Positions 1 through 64,000 of a DNA stretch of 64,000 nucleotides are shown in pieces; within the stretch, counting starts at the first letter, position 1; each line of letters begins with the position of its first letter. The notes beneath the pieces were generated by a model. The model had not been told where the DNA came from, ran no database searches, and was given only the letters and a program-made list of their open reading frames with translations. A program made the position numbers and the translations under genes. Source of the DNA: a virus (taxonomy: Duplodnaviria; Caudoviricetes); the IMG/VR virus record IMGVR_UViG_3300037067_005096, positions 48,084 to 112,083 of that record; one strand, 5' to 3'.

Positions 1-502
1 TAAACAGTTCATCTGGTAGCTGCACAAGCTGGTAAGGCTGAACGAAGTCTCCTTCAGTCGATTGTGAATGGAAGAATTTCCACTCACGGGACTTAATCCT
101 GATGTTGTCCCGGTCAACTTCCGGTAGGAGTATATAGATGTTCCTACCGTAGTTGTCGATTTGTGTGAAGAGGTTGAGACCTGGATACGTCTCTTCAAGC
201 AGAGCATCCGTTGACGGGCCGAATACATCCTCGATTTCCTGGCGAGTGCGGGCTGTAAGCAGCAGGTCTCTAAACTCCTGTCGCTCTCTAATGCCCTTAT
301 ACTCGAACGAGGGCTTGGTATCAGCCTCTTTCAGGTCAGTTCGAGACGGTAGGCCCTCATCTTTGCGTAGCTGTCTGATGAGATTCTTTACCTGGTCAGG
401 AGTACCGTCGTGTGTCTTAGCCAGGTCAAAGTCACTAGCTCCTCCCAGGTAATCTTCGATGAACTGGGTCATCGACTCAGGTTTCCAATTGTTCTTAGCC
501 AT
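1..502 (-). CDS. Hypothetical protein, truncated by window edge
   Basis: Read manually: ATG at 502 with GGAGG RBS, open to position 1 (MAKNNWKPESMTQFIEDYLGG...); overlaps stop of the methyltransferase. Confidence 0.7.
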   Translation of the reverse strand, partial: MAKNNWKPESMTQFIEDYLGGASDFDLAKTHDGTPDQVKNLIRQLRKDEGLPSRTDLKEADTKPSFEYKGIRERQEFRDLLLTARTRQEIEDVFGPSTDALLEETYPGLNLFTQIDNYGRNIYILLPEVDRDNIRIKSREWKFFHSQSTEGDFVQPYQLVQLPDELF

Positions 503-1274
503 GCTGTCCTCCCAGCAGTTTCTCTGCTTCTTGGCAGTAATTTGGGTCAATGTCAAAACCGATGCAATCAACGCCCAGTATCCGGCAAGCTCTTCCGGTG
601 GAACCAATACCCATGAAAGGGTCTAACGCCAAGCGTATGTGTTCTACGCCATGTAGCATCAAACAGTTTTCTACAAGTTTTGGCGGAAAGGTAGCGGGGT
701 GAGGGCGGTCTTTGCGAGTGCGGATGGTTTTGTATGGAATGAACCATGTGTTTCCCCTGCATCGACAATCGGTTCTGACACCTTTCCAGCGTTTGACATT
801 CGACTTATCGGCATACGGAACTCCAATAGCCAGCCGATTGAGCGGAACATCACCGTTCTTGGTCAGGTGAAAGACATACTCGAAACAATCATTGACGAAT
901 CGGGATGAGTTGAGCGGCTTGAAATGCCCATACGAATTGCCATCTTCCAGGGCAATGCTCTTCACCCAGATAAACGTATTCTGAAGTTGGAAACTTCGCC
1001 GGAATATAGATAGGACATCATACGGAACCCACGGGTCAGTTGGCTTAGAGCCGAGATTCAAGAACAAACTGCCCTTGTCAGAGAGAACCCTGCCTAACTC
1101 GTTTGCCACATCTACGATGAAATGCAAATACTCTTGCCGAGATACATGGTCATCGTAGGTTCCGTAATCTATGCCCAAGTTGTAGGGCGGAGAAGTCACT
1201 ACAACATCCACCGCCCCATCTGTCAACCGAGATTTCATCCCGGATATACAGTCTTCGTTGAAGATGGTGACCAT
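495..1274 (-). CDS. DNA methyltransferase (N4-C/N6-A, beta class)
   Basis: TSPPY catalytic motif near N-terminus, HPATFP and DPFMGIGSTG SAM motif near C-terminus. Confidence 0.93.
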   Translation of the reverse strand: MVTIFNEDCISGMKSRLTDGAVDVVVTSPPYNLGIDYGTYDDHVSRQEYLHFIVDVANELGRVLSDKGSLFLNLGSKPTDPWVPYDVLSIFRRSFQLQNTFIWVKSIALEDGNSYGHFKPLNSSRFVNDCFEYVFHLTKNGDVPLNRLAIGVPYADKSNVKRWKGVRTDCRCRGNTWFIPYKTIRTRKDRPHPATFPPKLVENCLMLHGVEHIRLALDPFMGIGSTGRACRILGVDCIGFDIDPNYCQEAEKLLGGQHG

Positions 1275-3122
1275 CTATTCCAAACTCACCTTTCTGTCAG
1301 CGATAGCTTCCAGGTTTGCTCTGATAGCATTTCGGTAGCTATCATCTAGTTCAGGAACGTTGACGCCTTGTTCTCGGAAATCCTGATGGACTTCTTCAGT
1401 TATAGTATAGAACAAGTCTACCAGGGCGTCAATAGGCACGGTCTCATCTGACTGCGTAGGTTTGACAGCCCCACGCTGCTCAGTTGTTCTTTGCGCCCGG
1501 CCCTTGTTCTGATTACCTGTACCACTGGAGTTGTCACCCGGAATACGGTCTTTCGGAGCCGTACCCAGTGGGCTGGTTTTTGGCTGAGCATTAGTCTCGA
1601 TTGTCTTGACCCTAGCCTTAACTACCCGGTCGCCATACTTCTCCAAGAACTTCTGCAGCATTTCTTGCTGGTCAGAGTTCAGGTGCATGAACTTGTCAGC
1701 CAGTAGCTCTGGCGGAAGAGAACCGAATGCTTCCACAAAGTATACCGCTGCCTGCGCATAGGTAAGCTCGATTTCTGCATCCTCTCGCAGGTCTTTGGTG
1801 TTGATTTGTGTAAGCTCGATTTCGTAGGCATCGTCACTCGGTGTAATACCATTCAGCATCAACTCGATGTCACATAGACGGCGAAGCCCTTCCAACAGAT
1901 TGCGTTGGACTCTTCGGAGCATACGAGCAAACTGTATCTCCACATCGGCTTTCTTCGATGCTGAGGCCGAAATGTGAGTCTTCTGTGCCGTGGTTATCTG
2001 TAGATAGGCAATAGGAACCTGAAGCCTGCTCAGCAGCTTCTCACGGTGGTATATGATGTCATTCAGATTGCCAAGCTGTGCATTGTTGGCACTCAGCAAC
2101 TCGATTCCACCCCTATTAGTTCCATCGTCTGGCAGATAGAAGTCTGTCTGCACGTCAAGTGGAGCATCCACCTGAGTTACCAGTCCGCTGGAATCTAGGA
2201 TTCGACGCTTGGTTACTGCGTCCTTGTGCATACGAATCCGGGCCATTATCTCACCTGAAGACATTTCAGGCTTGACCGGAATCTTGTGAACCATCTTGTC
2301 ATAGGCTCTGATAAGACGAGCTATCGCCATACCATCTTCCATCTTGGCAAGACGAATCCAGTTCCTTCTGGCTGGAGCAAGTGGCGGGATAGAGAGATAC
2401 CCACGCTTTGTACCGAAGATGAATGGCACTATCTGCCATTCTTCCAGGTCATACTCTTTCCCGGTGAAAACGTCACCATCTGTCTTGAGAGTCCAGCCAG
2501 GACACTTGTCACCACGAGCGTTCGTCTTCGGGTAAATCTGGTAGCTGATTGTCTGCTTAAATGCAACTACCTGCATTGCCTGACGGTCAACTACAACTTC
2601 CCGGAACTCATTGCCGTGCTTGACCATATCCCGGCAGATGTACCATATTTCATTCGGGAGATTGAGTCGCTTAGACATGGCATCTAGGACAGCTTGGATA
2701 CGGTCGGTCTTGGCCCGAATCTTGAAGTGTCGTTGTGAAGCTGCAAGCTCAGAGTACGACACAGAGCAGTCGGCTATGATGTCCAGAGCCGTAGCAACTA
2801 TTTCGTCTTCTGAGTCCATCCGCTCGATGTCTTGGTAGATGGACTTGCGATTCTGGTGAACTCTCCAGGCATTTGCCATATACGTGATAGTCGTCGTATC
2901 GGTGATGCCCGTGATTACCAGATTGTCTCCAATCTCCGGTACAGGATGTAGGGTCGGATTCTGTGGAGTCCCTGTATCAGGGTCGAACAGGGTCTTCAGG
3001 AACCTTCCCATCTTCCTGGCCCAATACGGAGCGGCAACCCGTTCGTTTGCCCCACTGGTTCCTCCATAAGAGCCAATCGGAGATGGCAGTTTATTGTAGT
3101 ATGAACCGATTGGTGATGCCAT
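1275..3122 (-). CDS. Portal protein, T4 gp20-like
   Basis: MEDGMAIARLIRA...DFYLP...LGNLNDIIYHREKL..LQVP resembles gp20 motifs; adjacent to terL. Confidence 0.82.
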   Translation of the reverse strand: MASPIGSYYNKLPSPIGSYGGTSGANERVAAPYWARKMGRFLKTLFDPDTGTPQNPTLHPVPEIGDNLVITGITDTTTITYMANAWRVHQNRKSIYQDIERMDSEDEIVATALDIIADCSVSYSELAASQRHFKIRAKTDRIQAVLDAMSKRLNLPNEIWYICRDMVKHGNEFREVVVDRQAMQVVAFKQTISYQIYPKTNARGDKCPGWTLKTDGDVFTGKEYDLEEWQIVPFIFGTKRGYLSIPPLAPARRNWIRLAKMEDGMAIARLIRAYDKMVHKIPVKPEMSSGEIMARIRMHKDAVTKRRILDSSGLVTQVDAPLDVQTDFYLPDDGTNRGGIELLSANNAQLGNLNDIIYHREKLLSRLQVPIAYLQITTAQKTHISASASKKADVEIQFARMLRRVQRNLLEGLRRLCDIELMLNGITPSDDAYEIELTQINTKDLREDAEIELTYAQAAVYFVEAFGSLPPELLADKFMHLNSDQQEMLQKFLEKYGDRVVKARVKTIETNAQPKTSPLGTAPKDRIPGDNSSGTGNQNKGRAQRTTEQRGAVKPTQSDETVPIDALVDLFYTITEEVHQDFREQGVNVPELDDSYRNAIRANLEAIADRKVSLE

Positions 3123-3178
3123 AGTTTATTCTCCCGTTGCGAGCGTACTCACATGTATGATAACAGAAATCGACCATT

Positions 3179-4786
3179 TTAGGCTGTTCTTTGTGCCTCC
3201 AACCATGCATCCTCGAAGTCTCCTGAACCTGACGTAGCGGCTGACCAAGCAAACCACAATGCCATTATCGTATCAGAAAACTCTCCTCCCGGATGAGTTC
3301 GGAGTTCTGTCATCAGTATACTTATCATCGACGGGTCGTCAGGAGCCAACGGAAATCTGGCTGCCGGAATAGCAAACTTGGATTTCTCGAATGCTACTGC
3401 CATTCCAGGAAGACCGACTTTCTCATCAGCCTTGTTTGACCCTGTTGTAAATGGTTCCAACGGCAAAGTCTTATCTCGCTCACCGATAGCATCTATAACA
3501 GCCTGCTGGTAGGCATTGTTTTCAACCTTACCGAGTCGCCAGTTATGTTTACGAGCTTGAGCTATAATCGCCTCAACAGTATCCGGGAAGGACATCCTCC
3601 GTCGATACATCTCCTTCAAATAGAAGCGATGGTCATGTGGATTCACAGCTATCGTCCAGATGACTGTCCAAGCGTTCTTACGCCCAAAAGCAGACGCCAG
3701 GTCTACCCCGCCATACGTTATCCATTCATCATCTACATCATCTCCTATGTCGGCTCTAGTCAGGTCAAAGCTGCGTTCCAAAGACTTCTCCGGGAATGTA
3801 CGTTCCTCGTCCGACATAGCATTCAAGAGATACTGTCGGGCAAAGACTCGCTCGCCAACTTCCCCTCGTTTGTCATCGAGCTTTGCTTCTGACCACTTAT
3901 CTTCCCACAGGATGTGCTTCGTAACCACTTGTTGGCCGGTTTCCTCGTCAACAAGTGGATTACCCTCTTCATCATAGTGCCGCTCATAACGAATAGCAGG
4001 CACTATCCAGAGCTTGAACCGACCGGTAGCCTTTATCACATGTGTGGCATCAGCTACGTGATACGGTGTGCAAATCCATACTATTGACCCAGTTGCAGAG
4101 ACCAACGAGAACCAGGTTTCCTGTATCGCTTTGATGACCTGCTCTCTCATGGCCGGGTTGATAACCGAGTTCTTCAGGTCAACAACGTCGTCACAAATCA
4201 GCAAGTCGGCTCTTCCACCGGCTCCGGCTGATAGAACACCGGCAGCATCTACAGAAGGGTCTCTCTGCTTGACATCACGCTTTACAAAGAAGTCTGTGGC
4301 CCTGTCTCCTTTTCGGACATCAATCTCCAGGTTAGGAAATACCTCGTGTACACGTTCACTGTCTGAAACGAAGTCTCGAATAAGGCCCAAGATTTCTTTG
4401 GCTTTGTCGTCTGCTGCCGCAATAATCTTGATTCTGAGATTGGGGTTATGCCCCAGTTCCCAAATGACTCGTCCAACAATCTGGATGGTCTTACCGTGCC
4501 CTCTGGGAGCTATAATCATCACACGGTCATTATCCGTGATAAGCGTTTGCCACTCTCTATGAAAATCTTGTTGTTCGACTGGCTCTCCAGTTTCTACGTC
4601 AACGAAAACATACTCGATGAATGCGTTGACATCTTCCCAACAACACTTGATGAGCAATGGTTTGAAGACGACATCATACAGAGATTCCCATAAGTCATAC
4701 TCACGTGCCAATGCCTCTCCTTCGTCAGGGTTGCGAAGGTAGAGGTTCACCAACTCTCCTATGATTTCGTCTTTCTCAGTGGTCAT
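3179..4786 (-). CDS. terL: Terminase large subunit
   Basis: Walker A APRGHGKT, GGRADLLICDD Walker B, C-terminal nuclease GVDLA...SDTIMALWFA. Confidence 0.93.
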   Translation of the reverse strand: MTTEKDEIIGELVNLYLRNPDEGEALAREYDLWESLYDVVFKPLLIKCCWEDVNAFIEYVFVDVETGEPVEQQDFHREWQTLITDNDRVMIIAPRGHGKTIQIVGRVIWELGHNPNLRIKIIAAADDKAKEILGLIRDFVSDSERVHEVFPNLEIDVRKGDRATDFFVKRDVKQRDPSVDAAGVLSAGAGGRADLLICDDVVDLKNSVINPAMREQVIKAIQETWFSLVSATGSIVWICTPYHVADATHVIKATGRFKLWIVPAIRYERHYDEEGNPLVDEETGQQVVTKHILWEDKWSEAKLDDKRGEVGERVFARQYLLNAMSDEERTFPEKSLERSFDLTRADIGDDVDDEWITYGGVDLASAFGRKNAWTVIWTIAVNPHDHRFYLKEMYRRRMSFPDTVEAIIAQARKHNWRLGKVENNAYQQAVIDAIGERDKTLPLEPFTTGSNKADEKVGLPGMAVAFEKSKFAIPAARFPLAPDDPSMISILMTELRTHPGGEFSDTIMALWFAWSAATSGSGDFEDAWLEAQRTA

Positions 4787-5232
4787 AATGCTGTTCCCAC
4801 GAGTATGCCTTCAAACCAGATGTACTCCGGCCATTCCCACTGTAGTTCGACAGCTTCAGTAGTAGCTAGACCATCTACAAACTCGGTCAGTTTAGCTTGG
4901 TCGATTGCCGGACTGAAATTACGAGTTAGTAGTTTTCCTGGATTCTCGTGACAATACCCTATGTACTGTCGGGTTTCTACCAGGGTTTTCTCACTCCCCG
5001 CTGGAGTCAAGCCAACAGTCTCCCTGGTGAAATGAATCATCTTGTAGTGCTCAATCGGCAACAGCACCTCTTTGGCAGCTTCAACACGATTGATAGCTGT
5101 AAGCGTTGCCATACCTATCCTTCGGTTTCGATAGTCATAGCCTTGCACCTGGTCACCAGGAACCAGGTCAGCGACCACATGTTTTCCTCGACATATTATC
5201 AGAGCCAAAGTAGGTACGACTACATGTCTCAT
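4783..5232 (-). CDS. Stand-alone Hint/intein-fold protein lacking catalytic residues
   Basis: VADLVPGDQVQGYD (block A-like), IHFTRET (block B-like), VELQWEWPEYIWFEGILVGT (blocks F/G-like); ATGA overlaps with both neighbours. Confidence 0.6.
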   Translation of the reverse strand: MRHVVVPTLALIICRGKHVVADLVPGDQVQGYDYRNRRIGMATLTAINRVEAAKEVLLPIEHYKMIHFTRETVGLTPAGSEKTLVETRQYIGYCHENPGKLLTRNFSPAIDQAKLTEFVDGLATTEAVELQWEWPEYIWFEGILVGTAL

Positions 5233-5816
5233 TTCAAACCCCACGCCCAGTCTGCGATGGTAGTGAAGAACCGGGCAATCACCGATTCCAATGATTCAAG
5301 GTCAGAATCATTGAGCACGATAGTATCCCAGTCTGTAAAATCGTCTAGTGCCCGTTCAGACGCATGCCCATCTTCAGTGTCAATTCCACCTCGTTGCACC
5401 TGAATGACAATGCCTCCTAATTGCTTAACCATCTCCACCTCGTTTGGGAAGCGAATATCAGGTATAAGCACCATCTCACGGTCAGTGGTGCAGTTGGTTT
5501 GAATCCAAGCACGAAGAGTGTCTACCCAATAGGTATCACTGACCATTCCACGCTTGAACTCAGTGCCCCACCACTGGAGCAGTAGCCGATAGCGTTCTTT
5601 CACACCATCAGTATTCATCTCAGTGAATATGTCTGCTGCCGATTTGGTGTTGCCTAACTGGTTGGCTACCATTGCTGCACACTCTTCTTTGAGAGCATCA
5701 GCCAATGCCCGGCGAGTGGCTTTGACTCCAGCAAGTTCGGCACAGCGTATAAGCATCTGTGCCACTGTGTCTTTTCCACTGCGCTTTTTTCCTGCAATTC
5801 CGATAACTAGCATCAA
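5229..5816 (-). CDS. Deoxynucleoside monophosphate kinase
   Basis: GIAGKKRSGKDT P-loop, ALADALK, RLLLQWWGTE, DIRFPNE, HASE motifs. Confidence 0.9.
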   Translation of the reverse strand: MMLVIGIAGKKRSGKDTVAQMLIRCAELAGVKATRRALADALKEECAAMVANQLGNTKSAADIFTEMNTDGVKERYRLLLQWWGTEFKRGMVSDTYWVDTLRAWIQTNCTTDREMVLIPDIRFPNEVEMVKQLGGIVIQVQRGGIDTEDGHASERALDDFTDWDTIVLNDSDLESLESVIARFFTTIADWAWGLK

Positions 5817-8257
5817 TTACACCCCGCACTTCCACAGTCTGTGCAGACAAAGCAACCTTCCTCAAACCGGAGGGCTTTAGAACCACAACTAGCACAACGA
5901 ACTGATGAGCGAGTTCCGTCCTTTATGTATCGCTTCAGCACCCGTGCAATGACTTTGGTATAGGTGAAGAAGTCGGCATTCTGCTCTTTGAGCAACTGGT
6001 CAACTATGTCCACCAAAGCAGTGCCATTACGTAGTGCCATTGAAATCAGACGGCTGACAGCAGAATAGTCATTGTTCTGGAACGCACTTCCCAGGTCTCG
6101 CACTACAATGTCTTCTCCACCGTCAAAGGCTTCTAGCTCATAACGATTCTTGCTGTGTTTGTTGACATGCTTAGTAATCCTGCCTTGACTGTATGATTTC
6201 GGTAGGTTGAGGTATTGCGCCTCCCCGCCGAATATCTCAAAAGGTTTGTCATCCTTGAAGCTCACCAGCACGATAAACTGCTGAGTGATTCCATGATGAG
6301 TAACCTCTACTTGCTGTATTTCACAGGGCAAGACCTCCGGGCGTTCTGACCATTCCTGACGAGAGGTAATCAGAACACCGTCTCTTGAACCGGCCACATA
6401 GACAGTCAGCCCTTTCAGCCCGTTCTTATGAGCTTCCTCATAGAGCTTTTCAACGACCTCTACACCAGTTCCTTCCGGCAAGTTGATGGTGGAACTGATA
6501 CCGTGGTCTATGTAAGACTGAATAAGGCCCTGTATCTTGACCCGTTCTGTCCAGTCAATCTCTGATGCCGTGACAAAGCAATCAGGCAGACTATCAGCAT
6601 CGGGATTCGCCTGCATATAGTCTTTCACATTGTGATGATAAACCGTATGCTCTTCCCACTTGTCACTGGTAGCATCTACGAAATCGACTCGACCAGCATT
6701 TTCACTGGTCAACTTTCTCCGTCGAGTATACTGATTCGCAAACACCGGCTCTATACCGGATGATGTCTGGCTCATTATTGATACTGTACCCGTAGGAGCA
6801 TTAGTCAACAGTGCTCCATTTCTACGCCCCCAGATAGCGAGTGAATCATAGATGTCTTCCGGCAGATTGCGTAGGAATGGACATTCCTTCTCTCGCTCCC
6901 AGTCAAAATCTGGAAACGGCCCCCGCTCGATAGCAAGTTGAATGCTGGCTCTGTATCCTTCGTTTCGGAGAGTTGCATATATCTCTCGTATGGTTTTCCG
7001 TGAATCCGGTGCATCATAGCGTAGACCCAGGGCTGCCAGAGCATCTGCAAGGCCATGTGTGCCGAGTCCTGTACGCCTAGCTCCATAAGCAGCTTGCTTC
7101 ATTCGAGCAAACAGAGTTCTCTCATCATCAGTATCCGACTTTGCGATGATTTTGTCAAGACACTCCATCTCCAGGTCTACCAGGTCATCGAGTAGCCGCA
7201 TAGCGATATTTACGTGTGTCTTGAACGAATCCCAGTCGAACTCTGCATCAGGCGTGTGAGGATTGACCACAAACCCTTTGAGGTTCATAGAAGTCAGTCG
7301 GCAGGAGTCATAGGCACTCAGTAAAATCTCAGAGCACGGATTCACACAAACCGACTTATATTGTGGGTAGTAGTCAAGCGGAAGATTGCGCCGGTAGTTA
7401 TCAATGAAGATGATTCCTGGTTCTGCTGTGTCGGTCGCAGTCTGACATATAAGACGCCAAAGGTCACGAGCACGTATACGATGAATCTCGTACTTTGTGC
7501 CAGTCAATACCATCGGCAATTCAGCATCGACTGTGGGTTGGAATTGTAGATACCACCAGTCATCATTCCTGAGAGCATCCATGAACTTGTCTGTGACCAT
7601 TACGCTGATGTTTGCGCCTGTCACTTTCGTTCTGTCCCGTTTCATCGTTACAAACTTCTCGATGTCCGGGTGACCGATATTCATGGTTATCATCAAAGCT
7701 CCACGGCGTCCTTGTTGTGCCGTGTGCCGTGATACATAGCTGTAGAACTCAGCAAATGACCAAGCTCCTGAAGAGGTCTTGGCCGAATTAGTAACCGGGG
7801 TTCCATCCGGGCGCAGAGTCGAGATGTCGAGTCCGGCTCCACAGCGTCGTTTGAACAAGTTTGCCAAGTCTCTTCCACGTTCATAGATAGATGAGATGGT
7901 GTCTTCCGGGCTATCAATGGCTACGCAGTTAGATAGACTCACAATTGCGTATGGGTTTCCAATGCCATACATAGGAGACCCACCTGGAACTATGCGTCGA
8001 AAACCATCCAAGGCTGCTCTGATTTGTTCCAGAGACAACGAGAAGTTGGGTGGACACTCACTGTCATAGCTGCGTTCCACACGATGAAATTCCGCAGCTA
8101 TACGGTCGTGCATATCATTTGGACTCAGTTCGTAGTATGCTGTGTCGTCGTGCAAAGCATACTTGTCTACGAACGTTTTTGCAGCCAGGTCATCTCCATC
8201 GAAGTAGTCAAGGCTGGCTTGTAGTGCTTCCTGTTCAGTGTACTTTTCCATTAGCAA
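5813..8257 (-). CDS. nrdJ: Class II (B12-dependent) ribonucleotide reductase
   Basis: SLSNC, NPCSEI, SCRL, APTGTVS, ISSTINLP; C-terminal CxxC...CxxC; no beta subunit gene seen. Confidence 0.92.
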   Translation of the reverse strand: MLMEKYTEQEALQASLDYFDGDDLAAKTFVDKYALHDDTAYYELSPNDMHDRIAAEFHRVERSYDSECPPNFSLSLEQIRAALDGFRRIVPGGSPMYGIGNPYAIVSLSNCVAIDSPEDTISSIYERGRDLANLFKRRCGAGLDISTLRPDGTPVTNSAKTSSGAWSFAEFYSYVSRHTAQQGRRGALMITMNIGHPDIEKFVTMKRDRTKVTGANISVMVTDKFMDALRNDDWWYLQFQPTVDAELPMVLTGTKYEIHRIRARDLWRLICQTATDTAEPGIIFIDNYRRNLPLDYYPQYKSVCVNPCSEILLSAYDSCRLTSMNLKGFVVNPHTPDAEFDWDSFKTHVNIAMRLLDDLVDLEMECLDKIIAKSDTDDERTLFARMKQAAYGARRTGLGTHGLADALAALGLRYDAPDSRKTIREIYATLRNEGYRASIQLAIERGPFPDFDWEREKECPFLRNLPEDIYDSLAIWGRRNGALLTNAPTGTVSIMSQTSSGIEPVFANQYTRRRKLTSENAGRVDFVDATSDKWEEHTVYHHNVKDYMQANPDADSLPDCFVTASEIDWTERVKIQGLIQSYIDHGISSTINLPEGTGVEVVEKLYEEAHKNGLKGLTVYVAGSRDGVLITSRQEWSERPEVLPCEIQQVEVTHHGITQQFIVLVSFKDDKPFEIFGGEAQYLNLPKSYSQGRITKHVNKHSKNRYELEAFDGGEDIVVRDLGSAFQNNDYSAVSRLISMALRNGTALVDIVDQLLKEQNADFFTYTKVIARVLKRYIKDGTRSSVRCASCGSKALRFEEGCFVCTDCGSAGCN

Positions 8258-9120
8258 TCCTCGAAGTCGTCAATACTGTCACTGAAGTCAACCTTGCTGG
8301 TATCGCTGGTACGAACATTCCAGATAGCAGGCTGGCACAGTTCTTTGTGGTTACAGCGTGTGCATTCCTTATCGGATGGGCGAGCCGGGAAATATCCAGC
8401 CTGCACACAAGCCGCAATTTGTGCTATCTGCTCCTCATACCAGTCAGACTCCCACTGGGGAATCACATCAATATCTATCTCCTGAATGAGCGGTGTCGGG
8501 AACAGACGGATTATCTGGTAAGAGAAACCCGTGTAAGTCCAGTTCTTGAACTTCTTAGCCAGATAGTCAAGTGCAGCCCACTGATAGATAATGGGCTGGC
8601 AACCGTACTTAGCACGAGGTTCTGCCCATTTATCATAACTGAATTTGTGGTCGATGACCCGTCCATCTGCTTGTACAAGGTCAATTCTGCCAGTGAGTTT
8701 GACACCACCACGCACTATCTCGAAGTCCTGTTCCACCGCGACAGGGATATGCTTCGGATACATCTCAGCATAATAGTAGCGCACGGCATCTATGACCTTG
8801 TAGATTTCCGACTCTGACAGATTTTCAGCTTTCGCTGCTCGAATGGCTGCCCTGTCCGCTCGTTCTGGAGAGATAAGTTCTCCATCATGCTGAAGTTTGT
8901 AAGACAGCATAAAATCGAGTGTGGAGTGATAGGCTTGACCTCTTCTCATAGGTACTCCACCCGGTTTCCGAATGCCGTCAATGTAGCTGTATTTGTATTG
9001 ACGTGGACATCCCTGGAAGCACGACACACGAGAATAGCCGAGATGAAAGTCTCCGCTTTTAGTATGTATTGTTACTCCAGGTTCCGCCGTCGTTGATGGT
9101 TTGGATGATGTCTTTGACAC
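8251..9120 (-). CDS. PD-(D/E)XK RecB/Cas4-like exonuclease
   Basis: CPRQY, GRIDLV, IDHK, C-terminal CxxCxxxxxC Fe-S motif. Confidence 0.85.
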   Translation of the reverse strand: MSKTSSKPSTTAEPGVTIHTKSGDFHLGYSRVSCFQGCPRQYKYSYIDGIRKPGGVPMRRGQAYHSTLDFMLSYKLQHDGELISPERADRAAIRAAKAENLSESEIYKVIDAVRYYYAEMYPKHIPVAVEQDFEIVRGGVKLTGRIDLVQADGRVIDHKFSYDKWAEPRAKYGCQPIIYQWAALDYLAKKFKNWTYTGFSYQIIRLFPTPLIQEIDIDVIPQWESDWYEEQIAQIAACVQAGYFPARPSDKECTRCNHKELCQPAIWNVRTSDTSKVDFSDSIDDFEDC

Positions 9121-9364
9121 GTTGTAAGCTCCTCACTCCCTCACCAATTCCGCCAGCTTTCTGAATACGTCTCAGATGTTTACGCTGACCAGATGATAAA
9201 TTACCATCGGCATCTTTCACCTCGATACCAATGAATCTGCCTCTATAGCACACCAGAACATCTGGCACATTAGACTGGTATTCGTTGCCGTGGATATTGA
9301 CAGCATACGCTCCCTGTTTTGTCAGATACTCCAGTATCTTTCGTTGTATGTAGCCTTCACTCAT
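9059..9364 (-). CDS. VRR-NUC / Holliday-junction resolvase-like nuclease
   Basis: MSEGYIQ..I, VPDVL, IGIEVK, LSSGQ motifs. Confidence 0.85.
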   Translation of the reverse strand: MSEGYIQRKILEYLTKQGAYAVNIHGNEYQSNVPDVLVCYRGRFIGIEVKDADGNLSSGQRKHLRRIQKAGGIGEGVRSLQRVKDIIQTINDGGTWSNNTY

Positions 9365-11937
9365 GCTGCTATCTTCAAATCAACGGCTTCTCCCAATGAC
9401 GGGCCTGCTTTGGCTTCAGCACAAATAGGAACATTTAGCTGAATATCCAACTCATCCAGTATTCGAGGATGACTCATTATCTTGAGCACTTTCTTGGCAA
9501 CCTTTTCAAGAGACTCATTGCGCACCTCGAACAAGATAGAGTCATGCACCTCACCAAACATATATCCGTCTTCTGGGTCTAGCCAGTTATGGATTTCGAT
9601 TATGCTCATCAGCTTGAGGTCAGATGCAAACCCTTGTACAGGAGTGTTGATAGCCATTCTGACCGCTTCTGAATACTTCGCTTTCGCTTCTCTACTGGAA
9701 TCCGAGTCAAGTCTGATGTTGGGCAGATGTCTTCGGCGTCCAGATAGGCTCTCTACGTAACCAAGCCTCTGTGCCTCTCGTTCTTGTTTGCCATACCACG
9801 GTTCCAAACCTACGTGGTCAGCGAAGAATCCAGCACGAGTCTTGTTGCATTCCGCCATCGACAAGTCCAAATCATAATCAGTAAGAGCGTATGTCTTGTA
9901 CTTGGCAGCTTGCATTCCATAAATGAATCCGAAGTTTGCAGCCTTCGCCTTCTTACGTTTGTCTTTCTGCTCATCAGGAGAGAGTTGTGCCCACTCCTCT
10001 GGGGTCATGTGCATAATGCGCATAGCCCTGATGGTGTGAATGTCTTGACCCTCCTGATAGGCTTTCAGCAACAATGGGTCTTTTGACAGTTCACCGGCGA
10101 TACGAAGCTCTATCTGGCTGAAGTCCACCTCCATGATACTCCAACCCTCACGTGCTCGAATGCAGTGACGCACACTGAGCTTCTTCGGCCCGTATTTGGT
10201 GTATGGTAGATTCTGCAGATTCATTCCATTGTCTCTGCTCTTAGCTGCTGTCTTCCGTTCATTCTCTTTGCCGGATGCCGTTCTACCGGTTACCGTGCCT
10301 GTGAGTCTATACGATGTAGTGATTCTCCCACGAGTTTCTGCTGCTATCAGCATCGGCTCAATGTATGTAGAGAGCATCTTCGCCAATCCACGCCACTCTA
10401 ACAGCTTACTGATGAATGGTTTGCCCTTCAAATGCAAGAGAGCATCACTGCCAGTTGATAGACTTCCAGTCTTCGTCCGAGACAAACGTCTATCAGGATT
10501 GACCGGGTACTTCAAGCGGGTGAAGATGATGTCTCCAAGCTGCTTAGGGCTGGCAAAGGCTTTGGATGTAACCTCTATACCATGTTCATTAAGAATATCA
10601 TGAAGGTCTGCTTCGACCTTTTTAAGCTCGGAAGTGACTATCTTACGAAGCTCTAAGCACGTGTCTCGGTCAACCGGCCAACCCTGCAATTCCATCTCAG
10701 TGAAAATGCTGTCCATCGGTCGAATGACTCGTGTGTAGAGCTTCCGAATCCGCTTCTTGTCAGAAGTCTTCAATGCCTTGATATACTTCTGTGCCAGTAG
10801 TAACGATGCCACAGTATCCCTGGCCGCATAAGGAATCAACACATCAAGGTCTTTGGTGAGCTTATCAGAGATGTCATACGTAGGATACCCCAACTCTGAA
10901 GTGATAAGCTGTTTGAGTTTCAGCGACCGGTTCTCATCGAGGTTGTGTGCTACATGTAGAGTATCCATGTAGACGTTTGGAGCTTCAATCGGTTTACCAA
11001 ACTCTCGTTTACCCCACTCGTACAACCACAGCCGGTCAAACTTGCCGTTGTGCCAAATGCACGCAGACTCCGCCAGGATTTCTCGGACTATTTCTACAGC
11101 TTCTTCCAGAGATTCTTCACCCTGCCAAAAGCTGCAACCATTCTTCTTGCTCGTGTAGTAGCAGTCGTCTTCAATCCCCAAAGGAACAAACACACCGCCG
11201 AAATCTGTGTCCCAACAGAACTGTATCGAACGAACGTGCTTGCCCGGAGTATAGGGGTTAAGACCTTGTGTTTCAATGTCAGCAGCAACAACTCCTCCGG
11301 CATCACGCTGGATTCTCTTCTGTATTGCTCGTAGCGAGCGGAGGGTATCTGCCACATATATAGGTGGGTTGAATTCCAACGTCTCAGACTGCCCGCTAAT
11401 CCACTCCACAAAACGACGCAGATTCGCCCATATCTGGTCTTTGACTTGCTGATTATAAAGACCTTGCAACCAGTGATTAGTCGGGTAGATATAAGCCTGC
11501 AGAGTCTCGTCATAGTAGCGATTACCCATCTTCTCAAGCGGGCACTTCCTGTGCGTAACGCCATAGTGAGCATTGCTACCAAACGTGATGATATGCTTAG
11601 GCTTGAGTCTCGCCAACTCTTTAGACAGATATTCACCTGCACAGACCTTTACCTGCTTTGCATCGGGCTTGACATCCTTCGAGGGTCGGGAACATTTGAG
11701 AGCATAAGTGCAGTAGGCATTGATACCGTTCTGCTCGAAGAAAGAGCGTATCTCTGTCAGCCCCTTGCCAGAGTATATGCGCCCATAAATGTCATCTTGC
11801 ATCGGAGGTTGTTCAACTACCAGCACCACATCACAATTCTCAGGAATGTTCTCCACAGAGGGCATTAGGCACGGATTCTTTGGTGGTTTGGCATTGTCAA
11901 CTCCGAATAAGCACAGATTACATTTTGGATTACGCAT
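9361..11937 (-). CDS. polA: Family A DNA polymerase with N-terminal family-4 UDG-like domain and 3'-5' exonuclease
   Basis: DIET exo I, HNGKFD exo II, DFSQIELR motif A, KAANFGFIYG motif B, VHDS motif C; N-terminal CxxC/LKC/C cluster. Confidence 0.95.
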   Translation of the reverse strand: MRNPKCNLCLFGVDNAKPPKNPCLMPSVENIPENCDVVLVVEQPPMQDDIYGRIYSGKGLTEIRSFFEQNGINAYCTYALKCSRPSKDVKPDAKQVKVCAGEYLSKELARLKPKHIITFGSNAHYGVTHRKCPLEKMGNRYYDETLQAYIYPTNHWLQGLYNQQVKDQIWANLRRFVEWISGQSETLEFNPPIYVADTLRSLRAIQKRIQRDAGGVVAADIETQGLNPYTPGKHVRSIQFCWDTDFGGVFVPLGIEDDCYYTSKKNGCSFWQGEESLEEAVEIVREILAESACIWHNGKFDRLWLYEWGKREFGKPIEAPNVYMDTLHVAHNLDENRSLKLKQLITSELGYPTYDISDKLTKDLDVLIPYAARDTVASLLLAQKYIKALKTSDKKRIRKLYTRVIRPMDSIFTEMELQGWPVDRDTCLELRKIVTSELKKVEADLHDILNEHGIEVTSKAFASPKQLGDIIFTRLKYPVNPDRRLSRTKTGSLSTGSDALLHLKGKPFISKLLEWRGLAKMLSTYIEPMLIAAETRGRITTSYRLTGTVTGRTASGKENERKTAAKSRDNGMNLQNLPYTKYGPKKLSVRHCIRAREGWSIMEVDFSQIELRIAGELSKDPLLLKAYQEGQDIHTIRAMRIMHMTPEEWAQLSPDEQKDKRKKAKAANFGFIYGMQAAKYKTYALTDYDLDLSMAECNKTRAGFFADHVGLEPWYGKQEREAQRLGYVESLSGRRRHLPNIRLDSDSSREAKAKYSEAVRMAINTPVQGFASDLKLMSIIEIHNWLDPEDGYMFGEVHDSILFEVRNESLEKVAKKVLKIMSHPRILDELDIQLNVPICAEAKAGPSLGEAVDLKIAA

Positions 11938-12021
11938 AAGGAAACCGCCTTGTTGAGAATAGCGACCCGGAGAGGGAGGAAGCCGCTCTCCGGGTCTTTG
12001 TGTCCGGGGCCTACAGGAGGA

Positions 12022-13011
12022 CTATTCCTCGTCCTCATCCACAGACTTCTTCTTGCCCTTCTTGCCCACGCTGGACAAGTCATCGTCGTCTTCATCTTCA
12101 TCGAGGTCGGGGTAACCGGCTCGACCCTTAGACTTCGGCTTGTCTTCGTCCTCATCGTCGTCATCATCCGTTGACTTCTTTGAGGTCTTCTTGGCGGGTT
12201 TCTCGTCCTCATCGTCGTCATCATCCGTTGACTTCTTTGAGGTCTTCTTGGCGGGTTTCTCGTCCTCATCGTCGTCATCATCCGTTGACTTCTTTGAGGT
12301 CTTCTTTCCGCCCTTGACCGGGGCCGCAGGAGTGTCGTCGTCATCATCGTCCTCGACGGCTGCTCGCTGCCTCTTCGGGATGTCCTCTTCGTCGATGTCG
12401 TCGTCATCCTTGCACTTGTCCACCGACAGGACTTTCTCCTCGTACTTATCGAGTTCGGCGTTGTCCTCGTACTCCTTGACGCGAGCCAGAACCAGTTCTC
12501 GAAGAACCTGGATATGGGCGAGTTCATCTTCGGTCAGCGTGCGGGCAATAGCAAACTTGGGTTTCGACCAGGTATACTGCTTGCCCTTTATCTGTTCCGC
12601 CGTGAATTCGCACAGCACCTCGTAGTAGTTCTTGTCGTTCTGGTAGACTTCCTTAGCGAAGTACTTCCAGTTGCGCAAGGCTGTCGGAGAGACATACATC
12701 AACTCCGGCATGTACTTGCCGACACGGACAATATAGAGTGCCCGCTTCTCTTTCGGTTCGTTTCCGGCTTCCCGGTCTTCATCCGACTGGTAGAAGTTCT
12801 TCTTGGCAACGAGAACTACACCATAGAACGTTTTTTCGATTTCGACGTTATCCGGCTCATCTCGTGTCGGTGCGGGAAGCTCGAAACGAGGCTTCTTGCC
12901 ATCCATCTTGATTCGGCCAAACCGCCAGTCTTCGTCGTCCTGTAGGACTTCACGAATCTGCTCCAGTTTGGTCTGAGACGGCAGCCTCAGTTTCAGGGTG
13001 TCATCGCTCAT
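12022..13011 (-). CDS. Probable ssDNA-binding protein with long acidic low-complexity tail
   Basis: Position upstream of polymerase, beta-rich N-terminal half, Asp/Glu/Lys-rich tail, own promoter and strong RBS. Confidence 0.55.
   Translation of the reverse strand: MSDDTLKLRLPSQTKLEQIREVLQDDEDWRFGRIKMDGKKPRFELPAPTRDEPDNVEIEKTFYGVVLVAKKNFYQSDEDREAGNEPKEKRALYIVRVGKYMPELMYVSPTALRNWKYFAKEVYQNDKNYYEVLCEFTAEQIKGKQYTWSKPKFAIARTLTEDELAHIQVLRELVLARVKEYEDNAELDKYEEKVLSVDKCKDDDDIDEEDIPKRQRAAVEDDDDDDTPAAPVKGGKKTSKKSTDDDDDEDEKPAKKTSKKSTDDDDDEDEKPAKKTSKKSTDDDDDEDEDKPKSKGRAGYPDLDEDEDDDDLSSVGKKGKKKSVDEDEE
12146..12306. repeat. Perfect 57-bp tandem repeat (~2.8 copies) encoding KPAKKTSKKSTDDDDDEDE
   Basis: Units begin at 12146, 12203, 12260. 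Confidence 0.92.
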
Positions 13012-13109
13012 AGTTCATTGCCTCCTTTGTAGGTTGTCCCGATGACTAACTTGGTGTTTCGTCCACCATCAGTATAACATGTGGCAACTCTGACTGTACC
13101 CTAGTAATT

Positions 13110-13364
13110 CTACCAGGTTTTCAGGATTGCCTTTGAGTCCAACAGAATGGACTTCACGCGAAAACTTGTCCAACGAGATTCCCCGTAGGCAAACATTCGC
13201 TTCGGGTCTTTAGGGTAGAACCACTCAGGGTCTACCATCAATACGGTGTCGTTATGGACGCATTTTACCCTCCCGTCACCATAGTACTTGCCCCGGCACT
13301 CGAACTCTTCACCGGTTGCATAGTCTATGATAGTCACGACTGCCGGACACATAGTTACTGTCAT
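13110..13364 (-). CDS. Hypothetical protein
   Basis: ORF overlapping stop of the SNF2 gene. Confidence 0.65.
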   Translation of the reverse strand: MTVTMCPAVVTIIDYATGEEFECRGKYYGDGRVKCVHNDTVLMVDPEWFYPKDPKRMFAYGESRWTSFRVKSILLDSKAILKTW

Positions 13365-14830
13365 GCGAATAAGGCCCTCCAGTCGTGTTCGATAGACGCT
13401 GCCAAGCTCAAGTCACGTTCCAGTGCTCGCATAATCTTCATGTCAATGGTGTTCTTGCAGAGCAGATGGATATATGTGATGTTCTTGGTTTGACCACCCC
13501 TATGATTTCGAGCCAGCATTTGCTCATACCGCTCAGTGTCATAGCTGTGACTAAAGAATACTATCATATCAGCGAAACGCATGTCAACGCCTTTGGCTCC
13601 GACACGTTCTTTCACTATAAATGCCAAGTCTTCAGCAGCCGCTTGAATCATCTTGTGTCGAGCTTCTGCCCCCTTTACAGAACCATTCAGTACCTTTGGT
13701 GTGAACCCGAAACGTTTACGAATAGCGGCTGCAATGATTCGTTCCTCCTCATCAAATTGAGTGACAATAACTGTGGGGGAATCTCGCTCTTCCAAGATTT
13801 CCATTAGCACGTCCAACTTCTCAGTGCTCAATCGCACTGGGTCGGGTTTGATGTCTGGTGTATCTTCGTCTGGGTCGGGGTATACAAATCCACCAGTAAT
13901 CTGCATCAACTTCCGAATTGACGTGAATACATGGTCAGCAGATACAGTTGTTTGGGCATCCAACTCTGCTATGGTCTGCTCCACCAGGTCATCGTAAATC
14001 TTCCGTGACTTGGCAGACAACTCTATCAGTCGAGTTTCATGCACAGCCGGAGGAAGGTCGAGCACGTCTGATTTCTTCAACATGACAGCGACCTTTGACA
14101 TCTTACGTACCAGGTCTCCAAGATTGTGGTAACCCAACACTGCCCCACGAATATATGGATGTGGGATTGCGTACACAGACTTGAACGGTAAGAAGACTGG
14201 TGGAAATACCTCATCACCACAGGCAAAGTTGATTTGTGCCCATACATCGAGGGGTCGTTTGGTATAAGCTGAACCCGTCATCACAATACGATAAGTACTT
14301 CGAGGGGCCAGCTTACGCCGAAAGAACTTTGAGACTTTCGAGCCAGGAGTTTTGATTGCCGTGCTCTCATCGAGTATGCCAACATCCCATTTCAGGTCTT
14401 GCATGGCTGTATCTACCTTTTCCAGCACACGCACCGTTTCCCCACGCCGTCTTCGTGGTATTCGTTTGTATCCTATCTGCCAAGCAGCTTCATAGTTGAC
14501 CAGACAAATAACTGGGAATCCATCTGCAGCCAATCGTTTGGCTAAGCGCAGTCCGGCTGAACCAGACTCGTGCAAGTCGATGAAAGCTACTGGAGCCGTT
14601 CCCCACTCATGCCAGTTCTCAACCCATACATGTAATGCCGACAATGGAGCGGCAACATATATAAGTCTGGCATGATGCTTGCGAAATAGATGCTCCAAGA
14701 GGTGGATTGCAACACGGGTCTTGCCCGTGCCCATTTCCATATAGAGGCAAACACCCTTACCTCTGTCTACTCGTTTGACAGCGAAACCCAGGGCTTCTGC
14801 CTGTTTTTTCCACATCGGGGGTCTCTTCAT
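13361..14830 (-). CDS. SNF2-family helicase
   Basis: MEMGTGKT, ILDEST, MTGS, QMLARNHRGGQ. Confidence 0.92.
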   Translation of the reverse strand: MKRPPMWKKQAEALGFAVKRVDRGKGVCLYMEMGTGKTRVAIHLLEHLFRKHHARLIYVAAPLSALHVWVENWHEWGTAPVAFIDLHESGSAGLRLAKRLAADGFPVICLVNYEAAWQIGYKRIPRRRRGETVRVLEKVDTAMQDLKWDVGILDESTAIKTPGSKVSKFFRRKLAPRSTYRIVMTGSAYTKRPLDVWAQINFACGDEVFPPVFLPFKSVYAIPHPYIRGAVLGYHNLGDLVRKMSKVAVMLKKSDVLDLPPAVHETRLIELSAKSRKIYDDLVEQTIAELDAQTTVSADHVFTSIRKLMQITGGFVYPDPDEDTPDIKPDPVRLSTEKLDVLMEILEERDSPTVIVTQFDEEERIIAAAIRKRFGFTPKVLNGSVKGAEARHKMIQAAAEDLAFIVKERVGAKGVDMRFADMIVFFSHSYDTERYEQMLARNHRGGQTKNITYIHLLCKNTIDMKIMRALERDLSLAASIEHDWRALFA

Positions 14831-14836
14831 ACTTGA

Positions 14837-14987
14837 AGTATAACATACCCGGACAGAACCAGCAACCCAGTATAATTACCGGTTTTCGTGCGTGGACGGA
14901 AGAAGCTCTTGCTATTTTTGGCGATGTCCAGGTATAATACCTGTAGCACTTTTCTCTGCCCTGAGCAGATTTGAGGTATAACCATAT
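14837..14987. promoter_or_regulatory. Divergent promoters for SNF2 helicase and primase-helicase
   Basis: Minus: TTGCTG-17-TATACT 6 nt before ATG; plus: TATAAC 5 nt before ATG; palindrome at 14867-14882. Confidence 0.7.
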
Positions 14988-17786
14988 ATGAAGACTTCGA
15001 CCGATGCAACGCATGCGGTTGAGTTTCTGCGTTGGATGTTTGGTGACCAACCTGACGGTTACATCTACATCTTACGGAGCCGTCCTAGCTCTGACCCAGT
15101 AGAAGCTCGACAAGGAAAGCCAGACCTGAACCCGGCAACCTTTTCAACACCTGAGAAGGTTGACTCCCACTGGTGGAACGAACAAGGACATCATTGGACA
15201 ATGATGTTCTCAACAGCGACCGTCAAGACTCCAGTCAATCGGCAAGCTGAAAAGCCTAAGAGCAAGAACAATGCTATCCCAAACACGGTATCTATTCCGG
15301 CGTTGTGGTGTGACATTGACGGGTGTAAGAAAGCTGGTATTCCGGCTGATGAGTTCTACTCAGATATTCGGAACTCAGAAGAAGCCTCTGCGTGGGTGCA
15401 ATCATCGGAACGTGGATTACAAGCATACTTCAAACTGCCAGAACCATACGAAGCCAATGGGGATAAAGACCGCTTTGCCGAAGACTTAGCGGGCTTACTC
15501 TATGATATGGCTCTGTACTACGGCGGAGACTGCAAGGTTGTTCGTTTAGGTGGACTCATGCGTCTACCTGGGTCACTGAACATCAAACCAGAGTACAAGG
15601 GCAGTTATGTGATGGCCCGCACTCTGACCACGAATGACACAACATTCACACTACGAGAACTGAAAGAGCGATTCCAGCCTGACCCAGACATTGTTCCACG
15701 GGTGGTTGGCTATGCCTGTATTCGTGCGCTGTCCAATATCTGGCAAGAGGGCGAGCGGCACGAGATTATGCTGCGTTTTATCGGTTCTGTTCGTAGGCAC
15801 GGCATCAACAAAGAAGCCTGCAAACGGGTATGCCGAGAAGTGCAGAACTACTTCCGGGATGAAGACCGCACTGGTGACATCGACTCGACTTATGATAAGC
15901 CATTCAACGAGATTATGACTCTGCACACTGATTATCGCAGTGTTGCAGAGGATGTAGCAAAGGCTATCGAGTTTTGGGTCGAACTGAAGAAAGAGTATTG
16001 CAAAAAGCGTGGGTTTGACTTTTTCCCGGAGAATGTAGACCCCACACAACCAGTAATCAGTGATGACGATTTCTTCGAGAAAGGAAATGAAACCTGGTTT
16101 CACGGGCCAGATACAGATAAACAGTTCTGTAACTTCGTTATCAGACTCAAAGGAAGAGTCATCAAAGCAGACACCAAAGCCTCAGCTTGGGTAGCTGATG
16201 TCTACACACTCGGTGAGCCTGCAACACGTATAGAAATATCAACTGCCGACCACTCCCAGTGGCAGCGATTCCTACTCAAGCCGGGAATGCCAGTAGGATT
16301 GTCTGTTCAGGAACCGAAGTTGTGGGCACATTATATCGCGTTTCTGCAGCGTAATTGCCCTAACATGGTCATCAAAGAAACCCTTTACTACGGCTGGTTG
16401 GACACAGAAGAAGACCGACCAACGTTAGTGCTGCCCCACGTAGAGCATGACAGCTATATATGGTCACCCAATCGAGAAGATACGGCTGTCTCACCAACCG
16501 TATTCACGCAAGAGATTTCCTATGACCAGGTTCGAGAATACTTACGTGACTTTATCAAGTACTATGCCAACTACCATGAGCCAAAATACATCTGGCCTGC
16601 ATTAGGATGGTTTGCTGCTTGCTCAGTGAAAGGCTTGATACATCCACAGTTGAATGGTTTTCCAGTTCTTGTAGTGAATGGTTTGCATAACTCTGGAAAG
16701 AGCTATCTCATTGAGGATGTTCTTGCTGTTCACTACGGATGCCAAAACATTGTGAGCTTCCAGGGGTCTACATCCTTTGCATTCCGCACAAAGCTGGAAG
16801 CCAACAACATCTGTCCACTGATTATCGGTGAGTTCCGAACAGAGGCTAGGAACGATAAAGATAGAGGCAAGGTCAATGACCTCCTAGACCTCATTCGAGT
16901 TTCTTACGATAAATACACTGTTGCCAGAGGGCAATCGTCATCAAAGCAACTAACCAGTGCGGACTTGCAGACTCCCTGGTGTTTGGTGGGTGAACACCAA
17001 TTCCAGGATACAGCTACTATTGAACGCAGCATTATCTTGACCTTTGACCGTAAACGAGTCAATGAGATTGAGAAAATGCCTCTTGAAGAGCAGCGTCTTT
17101 TGATACAGCAACACCGCTGGCTGCAGAGTCACAAGCATCGTGGTTGGCTGGGAGCCATACTGGTACAGTGGGCAGGCAAGCATATCGAAGACGTGCAGAG
17201 CATAGCTGATGGGTCGAAGAGCTTGGTAGATAAGGGGTGTCCATCGGCTCAGAATCGTAAACGAGTAGGAGTGGCATGCCCGGCAACAGGTCTGATAATG
17301 CTGTCTCGTATCTACAAGGAGTACGACTTGGATTGGCCGTTAGGAAAGAATGAGACTATGAACATACTCTATGAAGGCGATGCTTCCTTACAGGTCGGAC
17401 ACGACCATGACACTATCACTCTTCGATACTTGTTTGAGGTTACTGATAGTGTCATAGTTGAAGGTCACAGAACTGGACGCCCACATGAGGGTAGCTTGTA
17501 TGTCTATGACCTCGATGACAGCAAATACATCTACGTGGATATGACCCGGTGGTTCCGGCTAATTAGACCGTTGATTAGCTCGTCAGACGCCGCAAGCCTG
17601 ACGGACAAGAACGCATTCGCCAATTTGATACAAAACCATCAACGCCAGGAGGACTCTCCCTTTATCGAATTCCTGAATGACCACGCTGTCTTGGGGAATT
17701 GTGTTAAACTAGACCTAGAACGAGTTCGAGCCTTTGGCGTGAATGTGGCTCAATGGAAGGGCATCAATGACTACCAGGACATCTAG
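14988..17786 (+). CDS. Primase-helicase (RepB/AEP-type primase, PriCT-like, P-loop NTPase)
   Basis: LWCDIDG, SERGLQAYF, MRLPGSLNIK, EGERH, GLHNSGKS. Confidence 0.8.
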   Translation: MKTSTDATHAVEFLRWMFGDQPDGYIYILRSRPSSDPVEARQGKPDLNPATFSTPEKVDSHWWNEQGHHWTMMFSTATVKTPVNRQAEKPKSKNNAIPNTVSIPALWCDIDGCKKAGIPADEFYSDIRNSEEASAWVQSSERGLQAYFKLPEPYEANGDKDRFAEDLAGLLYDMALYYGGDCKVVRLGGLMRLPGSLNIKPEYKGSYVMARTLTTNDTTFTLRELKERFQPDPDIVPRVVGYACIRALSNIWQEGERHEIMLRFIGSVRRHGINKEACKRVCREVQNYFRDEDRTGDIDSTYDKPFNEIMTLHTDYRSVAEDVAKAIEFWVELKKEYCKKRGFDFFPENVDPTQPVISDDDFFEKGNETWFHGPDTDKQFCNFVIRLKGRVIKADTKASAWVADVYTLGEPATRIEISTADHSQWQRFLLKPGMPVGLSVQEPKLWAHYIAFLQRNCPNMVIKETLYYGWLDTEEDRPTLVLPHVEHDSYIWSPNREDTAVSPTVFTQEISYDQVREYLRDFIKYYANYHEPKYIWPALGWFAACSVKGLIHPQLNGFPVLVVNGLHNSGKSYLIEDVLAVHYGCQNIVSFQGSTSFAFRTKLEANNICPLIIGEFRTEARNDKDRGKVNDLLDLIRVSYDKYTVARGQSSSKQLTSADLQTPWCLVGEHQFQDTATIERSIILTFDRKRVNEIEKMPLEEQRLLIQQHRWLQSHKHRGWLGAILVQWAGKHIEDVQSIADGSKSLVDKGCPSAQNRKRVGVACPATGLIMLSRIYKEYDLDWPLGKNETMNILYEGDASLQVGHDHDTITLRYLFEVTDSVIVEGHRTGRPHEGSLYVYDLDDSKYIYVDMTRWFRLIRPLISSSDAASLTDKNAFANLIQNHQRQEDSPFIEFLNDHAVLGNCVKLDLERVRAFGVNVAQWKGINDYQDI

Positions 17787-18393
17787 CAAGAAGACACCCA
17801 AACCAAAAGTAGGCTCTACAGGTATTCCAGTATCAGAACAGCAAGAGTCTGACGAATGGAATGGATACCCAACGCCATCTGTTGATGTCAACCGACCAAA
17901 GAGCAAAGAAGAAATTCTATGGTCTGAGTACTCTATCCAACCAAATCTTCCTATAAGAAGCAAAGTCGAACAATTGATGCTGCTATGGAGATTGCCCGCT
18001 GGAGCCATAGCAAGTCTCATGGATTTGTCTTTGAGCGTGGTTCAGGAAGAGATAGATGCTCTTAACAAGGAGTGGGCAGAACTTGGAAAGCCGCTTGATG
18101 AGGAATCACGACAAGTAGTTCGAGGTCGAATGATAGTGGAACTGACTAAGCTCAAAGCCGACCTTGAAACTGCCAATGCTGGAAATCCAGACCCACGTTT
18201 GCTAACCCTCAAACTCCAGGTCATTGAGAAGCTGACAAAACTGCAGGGACTCGACCTTGACCGGAAGAATCCGTCAATCGAGGAAGAGTCGATGAATCCT
18301 GTAGAAGATGCTATTGACGCCCTGGGAGAAGAACGGAGAGCCGAACTATTGGCTCGTCTGAAGAAGACCGCCCCTACACCGACAACAGATTAG
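17767..18393 (+). CDS. HTH/coiled-coil protein, possible terminase small subunit
   Basis: HTH-like LPAGAIASLMDLSLSVVQEEI and IEKLTKLQGLD motif like phage TerS/HTH proteins. Confidence 0.4.
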   Translation: MTTRTSSKKTPKPKVGSTGIPVSEQQESDEWNGYPTPSVDVNRPKSKEEILWSEYSIQPNLPIRSKVEQLMLLWRLPAGAIASLMDLSLSVVQEEIDALNKEWAELGKPLDEESRQVVRGRMIVELTKLKADLETANAGNPDPRLLTLKLQVIEKLTKLQGLDLDRKNPSIEEESMNPVEDAIDALGEERRAELLARLKKTAPTPTTD

Positions 18394-18770
18394 TCTTCGT
18401 CTCCTGGCACAGTTTCTATACGAGGAGCAAATCCAACAGTCATACCCTGGGGCATATTCTGCTGCATACTCTGGCGTTGAAATTCCTGAAACTCCTGGAT
18501 GATGTCGGCTTCGACCTCACGCACAGTATCCAAGAAGGCAGTCAAGGCCGTAATTGCGCTTCCGATTCGAGCCGAAGTGCCTTCGTCACCAGCCAATGCA
18601 AGGAACTTCTTGTTCTGCTCCATTGCCTCTATGCCCGCTTTGAGACCGGCTTTGTAGAAGAAGATAGCCGAATCATTGGGCACTTCTATCTCGACGTAAC
18701 GGGGAGCCGGTTCAAACTTCGTAGCTTCGATAGGTTGCTGTTCTGCACCTTTATCTAGTTGATTGTCCAC
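18390..18770 (-). CDS. Hypothetical protein
   Basis: ORF with GAGGAGG RBS. Confidence 0.7.
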   Translation of the reverse strand: MDNQLDKGAEQQPIEATKFEPAPRYVEIEVPNDSAIFFYKAGLKAGIEAMEQNKKFLALAGDEGTSARIGSAITALTAFLDTVREVEADIIQEFQEFQRQSMQQNMPQGMTVGFAPRIETVPGDED

Positions 18771-19140
18771 CTGAAAGCCTCCTCATCGTTGTATCCAGAA
18801 TCCCACACAGATACTTATGTGTCCATAGAATGCTGGCTTTTGACGGCAACACCAGCATCTCAAAGACAGCATTGTCGAAATCCACCCATATACTGTTATA
18901 GCAACTCAAATCGAGTGCCAAAGAGGTAAGGTTCAAGAGAATCTTGAAAGCACTCTGCCTTGACCGTGCATCACCAAATTGCTCAAGATTCTCTCTCACC
19001 TGCTGAAGCAGAGAGATGTAGTGTTGCTGGTACTTGCTTTGCCGAATACCTTGCAACTCTGTGTAGCTTATAGGCTGGTTGCTTGTCCAGAATGGAAATG
19101 GTATGTCCCGTAACACTGTTCCACCTCTCCGTGTGCTCAA
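18751..19140 (-). CDS. Hypothetical protein
   Basis: Fills gap in minus-strand operon. Confidence 0.55.
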   Translation of the reverse strand: MSTRRGGTVLRDIPFPFWTSNQPISYTELQGIRQSKYQQHYISLLQQVRENLEQFGDARSRQSAFKILLNLTSLALDLSCYNSIWVDFDNAVFEMLVLPSKASILWTHKYLCGILDTTMRRLSGGQSTR

Positions 19141-19142
19141 TC

Positions 19143-19409
19143 CTAAGAAGACTTGTAGGTCATGGCCTGGTCAACGCCCATCGCCGTAGCCCATATCACA
19201 ACTGCATTGAATATCGAGACCAACGCCGCACCCGGCGATGACCAGCTACCAATGACCGCTGCAATGGCTAGGGAGATGATGAACGCCACAAGCTGGGTGA
19301 TACGTCCAGTTACAGAAGGTATGATGGCTTTGAGAACCATCGTTATCAGCGTAACTGCCAACGCAGCCCCACCAACCGTCTTCAACATTTCCACGGTAAA
19401 CCAGTTCAT
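19143..19409 (-). CDS. Small multi-pass membrane protein, holin candidate
   Basis: 88 aa from ATG 19409 with GGAGG RBS; three hydrophobic segments. Confidence 0.55.
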   Translation of the reverse strand: MNWFTVEMLKTVGGAALAVTLITMVLKAIIPSVTGRITQLVAFIISLAIAAVIGSWSSPGAALVSIFNAVVIWATAMGVDQAMTYKSS

Positions 19410-19463
19410 ATATGACCTCCTCTCATGAGTTTGACAGTGCAATTCCGGCTGCACGGTAGACAA

Positions 19464-19712
19464 TCAATGGTCGGAGACCGTATCGCACGTCAACTTCATA
19501 TCTTTCCACCATTTCACCCAATTCCTCACGTTAATGGCGGCTAATACTACAACGCCTGGAACCAAACCATATTGCTTGGTCACCACGGCATAGAATACCC
19601 ATGCAAGCTGCACTCCTACGCCAGTGATAGGCCCCCAGATGGACTTGTTACCCATCAAGTAGAGGTTCAACACCAACAAGGCTGATAGAAGCCATTGCAT
19701 CAAGCTATTCAT
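19464..19712 (-). CDS. Small membrane protein (PnuC-like)
   Basis: Three hydrophobic helices, W-rich C-terminus. Confidence 0.5.
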   Translation of the reverse strand: MNSLMQWLLSALLVLNLYLMGNKSIWGPITGVGVQLAWVFYAVVTKQYGLVPGVVVLAAINVRNWVKWWKDMKLTCDTVSDH

Positions 19713-20292
19713 AGCGAAACCCCACTATTTCAGAGGTGTCACATACGGTCTCTGCCCCATCCAAGTAAAACTGATGTGCTAAAATGCGGTCGAGTTGTGC
19801 TCGATAAATCGGGTTGGGGCAACAAACCAGTATGATTCCACCCCGTCGAATTGCATACTTAGCTAACTGTATACCACCCACAACAGCATCCTCGTTGAAC
19901 GAAGATAAGATGGTCACTGGTGATTGAACAACAATGAGGTTGGCACTACGTTTGTCTATGAGCTTGTCTGCCTGGTGTAGTGGTGATACTATGGGGATTA
20001 CTCGATTGGCAACCTTGAAATGTCGGAGAGATTCGAGGAGCATCATAATACTGCCCTCTTTGTATGGATTCTCCGACAAAGGGTTGGTGATATGTGAATC
20101 CACGGCAAGAATAGCTGCGTCTCCACGTTTCACGGTCTGCAGGGCCAATGCCATCACCACTGTTGACCGACCACTGCCACAATTCAAATCGAGAATTACA
20201 CCGTTAGACGGTATCTCTGTGGCAAATTTAGCCAACAACTCGCAGGCGTTCCCAGATAATGTACCTTGAGTCCAACTCAGCACGTTGTTCAT
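19705..20292 (-). CDS. Class I SAM methyltransferase-like protein (degenerate)
   Basis: ILDLNCGSGRST, LAVDSH. Confidence 0.65.
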   Translation of the reverse strand: MNNVLSWTQGTLSGNACELLAKFATEIPSNGVILDLNCGSGRSTVVMALALQTVKRGDAAILAVDSHITNPLSENPYKEGSIMMLLESLRHFKVANRVIPIVSPLHQADKLIDKRSANLIVVQSPVTILSSFNEDAVVGGIQLAKYAIRRGGIILVCCPNPIYRAQLDRILAHQFYLDGAETVCDTSEIVGFRYE

Positions 20293-20328
20293 ATCTCTAT
20301 TCTACCTCATACAGCAGCAAAACGCAAG

Positions 20329-22398
20329 CTAATCTTCTTCGAGAGAAGCCGTCTTCCGTGAAACTTCAGGAGAGGGCATATCGGCTTCTGTTCGCCCTTT
20401 GGGTGTGTAGCTTTTGTCAATCCTTGCCTTTTGCCCACGACTATCCAGACTATCCGTTATTCTGATACCGGGCAAAGCACCAACAATACGTCGTCCATAG
20501 GACTTGTTAGTTGCCCTACTATCTAGGAATGCAAACAATCCGGTGTCTGTGGTAGTACGAATGAGACGCCCAAAACTCTGCCGTACATCAAATAGCATCG
20601 TTGGCATAGACAGCATATTGAAGCTATCGCCTCCGGCATCGTCTATCAGGTCACACTTCGCCTTGAACATCGGGTCAGTCGGAACCTGAAATGGTGCTTT
20701 AGTAAGCACGACGCACGACAAGGCTTCTCCTGGTATGTCCACACCAGTGAAGAATGACCTTGTAGCAAACAAGCAGCTTTCAACGTCAGCTTTGAACATC
20801 TCAATCAATACTGCTTTCGATGCTTGTCCTTGTAAGAAGCACCGATGAGGTACTCGCGTAGAGACATACTCGTGACAGTAGCGCATGTGCGAGTTATTGG
20901 TAAACAGCACCAATGCCCGGCCCCGGCTGTGTATCAAGACTTGTCCGATTTCTTCTGCCAGGCATTTCAAGTATGATGACTCTCGATTATCTGGTAGATG
21001 TGTTGGGAAGTACCCAGTCACATTGTCCTCGAAATTGAATGGGCTGGCTCCTACGAACTCTAAGACCCCATCAGGAATGCCCAATTCCCGGCGCATAAAG
21101 CCGAAAGAGGGGCCTATACGCATTGTGGCGGACATGAACACGGTTGTGGGAATTGTGTCGTACACAAGCGATTTCATAAGCGGAGCCACATTGATAGGCT
21201 TCAAGTTGAGAATCCCATGCTGTTCCCGCCGAGAAGAGTACCCAGTCTCCAAAAAGACCAGCCAGTTATCTTTGTAGGCTTCATCTAGGTTATCACCATA
21301 CACTCCATTCAGGCCGGATACGAGCTTTGATAGCTTCTCTTTACAAGCTCGAATGACAACCGTTTGAGGATGGGCTTCTTCCTTGACTATGTAGTCGGAA
21401 AGCTCCTTGCTCAATCTTCGGAGTTCGCCAACCATCACCTGGGAATGCTCTTTCGATTCCTCTACAATGGCCGGAGGAATTTGTTTAAGCGCAATGCTTT
21501 GACCCAGCACCGGCTGAAATGGTGCGAATATCCTATCCTCTATCTCTCGATACCGGCCAAGATAGCCTTTTGTGAAGTGGTTGATTCCGACCTTATCCAG
21601 CATCCGGTTAATGAGCTTGATTGTGCTGGAAACTGTTCTGGGTTTCAGCGTTGTGCCCCATGTGTCTTGAGCCTTTGACGCAAACACGTGAGCCTCATCT
21701 ACTATCAACACATCGTAGTGACCGAGAATAGAGCCTGCTTCTGACGCCACATCAAGAAGCACCAGAGTATGATTGGCAACGATTATCTGAGATGCCAGGA
21801 ATCGGCATGCCGCAGCATATACAAAGCAGTCACTAAACCCTTTTCGTCCACCACCATAGAATGGACAGGCACTCCGTTCACAATCCTCATCCGCACAAAC
21901 CTGTTTCCACTCTGCAATGTCGAACTCAAACGGGACAGAGGCCATGTCACCTGTATTGACCTTAATCTGTTGTGCCTTAGCCCATTCCATCATACGAGGT
22001 GTGCCAGCAAACTCATCTTCATCCAACTTGGTGCGACATACATAGTTGGTTCTTCCCTTTGCTACGGCATAGCTGAACTCTATCTTAGCAGCCGCACATG
22101 CCATTTGCAGCAGGGGAAGGTCTTTGAGGATATACTGGTCTTGCAGAGTCAGCGTCTCAGTTGAGATAACGACTCGTTTTCCTTCCAGAGCAGCAAGAAT
22201 AGCTGGAACCAGTACAGAAAATGACTTGCCGAAACCCGTAGGAGCCTCAGCAATGACATCCGTTTTATCGGCTATCGCCTGCATTATCAGGTCACTGAAC
22301 TCTGATTGTCCCGCACGTGGTGTGAAATCTGGCTTCACACGAGCTATCAATCCATCCGGGGCAAAGAAGTCTTTGACCGTATATGTTGCCTCACTCAT
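20329..22398 (-). CDS. DinG/YoaA-family helicase
   Basis: EAPTGFGKS, KGRTNYVC Fe-S cysteines, DEAH, SAT, QSFGRLIR. Confidence 0.93.
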   Translation of the reverse strand: MSEATYTVKDFFAPDGLIARVKPDFTPRAGQSEFSDLIMQAIADKTDVIAEAPTGFGKSFSVLVPAILAALEGKRVVISTETLTLQDQYILKDLPLLQMACAAAKIEFSYAVAKGRTNYVCRTKLDEDEFAGTPRMMEWAKAQQIKVNTGDMASVPFEFDIAEWKQVCADEDCERSACPFYGGGRKGFSDCFVYAAACRFLASQIIVANHTLVLLDVASEAGSILGHYDVLIVDEAHVFASKAQDTWGTTLKPRTVSSTIKLINRMLDKVGINHFTKGYLGRYREIEDRIFAPFQPVLGQSIALKQIPPAIVEESKEHSQVMVGELRRLSKELSDYIVKEEAHPQTVVIRACKEKLSKLVSGLNGVYGDNLDEAYKDNWLVFLETGYSSRREQHGILNLKPINVAPLMKSLVYDTIPTTVFMSATMRIGPSFGFMRRELGIPDGVLEFVGASPFNFEDNVTGYFPTHLPDNRESSYLKCLAEEIGQVLIHSRGRALVLFTNNSHMRYCHEYVSTRVPHRCFLQGQASKAVLIEMFKADVESCLFATRSFFTGVDIPGEALSCVVLTKAPFQVPTDPMFKAKCDLIDDAGGDSFNMLSMPTMLFDVRQSFGRLIRTTTDTGLFAFLDSRATNKSYGRRIVGALPGIRITDSLDSRGQKARIDKSYTPKGRTEADMPSPEVSRKTASLEED

Positions 22399-22404
22399 AC
22401 TGGT

Positions 22405-22449
22405 AGTATACCACCTTTCTACAGTGCTGTCACCTGGTAATACTACCAG
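22405..22449 (-). promoter_or_regulatory. Promoter with CTGGTA-N4-TACCAG palindrome abutting -35
   Basis: CTGGTAGTATTACCAG-GTGACA-17-TATACT, 6 nt before DinG ATG. Confidence 0.75.
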
Positions 22450-22452
22450 GGA

Positions 22453-22896
22453 TTACCGATACCGTCGAATAGACGTTCTATAGATTCTCGGACGCTGGTC
22501 ACCTGAGTTCTCTGGCTCCGTCTCGATGTCAAAGAAATAGTCGGTATCAGTATCCGTTAGCTTGCTGACCATAATGCCCTGACGTACAGCCTCGTACAAG
22601 AACATCAACTCTCGAAAGCGGAGGTAGATGATAGTTACGTCGTCACGAGTCAGTATCAAGCGGTTCTCATCCATAACGGAAGACATGACCGTGCCGATGA
22701 TTTCGTATGTATCCTGGTCTACCCCGTCAAACGAGAAAATGTGCTCCTCTTTATCCGGTATAGCATCGAACTCGAACTGTAGTTGCGAAGGAGTCAACGC
22801 AAGTAGGGCATCATATACCCGCTTTTGAAGTGCCGGATAATGCTGGCGTATGGACTTGAACGGGTAGTTTTTGAGTTCACCTTGATACTTAATCAT
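22453..22896 (-). CDS. Hypothetical protein
   Basis: ORF with GAGGTG RBS directly after thyX. Confidence 0.65.
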   Translation of the reverse strand: MIKYQGELKNYPFKSIRQHYPALQKRVYDALLALTPSQLQFEFDAIPDKEEHIFSFDGVDQDTYEIIGTVMSSVMDENRLILTRDDVTIIYLRFRELMFLYEAVRQGIMVSKLTDTDTDYFFDIETEPENSGDQRPRIYRTSIRRYR

Positions 22897-23526
22897 CTAA
22901 CTCACCTCGATGTCGTCAAAGACTACTGGAATCAGGTCTGTTACCTCCTTATGTAATTGTACCATGAGTGCCCGCATGTCAGGATGGGCTGTAAGAGGCG
23001 TTCGGAGCTTGAAGATATGTCTCCACTCCGTAAAGTTGGTCGATACCACTATCTCGGTCTTGAGACACGTAGGCAGCACAGACCGAGCATCACCAGGTTT
23101 GAGTCCCTTTGACAAGAAGAACTCATAGTGGGCCTGGTCTTCTTCCATTGCCTGTATCCACCGCTGCCAAACCTCAGAATCAGGATGAGTTCTGATATTT
23201 CCCGGAGGAACTACTTTGATACCACGCCCTCCGTAGTTACACCAGCGTGTGCTCTCTTGAGCAAATGACGCAATTCTATGTCTAACCAACTCGTGTGTGA
23301 TACCACGGTCAGTAACAAACTCCACCTGTAGATGGCTATGTTCAATCATAGCCGTATGCCCTCTACTTCTGAGCATCTTGATGAAATCGAACTTCGAGTC
23401 TTCGGTTATTTTGCCCTCAGACTTGTAGCATTTCCGTCCAATATACTCCAGACGAGATAGCATCCTATCCACATCTTCCGATGTCTCAGGAAAGAGTATT
23501 TGGTATGACGGTCTGATTATTTCCAC
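22897..23526 (-). CDS. thyX: Flavin-dependent thymidylate synthase
   Basis: ELVRHRIASFAQESTR (RHRx7S), GHTAMIEH, AHPDMR. Confidence 0.95.
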   Translation of the reverse strand: MEIIRPSYQILFPETSEDVDRMLSRLEYIGRKCYKSEGKITEDSKFDFIKMLRSRGHTAMIEHSHLQVEFVTDRGITHELVRHRIASFAQESTRWCNYGGRGIKVVPPGNIRTHPDSEVWQRWIQAMEEDQAHYEFFLSKGLKPGDARSVLPTCLKTEIVVSTNFTEWRHIFKLRTPLTAHPDMRALMVQLHKEVTDLIPVVFDDIEVS

Positions 23527-23610
23527 AATGGTCTCCTCTCTAAAGTGGTGGGAGGCTTCTTGACAGGCGAAAGAAGCCTCCCATTGGCCGGGGCTGTGCG
23601 GGAGTAAACC

Positions 23611-24231
23611 CTACTTAATCGTGAACGTCTCTTCTCCACCCGGATAGAAGAAGAGTCCGGTCTTGTCCTGTTTGTCAACAGTGAGCTTGGCCCGGAGAGC
23701 CGCTGGTATGGCACTCTTGAGCACCGATGTAGTCGTCTTAATAGCTTCTGCCAGCTTGTTCTTCTTGCAGAAAGCAACGGCTTTGTCGTTGTCAACGATG
23801 TCAACTCTGGCTCTCGTCGTACCAAAACTAAGCTCCAAGAATGAGACTTTGAGAGTCTTAGTTTTCTTGCCGTCCAGAGCCTTCTTAGCATAGTCACGCA
23901 TCATAGGAGTATAGAACTCGTCAAGATACTTGACAAATCGCTCTAAGTGCCTAATCTGCGGGTCGAATTGCTTGTCGAGCTTAGCCGACCATTCGGCTTT
24001 CTCAGTGCGTAGTCCCTGGAGTTTGGCATTTGCCTTCATACGCCGCATACCGACCCAATCAATGATGTCGATTATGTCCAGGTCTTCGTCTGGGGCATCC
24101 TCGATACCAAGTATTTCGCCGGTTTCGGTATTGATGGTAGCTAAGGTGAAGTCGTCTGTTATCAGTACAACTTCTGGTGATGTTTCTTCCCCCTCACCGT
24201 CTACCACAATGTCTTCATTATCAGTAGTCAT
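23611..24231 (-). CDS. Mu Gam-like host-nuclease inhibitor
   Basis: Coiled coil followed by KKTKTLKV..LSF and C-terminal ETFTIK. Confidence 0.65.
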   Translation of the reverse strand: MTTDNEDIVVDGEGEETSPEVVLITDDFTLATINTETGEILGIEDAPDEDLDIIDIIDWVGMRRMKANAKLQGLRTEKAEWSAKLDKQFDPQIRHLERFVKYLDEFYTPMMRDYAKKALDGKKTKTLKVSFLELSFGTTRARVDIVDNDKAVAFCKKNKLAEAIKTTTSVLKSAIPAALRAKLTVDKQDKTGLFFYPGGEETFTIK

Positions 24232-24250
24232 TAGATATTGTTCCCTCCTT

Positions 24251-24802
24251 TCACTTAGCTTGTGAGCCTAGTAGCACAGCAACCAGTCCCTCTAAGTAGT
24301 CTATACCATCATCCAATGTGGGCAGAATCCGAGTGGATGCTGACCGGACAAATGGATGACGGATTACATACGGATTGTCTGCAACTACCACAAGTAGCTT
24401 TCTGTTGGCATAGCTGATGCCAAGTTCAGAGAGTGTGCCAATGTGAGGGTAGCCGCCCGCCATAGTGCCTTTGTGAACTTCATTACCAACCGGCGTTGTT
24501 ACGTTCAGTTGGTATTCCACTGTTTTGTCTGTCAGTGGAATCAGATTCATGAAGATGATGTCTGACCGCACTATACTCGCAAAGTCGTGGTGAAGCACCG
24601 AGTTTGGTTCAGGATGAAACTGTCCAAACAGCTTTGGCTCACAACCCGCTGTGACAATCTTACCATCCATTGGGTTACGAATCAGCACATCAGAACCGTA
24701 CTGTTCCATCCGTTGGGTGACAACGGTGCGCCAGGTTCGGTCATAATCTTCCTCTTCCGGCGTAACACGCATTGCTCCCGCCAAATATATGCCTACTTGC
24801 AT
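24251..24802 (-). CDS. Nucleoside 2-deoxyribosyltransferase-like protein
   Basis: IYLAGAM..WR, RSDIIF, GTLSELG. Confidence 0.75.
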   Translation of the reverse strand: MQVGIYLAGAMRVTPEEEDYDRTWRTVVTQRMEQYGSDVLIRNPMDGKIVTAGCEPKLFGQFHPEPNSVLHHDFASIVRSDIIFMNLIPLTDKTVEYQLNVTTPVGNEVHKGTMAGGYPHIGTLSELGISYANRKLLVVVADNPYVIRHPFVRSASTRILPTLDDGIDYLEGLVAVLLGSQAK

Positions 24803-24816
24803 GAAGGTCGCCTCCT

Positions 24817-25407
24817 TTACGTCTGTAGGACTTCCAGGTCTTTTGCTGTCCCCTTGAAGTAGTTGGTGTCCACGTTTCCGGCGATACCAGACATCTTACC
24901 TTTGTCATTGTACTGCCAGAAACCCCAATCAGGCCAGCCTGCTATAGATGGCTCTTTCACACGATAGTGAGCAATCCACAGCATATAGTCGCTGAAATGC
25001 TTCCACAGCCGCACCCGCTTGGCAAACGATGAATACGTGTAGATGATGGGCTTTTGCCCAGTGTGCTGCTCCACGTAGTCCAACCACTTTCGCACTTTCA
25101 GGAGAATCAGCGATTGTGACACTCCTCCAGTCTTCTCTATATCGAGAACTGGGGGCAGCTTTGGCCCTGGAACAGCCATATATACCTCACAGAAGTGCTT
25201 AGCCTGGATGCCAGCATCCTGTGCTGGGTCGAAGAAATGATAGGCTCCAACAGGAATGTTGTTAGCCTGCGCACCCGCCCAGTTGGTTTTGAATGTCGGG
25301 TCAACGTACTTCTCCCCATCTGTAGCTTTGAGGAACGCAAAAGCCGTCTTGACCTTCTTCCAGTTGATTTTCCCTTGCCAATGCGAAACGTCGATACCCT
25401 TAATCAC
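24817..25407 (-). CDS. GH25 muramidase (endolysin candidate)
   Basis: GIDVSHWQG, KATDG, GAYHF, LDIE, LWIAHY, FWQY. Confidence 0.93.
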   Translation of the reverse strand: MIKGIDVSHWQGKINWKKVKTAFAFLKATDGEKYVDPTFKTNWAGAQANNIPVGAYHFFDPAQDAGIQAKHFCEVYMAVPGPKLPPVLDIEKTGGVSQSLILLKVRKWLDYVEQHTGQKPIIYTYSSFAKRVRLWKHFSDYMLWIAHYRVKEPSIAGWPDWGFWQYNDKGKMSGIAGNVDTNYFKGTAKDLEVLQT

Positions 25408-25691
25408 TTTTTTCTCTCCTGTGGTTTCTTCTTATGTCCAATGTGGAAATGCCCACAAAAGGAACATCGGTACGTTGTCATCTTGTCTCCGAATGTCCGT
25501 TCATACCTATCCCTGGCTAAACGAGCCTCCTTTCGGCTCATATACTTTCTCTTGCGTCCACACTCATGAAACCATCGACTGTTCTTATTCGAGGTCGTCG
25601 GTGTTGGTGAGGACGTTGATGGCGTTGTCGATTGGGAATGCGCCGGGGGAAAGGACATCTTTGACTTGTTCTTTGGGAATCCATCCTTCAA
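25404..25691 (-). CDS. Small basic Zn-ribbon protein
   Basis: CGRKRKY...YRCSFCGHFHIG; true start uncertain. Confidence 0.6.
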   Translation of the reverse strand: MKDGFPKNKSKMSFPPAHSQSTTPSTSSPTPTTSNKNSRWFHECGRKRKYMSRKEARLARDRYERTFGDKMTTYRCSFCGHFHIGHKKKPQERKK

Positions 25692-25923
25692 AGTCTGCTC
25701 CTTTCACACTGAGTGACTGCCCATCCGGTGCAACTGCTACAACCTCAGCATTCACTCGCCATCTGGTTCCGGGCACTTCGATGATGACACCACCACCAAC
25801 CTGTACCTCTTTCTGGACTACACCGTCACCCTTTGCTGTATCTATCAGCATTATACTCCACCTCCAGAAGGAACCAGGATAATCTGTGTATCGTCTATAT
25901 GGGCAACATTGAGAACCATGCAC
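25585..25923 (-). CDS. Hypothetical protein (likely start at MLIDT, ~25851)
   Basis: GGAGGTG RBS before the internal ATG. Confidence 0.55.
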   Translation of the reverse strand: MHGSQCCPYRRYTDYPGSFWRWSIMLIDTAKGDGVVQKEVQVGGGVIIEVPGTRWRVNAEVVAVAPDGQSLSVKGADFEGWIPKEQVKDVLSPGAFPIDNAINVLTNTDDLE

Positions 25924-26204
25924 CCATCCTCTTCTTGCTTGTCAGCAGGGAACAAACGAATGAGTTTTCCCTGCTCCACCGGCCCCGTAGAATCGGCATC
26001 GTTAAGACCGAGCCGGATATAGCCCTGGTTGTTGATTGTCTGCTCTATTTCGTCCATCTTGACCGGAATAGTGATGATAACCTCTTGCAACTCCGGGTTC
26101 TCCAACTCTGCTGTTGCCAAACGTACCACCTCTTTCAGAGCATCCATATCACGCTCCAAGTAGTACTTCTGCATTTGAGCAGCGATGTCGTTAAACAGTT
26201 TCAT
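25851..26204 (-). CDS. Hypothetical protein
   Basis: Overlapping operon ORF. Confidence 0.65.
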   Translation of the reverse strand: MKLFNDIAAQMQKYYLERDMDALKEVVRLATAELENPELQEVIITIPVKMDEIEQTINNQGYIRLGLNDADSTGPVEQGKLIRLFPADKQEEDGCMVLNVAHIDDTQIILVPSGGGV

Positions 26205-26499
26205 TTGGGGCCTCTCCTAGTGTTTTCAATTGTGCCAACAGCGCAGCCGGGAAAACCATTCGTGGTTTGGCTTTGTGCTGTGTCCAAGCCGTATGTAGTT
26301 CAGTGTCCATGAGTTCATCGAGTATAACATCCGGCTCGTCCATGCCTAGAATGAGAAGAACCCGCCCTTCAATAACTTCAGAATCTTCCCACCCTGGAGC
26401 CGTTAACAACAACTCTTCGGTAGGAGTTCCGAGGTCTTGTGTGAGTGTTACGTGCTTCTCACCTTCTGCATTCTTTTGGACGATGACACGAGCTATCAT
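26191..26499 (-). CDS. Hypothetical protein
   Basis: ATGA overlap with the HD gene. Confidence 0.65.
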   Translation of the reverse strand: MIARVIVQKNAEGEKHVTLTQDLGTPTEELLLTAPGWEDSEVIEGRVLLILGMDEPDVILDELMDTELHTAWTQHKAKPRMVFPAALLAQLKTLGEAPNETV

Positions 26500-27203
26500 A
26501 CTCGTAAGTCCTCAACAGAGCGGGTCTCTCGAATGTCGATGTCAACCGTGCCCTGTTCAGCGGTAGCTTCAGCCTCTTCAATTTCTGCAGTCAAATATGG
26601 CCGCAATGAATCTGAAAGACTGAAGAGTGCGCTAACATCTTCGACACCGTGGTTGATGCTGATATGCTTCAACAGTGTGATGTAGTCCTCGACCTTGCCC
26701 TTTATCAGCACGGGATACTTGGACATATCGTAGACTAGCGGAGGAGCATACTGAGTTCCCCGCAGCTTCGGAAATAGCTGATGGAATTCAATTGCTGCAG
26801 CCTGCTTATCATACCGGGCTACTTTATCCCAGTCAATCGGGCCGAGAGGTTCCTGCGGGACATTGAAGCGTTGGTAGATTACGTCTAAGACGTGTGCTTC
26901 CAACTGTCGGAACTGGTCTGCCATCACAGTATGCTTGAGCGGCCATACCATATCTCCTACATAGGCTTCGGCTGCATCGTGCAGTAAAAGTGCCAATGAG
27001 AATGGTACTTCGGTCTGGCCCTTTACGTCCTGTACGTAAAGCATGTATGCCAAGCCCGTATGTGATAGAACATCCCACGGCACGGGGGAATGACCCCCGA
27101 AACGGTTTATGTGATGCAAAGCCCAAGCAATATCATAAGCCCGAATATCTTCAGGTCGGATAGCTTCGACTTTGACCACTAAGTCATTGGCCGTGTTGAG
27201 CAT
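26496..27203 (-). CDS. HD-domain phosphohydrolase (YfbR/YfdR-like 5'-deoxynucleotidase)
   Basis: DIAWALHHINRFGGH, LLHDAAEAYVGD..WPLK; start at MLNTAND with GGAGG RBS. Confidence 0.85.
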   Translation of the reverse strand: MLNTANDLVVKVEAIRPEDIRAYDIAWALHHINRFGGHSPVPWDVLSHTGLAYMLYVQDVKGQTEVPFSLALLLHDAAEAYVGDMVWPLKHTVMADQFRQLEAHVLDVIYQRFNVPQEPLGPIDWDKVARYDKQAAAIEFHQLFPKLRGTQYAPPLVYDMSKYPVLIKGKVEDYITLLKHISINHGVEDVSALFSLSDSLRPYLTAEIEEAEATAEQGTVDIDIRETRSVEDLRV

Positions 27204-27204
27204 C

Positions 27205-27639
27205 TTATTGCCTCCCTGTGCTACCAAACCGACCTTCTCCACGTTCTGAGTCGGGTAGGGATTCGGTTTGGGTAAATGTTGCTTGAGCATAAGGACTAAC
27301 GATGAACTGTGCAACCTTATCGCCCTTGCGAACTGCAAACGTCTGATTCCCGTGGTTGATGAGGATAACGAAGATTTCTCCCCGGTAACCATTATCAATC
27401 GTGCCAGGGCTGTTCAACACATGAACTCCGTGCTTTGCAGCCAAGCCCGATTTTGACCTCACCTGCCCTTCGTATCCTTGTGGCAAGCACACCTTTACAC
27501 CAGTCTTGACCGGGTAGTAATCACCAGGTCTGATGTCTACATCTTCACTGGCATACAGGTCTGCTCCCGAATCGGTCGAGTGGGCATATTGAGGTAGTTT
27601 GGCTTCTGGGTCGAGCTTCGCAAATACAATCATACTCAT
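27205..27639 (-). CDS. dut: dUTPase (trimeric)
   Basis: GADL, RSKSGLA, GTIDNGYRGEI, AQ, RGEGRFGSTG. Confidence 0.96.
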   Translation of the reverse strand: MSMIVFAKLDPEAKLPQYAHSTDSGADLYASEDVDIRPGDYYPVKTGVKVCLPQGYEGQVRSKSGLAAKHGVHVLNSPGTIDNGYRGEIFVILINHGNQTFAVRKGDKVAQFIVSPYAQATFTQTESLPDSERGEGRFGSTGRQ

Positions 27640-27642
27640 CTT

Positions 27643-27801
27643 CTACTGGGTAGCCCGCTGAGCGGTATCTTCACCCTCAGTCGTGACTTCGACGCTTTGG
27701 ACGCTTCCTGCAACTGACCGGCGAAAGTCTTCAGCATCTTTCTGATTATCAAAAGACTTGACTTCTTCGCCATTAACGGTAACTACATACTTCTGCGCCA
27801 T
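27643..27801 (-). CDS. Small hypothetical protein (52 aa)
   Basis: Read manually: AAGGAGG RBS, MAQKYVVTVNGEEVKSFDNQKDAEDF... Confidence 0.65.
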   Translation of the reverse strand: MAQKYVVTVNGEEVKSFDNQKDAEDFRRSVAGSVQSVEVTTEGEDTAQRATQ

Positions 27802-27836
27802 TCGTCTTTGCCTCCTTGTTAGTCATTCATTCAAAT

Positions 27837-28182
27837 TGGTGGAGGTGAGGGGAATCGAACCCCTGTCCTAAGAGTCAATCAAATAGGCTTCTACGGACGT
27901 AGCTGCTTGTCTTCTTCCCCTGATTCAGCTAAAGCAGCAACCCAGTGTTCAGGTATGTCAACCACTCGAAGAACACACAATGCCGCTTCTATGCGGCCAA
28001 TAGAAGCTCCCGCTCTTCAACAACTTCCTCAACCGGGAGCAGTCCGTCAATCTGACGGATTATCGTAGCACTGACTTTTTCACTGTTCGCTTTTCTTGTT
28101 TGGTCGATGATTTAAGAGGCCAACGACCGTCCTCTGTCCGCTACCTATTCACTTGTCCCCTCAGTCGAAACCTTTCACCCCC
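27837..28182 (-). ncRNA. ssrA: tmRNA
   Basis: 5' GGGGGTGAAAGGTTTCGAC, 3' GGGGTTCGATTCCCCTCACCTCCACCA, G3:U70-type pair, pk1, tag ORF 28090-27989 ending LLAA-stop inside a hairpin. Confidence 0.95.
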
Positions 28183-28274
28183 AAGATTGTTTGTGTGCCA
28201 GCCGGGTAAACTGGCACACACTGCCAATAAACGCGAACACAGCTTACGCACCCGCTGCGTCTTTTCACATCCTC

Positions 28275-28320
28275 AGTATACCATAGGTGATGGAGCTTCG
28301 CAACCTGGTAATTCTACTGG
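28275..28320 (-). promoter_or_regulatory. tmRNA promoter with palindrome
   Basis: CCAGTAGAATTACCAG-G-TTGCGA-17-TATACT. Confidence 0.75.
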
Positions 28321-29294
28321 TTTTCTCCACCGACTATGATACGAGTCCCATGATAATCAAACACGAATGGAAGCTCTTGCAAACCAAGTGATTGTCGAAC
28401 AGCTTTCTGCTTCTCCAAAGGACACGAAACCAGGAAGAAACCTCCTCCACCCGCTCCTGTTATTTTACCACCTCTGGCTCCCGATTGCATGGCTTTCTCG
28501 TACAATTCGTCTATCTTGTGTGTGCTGATTCCAGAAGCTAATTGTTTCTTCATCTCCCAGTTTGTCTGTAACGCACAACCAACAGTCTCCGGGACATGCT
28601 GAATAGCATCACGATAAGCCAAGCCCCGTGCCTGGTCTCGCATTTGTCGGAGCACATCCATTTTCTGGATAGTGTTTTCTGCTTGCCGGTTCAATATAGT
28701 GCTGGCTTGACGAGTGATTCCGGTAAAGAACAGCATCAGTTCTGATTCTAGGCCAGAAAGCTGATTATCGGAGACATTCAAAGCGTGTACTTCCACCTTG
28801 TTGCTGGGAAAGAACCAAATGAACTTGACTCCGCCAACAGCACATCCATACTGGTCTTGCTTGCCCATACGCTTACCAAGAATCTCCATTTCAACATCAC
28901 AGGCTTCTGCAGCCAAGTCTAGTTGAGAGAGAAACTTACCCTGGTAGGCGTAGAACGCATTGAGCAATCCAACGGTCAAAGCACTGGATGACCCCAAACC
29001 TGACCCTTCAGCCGGAATATCTGCCATAGTACAGACTTCTATCCCCGACTCGATTCCAGTTTTCCGTAAACATTCTCGCATGATGTCATGTTCGAGGTCA
29101 TCCACAGAATCGACTATCTCTGTGCGAGAGTAGCTAATACGAATCTTATCATCGAATCGGGGCTTTGCAACCACATATACGTATTTGTTGACGGCTGCCG
29201 ATAGAACACACCCAAGCTCTCTTGTATAGAACTCTGGTAAGTCTGTCCCTCCGCCAACAAAACTGATTCTGAGTGGTGTCCGGCTAACTATCAT
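28314..29294 (-). CDS. hddA: GHMP kinase, D-glycero-alpha-D-manno-heptose-7-phosphate kinase type
   Basis: TPLRISFVGGGTD, GSGLGSSS, GKQDQY, KITGAGGGGF. Confidence 0.88.
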   Translation of the reverse strand: MIVSRTPLRISFVGGGTDLPEFYTRELGCVLSAAVNKYVYVVAKPRFDDKIRISYSRTEIVDSVDDLEHDIMRECLRKTGIESGIEVCTMADIPAEGSGLGSSSALTVGLLNAFYAYQGKFLSQLDLAAEACDVEMEILGKRMGKQDQYGCAVGGVKFIWFFPSNKVEVHALNVSDNQLSGLESELMLFFTGITRQASTILNRQAENTIQKMDVLRQMRDQARGLAYRDAIQHVPETVGCALQTNWEMKKQLASGISTHKIDELYEKAMQSGARGGKITGAGGGGFFLVSCPLEKQKAVRQSLGLQELPFVFDYHGTRIIVGGENQ

Positions 29295-30291
29295 TGGATA
29301 ACTCTGCCTCCCACCGGCGAGCTACCGACTCCCAAGAGTAGTTTTCACGCATACGAGTCATCATCTCGACTCGTTCAGCATCCAGGTCACCAGCAGCACT
29401 CATCTTGAGAGCACTGATAAGTTCCTGTGCATAGTACTCATGACTGGTCTTGACACCATATTGCACGGTGTCTACCATACCACCTTGAATGACCACAACA
29501 GGTATAGCTCCACCTATCTGAGCTTTCAAACTGGCTGCCGAGAATGTCTCTGGTGCGAACGTGGATGGGTAACCAAATATATCTGCTCGCAAACACTCAG
29601 CAGCTACATCTCGGTATCCCAATTTACTCATCGGGAGTATACCCAGGGCCTCATTTGCTGGCAGCCAGAACTCCGGTTCCCACCAGAAAGCTGCCAGAGT
29701 CGCATGTGGAACCGCTGCCTTTATGTCCGGCCATATTGCACGAAGACGTTCAAGCCCTCTATGAGGATGTGAGAAGTAGAGAACTCGTCCAGAGATACGC
29801 TCTACCGGAACATCGAACACACTGAGGTCAGTCCCCACCGGACAAATAAATATCTTATCATCTGGGATATGATGGTATAGACTTCGATGATAGCCATTAG
29901 ACAACGCAAACTTGTCGATGTGATTGAATGCACTATCTGGCCGGTCTATCTCCTCTTGGCACGGACAGTGGCAACCTACCGGTATGTCGTGACACCACAG
30001 CCACTTGTGCTTAGCCTGCTTACCGATAAGCAAGTACCAGTTACGCCAGGCTATGATGACATCGGTCGGTGGGAGCTTGTCATAGAATGCGTAGTTACGG
30101 TACTCTACTCCATTATACCGCCCAGCCCGACTGCCGCAGTTGTTGTACACAACTACCTTATGACCGAGCTTTGCAAGTTCTCTGGATAGTAGAATCACGC
30201 ATTCTTCAGACCCACCTATGCCTTTCTCTACATCAGAGTCAACCCACGAATATGGTGGGCCTCCATTACCACACGCAATGACTATCTCCAA
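29284..30291 (-). CDS. Glycosyltransferase (GT-B/GT4-like)
   Basis: GIGGSEE, LWCHD, YFSHPHRGL, YPSTFAPETF...KAQ. Confidence 0.85.
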   Translation of the reverse strand: MEIVIACGNGGPPYSWVDSDVEKGIGGSEECVILLSRELAKLGHKVVVYNNCGSRAGRYNGVEYRNYAFYDKLPPTDVIIAWRNWYLLIGKQAKHKWLWCHDIPVGCHCPCQEEIDRPDSAFNHIDKFALSNGYHRSLYHHIPDDKIFICPVGTDLSVFDVPVERISGRVLYFSHPHRGLERLRAIWPDIKAAVPHATLAAFWWEPEFWLPANEALGILPMSKLGYRDVAAECLRADIFGYPSTFAPETFSAASLKAQIGGAIPVVVIQGGMVDTVQYGVKTSHEYYAQELISALKMSAAGDLDAERVEMMTRMRENYSWESVARRWEAELSNDS

Positions 30292-30304
30292 CTTAGTTGC
30301 CTCC

Positions 30305-30466
30305 CTATTTGGTGTACACCGTCGTGCCTCCGAAATGAGACACTATCCGCTTTGCCAGCTTTTTGCACTTTGGACACAATGTCAAGTTCGGTGCTTTCAT
30401 AGACTGCAGCCTCTCGAACGTGTGCCCACATTTCTTGTCCTGGCACTTATACTCATAAATCGGCAT
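30305..30466 (-). CDS. FmdB-family Zn-ribbon protein (53 aa)
   Basis: Read manually: MPIYEYKCQDKKCGHTFE...CPKCKK. Confidence 0.85.
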   Translation of the reverse strand: MPIYEYKCQDKKCGHTFERLQSMKAPNLTLCPKCKKLAKRIVSHFGGTTVYTK

Positions 30467-31076
30467 CGGAAACTCCTTTCCGCATAACGAGTTCTATTGA
30501 GAACTCTCCTGGAAGTGGTTCTCCCCACGGTCGAAACTCGTAGTTCTCGTCACAGCGTTTCATATAGATAAAGTCTCTAGGAGCATTACCCAGAGCTTGA
30601 TTCACCAGGTCTAAGAGTCCCCAGGTATGTGGTGGGTCACTCCTATCCGGCAGTATGAAACAGCGATGTACTACCGGATTGGCATAGTCACTTGGGTCTA
30701 CCCGTAATGTTCTACTTCGCTCGAACAAGTCTCTGTGTGGAACAAAGAGTATTAGATACCCATTTGACTTGAGAAGCCTCCACCAGTTCTGGATTGCCAA
30801 CACAGGGTCACTTAGATGCTCTAAGCAATGACTGGAATACACAAAGTCATATACCCCGTGTGTTAATCCATTGACGTGAACGGCATCTCCATCACCCCAA
30901 TCCCAGGTTGTTGCGCCATCGAGCGGGTCATCACCACACCCAATATCAATGCCTCTACCTTGACAGTAAGCATCGAAAAAGCCTTCTCGTATTCTACGTT
31001 GTTTGGCCTTAGCTGTCTCTGCCATCATTGCTCTCGACATAGATGACGCCCACACCAGCGTTATTCTGGTTGACAT
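30453..31076 (-). CDS. Class I SAM methyltransferase
   Basis: IDIGCG, YDFVYSSHCLEH, LKSNGYL; start probably MAETAK. Confidence 0.85.
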   Translation of the reverse strand: MSTRITLVWASSMSRAMMAETAKAKQRRIREGFFDAYCQGRGIDIGCGDDPLDGATTWDWGDGDAVHVNGLTHGVYDFVYSSHCLEHLSDPVLAIQNWWRLLKSNGYLILFVPHRDLFERSRTLRVDPSDYANPVVHRCFILPDRSDPPHTWGLLDLVNQALGNAPRDFIYMKRCDENYEFRPWGEPLPGEFSIELVMRKGVSDADL

Positions 31077-31659
31077 CAGCTATGTATTCTCTGGTCAGGT
31101 AACCTTCACCTTGAATCTCATTCCACAACTGTGCTGGCCCCCATTCTAGCGGGCGCAAGTCGTGAATACAGATGATTCCACCCGGTCGAACCAGAGGCCC
31201 CCAGAGCGTGAAATCACGGTAAGCTGATGAATATTGATGGTCACCGTCGATGAATAGCCAGTCTATCTGCTCCACACCGAGAAACGCCATAACCTGCTCT
31301 ACTGTAGCCGGTTCATGTGAACTGGTTTGGAAGAACCGGTATAGCACGTGGTCAGGAACCCATGAGTAGAACTGCTCAGGCGAACCAGTACAACTGGGGT
31401 CTCCAAGTGGGTCAATGGACGCTATCCTGCATCCTGGCTCTGCATTCTTCAACCAGTGCCATAGGCTTCCGCCATTGAATGTGCCAATCTCTACCACGGT
31501 TTGTGGTTTGGCAGCCCTGAACTCTTCGACCAGCTTCATCATCTCCCACGGTCTGCCAAGCGTAGTCACAGGACATTCCTGGGGATTGAAGAATGGGGTT
31601 TTCACAGTCGAGATACCCCAATCATCTCCAGTATCTCGGTTGCTTTTGTCTTTGAACAT
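31009..31659 (-). CDS. Methyltransf_24-type O-methyltransferase
   Basis: VEIGTFNGGS, LFIDGDHQY, PGGIICIHD. Confidence 0.88.
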   Translation of the reverse strand: MFKDKSNRDTGDDWGISTVKTPFFNPQECPVTTLGRPWEMMKLVEEFRAAKPQTVVEIGTFNGGSLWHWLKNAEPGCRIASIDPLGDPSCTGSPEQFYSWVPDHVLYRFFQTSSHEPATVEQVMAFLGVEQIDWLFIDGDHQYSSAYRDFTLWGPLVRPGGIICIHDLRPLEWGPAQLWNEIQGEGYLTREYIADVNQNNAGVGVIYVESNDGRDS

Positions 31660-31668
31660 CGTTGCCTC

Positions 31669-32340
31669 CTATACGTAGACGATGCCAATACCGGCATCAT
31701 TGTCGTTAGCAATAAGTTCCTGACATACAAAGCCAGCTTGTTGTATCTCTGTCCATAGCTGACAAGACCCCAGGTCTCGCGGACGAAGGTCGTGAAGCAC
31801 GATAACTCCACCCGGACTGACCAGCTTACCCCAGTTGTTGAAGTCGGCCTTCGCTGGCTCGTAGAAGTGGTTTCCATCAATAAACAGCCAGTCGATGGCT
31901 CCGTCCAAGAATTCCAACACCTGACTGATTAGTTGGGGGTCTCTCGAATCACCGGGGAAGAATCGAAAAGCGTTGATGTTACCAACCCTAACCCACTCCC
32001 CCCATTGCTCCGGGGAAAATGCTCGCTGCTGTGCTGGGTCATAGAGTTCCGGCAAGTCCACAGAAACTATCTTGCTACCTTCGGCTGCTTGCTGTAGCCA
32101 ATGATAAAGTGTTCCCCCTGAATGAGTGCCAATCTCCACAACCCGCTGAGGTTTACGCTCAGCATAGATACGGAGCAATTGGGCAAGCTCCCACGGATTC
32201 TGTTGTGCCCATACCGGACATGTGGTTGGGTCAAACTGAGGAGTCTTTACTGTCGTCTTACCCCAGTCTCGTTCAGTGTCTCTTCCCTGCACATCATGCA
32301 TACCTGTAAACATTAACATTCCTCCCGCTTGACAATCCAA
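31669..32340 (-). CDS. Methyltransf_24-type O-methyltransferase (paralogue)
   Basis: VEIGTHSGGT, LFIDGNHFY, PGGVIVLHD. Confidence 0.88.
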   Translation of the reverse strand: MDCQAGGMLMFTGMHDVQGRDTERDWGKTTVKTPQFDPTTCPVWAQQNPWELAQLLRIYAERKPQRVVEIGTHSGGTLYHWLQQAAEGSKIVSVDLPELYDPAQQRAFSPEQWGEWVRVGNINAFRFFPGDSRDPQLISQVLEFLDGAIDWLFIDGNHFYEPAKADFNNWGKLVSPGGVIVLHDLRPRDLGSCQLWTEIQQAGFVCQELIANDNDAGIGIVYV

Positions 32341-32864
32341 GCTACGTGTCCTCTACGATGAAAGTCTACCACACTTTGCAGTATCAGAAGCTCAAAGAAC
32401 TCATCCACAGCTTTCTGAACTCCACCACATCCACCAAACCCGTAGTCATGAACTGCGAGAATACCACCCACAACTAATCGGGGAAAGAAGAACTCGATGC
32501 CGGATTTGGTAGACTCATATATATCAGCATCGAGGAATACGAAACAAAAGGTATCCTGATTTATCTCTGGTACTTGTGCCAGACTATCAGGAAATATACC
32601 TGGCGCAAAACGCACATTCGGAAACTCTTCCAGGCGTTTCTGCACAGCGACTAATGAGGTATCTGCGAAGTCAGTAGTGTCAAATCCGTAGTCATCAACA
32701 CCAGCAACACCGAGATTTGGCATACCAGCAAATGTGTCGAACAGGTACAAAGACTTATCAGGTAACGTCTCAGCGATTGCTTGTGCCGAGTTGCCCTGAT
32801 ATACTCCCAGTTCTGCTACATTGCCTGGTAACTCTTTGACCTGTAAACATAACTCTCTTGGCAT
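32313..32864 (-). CDS. TylF/MycF-family sugar O-methyltransferase
   Basis: AELGVYQG, FDTFAGMP, FLDADIYEST, GGILAVHDY. Confidence 0.9.
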   Translation of the reverse strand: MPRELCLQVKELPGNVAELGVYQGNSAQAIAETLPDKSLYLFDTFAGMPNLGVAGVDDYGFDTTDFADTSLVAVQKRLEEFPNVRFAPGIFPDSLAQVPEINQDTFCFVFLDADIYESTKSGIEFFFPRLVVGGILAVHDYGFGGCGGVQKAVDEFFELLILQSVVDFHRRGHVAWIVKREEC

Positions 32865-33046
32865 TACGAAGGTTTCTCCAGTACATTCGACAACACCTCA
32901 AGCAGACGGCGAACCTTAGCTTGCTGTGCTTGATTCTTTTCCCACAAACGCATTGTCCGAGTATTCTTGAGTCGAGCTTCCTGCTTCTCCAGGTGTTCTA
33001 GTCTGGCCTGCAACAAGGCTTGAAGTTTTCGTATAAGCATCATCAT
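32864..33046 (-). CDS. Small coiled-coil hypothetical protein
   Basis: Operon-filling ORF. Confidence 0.5.
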   Translation of the reverse strand: MMMLIRKLQALLQARLEHLEKQEARLKNTRTMRLWEKNQAQQAKVRRLLEVLSNVLEKPS

Positions 33047-33065
33047 TCATCCTTGTTGCCCCCGA

Positions 33066-33890
33066 CTATACCCAATCCACCGGCTTGCTCCTTTCTGGAA
33101 TCTCTCCGGCCAATGTGTCGATGAATCTCCACACGTCAAAAGCCGGGTCTGGCATATCCTGACTCCAGGCTCCGTATGGATTATATTCGTTCTCTTGATG
33201 CCACTCTGGGGATGGCGTATGTTCTGCATTCTCACCCCCAATAGATTGCACACGGGGCAAGACCGGATATATGCTACCCTCCTTCAGGGCTGCATCCATT
33301 CCGTGGTAGAACCACCAGTCAAATCTACCGTTGACCTCTTCACCCCAACGCTCTGCATAAGCAGAACCGTCACCCATTTTCCGCTCATAGCGGTCTTTCC
33401 ACATTGCCCAACCCCAGGGACAGAAACCTCCGCCCATGTGAACCTCGTAAGGTTGAGATTGAAGCACCTGGTTATGAGTTGCTATCTCTGTGTAGCGGTT
33501 ATAACCACACACAGAGATGATTCTTGGCTCTCTGGCGAATCGAACTGCAGCCCACTCAAAGTAACGAAGAGCATCCTTCGAGGGGATAGTGTCATCCTCC
33601 AGAAATATCATATAGTCCGTCATCTCATAGGCTTTAGGAATGATGAACAGCTTGTTTACATCTATCCCTAGCCTGGGATTGTTGATATGGACTTGTGTCT
33701 CACAGGCTTTGAACTCACGAGACATACCGATGACTGTATCGCAGTCTGCTGCATACTGCTCATTGTAGTCACACGAAATGAGCAGCGTGTAGTCTTCGAT
33801 GCCGTAGCATTGTGCCAGAGCCTCAAAGAACCGTTGCGAATACTTTGGTCTGCGATATTGTGTTGTCACCAAGACTTTTCGTAGGTTCAT
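33066..33890 (-). CDS. Glycosyltransferase (GT-A fold)
   Basis: YRRP, IFLEDD, SVCGYN, PWGWAMWKDR. Confidence 0.8.
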   Translation of the reverse strand: MNLRKVLVTTQYRRPKYSQRFFEALAQCYGIEDYTLLISCDYNEQYAADCDTVIGMSREFKACETQVHINNPRLGIDVNKLFIIPKAYEMTDYMIFLEDDTIPSKDALRYFEWAAVRFAREPRIISVCGYNRYTEIATHNQVLQSQPYEVHMGGGFCPWGWAMWKDRYERKMGDGSAYAERWGEEVNGRFDWWFYHGMDAALKEGSIYPVLPRVQSIGGENAEHTPSPEWHQENEYNPYGAWSQDMPDPAFDVWRFIDTLAGEIPERSKPVDWV

Positions 33891-33920
33891 CTAAATGCCT
33901 CCAAGACCATTATACCACGA

Positions 33921-34472
33921 CTATGCCTGAAATAGGTGAATCAAATCCAAGCACAGTGAATGTCCGATTGCCAGGTGAACGTCCTCAATGAGTTGCATGG
34001 ACTCCACGGGCACTGTCAGTGACAACGAAGCTACCTGAGCCAGCTTCCCGCCATCACGTCCACACAGACCTATGGTCAGGCAGCCCTGTCGATTGGCTTC
34101 CTCAACGGCTTTGATGATATTCGGGGAATTGCCGCTGCCGCTGAATGCAATCAAGCCACTTCCCGGATACATCATAGTCTTCAACTGCTCAGAGAAGATA
34201 GATGGGTAATCTACATCATTCCCCATCGCAGTTATAAGCGGCACATTATCAGACAAGCACCGCACTCGAATCCGTTTCCCAGTCCGTTCAGGAACCAGCT
34301 TAGCCAGGTCATTGACAATATGACTGGCGTTAGCCGAACTCCCACCATTTCCGATGAGGAACAGTTCACCGAACCGGTTAGCTACCTCGAAAACGGCTTC
34401 AAGAATCTTGTTGTAGGCATCCATGTCAAGCTGTTCCAGAGCCGCAATCAAGTTCGTCCTATACGTCTTCAT
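33921..34472 (-). CDS. gmhA: Sedoheptulose-7-phosphate isomerase (SIS)
   Basis: GNGGSSANASH, TAMGND, SGSGNSPN, QLIEDVHL. Confidence 0.9.
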   Translation of the reverse strand: MKTYRTNLIAALEQLDMDAYNKILEAVFEVANRFGELFLIGNGGSSANASHIVNDLAKLVPERTGKRIRVRCLSDNVPLITAMGNDVDYPSIFSEQLKTMMYPGSGLIAFSGSGNSPNIIKAVEEANRQGCLTIGLCGRDGGKLAQVASLSLTVPVESMQLIEDVHLAIGHSLCLDLIHLFQA

Positions 34473-35016
34473 CGTGCTCCACCTCGATTTCTTTCCCGCC
34501 TTGAACCATCACAAGTCCAGGAGCTTTCTGGATGAGTCCACTACCCTTACCCCGTCGTTTTTTCTTGGCCTTGTCGATGTCTCTCTGCGCCTTCAATCGA
34601 GCAGCATCCTGTGTAAAGCAGTAAGTCAACTGCTTAGCATAGTACATCTCGATTGGCTGTCCCTTAGCCAGCATATCAGTTATCTGCCTGATAACCTCCC
34701 TGGTAGCAGCACTTTGATGCTCCTTCAGAACGTCCTGTGTGACTGCCATCAGACTCTTGACATCAGACACATTGGCAAACGTTCGCCGGTCTAGCCCCAA
34801 CTCGCGCAGCTTTGCTTTGGCCTGCGCTACTTGGTCAGGTGTGAAGAAGTTCCAATCTCGTGCTTCTGTCACCACCTTCTTTCGACGGCAAATATCACAC
34901 GAACTGTTGTACAGCTTCGTTCCGTGATATTGGGCATCTACCTTGCCTGCCAGGTAAGCACACTCCATGCAAACGAATACTACCCGGTTATGCCCTTTCG
35001 CACTATGTTTACCCAT
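34459..35016 (-). CDS. Hypothetical protein with two CxxC pairs
   Basis: CMEC, CDIC, VTEARDW; shares this motif with the C-terminal half of 41662-42051. Confidence 0.65.
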   Translation of the reverse strand: MGKHSAKGHNRVVFVCMECAYLAGKVDAQYHGTKLYNSSCDICRRKKVVTEARDWNFFTPDQVAQAKAKLRELGLDRRTFANVSDVKSLMAVTQDVLKEHQSAATREVIRQITDMLAKGQPIEMYYAKQLTYCFTQDAARLKAQRDIDKAKKKRRGKGSGLIQKAPGLVMVQGGKEIEVEHDEDV

Positions 35017-35770
35017 CAGACGAGCCTCCTAAGTTTCTAAGGGCTTCTCGAATATCCAGACCATCTATCTCAAAGCCCAGTTTCAACCATCCCCGTGTCT
35101 TTGGCGGGCGAGCGAACAATTCTAATCCCGGTATGTCACCGAACGCCTGGTTGATTCTGTTACGCACCTCTTCAGGCTTCGCAGAATGCTCAGTGACAGG
35201 TGCAAACACGACCTGTTTGACATCCTTTGCATATCGTTTTGGACGGCCCCTCTTTCCCAGCAGAACAAGTTCTACGTTACCATTTGTCCAGTAACCCTGC
35301 CCCGACCGCACTCCACCTTTGAGAATGATGTCCTTGATGCCAAGAGTTCCGACAAAACCTTCTTCAGGAACAGCCACAGCCCGGCTCACATTCATCTTGG
35401 TATCCGGTTTCCATAGCTCTCCTGTCGGATTGAGTTTCACCCAAACAAAAGGCACACACGTGTATTTGAACCCCCATGCAGCCATTACCTGCATTGCTTC
35501 CGGTAGTTTTGGAAGTGTAGCCCACAACAATAGCGAGCAGTCTTTTGCAATTACCCGGTCTATCAAAGGCCGTAATGCACATAGCTCTCGCACACAAAGC
35601 TGTGGGTATGGAGTTCCACCACGAGCAGAATCATAGTTCTGTGGGTTATCATACTCCCAGGGTGGGTCGGCATATAGAATTGGAAAACCGCCATTGAGAC
35701 GCATGTCTACTTCGCTCGCATTCTCTGGTTCACTTCTTCCAGCGTAGGCTGAGGTATCGGAATCGGCCAA
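35009..35770 (-). CDS. MT-A70-family adenine methyltransferase
   Basis: YADPPW, FVWVK, HSAKP, LELFAR. Confidence 0.92.
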   Translation of the reverse strand: MADSDTSAYAGRSEPENASEVDMRLNGGFPILYADPPWEYDNPQNYDSARGGTPYPQLCVRELCALRPLIDRVIAKDCSLLLWATLPKLPEAMQVMAAWGFKYTCVPFVWVKLNPTGELWKPDTKMNVSRAVAVPEEGFVGTLGIKDIILKGGVRSGQGYWTNGNVELVLLGKRGRPKRYAKDVKQVVFAPVTEHSAKPEEVRNRINQAFGDIPGLELFARPPKTRGWLKLGFEIDGLDIREALRNLGGSSDG

Positions 35771-35976
35771 CGCTTCTCGATGTTTTCACCAGCAAAAGAC
35801 GCCCAGAAACCTACCCAGGCAAGACCCTGGTAAAACACAGACACCCAGTTTATCTGGATGGGCTGTGTTGGATTGAGCGTTTTCATCCGATAGAACTGTC
35901 TGCCGGTCAGATACCCAGCGTAAATCCAGGTCACCAGCATCCCGATAAGATACACAATCACTGCTACGATAGTCAC
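35707..35976 (-). CDS. Small membrane protein
   Basis: Two hydrophobic segments. Confidence 0.6.
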   Translation of the reverse strand: MTIVAVIVYLIGMLVTWIYAGYLTGRQFYRMKTLNPTQPIQINWVSVFYQGLAWVGFWASFAGENIEKRWPIPIPQPTLEEVNQRMRAK

Positions 35977-36617
35977 TTCAATTCCTCCTTATTGTAGTAC
36001 TTTTTGAAGTCACTGACCATGTGACGAAACACCTGCTCTCCGGCTCTGGCATCAACGAGAGCAGTATGTTCCTTGCCCTCAAAGTCGAGACCATACCAGC
36101 GCATAATGTCGTTCATTCCACAGCCAGTAGCCGATACAATTCCAAGCCCGGACAAGACCCGGAACATGTTCTTCGTGCAAATCCACTCACACCGCTTATG
36201 TGCAGGTAGCACTTTACCATCTCCAGCCCGATTTGCAAGAGCGGAGAGGAATCCATAGTCGAACTGTGCGTACTGCGCAATGATGTGTCCCTGCCAATTT
36301 CCACCAAGATGAGTGTCCAGGAACATTCTGAACATAGCCCACACTCGCGCCTCTTCTGTGCCATACTCTTGCAAGTATTGCAGAGTCCGGTCTTGAAGCT
36401 GCAAGGCATACGGTGTGTACGCCATGTTAGGATTCGGCTGAATGAGCACCTGAAACTCTTCTTTTCGATACAGAGCACGCTCAAGAAATGGCTGTGTCGG
36501 GTCGAAATCAAACGCCACAGCCGCAATCTCTGTGATGCCATGCACTTGAGGGTCAAGACCCCCGGTCTCTGTGTCTACAAACACATACTTCATTGCTGCT
36601 CCTTTACATACCGCCAT
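35973..36617 (-). CDS. DEDDh 3'-5' exonuclease (DnaQ-like)
   Basis: FVDTETGG, AQFD, HTALVDA. Confidence 0.9.
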   Translation of the reverse strand: MAVCKGAAMKYVFVDTETGGLDPQVHGITEIAAVAFDFDPTQPFLERALYRKEEFQVLIQPNPNMAYTPYALQLQDRTLQYLQEYGTEEARVWAMFRMFLDTHLGGNWQGHIIAQYAQFDYGFLSALANRAGDGKVLPAHKRCEWICTKNMFRVLSGLGIVSATGCGMNDIMRWYGLDFEGKEHTALVDARAGEQVFRHMVSDFKKYYNKEELK

Positions 36618-37321
36618 CGAACTACTCTGTCTGTTTTGCCGTTGACTATACGGTATAACCCCAAGTCTCTTGCTACGGCTTTACTGACATCGAACTGCCA
36701 ACGTCCATGTCGATGTAATGGTAGTCCTCCACGGTCAGATAGAGTACACGTGCTTCGACCATTCTTTCCATACCGTATCTCTACACGGTCTCCAAGAGAC
36801 CCACATCGACAAGCTATCACACGGTCACTATGGTGGAACACCTTACCATTCGCCATAGTGCGCCCTTCAAACTTGTTCGCATACGTCGTGACTACAGCCG
36901 TATTCCAACCCGACTCTACTACTGGGGCAGGAGCTTTCTTAGGCTGTTCAACCACTGCTGGCTTGATGACCTCTTTAGGTTGCTCAACCGGGACTTTAGT
37001 GATAACAGATGCTTTCTTCTTCACTGGTTCTTCTGCTCTAAGCCCTTGATGATTCACTGCAACCAGACCAAACAGATATAAGCTCAGATAAGCCCAAAAT
37101 GCCAGTTTCACGTAGTGCTGCTTATGACTGGTGTTAGCCAGATATATAAGTAGTCCTATTGGAACCACCTTCACAGCAATGAACAACCATACTGACTGGC
37201 TCAAAACCCACCCCATTATGGGGTTTGCTTCTGCTGCTCCCCAACAGTATACCGACAACAGTGTAAGTGCCGTATCAAACAGCACTAGGAATCCGAGTAG
37301 CCAATTGTACCAATAACGCAT
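36590..37321 (-). CDS. Membrane protein fused to RlpA-like double-psi beta-barrel (lytic transglycosylase-like)
   Basis: N-terminal TM with EANP; C-terminal GRTMANG, DRGG, FDVSKAVA. Confidence 0.75.
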   Translation of the reverse strand: MRYWYNWLLGFLVLFDTALTLLSVYCWGAAEANPIMGWVLSQSVWLFIAVKVVPIGLLIYLANTSHKQHYVKLAFWAYLSLYLFGLVAVNHQGLRAEEPVKKKASVITKVPVEQPKEVIKPAVVEQPKKAPAPVVESGWNTAVVTTYANKFEGRTMANGKVFHHSDRVIACRCGSLGDRVEIRYGKNGRSTCTLSDRGGLPLHRHGRWQFDVSKAVARDLGLYRIVNGKTDRVVRWRYVKEQQ

Positions 37322-37326
37322 AACAT

Positions 37327-38358
37327 CTATGTCCTCTCTGGCGGTAAGCCGTATTCATGCAATGTTGACTTGCAGATACTCGTGCCGTGTTGACTTACCA
37401 CTTCGGAGGCACACATAGCCGCAACGCCCAAAACCTCTTTATCACAACGCCCATAAGTAGCGATAGTAGCTACAACCGTGTCACCGGCTCCGGCCACATC
37501 TGCGACCTTGACCGGAACTGCTTCCTGTCTCCAGGGGCCATCAGCTTTCCATAGCTCCATACCCTGGTCACCACATGTAATGAGAATGTCAGGGCCGGTT
37601 TCTAATGGGGTCTTGCCGTAGTCTCTGAATAGAGGTTGATGCATGAAGTTATAGAGCATACCGGCAAGGCTCGCTACATCTGTGCCGTTCCAACTTTGGT
37701 TCCCGAACTGAGTCCAGGCAGCCGCAGCTTCCGACAGATTGTAGATGAGCAAATCCGCCCCCCTATAACAGGGGAGCTTATCCGGTTTGCCGTTGACAAT
37801 AGTATACTTGCCCCGTGTCCGAAACTGCTTCAGTGCATATTCAATCAGTTCCGGTGTGCAAGTTCCTTTTCCATAGTCACTGATGACCAGGGTATCCGCT
37901 CGTTCACAAGCGACATCTAATGAATCTCGTAGATGCACCTGTGCCGTATGGGATAGCTTAGCATGTTGGTCAAGTCTGCCTTCTGTATCAAGTCTGAGCA
38001 TCTGCCGACCAAGCCCGTCCACAAATCGACGTTTCTCAATGGTCACCCAGTAGCCAGCTTCGACCATTAACTTGTGTCCGATAGAGTGGGTGTTGAGGCA
38101 TTCGATGAGAGTACAGCCAACATTGTCTCCGCTCAGCACCCCGATGAGTTCGACATCTAGGCCAAACCCACACTTAATGTTAGCGGCTACATTTGCGGCT
38201 CCTCCGGGAGAATAGGTTTCTTTCTCTCGTGTGCAAATGAGCACAGGAGCTTCTGAGGATATTTTGGTCGGAGAGCAGTGAACCCAAGTATCGAGCATCA
38301 CATCTCCGAACACACAGACAGTTTTCATCGTTGCCTCCACACAGACATTGTAACACAT
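37327..38358 (-). CDS. HldE/RfaE kinase-domain protein (PfkB family, heptose-7-P kinase)
   Basis: GDVMLD, ISSEAPV, GGAANVAAN, QMLRLD, ISDYGKG, DVAGAGDTV. Confidence 0.88.
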   Translation of the reverse strand: MCYNVCVEATMKTVCVFGDVMLDTWVHCSPTKISSEAPVLICTREKETYSPGGAANVAANIKCGFGLDVELIGVLSGDNVGCTLIECLNTHSIGHKLMVEAGYWVTIEKRRFVDGLGRQMLRLDTEGRLDQHAKLSHTAQVHLRDSLDVACERADTLVISDYGKGTCTPELIEYALKQFRTRGKYTIVNGKPDKLPCYRGADLLIYNLSEAAAAWTQFGNQSWNGTDVASLAGMLYNFMHQPLFRDYGKTPLETGPDILITCGDQGMELWKADGPWRQEAVPVKVADVAGAGDTVVATIATYGRCDKEVLGVAAMCASEVVSQHGTSICKSTLHEYGLPPERT

Positions 38359-38392
38359 CGAATCAGTAAAGGCAACCTGGTAATTCTACTGG
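38348..38392 (-). promoter_or_regulatory. Promoter with palindrome
   Basis: CCAGTAGAATTACCAG-G-TTGCCT-17-TACAAT. Confidence 0.72.
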
Positions 38393-39099
38393 TTTTTGTC
38401 GAGCACAACAAGTAGAGAGGTCATAGGTCTGGCCGGTCGAAGCATAACACGCCCATCAGCATAGATGCCAGTTGAACTCCCACCATCCAGAATAGCGGCA
38501 TCAGTACAGTCCAGCTTCTCCATCACATCTTCCATCTTTCCCAAACAGATAGGCACATCAGTAGCAACCAAAACCAGCTTACCATGCTCAGTAATTCCGA
38601 TAGCTGTGCGACTGGCAGTCTTGGCAATGTGCTTGAATCCTTCAGGATTGATAAGTTCCTTGCCATCACGTATCAGAGTAGGGCCAAGCTGCATCCCAAG
38701 CTGAAGAGTAGACTTAGGTGTCTTCTTATATTCTTCTTGGGATATGATACGGAGTGTTTTGGAACCTTTGGGGATGATAAGAGCCGGGCCTATGCAACCA
38801 TCATAGACTACCTTACCATCTATTACAATGTCTCCGACCGGTTTATAGGTCTTGGTATCGTAGAAGTCGCCTGAAATAGCAGCAAGAGGCCGAATGCGTT
38901 CCACCATTGAATCAAACTTCTCACCATGTCCGACACCACCCTTAGCCAGACATACGGTGACCAAAAGAGAATTGCTGGCGGGATTGACCATAACGTGGTG
39001 AATCGGCACGCCAGCAAATGTCCCATGTATGTACTGAATCGGGCTAGATGCACTCATTGCCATAACTAAGAGTAGGCAGAGCGGCTTCATAGTGACCAC
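38386..39099 (-). CDS. Secreted phosphodiester glycosidase (NAGPA-like)
   Basis: Signal peptide, AISGDFY, GPTLI, RTAIG, LDGGSS. Confidence 0.82.
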   Translation of the reverse strand: MVTMKPLCLLLVMAMSASSPIQYIHGTFAGVPIHHVMVNPASNSLLVTVCLAKGGVGHGEKFDSMVERIRPLAAISGDFYDTKTYKPVGDIVIDGKVVYDGCIGPALIIPKGSKTLRIISQEEYKKTPKSTLQLGMQLGPTLIRDGKELINPEGFKHIAKTASRTAIGITEHGKLVLVATDVPICLGKMEDVMEKLDCTDAAILDGGSSTGIYADGRVMLRPARPMTSLLVVLDKNQ

Positions 39100-39160
39100 T
39101 CTCCTGAATGGGATTTGGTACTCTTATTATAGCACCGACCAGATATGCTTTCGCCAGTCT

Positions 39161-39568
39161 CTACGAGAACCAGAGAGGTATTTCTAGTCGAGTTGCTTCA
39201 AGCGAGTCAGACCCATGTACCAGGTTGCACGGTAAGTCACCACCGAAGTCTCCACGGATAGTCCCCGGAGCAGCATCCGCAGGGCTAGTCGCCCCAATGA
39301 TTTCCCTGACCCTGGCAATTGCGTTCTCACCTTCGATTATTACAGCAATCACCAATCCAGAGTGAAGAAACTCTACGTTTCTCCCAAAGAACGGCTTCTC
39401 CACGTGCTCTCGATAGTGAAGTTCACACAGAAACCTGGATGGATACTTAACACTTCTCATCCGTGCCACTTTGAGACCGGCTCTCTCGAAGTAGGTCAGA
39501 ATTGCTCCTACAGCGTTTCGCTTTGTAGCATCAGGTTTGAGAAGCACAAGTGTTCGTTCATCACACAC
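39161..39568 (-). CDS. ndk: Nucleoside-diphosphate kinase
   Basis: TLVLLKPDA, PGTIRGDF, NLVHGSDS. Confidence 0.95.
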   Translation of the reverse strand: MCDERTLVLLKPDATKRNAVGAILTYFERAGLKVARMRSVKYPSRFLCELHYREHVEKPFFGRNVEFLHSGLVIAVIIEGENAIARVREIIGATSPADAAPGTIRGDFGGDLPCNLVHGSDSLEATRLEIPLWFS

Positions 39569-39580
39569 AGTATCGCCCTC

Positions 39581-39697
39581 CTAGTCGGTGTAGCCTAGCT
39601 CATCGCCGCAATCCTGGCAAAGAGGCTCGCCACAATCGTTGGTGATGCTGCCATCACACGGTTCGCCACATTCAACACAGTATACCTCTTCTTCCAT
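39581..39697 (-). CDS. 38-aa acidic Cys-rich microprotein
   Basis: Read manually: GGAGGTG RBS, MEEEVYCVECGEPCDGSITNDCGEPLCQDCGDELGYTD. Confidence 0.6.
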   Translation of the reverse strand: MEEEVYCVECGEPCDGSITNDCGEPLCQDCGDELGYTD

Positions 39698-39721
39698 CGG
39701 TATATCACCTCCTCTGCTATG

Positions 39722-39795
39722 TGGTGCGTCGAGGGAGAATCGAACTCCCATTTACTGGTTAAAAGCCAGCTACTCTGCCGTTGAGTTATCGACGC
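39722..39795 (-). tRNA. tRNA-Lys(UUU)
   Basis: Cloverleaf, loop CT-TTT-AA, CCA. Confidence 0.92.
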
Positions 39796-39800
39796 TAACT

Positions 39801-39877
39801 TGGAGCCGCATAAGAGACTTGAACTCTTCCCTCGACGTTGGAAGCGTCACGTGCTCAGCCATTAACACCAATGCGGC
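39801..39877 (-). tRNA. tRNA-Gly(UCC)
   Basis: Loop CT-TCC-AA, U73, CCA. Confidence 0.9.
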
Positions 39878-39882
39878 AAATA

Positions 39883-39958
39883 TGGAGCCGGTAGCAGGCA
39901 TCGAACCCGCGACAAGAGGTTTACAAAACCCCTGCTCTACCATCTGAGCTATACCGGC
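39883..39958 (-). tRNA. tRNA-Thr(UGU)
   Basis: Loop TT-TGT-AA, CCA. Confidence 0.93.
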
Positions 39959-39962
39959 ATAT

Positions 39963-40050
39963 TGGCGGAAGATACAGGAATCGAACCTGTGCAGCCAAAA
40001 GGCCGACTTCGGTTTAGCAAACCGGTACATTACCGCTCTGTCAATCTTCC
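39963..40050 (-). tRNA. tRNA-Ser(GCU)
   Basis: Long variable arm, G73, loop TT-GCT-AA. Confidence 0.92.
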
Positions 40051-40144
40051 TGGCGGAGCGTGAAGGACTCGAACCCTCACCACGGGGTTCTCCCGTGCTC
40101 ACGGTTTTCAAGACCGGGGCAATATCCAGTTCTGCCAACGCTCC
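40051..40144 (-). tRNA. tRNA-Ser(UGA)
   Basis: Long variable arm, G73, loop CT-TGA-AA; zero spacer to Ser(GCU). Confidence 0.92.
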
Positions 40145-40148
40145 ATAC

Positions 40149-40223
40149 TGGTGGAAGCGGAGAGAGTCGAACTCTCAACCTTAACCTTGCAAAGGTTCTG
40201 CTCTCCCATTGAGCTACGCCCCC
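40149..40223 (-). tRNA. tRNA-Ala(UGC)
   Basis: G3:U70, loop TT-TGC-AA, CCA. Confidence 0.93.
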
Positions 40224-40612
40224 TTACGTTTACGAGAATCATGATGTGTTTTCTTACAACATGGTTGCAATCCATTCCACTTACTTTTATTCTTCCAGAA
40301 CTCACTTATTGGATGAAATGTTTGACAACCACAACACCATGCCGTTCCTTCAACTCCGACTTTTCTACGAGACTCTGCCAGTTTTTGCTTAGTAGCATCA
40401 GACCGCTTACTTCCCAATACGTGCATTCGAGAATGCCCGCTTCGCAATCGTACTTCCAAATTTTCTGGCCGATTGTCTCGTTTGTTCTCGTTGATATGAT
40501 GTACAAGCTCATAGGATTTTAGGCGTCTCCCTAAAATACCCTCCATTACAAGACGATGCTCGTCTCGTGTTGTTCCATCTGGCAGTTTTATACGCTTATA
40601 TGGGTATGCCAT
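40214..40612 (-). mobile_element. Free-standing HNH homing endonuclease within the tRNA array
   Basis: EHRLVM...VHHINENKRDNRPENL, C-terminal Cys cluster. Confidence 0.88.
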
Positions 40613-40622
40613 AGTAATTATC

Positions 40623-40713
40623 TGGTGCGTAGGGGTAGATTTGAACTACCGATGTTTTCCACAAGGGTACGAGTTTTACAGACTCGCTGCATCAACCACT
40701 CGCTCACCTACGC
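40623..40713 (-). tRNA. tRNA-Tyr(GUA)
   Basis: Long variable arm, loop CT-GTA-AA. Confidence 0.9.
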
Positions 40714-40717
40714 ATAT

Positions 40718-40792
40718 TGGTGGACTCGCTTCGAGTTGCACGAAGGACACCACGGGCTTCAACCGTGTGCTCTACTACTGAGCTACGAGTCC
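40718..40792 (-). tRNA. tRNA-Phe(GAA), atypical D/T loops
   Basis: Loop TT-GAA-GC; D loop AGTAGTA; T loop TGCAACT. Confidence 0.85.
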
Positions 40793-40793
40793 G

Positions 40794-40866
40794 TGGACTC
40801 GCCTGGACTCGAACCAGGAGCCAATCGGTTATGAGCCGACCGCTCTACCAATTGAGCTACAAGTCC
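40794..40866 (-). tRNA. tRNA(CAU), probably Ile2; CCA not encoded
   Basis: Loop CT-CAT-AA; G1-C72 so not initiator. Confidence 0.85.
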
Positions 40867-40872
40867 AAAAAC

Positions 40873-40948
40873 TGGTGCAGGCGGAGGGAGTTGCACTCTC
40901 ACTGACATGCTTCTAAGGCATGTGCCTCTGCTATTGGGCTACGCCTGC
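40873..40948 (-). tRNA. tRNA-Leu(UAG), short variable loop
   Basis: Loop CT-TAG-AA, A73, 76 nt, T loop TGCAACT. Confidence 0.85.
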
Positions 40949-40957
40949 ATATTATAC

Positions 40958-41033
40958 TGGCTCTGGTGGGAGGACTCGAACCTCCAACCATCCGGTTAAC
41001 AGCCGGACGCTCCGCCAGTTGAGCTACACCAGA
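40958..41033 (-). tRNA. tRNA-Asn(GUU)
   Basis: U1-A72, G73, loop CT-GTT-AA. Confidence 0.94.
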
Positions 41034-41037
41034 ATAA

Positions 41038-41113
41038 TGGTGCGGGAAGCAGGACTCGAACCTGCACATCACGAGGCTTAAACCCGTTGCCTTTGCCATT
41101 TAGCCATTCCCGC
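41038..41113 (-). tRNA. tRNA-Leu(UAA), short variable loop
   Basis: Loop TT-TAA-GC, A73, 76 nt. Confidence 0.87.
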
Positions 41114-41115
41114 AT

Positions 41116-41191
41116 TGGTGGAGACGGAAGGAGTTGCACCTTCACTGAACGGGTTTTGAAGCCGCTGACTCTGCTATTGGCCTACGTCTCC
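41116..41191 (-). tRNA. tRNA-Leu(CAA), short variable loop, C31xC39 mismatch
   Basis: Loop TT-CAA-AA; D, V and T loops identical to Leu(UAG). Confidence 0.8.
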
Positions 41192-41196
41192 ATAGG

Positions 41197-41273
41197 TGGG
41201 GCGAATGGCGGGAATCGAACCCGCGACCCCTGGGGCCACAACCCAGTGCTCTATCCGCTGAGCTACACACGCC
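41197..41273 (-). tRNA. tRNA-His(GUG)
   Basis: G-1:C73, loop TT-GTG-GC. Confidence 0.9.
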
Positions 41274-41296
41274 ACGACATTCGCCCACATTGAAAC

Positions 41297-41374
41297 TGGT
41301 AGCCCGGACGAGGCTCGAACTCGCAATCCTCCAGCCTTGAAAGGGCGGTGTTCTACCAACTGAACTACCGGGCC
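41297..41374 (-). tRNA. tRNA-Glu(UUC)
   Basis: Loop CT-TTC-AA; one extra U in the 3' anticodon-stem strand. Confidence 0.87.
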
Positions 41375-41440
41375 GCGAATGCCGGGAACAGCTAATAGTA
41401 GAAGTGAGAAAGACCTATCAACTGTTCCCGGCTCTACCGG

Positions 41441-41665
41441 TTAGCTCTTGTTGTTGACGCTGACGCCTCCCCTTATTATACCACCAACCACGATGAGAAG
41501 CCAGTATCCAGCATAAGCTACCCAGTACGTGAGTTCCTTCCCACCAAAGTAGGGAATCACCACGTTCCACAGATACATGAGGATATATGCGGCGATGAAG
41601 CTCAAAATACCTGCTACCACCGCGACCGCAATTATCGCTCCAAGAACTGCTGCGAGTGTTCTCAT
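41441..41665 (-). CDS. Small membrane protein
   Basis: Two long hydrophobic segments. Confidence 0.7.
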   Translation of the reverse strand: MRTLAAVLGAIIAVAVVAGILSFIAAYILMYLWNVVIPYFGGKELTYWVAYAGYWLLIVVGGIIRGGVSVNNKS

Positions 41666-42051
41666 TCTACCTTTACACCTCCCTTCGCACGTTGATACAG
41701 AGCTTGAAACTCTTCAACGGTATTGAAATGTCCCCAATCACGTGGTTCGGTGCAGGTAACAGTCTCCCCGCAAACATCACAGGTCACTGTATAGAATGTT
41801 GCTATGTGACCCTCCGGCCAAGTCTTTCCCAGTGCTTGGGCACACTCTGAGCAAATAGCAGCCGGGTAAGGTATCCATTCATGCTTCTTCGCATACGCTG
41901 ATAACCTCAACTCGACTTTCTCCTTGTCCTTAGAGCCAGTAATCTCTTTACAACGAGATGTGGCACGCCCATGCACCCGACGTACATAGTATGCCATACT
42001 AAATGGGTCTTGGACAAGTAGATAACGACTTCCTTCTTGGTCTACATACAT
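41662..42051 (-). CDS. Hypothetical protein with Zn-finger
   Basis: CSEC...CDVC..TEPRDWG. Confidence 0.7.
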   Translation of the reverse strand: MYVDQEGSRYLLVQDPFSMAYYVRRVHGRATSRCKEITGSKDKEKVELRLSAYAKKHEWIPYPAAICSECAQALGKTWPEGHIATFYTVTCDVCGETVTCTEPRDWGHFNTVEEFQALYQRAKGGVKVE

Positions 42052-42060
42052 GATGTCACC

Positions 42061-42441
42061 TCAGAACTTCTTCAGTTCATCGTGCAGACCGGACTCGAAG
42101 AATGCGCTATCCGGGCTAAGCCCCTGCACTAGGCCCGCTTGGTAGCGGCGAATCGCTGCTTCCATTTCCAGGGGCATTACCACTCCGGTTAGTGGCTCCG
42201 CATTCGGCGGAACATCATCTGCCAGAGCTTCAGCCAACGCTACGACCGAATCACCGGTCTCTGCAATAGCCTCTGCCAACTCCTCATGAATCTGCTCTTC
42301 CGTAGGTTCAGGCTCACTGATGGATGCCTTGACATGAACCACAGATGCTTCTGGATTCACTGGAGCCATCGGAGTCTCTTCCTCATCCAGTCCCGGAATC
42401 GCAACAGGAGTCTTCTCATCTTTCGGCTTGCGTCCGAACAT
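42061..42441 (-). CDS. Acidic hypothetical protein
   Basis: AAGGAGG RBS. Confidence 0.65.
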   Translation of the reverse strand: MFGRKPKDEKTPVAIPGLDEEETPMAPVNPEASVVHVKASISEPEPTEEQIHEELAEAIAETGDSVVALAEALADDVPPNAEPLTGVVMPLEMEAAIRRYQAGLVQGLSPDSAFFESGLHDELKKF

Positions 42442-42456
42442 ACCAGCACTACCTCC

Positions 42457-43383
42457 TTATAGGGTATTTAGGAACTCCGTGACGCTATCCCAGTTGCCTG
42501 ACGCCTTCTCCAAGAAGCTCACAACTTCCTGTTCGGCAGCGACACGTGCATCCCATTTGTCTTCGTCTCGATACCGAAGCACCCAGTCCTCGATTAGAGC
42601 ACTGATGACGGACGGTTCGAGAGCATCCAACTCCCAGCATTCATACCCGAACTCACTGACGTAAACACTCGACCGGGTATCTTGTAGCTTGGTCGGATTC
42701 GGTGGAGGAGAATACTCCTCAATTTGGTCATAGTTGAGAGCTATCCGATGGAATATCGGGAAAGCCCCAAACAGATTCAGCCGTTCTTCGATGTCGCGGC
42801 TCATATCCTTTCCTGACGGGTCATGGTCACCCAGGTGAATTATCACTGTGGGCGGGCCGTCCTTGAACCTTTGTCGGCGGGTGATACGCTGTGCAGCCAG
42901 CCACATCTCTGTTTGACTCACATAGCCCCGGCACGAGAAGAAGTTCACATCCAATGGACGACAAGCATTCTCAACAACGCCTACCAAAGCATCTTTCTCT
43001 ACCCACACTTCAACCCGGAACTCTTGCCCGGCCCATTTGTCATACTGGAAGCTCTGAGCACAAGCAGAAACAATGTCTCCAGGGCTATTCCAATGCGAAT
43101 TGCCCCGCAAGTTCCGAGTCCTATCCTCAATAGCATTCCAGTCAATCAGGCCACACAGACGCCCGTTAGAAATGGTCTCTCCGAGCTTCTTATACTCACG
43201 CTCGTTGTTTGCAATATAAGCTCTAGCGACCATCTGATAGTAAACCTGACGTAGTGTAAGTTCATAGCCCTGCGCCCGGTACTGGTCAATGACCTCATTC
43301 ACCAGTGCTATGATTGCCAGCGTTGCCTTTTGGAACTTGATGTCCCGGTATCGAATCTTAGGCATCTCGATGTATTTCCTCAT
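42457..43383 (-). CDS. Topo VI-A/Spo11-like TOPRIM protein
   Basis: LTLRQVYYQ, VWVEKDAL, RGY, LGDHDPSG. Confidence 0.78.
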   Translation of the reverse strand: MRKYIEMPKIRYRDIKFQKATLAIIALVNEVIDQYRAQGYELTLRQVYYQMVARAYIANNEREYKKLGETISNGRLCGLIDWNAIEDRTRNLRGNSHWNSPGDIVSACAQSFQYDKWAGQEFRVEVWVEKDALVGVVENACRPLDVNFFSCRGYVSQTEMWLAAQRITRRQRFKDGPPTVIIHLGDHDPSGKDMSRDIEERLNLFGAFPIFHRIALNYDQIEEYSPPPNPTKLQDTRSSVYVSEFGYECWELDALEPSVISALIEDWVLRYRDEDKWDARVAAEQEVVSFLEKASGNWDSVTEFLNTL

Positions 43384-43642
43384 CCAAGTGTTCGACGGCT
43401 GCCACAGCTACAGCAGCGACCTGGATAAGCTCCTTTCTCAGTGGTATGAGTGCTGCCTTATGAGCATCACTGCGCTCAGGAATCCTCCGAGCTTCAAGCA
43501 ATGCTTGGCACGCCTCACCAAACTCCTCTCCCAGAACTGTCATCCAAACTGGGAAATCGTGACGTTGGACACCCCAAAGTTCGACTTGATAGTCACGCTC
43601 TTCAGCGACTTCTTTGAGAATGTCTTCGTTCCTTATGCACAT
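43358..43642 (-). CDS. MazG-like nucleotide pyrophosphohydrolase
   Basis: LGEEFGEACQA...RKELIQVAAVAVA; start at MCIRNED. Confidence 0.8.
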   Translation of the reverse strand: MCIRNEDILKEVAEERDYQVELWGVQRHDFPVWMTVLGEEFGEACQALLEARRIPERSDAHKAALIPLRKELIQVAAVAVAAVEHLDEEIHRDA

Positions 43643-44360
43643 CAACGTATCTCCGTTTCGCTGTTTGATGGTGAGGTTTCTGCCGAATAGCATGCAGTAA
43701 TTCATCTGCAAGCAGGTAATCCTCGTTCCCCACAGCTTCCACATACCGAATGGCATCCTCACAATCATCTGGATGCACTGGATGAGTCATAAGCAGACTT
43801 GCCCGTATTTGGTGGTCAAACACCCGGTCGTCTGCTTCTAGTAGTCGAAGGTCGCCCTGCGCAAGCACTGTCCACGCTGCCTCAAGCAAGTCATCTACTA
43901 CATGGTCAGGTTCACATTCACAACGTTTGCCTTCTATCAGCAGCGTCCGACATCCGGCTGCTTTACCAGCGAGAATATCTGTCTCACTGTCACCAATCAT
44001 AAAGGACTCTGCTAGGTCTATGTCTAGGTCGATAGCTGCCTGCAGAAGCATACCTGGCTCCGGCTTTCGACACGAACACCCCTCCGAAGCCAGGTGCTTG
44101 CAGTAATAAAACGCCTCTATCTCCCCATTCACTGTTGCTGAAATGGCATCCTGCATTCGACACAAATCAGTTTCAGCAATGAGACCTTTCGCAATTCCTT
44201 GCTGGTTAGATACTACCACAATGATAAAGCCTGCCGCTCTCAACCGATGAATGGCTTCTACCACACAAGGGTAGACCATCAACTCGTGTAAGTTCTTCAC
44301 GTAGTCGGGCCGGTCGATATTGATGACACCATCTCGGTCAAGGAAGACGGCTCTATTCAT
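43602..44360 (-). CDS. gmhB: D,D-heptose-1,7-bisphosphate phosphatase (HAD IIIA) with C-terminal extension
   Basis: FLDRDGVIN, SNQQG, CKH...CSCRKPEPGM, IGDSETD. Confidence 0.9.
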   Translation of the reverse strand: MNRAVFLDRDGVINIDRPDYVKNLHELMVYPCVVEAIHRLRAAGFIIVVVSNQQGIAKGLIAETDLCRMQDAISATVNGEIEAFYYCKHLASEGCSCRKPEPGMLLQAAIDLDIDLAESFMIGDSETDILAGKAAGCRTLLIEGKRCECEPDHVVDDLLEAAWTVLAQGDLRLLEADDRVFDHQIRASLLMTHPVHPDDCEDAIRYVEAVGNEDYLLADELLHAIRQKPHHQTAKRRYVDVHKERRHSQRSR

Positions 44361-45258
44361 GGCCTAGTTGAGCCTCCACAAGCTGCTGCTTGTACCACTC
44401 CGGGAATCCAGCAATGATGCCCCGCTGAATCTTCGGCCAGGCCCACTTGAAAAGCTGCTCCATTATCATGTCCTTCTCTTCCTTGAGAACATCCTGACCA
44501 ACTTCTTTGAGCAACTTGCCGATGTCTCGCGGGTCGTGCTCCAGTTCCCCAGCTTCTTCAAGATGCTGTATAGCTTTCTGCCAACGAGCATCAGTCTTTA
44601 GTTGAGTAATCAAGTTCTGCACCACATCCGCAGAGCCAGGGTTGCCCATCTTCCACTCAGTCCGATGCTTCTCTTTGAACGCCTCAGACACGAACTTTGC
44701 CATCAGGCATTTCTTGTCTGGTGCGTAGACATCATAACCTATGGGCTTGATAACCACACCCTCAATCTTCACACCACCAAGCACTGAGTCTCGGTCGAGA
44801 AGTGAATTGAACAGGTCGATGTCGAGCTTGACAGCCGTTGCCAGAAGCGGAACGACTTCCAGTCCAAGCCTTGCCGCTTCAGCCGCTTTCTCCTCGTATG
44901 ACAGGTAAGATTCCTCACCAGTGTTGACATCGAAGAGAATGATATGGCTGGTCGGAATACGCTCATAGCAGAGAGCATTGTGTTTCGGCTTCGAGAGATA
45001 TTCCCCACGATATGTCCAGCCATCATGCAAGTCAAGCTGCGCTACAGCTTCCACACCGGCAATGAACATCTTCTCTGGAGCATCCACTACCATCTCTTTG
45101 CCCTTTGAACGCACTCTCAACGTTCCATTGAATCTGCCAAAGCTAAACTGGCTGCCATCTACTTTCTCTTCGATATTGACAGCACACTGCAGTAGCGGTT
45201 CCAATGCTCTGTGACCCAGGTTGTACACCGAAGGATAACTATGCCAACTTGTTATCAT
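44353..45258 (-). CDS. ATP-dependent RNA ligase (Rnl2-like)
   Basis: EEKVDGSQF motif I, RGEY, LFDV, EGVVIK, AKFVSEAFKE. Confidence 0.85.
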   Translation of the reverse strand: MITSWHSYPSVYNLGHRALEPLLQCAVNIEEKVDGSQFSFGRFNGTLRVRSKGKEMVVDAPEKMFIAGVEAVAQLDLHDGWTYRGEYLSKPKHNALCYERIPTSHIILFDVNTGEESYLSYEEKAAEAARLGLEVVPLLATAVKLDIDLFNSLLDRDSVLGGVKIEGVVIKPIGYDVYAPDKKCLMAKFVSEAFKEKHRTEWKMGNPGSADVVQNLITQLKTDARWQKAIQHLEEAGELEHDPRDIGKLLKEVGQDVLKEEKDMIMEQLFKWAWPKIQRGIIAGFPEWYKQQLVEAQLGHE

Positions 45259-45668
45259 TTCTTCAACTCCTTGAGTTTTTGTGCTATACTTACAGACTCT
45301 TCCCGTGGTGCTCCCCTACACTCTTGTATCATCAAGTCGGCTTGTTCAGCTTTCTCAATAAGAAACGGCCTGATAAGCAAAAGAAAAGCCAAGATGTCTT
45401 GTTTAGCTCCAAAACCCCAATTCCATGTATCTTTATTCCCAGTTACTTTTGGCTCAGTTTGATGTTTTACTATATGCAAACTACCACCAAACTGTTGTTG
45501 TAATTGCTCTAAAACTGGTAGATACGAATTGGTGATATGAACTGAACGTATCCAACAAGGACTTTTATACCCACTCTTGTACCGTGAGCATTTACTACCC
45601 TTATTTCGGTACATCCCTATGCTTCCCTCACCATCAAAGAAACCTGCTACATATTCTAATGACAGCAT
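45255..45668 (-). mobile_element. Free-standing LAGLIDADG homing endonuclease
   Basis: YVAGFFDGEGSI; stop overlaps RNA ligase start. Confidence 0.88.
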
Positions 45669-45722
45669 AATCCTTCACCTCTACCCCAGTATATCTCACT
45701 ATGGGTATTTCATGCTGTCTTC

Positions 45723-45932
45723 AAAAAAAGCATATAGAAGTCCGGGTCAAGGCTTTCGTGAGAGTATAGGTTGCTTGACACGCTACTCTCCATCTACGGC
45801 AGCCGGACTTCTATATACTGGGGTCTGGTCAACCACACGCTTCCCACCAGGTCAAGCCTGCCTAAGCCTTGTCCGTTGCGACCCCAAATAAGAACTCGAC
45901 TATAGCCGGTAGCTGCACTCGACTTCCCACCA
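45723..45932 (-). ncRNA. Candidate structured small RNA
   Basis: Promoter TTGACC-17-TATACT upstream; two hairpin domains; 16-bp stem followed by U7; no credible ORF. Confidence 0.5.
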
Positions 45933-45974
45933 CATCAGTATACCGCACCTAGCAATCCAGGTCAACTGGTACTA

Positions 45975-46298
45975 TTACTGGGTTTTCCGCATTTCAGCGA
46001 GCATATCTTCTTTCTCTTGCTCAAACTTCTTTCGGTCTATGCCGAAAAACTCATACAGCAACTCCAGCAGATTCGGATTGGTAGGATAAAGCACACCCTC
46101 ACACATCCCACAGTGCCGCTTGTAGTCCTCGTGTTCTTCCAAGTCGATATAGCACTCATCAGTGTGTTCATGATACTTGGCAAGATGAATGTCCTTCTCT
46201 TGCTGCAGCCACTCGAAGAACTCACCACATGCTTGTGACTTCTCCTGGATTGCCACTACCTTGTCATGCTCCGGGTATTGACTGCTCTGCGATGGCAT
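45975..46298 (-). CDS. Hypothetical protein
   Basis: GGAGG RBS; YPEHDK..SQACGEFFEWL. Confidence 0.7.
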   Translation of the reverse strand: MPSQSSQYPEHDKVVAIQEKSQACGEFFEWLQQEKDIHLAKYHEHTDECYIDLEEHEDYKRHCGMCEGVLYPTNPNLLELLYEFFGIDRKKFEQEKEDMLAEMRKTQ

Positions 46299-46515
46299 CT
46301 CTTACCTCCGTATGCTGCTTGTAAGGCTTACCCCGAAGCCCGGCTTTGAGTGCATCACGAACATCTCTGGGTGATGCACCTTGCTGTCTCATTTTGTAGC
46401 ATAACAACCCTTCAGCCGTGCCACACGATGAACAGATATGAGTCTTATTGTCGGCCCGGCTGATTGCCGGGTAACCCTTGATAGGGAATGTGCATATCGG
46501 ACACTTCTCAGCCAT
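46264..46515 (-). CDS. Zn-ribbon hypothetical protein
   Basis: CPIC..YPAISRADN..ICSSCG. Confidence 0.72.
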   Translation of the reverse strand: MAEKCPICTFPIKGYPAISRADNKTHICSSCGTAEGLLCYKMRQQGASPRDVRDALKAGLRGKPYKQHTEVRDAIAEQSIPGA

Positions 46516-46749
46516 CTATTTGCCCTCCATACAATTCAGTAGGTCACAAGTCTTGGTCAAGGTCTCTATCTGGCTATTCACTGTGCCACAGAGACCCTGC
46601 AGAGCTTCTTCCGGTGTCTTGCCACTACCCTCTGCAATGACGAATCCGCCATCTTTGATTACCTGTGCAAAACATTCGCCCTGCTTCTCATAGAATTTGA
46701 CGTGCATCTTATTTCCTTTCGGTTTTGGAGCCAGGGGCAACAAAAACAT
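46516..46749 (-). CDS. Small hypothetical protein (likely start MHVKF)
   Basis: Operon-filling ORF. Confidence 0.55.
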   Translation of the reverse strand: MFLLPLAPKPKGNKMHVKFYEKQGECFAQVIKDGGFVIAEGSGKTPEEALQGLCGTVNSQIETLTKTCDLLNCMEGK

Positions 46750-46921
46750 CTCTCAAATCCTTTCCTACAATACGAATCTGACACGGCTTCAATACTCGAC
46801 TCTCTCCAGCATCACTTGTAAAATCATATAAGCCGTCAGACCGTTTGGTTGCATAGCCCCAATGTTGAAATCCCCGTGCATTACTAGCACAGTTATATGA
46901 TTGTCCAATTTGGGTTTTCAT
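46709..46921 (-). CDS. Hypothetical protein
   Basis: ATGA overlap with upstream gene. Confidence 0.55.
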   Translation of the reverse strand: MKTQIGQSYNCASNARGFQHWGYATKRSDGLYDFTSDAGESRVLKPCQIRIVGKDLRDVFVAPGSKTERK

Positions 46922-47301
46922 TTCTTCACCTTCGCACAGTCACTTCCACAGTACACCTGGGGATTGCCTCCCGACCGTCGTGCTGCTTCCAGTGCTCGTT
47001 TTGATGAATACGGTATCCAGATGGTCTTCCCACACCGTGAACAGTGCTCCTCGTACAAGTTCTTCGGCTGAAAGCCTATCCAGTACCACCACAAACCTTC
47101 TTTGCAGTGGTGTCTCCTACCGACACGAAATCCAACCTTGTCAATGAGGTCTGCCATCCAATCCGGCAATACCATCAGCGTGCCGTTCTCTTCGCCAGCA
47201 TGCTTCATTGTTTCCAACTTGGTCAGAATGCGGTCTACCATGCGCTCCTTAGCTCTCATACGCTGAAGCCTGGGATGAGACCATCTGTGATACCGTATCA
47301 T
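46918..47301 (-). CDS. Hypothetical protein with C-terminal Zn-finger
   Basis: CSRCG...YCGSDC; first gene after the palindrome promoter at 47364. Confidence 0.65.
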   Translation of the reverse strand: MIRYHRWSHPRLQRMRAKERMVDRILTKLETMKHAGEENGTLMVLPDWMADLIDKVGFRVGRRHHCKEGLWWYWIGFQPKNLYEEHCSRCGKTIWIPYSSKRALEAARRSGGNPQVYCGSDCAKVKK

Positions 47302-47372
47302 TCAGTGTGCGTTCCTTTCTGATTATCTATCTAAGTATACCGCACAATGTTGTGTCTTGTCTACTGGTATTT

Positions 47373-47864
47373 CTACCCGTTATAGTGCAGATTGTACGTG
47401 ATGACCACACTCTCACCTTCCAACAATGTCTGGTCAAGAGTAAATGACATCTCTTTTCCATCGAGTGTTGGAATCACTGGCTGACCATCTACTTTCGCAG
47501 AGCCAGCCACAAAATCAAAAAGAGCGGGGATTACCACCTTGTACTTCTTCGGCTTAATTGGCTGTATGACCGTGATAGTCGCTGTAGCCGATGCACTGCG
47601 GTCGGTTCCATATTCGTCTGACCACAGTATCTCAATGACCAGCGGAATAGGGTCACGGGTATGCAGAATGTTACTGAGTGTCGTCTGGATAGTGGTAATC
47701 TTAGTCACACTATCAACTTGACTAGCTGTCACAGTCACCTGCAACCCGTCTGCCGCTTTCACCGAACATGACAATACCAGCAAAACAATGCACAGAAGTG
47801 CAATCTTCACAAAGCTGGCTCTAAAACTCCGTTGTACGAACTGATACCGCATAGTGTTACCCAA
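47373..47864 (-). CDS. Secreted beta-rich protein (likely start ~47810)
   Basis: Signal peptide KIALLCIVLLVLSCSVKA. Confidence 0.65.
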   Translation of the reverse strand: MGNTMRYQFVQRSFRASFVKIALLCIVLLVLSCSVKAADGLQVTVTASQVDSVTKITTIQTTLSNILHTRDPIPLVIEILWSDEYGTDRSASATATITVIQPIKPKKYKVVIPALFDFVAGSAKVDGQPVIPTLDGKEMSFTLDQTLLEGESVVITYNLHYNG

Positions 47865-49270
47865 TCCCCCACGTTAGGTCGTGACCCACTGAATACCCGA
47901 AGAGCATCTGGAGACCCGTCACTAATGTCATAGTAACCAACCCCTCTATCCGTGACTCGACCCCAGACCCGCACTCGCAGTCCAAACGAAAGAGATTCTT
48001 GTGCTGTCTTATTTGTCATACCAAGCGGGTCTGGCACAGTTCCACCACTGTCGAGCAATAGATATTTTGGATAGATGACCAAATCACCACTTTCAGAGGC
48101 TATCTGGCCGATTACTGTTGTCACAGTTCCCGGTGTAAGGCTTTTATCACCGAGACGAATACCATTGGCCCTATTCGGCTCCTCGATATATGAGAAGTCT
48201 CCGAAATCAGCCGTGACCGGTTTGTCCCGAAGTTCTACCCAGTCACCAGCAGTCTTTGTATTCACCGGAACGGATGCACCTTCATAGCATCCCCGGTCAA
48301 TAGTAGTTCCCAGGATTCTTGGCATCCCTAGCAAATCGACGCTGGTAACACACGTGTTGATGCCCGTGCCGATACACGAAGAACCATATTGTAACCGATA
48401 TTGAAGTTCGTCAGACACCAGAAACAGTGGGTCAGCTTCGACGTTTTCATCCAGACCGATGACCTGCCAACTGGTAGGATAGAATGGCGTGTCTCCATTG
48501 TTGTAGAACGTGTTGTAAGAGACATCTCCACCCCCACCAGAGCCGGACACATAGATAGCTCCACCGAGTGTAGCCTGATTGTTTGCGATGATGTTGTTCT
48601 CAATGTAAGGTGCTGCGAAAGCAATAGCAATACCACCGCCCTTATGCGTGTCCTCGTTGTGATTGCCTACTATCGTGTTGTTGTAGACCAGCGGAGCACC
48701 ATTACCAATATACATGCCTGCTCCGTGGTTGTTTGCAATCAAATTGCTGCACACGATGGAGTTTCCCTGGAAGAGGAATATAGCTCCAGTGCCAGCCGGA
48801 TTTGTCCATCCATTGATGACACGGTTTGCCACAATGGTAGATGTGACCTCACTGTATATACCACGCCCCCAGATAGCTTCAGTAACCGTATTATAGGACA
48901 CTGTGGGGCTTCCACCAGTGCAGCCAATACCAATGCGACAGTTAGTGACCGTGAAGTGTGACATCGTAGCCGTGGTCGTTATCTCGACCGCGAAAGCTCC
49001 TGACATGTTTCCGTCGATGACTGTCGTGTCATCTCCAAGCAGAGTGATAGCCTTGTTCACCACCAGTGCCCCCACATACGTATGTGGCCCGGCAACTTGT
49101 ACAATATCATTCGTCGTTGCTGCAGTGATTCCTGCAGAGATGGTGTGGTAAGCATGTTCCCAGTCGTTACCAGGCCCATCATACGGCGAATCCCATTTGA
49201 CGTACACAGTGCCCGCATAGCAAGGCACAAGCAATGAAAGTACTACCATTACCAACAAAAACGTTCTCAT
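47807..49270 (-). CDS. Secreted right-handed beta-helix (pectin-lyase-like) protein with C-terminal OB-like domain
   Basis: Signal peptide, NNTIVGN/NNIIANN repeats, ADPLF, IDRGCYE. Confidence 0.8.
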   Translation of the reverse strand: MRTFLLVMVVLSLLVPCYAGTVYVKWDSPYDGPGNDWEHAYHTISAGITAATTNDIVQVAGPHTYVGALVVNKAITLLGDDTTVIDGNMSGAFAVEITTTATMSHFTVTNCRIGIGCTGGSPTVSYNTVTEAIWGRGIYSEVTSTIVANRVINGWTNPAGTGAIFLFQGNSIVCSNLIANNHGAGMYIGNGAPLVYNNTIVGNHNEDTHKGGGIAIAFAAPYIENNIIANNQATLGGAIYVSGSGGGGDVSYNTFYNNGDTPFYPTSWQVIGLDENVEADPLFLVSDELQYRLQYGSSCIGTGINTCVTSVDLLGMPRILGTTIDRGCYEGASVPVNTKTAGDWVELRDKPVTADFGDFSYIEEPNRANGIRLGDKSLTPGTVTTVIGQIASESGDLVIYPKYLLLDSGGTVPDPLGMTNKTAQESLSFGLRVRVWGRVTDRGVGYYDISDGSPDALRVFSGSRPNVGDWVTLCGISSYNGVLEPAL

Positions 49271-50262
49271 CGTGTCTCCTTTTGGTGGTATTCACACCAC
49301 CGACGATTGTAATCAACGCACACATCCAGACAGTTCTTCTGGCAGATAGGGTCTTTGTGGACATCGTGTGTAAGGAACCACTCACAACGTTCCTGCCTCA
49401 CCCGTCCAGAGTCATTTCGACCAATCGGTTTGTCTGGTGCTTCACGCAGATGTATGATACAAGGGTAGTGATATTCCCCTGTAGCAGCAATGTCATCCAA
49501 GACCAATGGACATCCGTGTGGGTCTGATTCACAGATTCCCCGCACTGGTCTACCTCGATGAGCATTCTCAAGCCGATATTCCAGTATTGGATGTTGCCCC
49601 GGTTCACCAAAGTATTGAATGTTCTGCAGCGGGATATTAGTCTGTGCCGCAGAAATCACTCGAATGTCGGCAACGCCCAAATCGTGAGCATATTGTATGA
49701 TGTCAGGAAGCTGGTCGGCATTCTCATCAGTTACAACGATGCCAACAGTCACATACGTGAGCTTCGAGAGATGCCTGATGTTCCGAGTCACAGTGTTCCA
49801 GATAACCTCGTCACCGGCTCCCATAACTGCTCCACCACTGGCACAGCAGGCATCCAACGATATAGAGAAATCGTTGACGCCAGCATCTATAAGGTCTAAG
49901 TAGAACGCCTGACTAGCAGACCCATTGGTAGAGATAGCTATGTGTTCAACACCACCTTCTACAGCCATGTCCACAAGGTCGAACAGTCCGGCATACAAAG
50001 TAGGTTCCCCACCGGAGAATCTGACATTCCGCAAGCCCTCATCAATCCAACTTTGCAGCACAAACTTCGCTTGGTCAAGCGGTATGTCTGGCCCACCAAC
50101 ATTGCGGCAGTAAGGACAGTTGAAGTTACACCGACCACCAAGCAACAGTTCACAACGATGCAGTCTGCTTCTCACAGACGCAGTGGCAGCCCTCTCATCG
50201 GAGAGCGTATAGAACCCGATGTTTTCCAGTTTCATAAACAGCCCCCGTAGTATTCTCTCCAA
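49267..50262 (-). CDS. Radical SAM protein
   Basis: CNFNCPYC, FSGGEPT, STNG, C-terminal Cys cluster; start probably MKLENIG. Confidence 0.9.
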   Translation of the reverse strand: MERILRGLFMKLENIGFYTLSDERAATASVRSRLHRCELLLGGRCNFNCPYCRNVGGPDIPLDQAKFVLQSWIDEGLRNVRFSGGEPTLYAGLFDLVDMAVEGGVEHIAISTNGSASQAFYLDLIDAGVNDFSISLDACCASGGAVMGAGDEVIWNTVTRNIRHLSKLTYVTVGIVVTDENADQLPDIIQYAHDLGVADIRVISAAQTNIPLQNIQYFGEPGQHPILEYRLENAHRGRPVRGICESDPHGCPLVLDDIAATGEYHYPCIIHLREAPDKPIGRNDSGRVRQERCEWFLTHDVHKDPICQKNCLDVCVDYNRRWCEYHQKETR

Positions 50263-50432
50263 CGCTCCTTCCAGTACTCCTCTCGTTCATCATAGCAGTC
50301 CTGACAAAGCGTAGACCAGTTGTCTTCTTCGGTCTCATATTGCGTGCAGTGGCGTCTGCATTTGGGGTATACGAAGAACCTCCGACAGCAGTCACAGAAG
50401 CCAAGCAGCTTTTTGATGAAGGTCAACATCAT
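50232..50432 (-). CDS. Small Cys-rich protein
   Basis: CDCC...LCQDC. Confidence 0.55.
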   Translation of the reverse strand: MMLTFIKKLLGFCDCCRRFFVYPKCRRHCTQYETEEDNWSTLCQDCYDEREEYWKERWREYYGGCL

Positions 50433-51001
50433 TGCATCGGAAGGTTGATGTCGTTCGGCCAGTCTTCCGGCCTGACAGTAATAACGATGTATTGCAGGTA
50501 CTTGTTGAACACCTTGTGCGGGCTGTAATAGTCAGTAACAGACCGTTTGAACTCGTTATAGTATTCCTCACCACAACTGGCCTTGCTAGAATGACTCAAG
50601 TAAGCCTTTGTGATAGCGTTGCCATCTACCATAAATGAGACAGTAGGAGCCTTGACAGTCTCATCCAACTTCACCCGGACTCTGTTCAACGGCAGCGTGG
50701 TGATAGTGTAGGTGTTGTTCTCAATCTCCCACGCGAACCGAATGTTGGTGACGACATACTGCTTCTCTCCGGTGTACTTACCGTCCACACCACCCATGAA
50801 AAGGAACCATCCGCCAGAGAGTTCGCCTTTCGCTGGCTCTGTTTTGACTTCTGGATTACAGAACATCTTACGAAGCTGATGCTGTGACCCATAGAATGCC
50901 TGAACCTCAGAAGCCGGGTCAGTCCCATAACGACCACAACCTGACAATGCCAATACTACCAATCCAAGAACTAGATACCGCATATAGGTCTCCTTTCTCA
51001 T
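50429..51001 (-). CDS. Lipoprotein
   Basis: Lipobox LSGC after a hydrophobic leader. Confidence 0.75.
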   Translation of the reverse strand: MRKETYMRYLVLGLVVLALSGCGRYGTDPASEVQAFYGSQHQLRKMFCNPEVKTEPAKGELSGGWFLFMGGVDGKYTGEKQYVVTNIRFAWEIENNTYTITTLPLNRVRVKLDETVKAPTVSFMVDGNAITKAYLSHSSKASCGEEYYNEFKRSVTDYYSPHKVFNKYLQYIVITVRPEDWPNDINLPMQ

Positions 51002-51087
51002 TACTTATCTAAGTGTAACACCCATTTTGGCAGAAGTCTACTGGTATAATTACCAGTTCTACTTGCCATTATAGGTTCGATTGCTGT

Positions 51088-51285
51088 CTAGTTACGAGCT
51101 TTCTTTCCGAAGAGAAAATTTCTGAACGATGGTGAGGATGCTGGTAGCCCTCCATAGTGACTACGCTTATCCGGTGTTTGGGCATCTTGAGTAGGCCCAC
51201 AGCAGTCACGACAAATCATCTCGATGCCTAACCATTCAACTCCACCCGTGTTCTTTAGCTCAGCCCCACAACGTTTGCAGCGCAT
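51088..51285 (-). CDS. Small Zn-ribbon protein
   Basis: CKRCG...ICRDC. Confidence 0.55.
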   Translation of the reverse strand: MRCKRCGAELKNTGGVEWLGIEMICRDCCGPTQDAQTPDKRSHYGGLPASSPSFRNFLFGKKARN

Positions 51286-51289
51286 TTGG

Positions 51290-51988
51290 TCACCTCTCCC
51301 TCAAGATGGCTCGCCAGGCCCCTTGATAGCCTTCATGTGTGCCAACATCATATCGAGTGACATTCGATAGCACTACTGCTTGCTTGATGCACTTGTTCAG
51401 TGCAGTCGGCCAGTCATCACCCTGAGAGAAGTAGTCGAATATGACTGGGGGCAGAATGTAGCGTCCTGCGATAGCATAGAGACTCAGTGGGTTATCCGGC
51501 TTCTCCACCAGACCCCCACTCTCAAAGATGCCATTCTCCGGGTTGGTCAGCGGGATAATGACACCATACTTCTGGACATCTTCAGCTTCATGCTGCACAA
51601 GCACACAGTTCTTGAGTCTCATCATTGTGCGTATAGGCAGCACGGACACTATACCATCCGGCAGCAATACCGAGTCTGCCAGCACCAGCATGAAGTCATC
51701 AGAAATGACTGACTGGACACATTGCAGAGCATTAACCGGGCCGTTGGGTTCCTTCTGTACCCAAAAACTGATGCCCACATGTGGTATTGACTTGATAGCC
51801 GTTTGAAACAACCACTTGTGTTCCGGGTTGCAAACTATGACTATCTCCTCAACACCAGCTTGAACTATCTCATCTAAGATGTGCTGTATCACCGGAGTCT
51901 TACCCAGTGGAAACAGAGCCTTTGGTATTGCCCGGCTCAGGGACTCCACACGAGTAGTTTTACCGGCTGCCAGAATCACTGCTTTCAT
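51290..51988 (-). CDS. Sugar-1-phosphate nucleotidyltransferase (GalU/RmlA/HddC superfamily)
   Basis: AVILAAGKTTR...PK, QKEPNG, LAD, VEKP, GRYIL. Confidence 0.88.
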   Translation of the reverse strand: MKAVILAAGKTTRVESLSRAIPKALFPLGKTPVIQHILDEIVQAGVEEIVIVCNPEHKWLFQTAIKSIPHVGISFWVQKEPNGPVNALQCVQSVISDDFMLVLADSVLLPDGIVSVLPIRTMMRLKNCVLVQHEAEDVQKYGVIIPLTNPENGIFESGGLVEKPDNPLSLYAIAGRYILPPVIFDYFSQGDDWPTALNKCIKQAVVLSNVTRYDVGTHEGYQGAWRAILRER

Positions 51989-52424
51989 TCAAAGCCTCCC
52001 ATGACAGCATCGCCTCAACTCGCTCACGAGTAAGGAAATGCAAGTTCATCTTGTCTTTGTTTCGCTCATACCAGGGCTTAGCATTCCAGCCCTTTCCTCG
52101 TGCCTTTGCCATTGCCCGCCAGTCTGCTACCATCTCCAAAACATCAGCGTCCGGCATCTGCAACGGCTCATTGTCATCACCAATCCAGAACTGCCAATGG
52201 TGCGAATTGTGATGCTTGTGATGCAGCCAGGCTACAGCAAAATTGGCCTTGACCTTATCCTTGTGGCCGTAGAACGTCTCTACGTAGCTTGACCATTCCT
52301 CTTCGCTGAACTTACTCATATCGTGGACAATGCCCCGCCAGGTGATACCCAATCTTCGGCATTCCTGGAACACCAACCACTTATGCAGCAACACGTACTT
52401 GAGGTATTCCCAGTGTTTCTTCAT
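51960..52424 (-). CDS. HD-like protein (DUF5662-type)
   Basis: HDMSKF, AWLHHKHHNSHHWQ, EMVADWRA. Confidence 0.75.
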   Translation of the reverse strand: MKKHWEYLKYVLLHKWLVFQECRRLGITWRGIVHDMSKFSEEEWSSYVETFYGHKDKVKANFAVAWLHHKHHNSHHWQFWIGDDNEPLQMPDADVLEMVADWRAMAKARGKGWNAKPWYERNKDKMNLHFLTRERVEAMLSWEALNESSDSGSR

Positions 52425-52621
52425 TATACCCCTCTCAAATAGATATGTTCTGTGGCTCTACCGCAGCTTTCACACGTAACAGTTCCAGTGTCCACGTTGT
52501 AGGCAATTAAGTCCCCAACTCTAATCTCTTCTCCGCACTCCTTGCAGTAGAAATAGTATTTTGCTTTGAGCCAACGAATAGGAGTATCGTAGGCCCCATC
52601 ACCAAATCTTCGTTTACCCAT
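52424..52621 (-). CDS. Small Zn-finger protein
   Basis: AAGGAG RBS after tRNA-Asp; CKECG..GD...CESC. Confidence 0.65.
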   Translation of the reverse strand: MGKRRFGDGAYDTPIRWLKAKYYFYCKECGEEIRVGDLIAYNVDTGTVTCESCGRATEHIYLRGV

Positions 52622-52635
52622 ATTACTCCTTTCTT

Positions 52636-52711
52636 TGGCGGGGCCAGGGGGATTTGAACCCCCGACCCTCTGCTCGACAGGCAGACGCTCTAACCACTGA
52701 GCTATGACCCC
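52636..52711 (-). tRNA. tRNA-Asp(GUC)
   Basis: Loop CT-GTC-GA, G73, CCA. Confidence 0.93.
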
Positions 52712-53196
52712 ATACGTTCTTTCATCCACGGCTCCAGCACAAACCTGTCACCAGGAACAAAACCTTCTTCACGCTGACTGATGAACCGCCATTTCTCTGC
52801 TTCCGGCCAGTCCTTTCGGATAGCATCCTGAGCATCTTCGTCATTGGCTGCAGAAACTACAGCACATAAAATGGCATTGTCTTCACCATCGTAACCACTG
52901 CACCACCATCCAAGTATCTGCTCATTTGGCGGAAATGTCAACGGTCGATAGTCGTCTCCAGGTTGAACCCAGCTTATCCAGTATCGGTGCATAGTTGCTC
53001 CTTCATATACTCGTGAGCCATCAGACAGCACACGATGAGTTTTCAATGGACACCAATCCTTATGCTTCCAGAAAGCCATCCACATCCCACAGCCCCGGTC
53101 TGTCCATTCTCCCTGGCACAACCAGCAATGCCAGTTGCCGGAAAGCAGCTTGCGGAAGAGTTTACGAATCATTGGCCTACCTTTCTCGGAGGCCAT
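52702..53196 (-). CDS. Hypothetical protein (strong internal start at 52992, MHRYWISW)
   Basis: GAAGGAG RBS; stop lies inside tRNA-Asp. Confidence 0.7.
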   Translation of the reverse strand: MASEKGRPMIRKLFRKLLSGNWHCWLCQGEWTDRGCGMWMAFWKHKDWCPLKTHRVLSDGSRVYEGATMHRYWISWVQPGDDYRPLTFPPNEQILGWWCSGYDGEDNAILCAVVSAANDEDAQDAIRKDWPEAEKWRFISQREEGFVPGDRFVLEPWMKERMGS

Positions 53197-53396
53197 GCCA
53201 CAGAAGACACGCTCTTTCTGTTGATTATCCTCTTAGCATGGTCAAGTAAAGGAGTGGCCCCTTTGGTAAAGTCATTGCAGGCAAGCTGCAACTCATCTAC
53301 GATATTAGCAAGCTCAGTGATGAGCTTATCCTTAGCAGCTATGATTCTGTTGTGCTCTTTGACCGTGATAGTCGGCTCAGGCTTTCTCATAGACAT
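53169..53396 (-). CDS. Hypothetical protein
   Basis: Operon-filling ORF. Confidence 0.5.
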   Translation of the reverse strand: MSMRKPEPTITVKEHNRIIAAKDKLITELANIVDELQLACNDFTKGATPLLDHAKRIINRKSVSSVAWPPRKVGQ

Positions 53397-53655
53397 CTCC
53401 GTTTTCAGCTATCTTCTCATCCTCGTACGGAGCCATCACCCGCCGATAGAACTCATCAGAAGCATCGTTCATTGCTGCCCGAATAGCCGACATCACCTTG
53501 TAGCTGCGTCCGTATGTCTGAACCAACTCGCTGGCAATGGTAGAAATCACGTAGTTGAACTCCCCAGTGATGTTGTCCAACGTTATGTGGTTGGCGACAT
53601 CTATCACCGGTTCATTATCGAGAACTCTTCGTTGTGGTTGCTTGATGTAAGGCAT
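53377..53655 (-). CDS. Conserved phage hypothetical protein
   Basis: MPYIKQ..R, GEFNY, EFYRR..APYEDEKI.ENGDVY. Confidence 0.8.
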   Translation of the reverse strand: MPYIKQPQRRVLDNEPVIDVANHITLDNITGEFNYVISTIASELVQTYGRSYKVMSAIRAAMNDASDEFYRRVMAPYEDEKIAENGDVYEKA

Positions 53656-54006
53656 CTAATCATCCTCCTCTATAAGAGCCGTTATCCGAACACTTCTCCG
53701 CTGCATGCCCAACGTCACAAATCGAAGATTGTACTCTCGGTATACAACAGTAGAAGTAGAAAGCCTTTGGTGTGTTTCTAGCTTGGTCTCAGGTAAGACT
53801 ATACCCAGTCCTACTGTGTGAGCATCACACCATCCACCATACCAAGCATGTCTAAATCTGGCACGGAGAAATTCTCCACTACCGCCAACACACTTATAAG
53901 GATTACTCTCATCTGTCTCACCATGACGAGCAGCAGTAAAACCCTTATTATAGGCCCCTAACTCCGCCTTATTCTTGTAGCAGTGCTCAATTTGCAGCGA
54001 CATCAC
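53656..54006 (-). CDS. Ribosome-modulation-factor (Rmf)-like protein
   Basis: AYNKGFTAARHG...NPY...AWYGGWCDA matches Rmf pattern G(Y/F)xAG...PY...WxxGW. Confidence 0.6.
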   Translation of the reverse strand: MMSLQIEHCYKNKAELGAYNKGFTAARHGETDESNPYKCVGGSGEFLRARFRHAWYGGWCDAHTVGLGIVLPETKLETHQRLSTSTVVYREYNLRFVTLGMQRRSVRITALIEEDD

Positions 54007-54265
54007 AAGGTACCAGCTTGATTTTCACCTGGTCGCCATTCACGTGAGGAACCAGGTTGAGATGATTGTCAGCAGCCCCACAAAAGAACTGAGCTTCCAT
54101 CTTGGCTTCACCATAGCCCAAGTTCTCCGGCCAACGTCTCTTTGCCTCAGCTATGCCCCACCCGCTGGCCTCAGCATGTCCCGGAGCCAGCACCAGCGCA
54201 CACTCTACAATCTGAGAACTGTCACGCCGGTCAGTGACTCTCCATACGATGAAATAGAGGTTCAT
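53987..54265 (-). CDS. Hypothetical protein
   Basis: ATGA overlap with rtcB. Confidence 0.6.
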   Translation of the reverse strand: MNLYFIVWRVTDRRDSSQIVECALVLAPGHAEASGWGIAEAKRRWPENLGYGEAKMEAQFFCGAADNHLNLVPHVNGDQVKIKLVPCDVAAN

Positions 54266-55428
54266 CCTTTCACCACCGCCATAGGCTCCAGAGTGTGAAC
54301 TATATCCACCAGGTCGCTCTGTTCCGCCATCACTACGTCGATGTCCTTATAGGCCCCAGACGCTTCTTCCAAGTCATCCTTGCTGCGGATTGCGTGCAGA
54401 ATGCCCTTGCTGTCAAGTGCCTGCACCTCAGCCTCAAAGTCCAGGCTGCGAATGGCTTCCTTGCGCCCCATCCGTCGTCCGGCTCCGTGACTGCAACTCA
54501 TGAACGAGTCAGGGTTGCCTTTGCCCCGGACAATATAACTCTTCGTGCCCTGCGAGCCGGGAATGATACCCAACTCATACTCCTGTGCTCGTGTTGCACC
54601 CTTACGATGCACCATCACGTTCTGACCGAAGTGATTCTCCATCGCTGCATAGTTGTGATGGATGTTGATGGCCGTCAAGAACAGACCCTTTGTCACTTCG
54701 TAGATGATAGGCTCTATGAGGTCAGTCATCAGGTCACGATTAGCTGCCGCAAACTGTAAGCAATACTCCATCTCTCGAAGATATTGCTTACCCTCGAATG
54801 AGTCTCGCGGCAAGAATGCCAACTCCCACTCCTTTGGCACAGAGCTATACCACTGAGCATTGAACTTCTGTGCCACTTTGTTATAGTGGTCAGCGACCTT
54901 CTTACCCAAGTTCCGAGAGCCGGAGTGAATCATCAGCCACACGATACCTTCCTCGTCTCGCTGTATCTCGATGAAGTGGTTTCCACCACCCAGGGTACCA
55001 AGCTGGTATCTGGCCGACTCCCACTGCTCCCGAAGCACTACGAACTGGTGAATGTCTTCCAGTCCTGGTTCCTCCGGTAGAGTGTGCGGGGTTGAATGAT
55101 GCTTGAATCCAACCGGCACTGCCTCACGAATCTGCCCCAGGATGGCCTTTAGCTGCTCCTGTGTCAAACTCTCAGCATGCAGATTGGTCTTGACCGCTTT
55201 CATTCCACAGCCGATGTCTACACCTACGGCATTTGGAATGACCACAGCATCAGTAGCTATGACTCCTCCAATAGGCATACCGTAGCCCTGGTGAGTATCG
55301 GGCATCAAACATATCTGCTTGACTGTGAAAGGCAAGTTAGCCAGATGCCTAGCTTGCTCTATTGCTCCGTTCTCCGGTTCATTGCACCAACTCTTGATGA
55401 CAAGCCGGTCTTCATTGAAGTATTTCAC
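54262..55428 (-). CDS. rtcB: RtcB RNA ligase
   Basis: MPDTHQG, GVDIGCG, GGGNHFIE, HSGSR, HHNY, HRKGAT, SHGAGR. Confidence 0.96.
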   Translation of the reverse strand: MKYFNEDRLVIKSWCNEPENGAIEQARHLANLPFTVKQICLMPDTHQGYGMPIGGVIATDAVVIPNAVGVDIGCGMKAVKTNLHAESLTQEQLKAILGQIREAVPVGFKHHSTPHTLPEEPGLEDIHQFVVLREQWESARYQLGTLGGGNHFIEIQRDEEGIVWLMIHSGSRNLGKKVADHYNKVAQKFNAQWYSSVPKEWELAFLPRDSFEGKQYLREMEYCLQFAAANRDLMTDLIEPIIYEVTKGLFLTAINIHHNYAAMENHFGQNVMVHRKGATRAQEYELGIIPGSQGTKSYIVRGKGNPDSFMSCSHGAGRRMGRKEAIRSLDFEAEVQALDSKGILHAIRSKDDLEEASGAYKDIDVVMAEQSDLVDIVHTLEPMAVVKG

Positions 55429-55664
55429 TGTGTAATATCTCCTCCCTGCATTCGGATGGTGACACTTGTAGGAGCCATTAACTCATTAAAGTCACGCTGC
55501 ATGACAACTTCACAAGTGCGTCCGGTAATCTCTACACACCGGCGTCTATCTATGTATCGAAACACTGCTGTGCCATCTGGCACACGACCCCAGCGAATAA
55601 GCAGGTTCACTGCCTGTCGATAACACCATCGACGGAATCTCATTCCATTCCACCCCATTTCCAC
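55425..55664 (-). CDS. Hypothetical protein
   Basis: Operon-filling ORF. Confidence 0.5.
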   Translation of the reverse strand: MEMGWNGMRFRRWCYRQAVNLLIRWGRVPDGTAVFRYIDRRRCVEITGRTCEVVMQRDFNELMAPTSVTIRMQGGDITQ

Positions 55665-56425
55665 ATATACTCAACCATCCTAACACAAAGCTCTGAGATA
55701 GCCTCTGCATCCGGCTGAGCCGGAAGTGTGCTATTGATGTAGGCTTCCTCCGCCCGGCTGAATAGCCGGTTGGCTTCATCTTTGACCTGCTCCAATGTCC
55801 AAGCCCCACGCTTGATTTCAAGCAATTGAGCAGCGTCGTGTCGTTCTACATAAAGCTCGCCCTCTGTCAGGAACTCAATCCCCATTCGCAGGAGCCGGAT
55901 GAGATGAGCAGCGTTCTTGGTGTCGTATCCGAACTTCTCGACCAGACTCTTACGCTTCTCACCCATATAGCCCTCAAAGGCACAAGCCGTCATCTTGTGA
56001 AGCTGAGCGTGGGCATAGCCTACAAATGGCCGGTAGACATGCTTACCTACAAACAGGTCTCTCCGCTCACGGAGCATCTTACCTGATGGTGTGTTCTTGA
56101 TGATATGATTCTCGTTCACCCACAGCAGCGACAGCACATTTGGGTTGCCCTGCTTGAGCAGTGACATCACCTTTCGAGCTTCATAGACCACAATATCCCA
56201 CTCGTTCCGCTTGATTTCCTGTGTGCCCCGCGACCCGAACTCTTTCAGGCCCATATAATGAGACTTTGGAGGAACACAGATAGCCATAGTATCCTTATCG
56301 TCAAAGGACAGTGGGTCTGAGTTTGGCACATACATCCCGTGGGCAATCGACCCACGATATACGTGCAGAATGCACCATCTGTCCAGTGCCGGATTGTCTC
56401 TGAGAATGTCTCTCGGTACGCTCAT
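55640..56425 (-). CDS. Pol-beta-superfamily nucleotidyltransferase (RlaP/YcgL-like, RNA-repair associated)
   Basis: RGSIAHG...DDKD, KQGNPN, YDTKNAAHLIRL. Confidence 0.85.
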   Translation of the reverse strand: MSVPRDILRDNPALDRWCILHVYRGSIAHGMYVPNSDPLSFDDKDTMAICVPPKSHYMGLKEFGSRGTQEIKRNEWDIVVYEARKVMSLLKQGNPNVLSLLWVNENHIIKNTPSGKMLRERRDLFVGKHVYRPFVGYAHAQLHKMTACAFEGYMGEKRKSLVEKFGYDTKNAAHLIRLLRMGIEFLTEGELYVERHDAAQLLEIKRGAWTLEQVKDEANRLFSRAEEAYINSTLPAQPDAEAISELCVRMVEYMWKWGGME

Positions 56426-56448
56426 AATGAATCTCCAGTATGATTGCT

Positions 56449-56486
56449 GGATTGTCAAGTTTTCAGTACAAAAAACTTGACAATCC
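56449..56486. other. Inverted repeat GGATTGTCAAGTTTT...AAAACTTGACAATCC (hairpin or operator)
   Basis: Seen directly in the intergenic region upstream of the nucleotidyltransferase. Confidence 0.6.
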
Positions 56487-56491
56487 CGGAA

Positions 56492-56836
56492 CTACTTCTT
56501 CGTTGCCAGCAGCTTCTCAGCGTCACTCTGGTCAATAGTGACCTGGCCCTTTTCGGTGTCCAGCGTGTAGTTGCTGTCGGAGACCTCGAATGGGAAAGTG
56601 ATGACCGCCCGCAAGCCTGTTGCATGAGTTGTGACTTTGGTCAGTTTCCCCACCCCGGCGATGTCGGTTACGTAGTCGGTTTTCTTGGCTATCTGGCCGT
56701 TGCATATTGCAATGATGCCCAGAATGAGAAGAAGCACACCACACAGAGCAGCCCATGCCCCACTCTCATTGCCATCCTCCAGCCAACAAATCAGCCCTAC
56801 CACGATAAGAAGAAACACTGCGATTCCCCAAAACAT
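56492..56836 (-). CDS. Membrane protein
   Basis: Two N-terminal TM segments; AAGGAGG RBS. Confidence 0.7.
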   Translation of the reverse strand: MFWGIAVFLLIVVGLICWLEDGNESGAWAALCGVLLLILGIIAICNGQIAKKTDYVTDIAGVGKLTKVTTHATGLRAVITFPFEVSDSNYTLDTEKGQVTIDQSDAEKLLATKK

Positions 56837-56935
56837 TGTTTCCGTTGCCTCCTTTGATGTAGTTGTTTGGGTTACTACATACTTCAGTATACTGAAGTTC
56901 TGTATCAGCGTCTACTGGTAGAAATACCTGTTTTG

Positions 56936-57730
56936 CTACGATTCCTTATAGTATTCTACTTCGACCTCAGCCTGCTCGAAAAGCAGCTTTGCCATCGTAT
57001 CGTACTCTCCGGTATCCAGGCATACTACCTTCTTGATTCCTGCATTGATGAGTGCCCCAGCACATCGCTGGCATGGCAGCCCACAATAGCAGTAGATAGT
57101 TGCTCCAGCGATGCAGATGCCGTTCTTAGCTGCATTTGCCACAGCATTCTCTTCCCCGTGTTGCGCCGGACAGAACTCTATGCCTTCTCCAGACTTGAAT
57201 CCCATTCGCTTACGAGGACAGAATACCCCGTTAGTGCCCTCTGGAAACTGACATAGACGTGAACCTGCCGGGCTGCCATTGTAGCCCATTGACAGGATTT
57301 GCCGGTCTCGAACTACGACCACTCCTATATGCCGGGATGCACATTTAGACATCTGGCTAATTGCCTTAGCAATCTCCATGAAGAGGTCATCCCAACGAGC
57401 AGGGTACGTGGAACGTTTTCTCATAGCATCGGCAAACTCTGGGTTCTTTGGATTCATCCACCAACAATGTGGCCCAGAAACTTGCTGCGACACCGGGATA
57501 GGCTCCGGTTCGTCATCATCGTCATCATCCAGAACAGGGAAGTAGTCCCCAGACATAATCTCAGGAATACCTTTACTGTTGACAAAGCCATCACTCATAG
57601 CTCGAAAACGACCAATGAATGTGCCATCCGGCTCTGTCATTCTGAATCCCTGGCCTTTCTTGACATCAGCCAAACTTTCGACAGTTTGCCAGACACCTTT
57701 ACTCTCTACTTCAACTTTACGCATTTCCAT
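56936..57730 (-). CDS. dCMP deaminase with N-terminal extra domain
   Basis: SMGYNG, HGEENA, PCQRC. Confidence 0.9.
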   Translation of the reverse strand: MEMRKVEVESKGVWQTVESLADVKKGQGFRMTEPDGTFIGRFRAMSDGFVNSKGIPEIMSGDYFPVLDDDDDDEPEPIPVSQQVSGPHCWWMNPKNPEFADAMRKRSTYPARWDDLFMEIAKAISQMSKCASRHIGVVVVRDRQILSMGYNGSPAGSRLCQFPEGTNGVFCPRKRMGFKSGEGIEFCPAQHGEENAVANAAKNGICIAGATIYCYCGLPCQRCAGALINAGIKKVVCLDTGEYDTMAKLLFEQAEVEVEYYKES

Positions 57731-57739
57731 GTTACTTAG

Positions 57740-57961
57740 TTACCTCCTCAACTTTCTAACTATCCAACCAAGTCCCGCAGCAATAGCCAGCAGGAACAGC
57801 AAGTCATAGAGTATCACCCCGTCACCGTGATTGCCCACGGACAACAGTGCATACTCACCTATTCGCAGGATGTCAAGGTTCCATCGAACCTCTTCTCGCT
57901 CAGTGTCGAGATTGTATATCCTTTCCCATTCTACCAGGAACGGAGTCACTTTGTTTTTCAT
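57740..57961 (-). CDS. Small membrane protein
   Basis: C-terminal TM segment. Confidence 0.6.
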   Translation of the reverse strand: MKNKVTPFLVEWERIYNLDTEREEVRWNLDILRIGEYALLSVGNHGDGVILYDLLFLLAIAAGLGWIVRKLRR

Positions 57962-58281
57962 GTCAGCCTCCTCACCTCAGCCCGCAGTCTGAATATCTCG
58001 TTGAGCAGCCCATTGAGTGCTGTGAAGGCCCCAGCCAGGATGTCTGCCATCTGCTCAGCCTTACCCATATCGTTGTGGTAGACTGTCACAACAATCTTCT
58101 TGCTGCTCTTACTCAGTCTGCTCTCGAATGTACAGTCGTAATTGTCTGAGGCTTCCATCATTCGCTTGATGTAGCCTTTCAAAGTTTCCTCCGAGAAGAT
58201 TTCCGTGTCGCCCCACTCTTCGGCTCCCAGAATGAACTCCTCGATGGTCTTAGGTTCCTTGTTCGTCTTAGGCACAGGCAT
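57958..58281 (-). CDS. Hypothetical protein
   Basis: Overlapping operon ORF. Confidence 0.65.
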   Translation of the reverse strand: MPVPKTNKEPKTIEEFILGAEEWGDTEIFSEETLKGYIKRMMEASDNYDCTFESRLSKSSKKIVVTVYHNDMGKAEQMADILAGAFTALNGLLNEIFRLRAEVRRLT

Positions 58282-58501
58282 GTGCTTCCCCTTTCTGTGG
58301 ATGTTGTTCCAGGAAGTCCCGGATGGTGAGGTATGGTTGTCTAACTAACTCCGCTAACCCCACACGTCCGACAACTTCATGACAGTCGTTGCATAGCCTA
58401 CAATAGACATGCACTCCATCACTCTTGACGGAGAAGTATCCTGCGTCCGGGGTAAATCCCGGCAGCGATTCAACTATACTTGTATTGGCGTGGTCACACA
58501 T
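58268..58501 (-). CDS. Hypothetical protein
   Basis: Operon ORF. Confidence 0.55.
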   Translation of the reverse strand: MCDHANTSIVESLPGFTPDAGYFSVKSDGVHVYCRLCNDCHEVVGRVGLAELVRQPYLTIRDFLEQHPQKGEAHACA

Positions 58502-58503
58502 TC

Positions 58504-59715
58504 TCAGATTTCCGCCTCCAGTATCTCAAGCTGAGTTTCTTCCTCCGACGTGAGTGTCACCCGCCAGTTCTTGAATGCCAGTTGAATATGTTCCCAAGTT
58601 GTGTAGCCCATCGTCTTGAATAATCCTCTAAGTGCATGGACGTGCGCCTTGTGAACATCCTCACCAGCACTGGTGTTGAAGAACAGAGTTTTCAGGTGCG
58701 CAGCCAGCACCAGGTCTGGCACAAAGACCTCCGTGCCCTCGTTGTCGATTAGCAAGACTTGCGGCAAGCCCACGCATTTGTGGTTTTCAGCGATGCACGT
58801 GACGAATGCTTCCTCCCGGTCAGGTTCGTATGATAAGGAGTAGATGTCGCCCCGTGTCGAAGTTTTCGATACTGCTATATAAGGTAGTAGTCTCGTTTCC
58901 AGTGTGAACCTCAGCAGTCTGGTCAGCAAAGCATCCGGGCTGGCAAAAGGCTCAGCGTGCTTTATCTGAGGCACAATGTGTCTCGGTAGCTCTGGTGCAT
59001 CCGGCAGAGAGTCGTTTGTCACATCCCCCCACAGGATGACGTTCGGCTTGGTCACCGTTTTCTGATACGGTTTGATTGATAGTAAGACCGGTATGCCATC
59101 TTCTCCAATGGAAAAGACCGTCTTACCTGGATGAGTCCACACAGGATACTTCGTTGGCGAGCCATATAGATTCATGACATCGACACCCAATCGAAGCTCT
59201 CGCTGGATTTCCAGGTTGCTCAGCACCGAGTCTGTCAGAGCCGATGCTGACAGTGTGTATACTACCTGCGCCTGTTGTCCGCAGCCAACTTCCGGGTTGG
59301 AGTCGGGCCATGTCATGAGGATGCCGTCTATCATCGAGCCAGAGTTATTTGTGCAACTAAGTAGACGGTCACAGCCCAATTTGAATACAGCTACTTCTTC
59401 TCCTGGACGTGATTCTACTGATATTCGGTGGAGAAGCACATAATGGCTTGGCCCCTGCATACCCCACTGTTGGATATAGAGCTTGATTCGCTTTGCTTTC
59501 GGGCAAAGTTCCCGGAGTCGCTGTTGAATCGGATTGTCAGGGGATGGGTCAGTGGTCGTGCATTCTTTCATGAATGCCCCCACACGGTTCCTCTGCGCCC
59601 GGTATTGTTTGATGATGCTATCCGGCGAACTGTCCTCTGTATATAAGGTACAGAGAGCCAGAGCTATGCTATGGGCAGCACCATACAATGGTTGATTCTT
59701 GATTTGTACTCGCAT
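58504..59715 (-). CDS. Hypothetical protein (403 aa)
   Basis: Long ORF, GGGGAG RBS, promoter TTGACA-17-TATAGT upstream. Confidence 0.75.
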   Translation of the reverse strand: MRVQIKNQPLYGAAHSIALALCTLYTEDSSPDSIIKQYRAQRNRVGAFMKECTTTDPSPDNPIQQRLRELCPKAKRIKLYIQQWGMQGPSHYVLLHRISVESRPGEEVAVFKLGCDRLLSCTNNSGSMIDGILMTWPDSNPEVGCGQQAQVVYTLSASALTDSVLSNLEIQRELRLGVDVMNLYGSPTKYPVWTHPGKTVFSIGEDGIPVLLSIKPYQKTVTKPNVILWGDVTNDSLPDAPELPRHIVPQIKHAEPFASPDALLTRLLRFTLETRLLPYIAVSKTSTRGDIYSLSYEPDREEAFVTCIAENHKCVGLPQVLLIDNEGTEVFVPDLVLAAHLKTLFFNTSAGEDVHKAHVHALRGLFKTMGYTTWEHIQLAFKNWRVTLTSEEETQLEILEAEI

Positions 59716-60424
59716 GACATTTCTCCCCTGTTCACTGCGTAACCACGTGACTCCCTATTGGATTAGCCCCAATGGTTACCCCGTAGCTATTTCCACTATA
59801 CCACAAGGGTACTTGGCTGTCAAGCAAATTCTGTAGGAAAAATTTGCCATTAAGGAATTGCAGGGCTGGAATTTCCCAGTAAAGATGCTTGGAAATGATT
59901 TGCCTTATACTTACTTACTTACTTTTTTGTACAAAGAAGTAGAGTAATAGGTAGAATACGTAGTTCCACTTGCATAAATCGTGTGAGAGTGGTAGGCAAA
60001 TGAAATGTATGATGTATGGTAACGTGTATGTTGAGCGTGGATAGTGTTGTAATGTTGTAGTGTATTGGTAAATGTTACTTCGGAATCAGATACACATATA
60101 CTCGTGATGCGAGGGATAGTGGTGCATGACGCATGATTACGTGATTTCATGGTATGGTGCGCGGGGTCTGTACATGTGAGTATATGTATTTCCGATTCTG
60201 TAGTAAGAACTACCAGTACTATGCAACATGGGAACGAACTTCACGCTCAGGGACTCCAATACCATACAACATAGAAAAATTTACCATACTGCTTTTTGGC
60301 AAAATCAGCGATGCAAATGTGTATTTGTCTTATTTCGATACCACATTACAACATTCGTGTTTCGATACGCACCCACTTCAAAAAATTCTCGGAGTAAGAA
60401 TTCCCACTACTATGCGACATTGAA

Positions 60425-60502
60425 GCTGCGGCGCATTTTGGGCTGCGGCGGAGTTCATGGGCTGCGGCGACTGCGGTGGCTGCGGCGACTTTTCCTGCGG
60501 CG
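60425..60502 (+). repeat. Six clustered copies of (G)CTGCGG(C/T)G
   Basis: At 60425, 60442, 60461, 60471, 60479, 60495. Confidence 0.8.
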
Positions 60503-60921
60503 GCTGGCGTCGTTTCGGCGTCTCGCGGTCACACAGACGACAGGCACACACGCACTCACACCCCGCAATCTTACTAGCTAGTACTACGGTGACCGTGTTA
60601 CTAGCTAGTCAAACTACCAGTTTTGCCCGAATATGAGCTATGTGCTATATTCTATGTTACTATATACTATGTAGTATCCCCGCCCCTGCCAGTTCGATTA
60701 TACCATGCCGGGCGCACTTTCCGCCACTGTTGACCTGTCTTCATGAAATCAGGTATTTTTACCAGTAGTCGTGGAGGAGTTCTTGCACTATAATGAAGAT
60801 GAAGGGATAACCAGTTCCCGGTCAAGAGACATGGAGAAGTTGGGGAATCTTGCTCATGAGGCTAGTGGGCAATGCACTCTGTGTACTCCCTTCTGGGCAA
60901 TCATTCAATTGGAGGGGTTCG

Positions 60922-61827
60922 GTGACCGTTAGGCCACAAACACTTGATACGTACGTTGGGCAGGAACACATTAAGGGGCTACTCAGAATTGCAATAGACA
61001 AGGCTAAGAAGTCTAATAAGCAGTTCGGTCACGTGCTCGCATTCGGCCCCGCTGGAACTGGCAAAACAACCTTGAGTCAAATCCTGGCAAAAGAACTAGG
61101 TTATGAGTTTGTCGGTCTCACAGCTTCTAAAGAGATGACCGTGCCCCTATTGCGCAGTCTACTGCTTAACTTGGATGTTCGGGGTTATGGGTCTGGGGGT
61201 CAATGGAAACCCGGAGCAAAGAGGTTCTTGGTATTCATAGACGAAATCTCTGAGCTAAAGCCCTCTCTTTGGGAATCGGTTTTGCTCAACGCGATGGAAG
61301 ATTGTGAGATACATGACGAGAAGGGCACAACCTACTGGTTGCCTGATTGGACTCTGGTCGGAGCTACTACAACGCCCTATGTCTTGAGAGCACCCGCTTT
61401 GTCACGATTTTCGTGGCAATTGCATCTACAGACATATTCAGTTCCAGAACTGGTAACCATGATAACTCGTCAGTATCCTACCATGAGTAAGGATACAGCT
61501 ACCGAAGTGGCTAACCGTAGTCGTGGAATCGCACGTTTGGGGCTGTCTTTTGCGGACTCGGTGCATGACTTGGGGTTGGCTTACTTTGATGCCGCAGGAA
61601 TTGACAACCGGGGTCTCAATGAGCTTGACCGTTCATACCTTCAGGCACTCGAAGCATCTAATGGTAAGGGTATGAGTGTGCAGAGCATAGCTAACGTAGT
61701 TAGAGAGTTGCCTAAGACACTTACCACATTCGTGGAACCGGAACTTTTGAGGCTCGGTCTCATAGAGATAGTTCCACATGTGGGTAGGGTACTGGTGACG
61801 CAGGGTAGAGGGCCAAAGGGAAAGTAG
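60922..61827 (+). CDS. ruvB: RuvB-like AAA+ branch-migration motor
   Basis: RPQTLDTYVGQ, GPAGTGKTT, FIDEI, AMED, LVGATT, SRF, SRG..R, GLNELD, VEPEL; GTG start after GGAGG. Confidence 0.85.
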   Translation: MTVRPQTLDTYVGQEHIKGLLRIAIDKAKKSNKQFGHVLAFGPAGTGKTTLSQILAKELGYEFVGLTASKEMTVPLLRSLLLNLDVRGYGSGGQWKPGAKRFLVFIDEISELKPSLWESVLLNAMEDCEIHDEKGTTYWLPDWTLVGATTTPYVLRAPALSRFSWQLHLQTYSVPELVTMITRQYPTMSKDTATEVANRSRGIARLGLSFADSVHDLGLAYFDAAGIDNRGLNELDRSYLQALEASNGKGMSVQSIANVVRELPKTLTTFVEPELLRLGLIEIVPHVGRVLVTQGRGPKGK

Positions 61828-61921
61828 TACAAAAATACCTACATTTGTTCACAAGTATAGGTATTTCTATCCAAAAATACTAGCTAGTACTACGGTCAAG
61901 CTCTGTTTTCACTCGAAAACT

Positions 61922-61966
61922 CTGGTATTTGTACCAGTTGCGAATGGAATGGAAATTGCATATAAT
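61922..61966 (+). promoter_or_regulatory. Promoter with palindrome
   Basis: CTGGTATTTGTACCAG-TTGCGA-17-TATAAT. Confidence 0.8.
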
Positions 61967-61997
61967 ATAGGTAGACAATCAACTTCGGAGGCACGAC

Positions 61998-62216
61998 ATG
62001 GCATGGATTCTAGGCTCTGCTACAGAGCAGGAAGTCACTTCTTTGCGCAGGGCAGGTTACGAAGTCACTACTATAGATGAGTGTCAAGAGATTGCTCTAT
62101 TCAATGGGATAGATGAGGAACGCCCGGCTACTGATAGCATGGTCATGGTGTGGGTAGACTGTGATGTTCTTGACCTTACTGACTTGCACACAATGAAGGA
62201 AGAGGTAAGGCTATAA
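61998..62216 (+). CDS. Hypothetical protein
   Basis: GGAGG RBS. Confidence 0.7.
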   Translation: MAWILGSATEQEVTSLRRAGYEVTTIDECQEIALFNGIDEERPATDSMVMVWVDCDVLDLTDLHTMKEEVRL

Positions 62217-62626
62217 TGTACATCAAGCCGACAGTCGTATTGATAGATGAGACGGAATACTGGGATAGCACGCTTGCAGAGCAGGCAGGTAAGATATACG
62301 GGGTATACTTGTTTGATGCTAACAAGGTCGTGCATTGTTGTGAGTTGACCGGTTCACGAGAGTTAGAGGCTCTTGACGTTGCGATTCTCAACAATGAGAC
62401 TTGCCCGGAACCCGTGCGTGATGAGATAGAGGAACAATGGAGACTCTGCACGGAACCCGTGATGTATGTTCACGTGTATGATGTTGACCGTCTGAAGGTA
62501 TTCCCACAAGCTACTCAACGCTGTAAAGCTGATGAGTATGATGAGGCATGGGAAGGGATTCTGGAATACTACCAGTGCAATAGTCCCTACTACGCCCTCC
62601 CGGAGGAGTCCCTACAGGCGGCTTGA
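62216..62626 (+). CDS. Acidic hypothetical protein
   Basis: GAGG RBS, TAATG overlap. Confidence 0.72.
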   Translation: MYIKPTVVLIDETEYWDSTLAEQAGKIYGVYLFDANKVVHCCELTGSRELEALDVAILNNETCPEPVRDEIEEQWRLCTEPVMYVHVYDVDRLKVFPQATQRCKADEYDEAWEGILEYYQCNSPYYALPEESLQAA

Positions 62627-62630
62627 AAAC

Positions 62631-62675
62631 CCCGTACGTTTACCAGTTCCAATGGAATGGAACTTGCGGTATAAT
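62631..62675 (+). promoter_or_regulatory. Promoter with palindrome half-site
   Basis: TACCAG-TTCCAA-TGGAATGGAACTTGCGG-TATAAT. Confidence 0.75.
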
Positions 62676-62705
62676 TAGTTAGATAGACAATATCGGAGGT
62701 AGGCT

Positions 62706-63293
62706 ATGAGGTTTCGCAAAGATGATATTGAGAGGCACACGGAAGGTGGGTACGGATGTCCTTACCCGGCTGTCAATGTCAAGGTGTATTCTATGGGATG
62801 CACTATACAGGATGTAGTTGACAGGTTCGGATGTTCTGAGGAAGTGGCGGAGAAGGCTCTACAGTTCGCATACGAAATGGAGTGTGAGTCCTTCTGGGAA
62901 TACTGGCAGGATACCACGGGCTGTTTTGAAAACGGTCTCTATGGCTCGCCGGAATACGCATACTTTCCTGGTGAGAAGGTCATGGTCTATGGGGCAGGCC
63001 GCTCTGGTGGTTGGCTTATAGTTCAGGGACTTCCTCCGGTAGAGGAATGGGATGCTATAGCGGTAGCCCGGTGGAACAAGTTCCAGAAGGCCGTCAAAGA
63101 GGATGTCAAGTACAAAATGGGCAAGGATGTCTTGCTTGAGGATATTGACTCGAATCGTTGGTACCTTGAGCACAGTACCCAATTTAACTACTTCCAGAAG
63201 TCAGATGGAAGCTCTGTGTGCATCGCTGAAGTCAAGGCGGACATAATCGCATACGCCGAAAAGACTCACGGGTTTGTGCCCGCACTTCCTTAG
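62706..63293 (+). CDS. Hypothetical protein
   Basis: GGAGGT RBS; GRSGGWL motif. Confidence 0.75.
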   Translation: MRFRKDDIERHTEGGYGCPYPAVNVKVYSMGCTIQDVVDRFGCSEEVAEKALQFAYEMECESFWEYWQDTTGCFENGLYGSPEYAYFPGEKVMVYGAGRSGGWLIVQGLPPVEEWDAIAVARWNKFQKAVKEDVKYKMGKDVLLEDIDSNRWYLEHSTQFNYFQKSDGSSVCIAEVKADIIAYAEKTHGFVPALP

Positions 63294-63424
63294 CAGCAGC
63301 GGCATGTGCAGCAGCGGCATGGCTGGTAGAAATACCTGGTCGTGCCGCTTTTTTGCATCCTGGTAATCGTACTAGCTAGTACCACGGTTGCAATCTACCC
63401 TGGCAATTGTACGGGGTTGCAAAA

Positions 63425-63469
63425 CAGGTATTCTTACCAGTTCCATTGGAACGGAACTTGCGGTATAAT
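63425..63469 (+). promoter_or_regulatory. Promoter with palindrome
   Basis: CAGGTATTCTTACCAG-TTCCAT-TGGAACGGAACTTGCGG-TATAAT. Confidence 0.78.
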
Positions 63470-63501
63470 CTTAGTAGAACAATCAACTCGGAGGTATTCT
63501 A

Positions 63502-64000
63502 ATGAAAGGCAAGGTGAAGCTAACCCCGACCGATAAAGCTCTGATAGCACAGCTTACAGAGAACACAGGCACACACATGCTTGATTCGGGCGGGGCTTAT
63601 GGCCGACATTGGGAACAGAATCAAGGCCGTAAGTTTGTAGATGAACCGGAATCGGTGCTTAGCTTCAAGTACGGTATTGAAGTCACGCACAACGTATTCC
63701 ACTGGCTTAGGGAACGTGTCGAGTATGACTCTGACATGACACGCAAGTTCCGGGCATTCACTCGCAGGAAGAAGTACGAAGACAGCTATTGGCCGGAAAT
63801 CATTGAAGACTTTGCACGACTTCACGGCGGAAGGTTTGACCAAGACTGCATGGGCATGGTGAACACCTATAACGGGGAAGACTTGCTCAGTCAAACACTC
63901 CAGTACTTTCAGTGGTATAGCCGGGAAGACTGTGCAGAGTTTGTACTGCTTCAGATTCACGGGGGTTGCGATGTTCGGGGCGGATATACTGTACCGAAGG
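63502..64000 (+). CDS. Hypothetical phage protein, truncated by window edge
   Basis: Read manually: GGAGGT RBS, MKGKVKLTPTDKALIAQLTENTGTHMLDSGGAYGRHWE..., open to the end. Confidence 0.75.
   Translation, partial: MKGKVKLTPTDKALIAQLTENTGTHMLDSGGAYGRHWEQNQGRKFVDEPESVLSFKYGIEVTHNVFHWLRERVEYDSDMTRKFRAFTRRKKYEDSYWPEIIEDFARLHGGRFDQDCMGMVNTYNGEDLLSQTLQYFQWYSREDCAEFVLLQIHGGCDVRGGYTVPK

Follow-up and report, generated by a model that had tools for sequence, protein, structure and literature searches.

The closest described counterparts of the gene arrangement analyzed here come from bacteriophages T5 and T4. In T5 (NC_005859), annotated stop codons fall inside tRNAs for hegC (tRNA-Ser, positions 12-14), hegD (a tRNA-Gln pseudogene, positions 21-23), T5.069 (tRNA-Asn, positions 22-24), and T5.057 (tRNA-Met, positions 4-6), and ARAGORN confirms the tRNA ends. 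Processing of the primary transcript has been proposed to lower expression of the endonucleases encoded in the T5 tRNA region, and, for T4 segB, maturation of the tRNA-Arg has been proposed to cut between the last codon and the stop codon as a form of negative control; the notion that tRNA maturation limits such genes is thus already published for both phages and is not new (PMC2330249). A direct test of this limit was not found in a literature search.

Two further systems are informative. In the E. coli secG-leuU transcript, separation of the secG mRNA by RNase P causes fast exonucleolytic decay of that mRNA, with a half-life of <30 s (PMC2241853). As predicted for the junctions described below, 1 transcript carries both a protein gene and the tRNA that follows it, and a single RNase P cut at +1 frees the mRNA. 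The secG stop codon, however, is located 14 nt upstream of the tRNA, which leaves the freed mRNA with a stop, and the gene is a cellular one. In animal mitochondria, tRNA genes adjoin the coding sequences or overlap with them, and polyadenylation turns incomplete stop codons (U or UA) into UAA; mRNA 3′ ends are there reportedly generated by excision of the flanking tRNAs, an observation attributed to Ojala, Montoya and Attardi (1981).

Genes ending within tRNAs in a 112-kb phage genome

All coordinates given here are positions in the window, the whole 64,000-nt stretch of DNA that was analyzed (IMGVR_UViG_3300037067_005096, positions 48,084-112,083), which belongs to a 112-kb phage genome. At the DNA level this phage is unrelated to all records of the phage collection, a DNA search of which with both loci matched no relative, and its DNA polymerase is only ~30% identical to those of known phages.

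An array of 15 tRNA genes identified with ARAGORN and Rfam occupies the minus strand (39722..41374), with an HNH endonuclease gene as its sole interruption (40214..40612, minus strand, 132 aa). The gene is a free-standing ORF embedded in the array and shares the strand of the tRNAs, an arrangement resembling the T5 heg/F-Tfl type. Its product gave a Pfam HNH_3 match (E = 5e-9; 36 bits, with the cut-off at 24.8) and also matches 11 PHROG HNH families. It is located between tRNA-Tyr(GUA) (40623..40713, minus strand), the 3′ end of which lies 10 nt upstream of the HNH ATG, and tRNA-Ala(UGC) (40149..40223, minus strand; Rfam tRNA score of 63.7 bits). No Shine-Dalgarno-like sequence is present in the 10-nt spacer that follows tRNA-Tyr. 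The start at MAYPYK is backed by a homolog with 80% identity (P0025); a protein-database gene caller placed the start internally (110 aa, P0024). At its 3′ end the gene reads ...CGT AAA CGT AAG GGG GCG TAG, with the TAG (40216-40214) at positions 8-10 of tRNA-Ala, the first 10 positions of which (40223-40214) double as the final 10 nt of the ORF (..G GGG GCG TAG).

The second such junction is formed by ORF164 (52702..53196, minus strand), which encodes 164 aa if read from its first ATG; its likely start, however, is M9 at 53172, where its relatives and the Atlas record begin and which gives 156 aa. For ORF164, 23 homologs were found, sharing 19 invariant columns, and it is thus, like the HNH ORF with its family matches and homolog, a genuine gene. 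It matched no Pfam or PHROG family and was assigned no function by the Protein Atlas search. It ends ...GAA CGT ATG GGG TCA TAG, the TAG (52704-52702) falling on positions 8-10 of tRNA-Asp(GUC) (52636..52711, minus strand; Rfam tRNA score of 74.6 bits), so that tRNA positions 1-10 (52711-52702) again double as the last 10 nt of the ORF (..G GGG TCA TAG).

At both loci ARAGORN and Rfam RF00005 concur on the tRNA 5′ end, and the cloverleaf of tRNA-Asp is the minimum-energy fold of its precursor context. The predicted fold of the HNH/tRNA-Ala precursor, in which the 3′ acceptor strand of the tRNA paired with HNH codons ~60 nt upstream, had a z-score of -1.2 and an ensemble frequency of 0.01 and was not relied on. 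Together with the sequence, the tRNA 5′ ends bear out the preliminary description, according to which both ORFs terminate on a TAG at tRNA positions 8-10. In each case the +1 nucleotide of the tRNA (G) completes the codon before it as third base, so that the overlap measures 10 nt, and the tRNA contributes just 2 residues and the stop codon; neither gene contains an earlier in-frame stop. Each ORF lies on the same strand as its tRNA with no terminator-like site between them, as judged by a consensus scan that detected no minus-strand terminator-like site anywhere in 39400-41900 or 52200-53700; promoter-like sites at these 2 scanned loci were no more frequent than in shuffled sequences.

In both proteins, homology to relatives ceases at tRNA +1 or within a few residues of it. 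The HNH homolog P0025, which has no tRNA downstream, ends ...SRQK* at a stop codon of its own 3 codons earlier than the protein described here (...SRKR-KGA*); in the contigs encoding it, 55 nt follow the HNH gene and then come a small ORF and NDK with no intervening tRNA, whereas 6 tRNAs intervene here. Two relatives (L478 and L479) are 100% identical to the window in the HNH region, and when viral contigs were scanned for exact matches to the tRNA-Ala sequence in search of an HNH-free allele, none was found. Homologs of ORF164 mostly stop 0-4 residues past the invariant Arg161, and a few extend up to ~20 residues further; ORF164 itself has MGS at this place. In 2 relatives with 92-93% identity (L305 and L310), the ORF164 homolog ends TTG GGA GTG TAG on positions 8-10 of a tRNA-Trp instead of tRNA-Asp, indicating that the junction survives the gain or loss of tRNAs. 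Another HNH gene directly follows this tRNA-Trp in L310. In the window, a 66-aa ORF with weak zinc-ribbon Pfam matches and a strong AGGAG ribosome site starts 11 nt past tRNA-Asp (52424..52624, minus strand) and, by comparison with L310 and L305, is part of a variable slot between ORF164 and the “KKHWEY” gene.

A third overlap in the same genome involves a second HNH gene, which runs 50 nt into a tRNA-Gln and stops at positions 48-50. PHROG HNH alignments of its product end at residue 103-108 and tRNA-Gln starts at residue 108, the final 16 residues being templated by the tRNA.

The genome also encodes a tmRNA (27837..28182, minus strand; Rfam RF00023, 127.6 bits), with a match that covers model positions 1-374, thus the full length, and includes the tRNA-like domain, resume codon, and tag ORF. 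Translated from the Rfam-aligned resume codon, the tag frame (28090-27992) specifies 33 residues, ANSEKVSATIIRQIDGLLPVEEVVEERELLLAA, ending in ...ERELLLAA, a hydrophobic, Ala-rich degron, and followed by a TAG stop codon; the tag peptide called by ARAGORN, in another place and frame, was dropped for the one that the Rfam alignment defines. Phage-encoded ssrA-like genes are known from the mycobacteriophage Bxz1 group and Bacillus phage G (PMC4131195). The present genome resembles these in carrying its own tmRNA and differs in the long, 33-residue tag, though this ends in LAA. Phage tmRNAs are not known to be connected with genes that overlap tRNAs.

The junctions most closely resemble those of T5 hegC and hegD, which are likewise free-standing HNH genes that lie in a tRNA cluster, share the strand of its tRNAs, and have stop codons falling within the following tRNA's 5′ part. 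They differ in the position of the stop (8-10 here versus 12-14, 21-23, 22-24, and 4-6 in T5), in the only distant relationship between the T5 endonucleases and the HNH protein, and in the presence of a tmRNA, which is not annotated in the T5 region examined. T4 segB is a homing endonuclease gene co-transcribed with tRNAs and located, as here, immediately upstream of a tRNA (tRNA-Arg), but it ends on a TAA 5 nt ahead of tRNA +1, outside the tRNA, and its product belongs to the GIY-YIG rather than the HNH family; homing of segB has been shown experimentally. Stops inside tRNAs are already annotated in T5 and the idea has been discussed for T4; the junctions do not reveal a new kind of mechanism.

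Overlaps between ORFs and tRNAs among viral contigs

To place these junctions in context, we surveyed 1105 tRNAs from IMG/VR viral contigs, a small sample that yielded 100 tight junctions, with crudely defined ORFs (longest start, ≥100 aa) in place of gene calls. The stop codon lay ≤50 nt upstream of the tRNA in 73 of the 100 junctions (at -10 to -4 in 36 of these) and inside the tRNA in the remaining 27. Overlap with a tRNA is not peculiar to U8-A9-G10, and phage tRNA clusters are commonly packed this tightly. Enrichment of a particular reading frame across viral tRNAs, put forward in the preliminary description as a check on its proposal, was not clearly apparent, the 27 overlaps being distributed 12/8/7 over the 3 frames.

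Position 8 was the most frequent single stop site inside tRNAs, with 10 of the 27 overlaps against ~5 expected from a random frame and the 59% of tRNAs that have a stop triplet there (p ~0.03-0.07, hand estimate). A mild preference for position 8 thus exists, and selection for the shortest overlap would yield it too. The genome studied here contains 5 same-strand ORF-to-tRNA junctions, of which 2 have the stop at positions 8-10 and 1 at positions 48-50, the others ending 7 nt and 66 nt before the tRNA. Compared with the survey rate of ~10/100, 2 of 5 at position 8 corresponds to p ~0.08 (hand binomial), and the frequency of stops at positions 8-10 in this genome is not clearly above the phage background. 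Nor did the overlaps prove special to homing nucleases: homing endonuclease-like genes made up 8 of 26 overlapping ORFs and 6 of 30 ORFs stopping 4-10 nt upstream, a difference that is not significant. The stop of the second HNH gene of this genome, at positions 48-50, likewise speaks against a special device.

Origin of the overlaps and predicted effect of tRNA maturation

In our view the overlaps probably arose as a side effect of extremely dense packing and of the turnover of cassettes in phage units in which tRNAs and mRNAs are co-transcribed. Pushed flush against tRNA +1, a protein gene would lose its own stop codon and would then end at the first in-frame stop triplet within the tRNA, in the present cases the conserved U8-A9-G10, at a cost of 2 extra residues.

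RNase P cleaves at tRNA +1. A cut at this site would remove the last 2 sense codons and the stop codon from the processed transcript and leave a non-stop mRNA, so that 5′ maturation of the tRNA and full-length translation of the upstream gene should be mutually exclusive on any one transcript. The cleaved HNH mRNA is predicted to end ...CGU AA and that of ORF164 ...CGU AU, each lacking a stop codon and a protective 3′ hairpin. Unlike in mitochondria, addition of A to these ends (..AA and ..AU) gives AAA or AUA, neither of them a stop, so bacterial non-stop rescue would apply instead of stop completion. Such stop-less mRNAs would be expected to decay fast, and ribosomes reaching their ends to be rescued by tmRNA, either that of the host or the phage's own. 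Conversely, termination at positions 8-10 would place a ribosome over the acceptor and D stems of the tRNA. Overall, the upstream gene would be expected to be expressed at a low level, in line with what has been proposed for T4 segB and for the endonucleases of the T5 tRNA region.

According to the preliminary description, this outcome is itself the evolved function: the stop codon would be kept in the tRNA so that maturation produces a non-stop mRNA, the truncated product is tagged, perhaps by the phage tmRNA, and degraded, and a toxic nuclease is held at a very low level. The physical logic of the proposal is sound on established knowledge and agrees with the decay of secG mRNA, and it has the precedent of the same idea raised for T4 segB and T5. 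It would fit the presence in a single genome of 2 HNH genes and 1 other gene reading into tRNAs, the full-length phage tmRNA with a tag ending in LLLAA, an HNH start without a Shine-Dalgarno sequence, as befits a low-level gene, and the mild surplus of stops at position 8. The ORF164 junction, in frame with both tRNA-Trp and tRNA-Asp, could likewise have been maintained by selection and not by passive inheritance. The frame distribution and the nuclease counts, however, speak against the limiter as a special device; ORF164 is not a nuclease, and the HNH homolog P0025 retains its own stop. Moreover, secG mRNA is destroyed after the RNase P cut despite a stop codon 14 nt upstream (PMC2241853), so that a stop inside the tRNA is unnecessary for a limiting effect. 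We therefore regard a designed limiter as unproven and, on balance, unlikely.

The recurrence of HNH genes beside tRNAs at these loci, exemplified by the HNH gene after tRNA-Trp in L310, would also be compatible with insertion of a nuclease gene into a tRNA gene, the cassette bringing a replacement tRNA 5′ end and the overlap marking the joint between cassette and rebuilt tRNA. Yet no 5′ stump or duplicate of a tRNA precedes either HNH gene, where just imperfect repeats of 10-17 nt at chance level were found, the gap between tRNA-Tyr and the HNH start is only 10 nt, and the non-nuclease ORF164 has the same type of junction. The missing tRNA stump led us to reject this replacement-cassette model, and an origin of this kind appears highly improbable. 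That the junctions are artefacts of annotation or chance, with ORFs not translated to these ends or tRNA 5′ ends mis-set, is largely refuted and scarcely credible, since the uncertainty of the HNH and ORF164 starts (internal in P0024 and at M9 in the Atlas, respectively) touches the starts and not the ends, 2 independent tRNA finders concur on +1, neither ORF has an earlier in-frame stop, and both proteins are conserved as far as the junction.

The locus offers a clean natural case, with 3 junctions in 1 genome and a phage tmRNA, which could serve to test the idea that tRNA processing curbs expression of genes embedded in tRNA clusters. With about a quarter of the tight ORF-to-tRNA junctions in this small survey of viral contigs overlapping, annotation rules that forbid overlap between coding sequences and tRNAs truncate or miss real genes. 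A more far-reaching and quite doubtful possibility is that tRNA 5′ maturation acts as a routine built-in switch in phages with large tRNA sets, the full-length product of a gene set flush against a tRNA and stopping inside it being made only from the unprocessed precursor, and the non-stop message that every processed transcript yields being cleared by a phage tmRNA whose long tag ends in LAA. If this were true, the tRNA junction and the phage tmRNA would work as a single functional system by which the dosage of homing nucleases and further cargo genes is set.

Open reading frames ending inside tRNA genes

The HNH gene (40214-40612, minus strand; Pfam HNH_3, E = 5e-9, plus many PHROG HNH families) ends ...CGT AAA CGT AAG GGG GCG TAG, with the TAG at positions 8-10 of tRNA-Ala(UGC) (40149-40223, minus strand), and ORF164 (52702-53196, minus strand) ends ...GAA CGT ATG GGG TCA TAG on the same positions of tRNA-Asp(GUC) (52636-52711, minus strand). 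The 5' end of each tRNA is the same in ARAGORN and Rfam, and the preliminary description had placed both stops correctly to the base. Both are real genes, abutting tRNA position +1 without stops of their own; in each, +1 falls at the third codon position, leaving a tRNA-encoded tail of Gly-Ala (HNH) or Gly-Ser (ORF164) followed by the stop. ORF164 likely starts at Met9, was assigned to no protein family, and has 23 homologs, across which 19 alignment columns are invariant.

The HNH gene lies between tRNA-Tyr and tRNA-Ala within a 15-tRNA array, separated from the upstream tRNA-Tyr by a 10-nt spacer without a Shine-Dalgarno sequence. A promoter-like site (TTCAAA, 17 nt, GATAAT; 40617-40645, minus strand) falls within tRNA-Tyr (T arm and 3' end) and the start of the spacer; 4 nt separate its -10 box from the HNH ATG, and the site, if used, would give a nearly leaderless message. 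Shuffled sequences contain such matches at least as often. Folding of the HNH/tRNA-Ala precursor (40146-40283, minus strand) gave a non-significant prediction (z = -1.2) in which the 3' strand of the tRNA acceptor stem, instead of joining the weak, G-U-containing 5' strand, base-pairs with GUGGAAUGGA, some 60 nt upstream within the HNH coding sequence.

A second HNH gene, outside the window (123 aa; genome 14745-15116, equivalent to 946-1317 of locus L476, minus strand; PHROG HNH, E = 1e-22), runs 50 nt into tRNA-Gln(UUG) (L476 920-995) and stops at a TGA at tRNA positions 48-50, with 16 C-terminal residues templated by the tRNA. Positions 8-10 of this tRNA are TGG, and the gene reads another frame; PHROG alignments end at residue 103-108, at or within about 5 residues of tRNA +1.

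The genome is a single contig of 112,083 bp (49% G+C), of which the window covers the final 64 kb, and carries 18 tRNA genes backed by both ARAGORN and Rfam. One further candidate, called by ARAGORN only (genome 14311-14389, L476 512-590, minus strand, outside the window), has a four-base anticodon (ggat) and is doubtful, the Rfam tRNA model scoring below threshold there. The genome has five same-strand ORF-to-tRNA junctions; the ORF runs into the tRNA at three of them and stops short at the other two, 7 nt before tRNA-Pro and 66 nt before tRNA-Glu. The phage has no described close relative, since no phage in the collection has a DNA polymerase more than ~30% identical to its own and a DNA search of this collection with the HNH and ORF164 loci gave no match.

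Relatives of the two genes

Contigs encoding P0025, a homolog of the window HNH protein (80% identity), have no tRNA downstream of the gene, and P0025 stops after ...SRQK, three codons short of the window's ...SRKR-KGA. Their gene order (HNH, small ORF, NDK, NAGPA-domain gene) is syntenic with the window, where six more tRNAs separate HNH from the other three. The window's Cys-rich small ORF (39581-39751, minus strand), which precedes the NDK gene, starts inside or just after tRNA-Lys: the form read from the first ATG (56 aa) would share 30 nt with the 3' end of tRNA-Lys, and the call in relatives is 38 aa. Most ORF164 homologs with 45-65% identity end 0-4 residues past the invariant Arg161 and a few up to ~20 residues further, and no tRNA was found downstream at the three loci examined (L001, L306, and L307). 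In both genes, then, the tRNA has taken over from the native stop codon, exactly at or very close to where the protein naturally ends.

In two metagenome contigs, L305 (ENA) and L310 (JGI), ORF164 homologs with 92-93% identity end TTG GGA GTG TAG on positions 8-10 of tRNA-Trp(CCA). Downstream of tRNA-Trp, L305 has a tRNA-Asp that is identical to the window's as far as it is sequenced (up to the contig end), and L310 has another HNH gene and then a homolog of the window's next gene. The slot between ORF164 and the 'KKHWEY' gene accordingly holds tRNA-Asp and a zinc-ribbon ORF in the window (52424-52711), tRNA-Trp and tRNA-Asp in L305 (581-722), and tRNA-Trp and an HNH gene in L310 (2962-3541); these differences among near relatives mark it as a hot spot for turnover of tRNA and nuclease cargo. 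Its left junction, at tRNA +1, has the same frame in all three, which, for n = 2 sequences, could reflect either recombination between similar tRNA 5' ends, saving the frame automatically, or selection.

Stop positions at viral tRNA genes

We surveyed 307 loci from IMG/VR viral contigs, gathered by HNH homologs and two tRNA motifs and containing 1105 tRNAs by ARAGORN, scoring same-strand ORF stops (≥100 aa) relative to tRNA +1 for ORFs overlapping no other tRNA on contigs of ≤55% G+C. Stops fell within 50 nt upstream of +1 in 73 cases, 36 of them in a sharp peak at -10 to -4, and inside the tRNA in 27. Position 8 accounted for 10 of the latter (one a probable duplicate); the other 17 were scattered from position 4 to 55, including small clusters at 13, 21, and 35-36. 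The frames of the 27 overlaps (12 in the 8-10 frame, 8, and 7) show essentially no enrichment, an outcome that the preliminary description had listed as counting against its proposal, and the special status proposed for U8-A9-G10 is unsupported. A stop triplet occupies positions 8-10 in 59% of the first 591 tRNAs, so a random frame would place about 5 stops at position 8; the 9-10 observed represent at most a mild excess (hand estimate, p ~0.03-0.07), which would also be expected if short overlaps are simply better tolerated than long ones.

HNH, GIY-YIG, endonuclease VII, or His-Me genes (Pfam) made up 8 of the 26 overlapping ORFs that were scanned versus 6 of 30 stopping 4-10 nt upstream, several of these matches falling below Pfam's own cut-off, and the difference is not significant by our own estimate. 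Homing-type nucleases are common beside phage tRNAs generally, not specifically where they overlap. In the -10 to -4 pile-up (36 of 100 tight junctions, IMG/VR loci L002-L304), the stop ends 1-7 nt before the tRNA. On unrelated viral contigs, an RF-1-domain protein, likened to peptidyl-tRNA hydrolase or a ribosome-rescue factor, and three PF04308 RNaseH-like proteins are encoded 4-9 nt upstream of tRNA genes (L095 2851-3222, minus strand; L095 4776-5240; L149 6489-6938; L198 133-612); phage tRNA arrays may carry along genes for translation rescue and RNA processing.

Origin and consequences of the junctions

The most economical origin is compaction and cassette turnover, the conserved TAG being the cheapest stop on offer. 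The built-in nuclease limiter envisaged in the preliminary description, an arrangement evolved to restrain expression, is possible but rather unlikely, and no result of this analysis requires it. A homing cassette bringing a replacement tRNA 5' end is argued against by the stump test, in which a search upstream of either HNH gene gave short, chance-level repeats but no copy of a tRNA 5' segment.

Both the layout and the expression-lowering idea are already known, from the T5 annotation and the T4 segB paper. In the T5 record, as here, ORFs are annotated as stopping inside downstream tRNAs, whose ends ARAGORN confirms: hegC (HNH) at positions 12-14 of tRNA-Ser, hegD (HNH) at 21-23 of a tRNA-Gln pseudogene, T5.069 at 22-24 of tRNA-Asn, and T5.057 at 4-6 of tRNA-Met. 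For T4 segB, which ends on a TAA 5 nt upstream of tRNA-Arg, Brok-Volchanskaya et al. (2008) suggested that maturation of this tRNA may lower expression by severing the stop codon from the last codon, and stated that the same had been proposed for T5 endonucleases (PMC2330249). In Escherichia coli secG-leuU, a single RNase P cut at tRNA +1 frees the upstream mRNA, which has a half-life of <30 s (PMC2241853); the secG stop lies 14 nt upstream of the tRNA, yet the mRNA is still degraded after the cut.

The same genome encodes a genuine tmRNA (27837-28182, minus strand), with a full-length Rfam match of 127.6 bits; tmRNAs are already known in phages (PMC4131195). With the resume codon taken from the Rfam alignment (tag frame 28090-27992), the tag reads ANSEKVSATIIRQIDGLLPVEEVVEERELLLAA, unusually long at 33 residues and ending ...ERELLLAA, with the usual LAA end. 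ARAGORN's printed tag was rejected as mis-set relative to this frame.

With this published precedent, a consequence of tRNA processing for the HNH and ORF164 messages is plausible. No terminator-like site was found between either gene and its tRNA. By established RNase P biochemistry, the processed transcripts would end ...CGU AA (HNH) or ...CGU AU (ORF164) and, having neither a stop nor a protective 3' hairpin, would be expected to decay fast; tmRNA would rescue ribosomes reaching the processed end and tag their product, as in established trans-translation. A ribosome terminating at positions 8-10 would, in turn, unfold the acceptor and D stems, so that translation and tRNA maturation would compete on each transcript.
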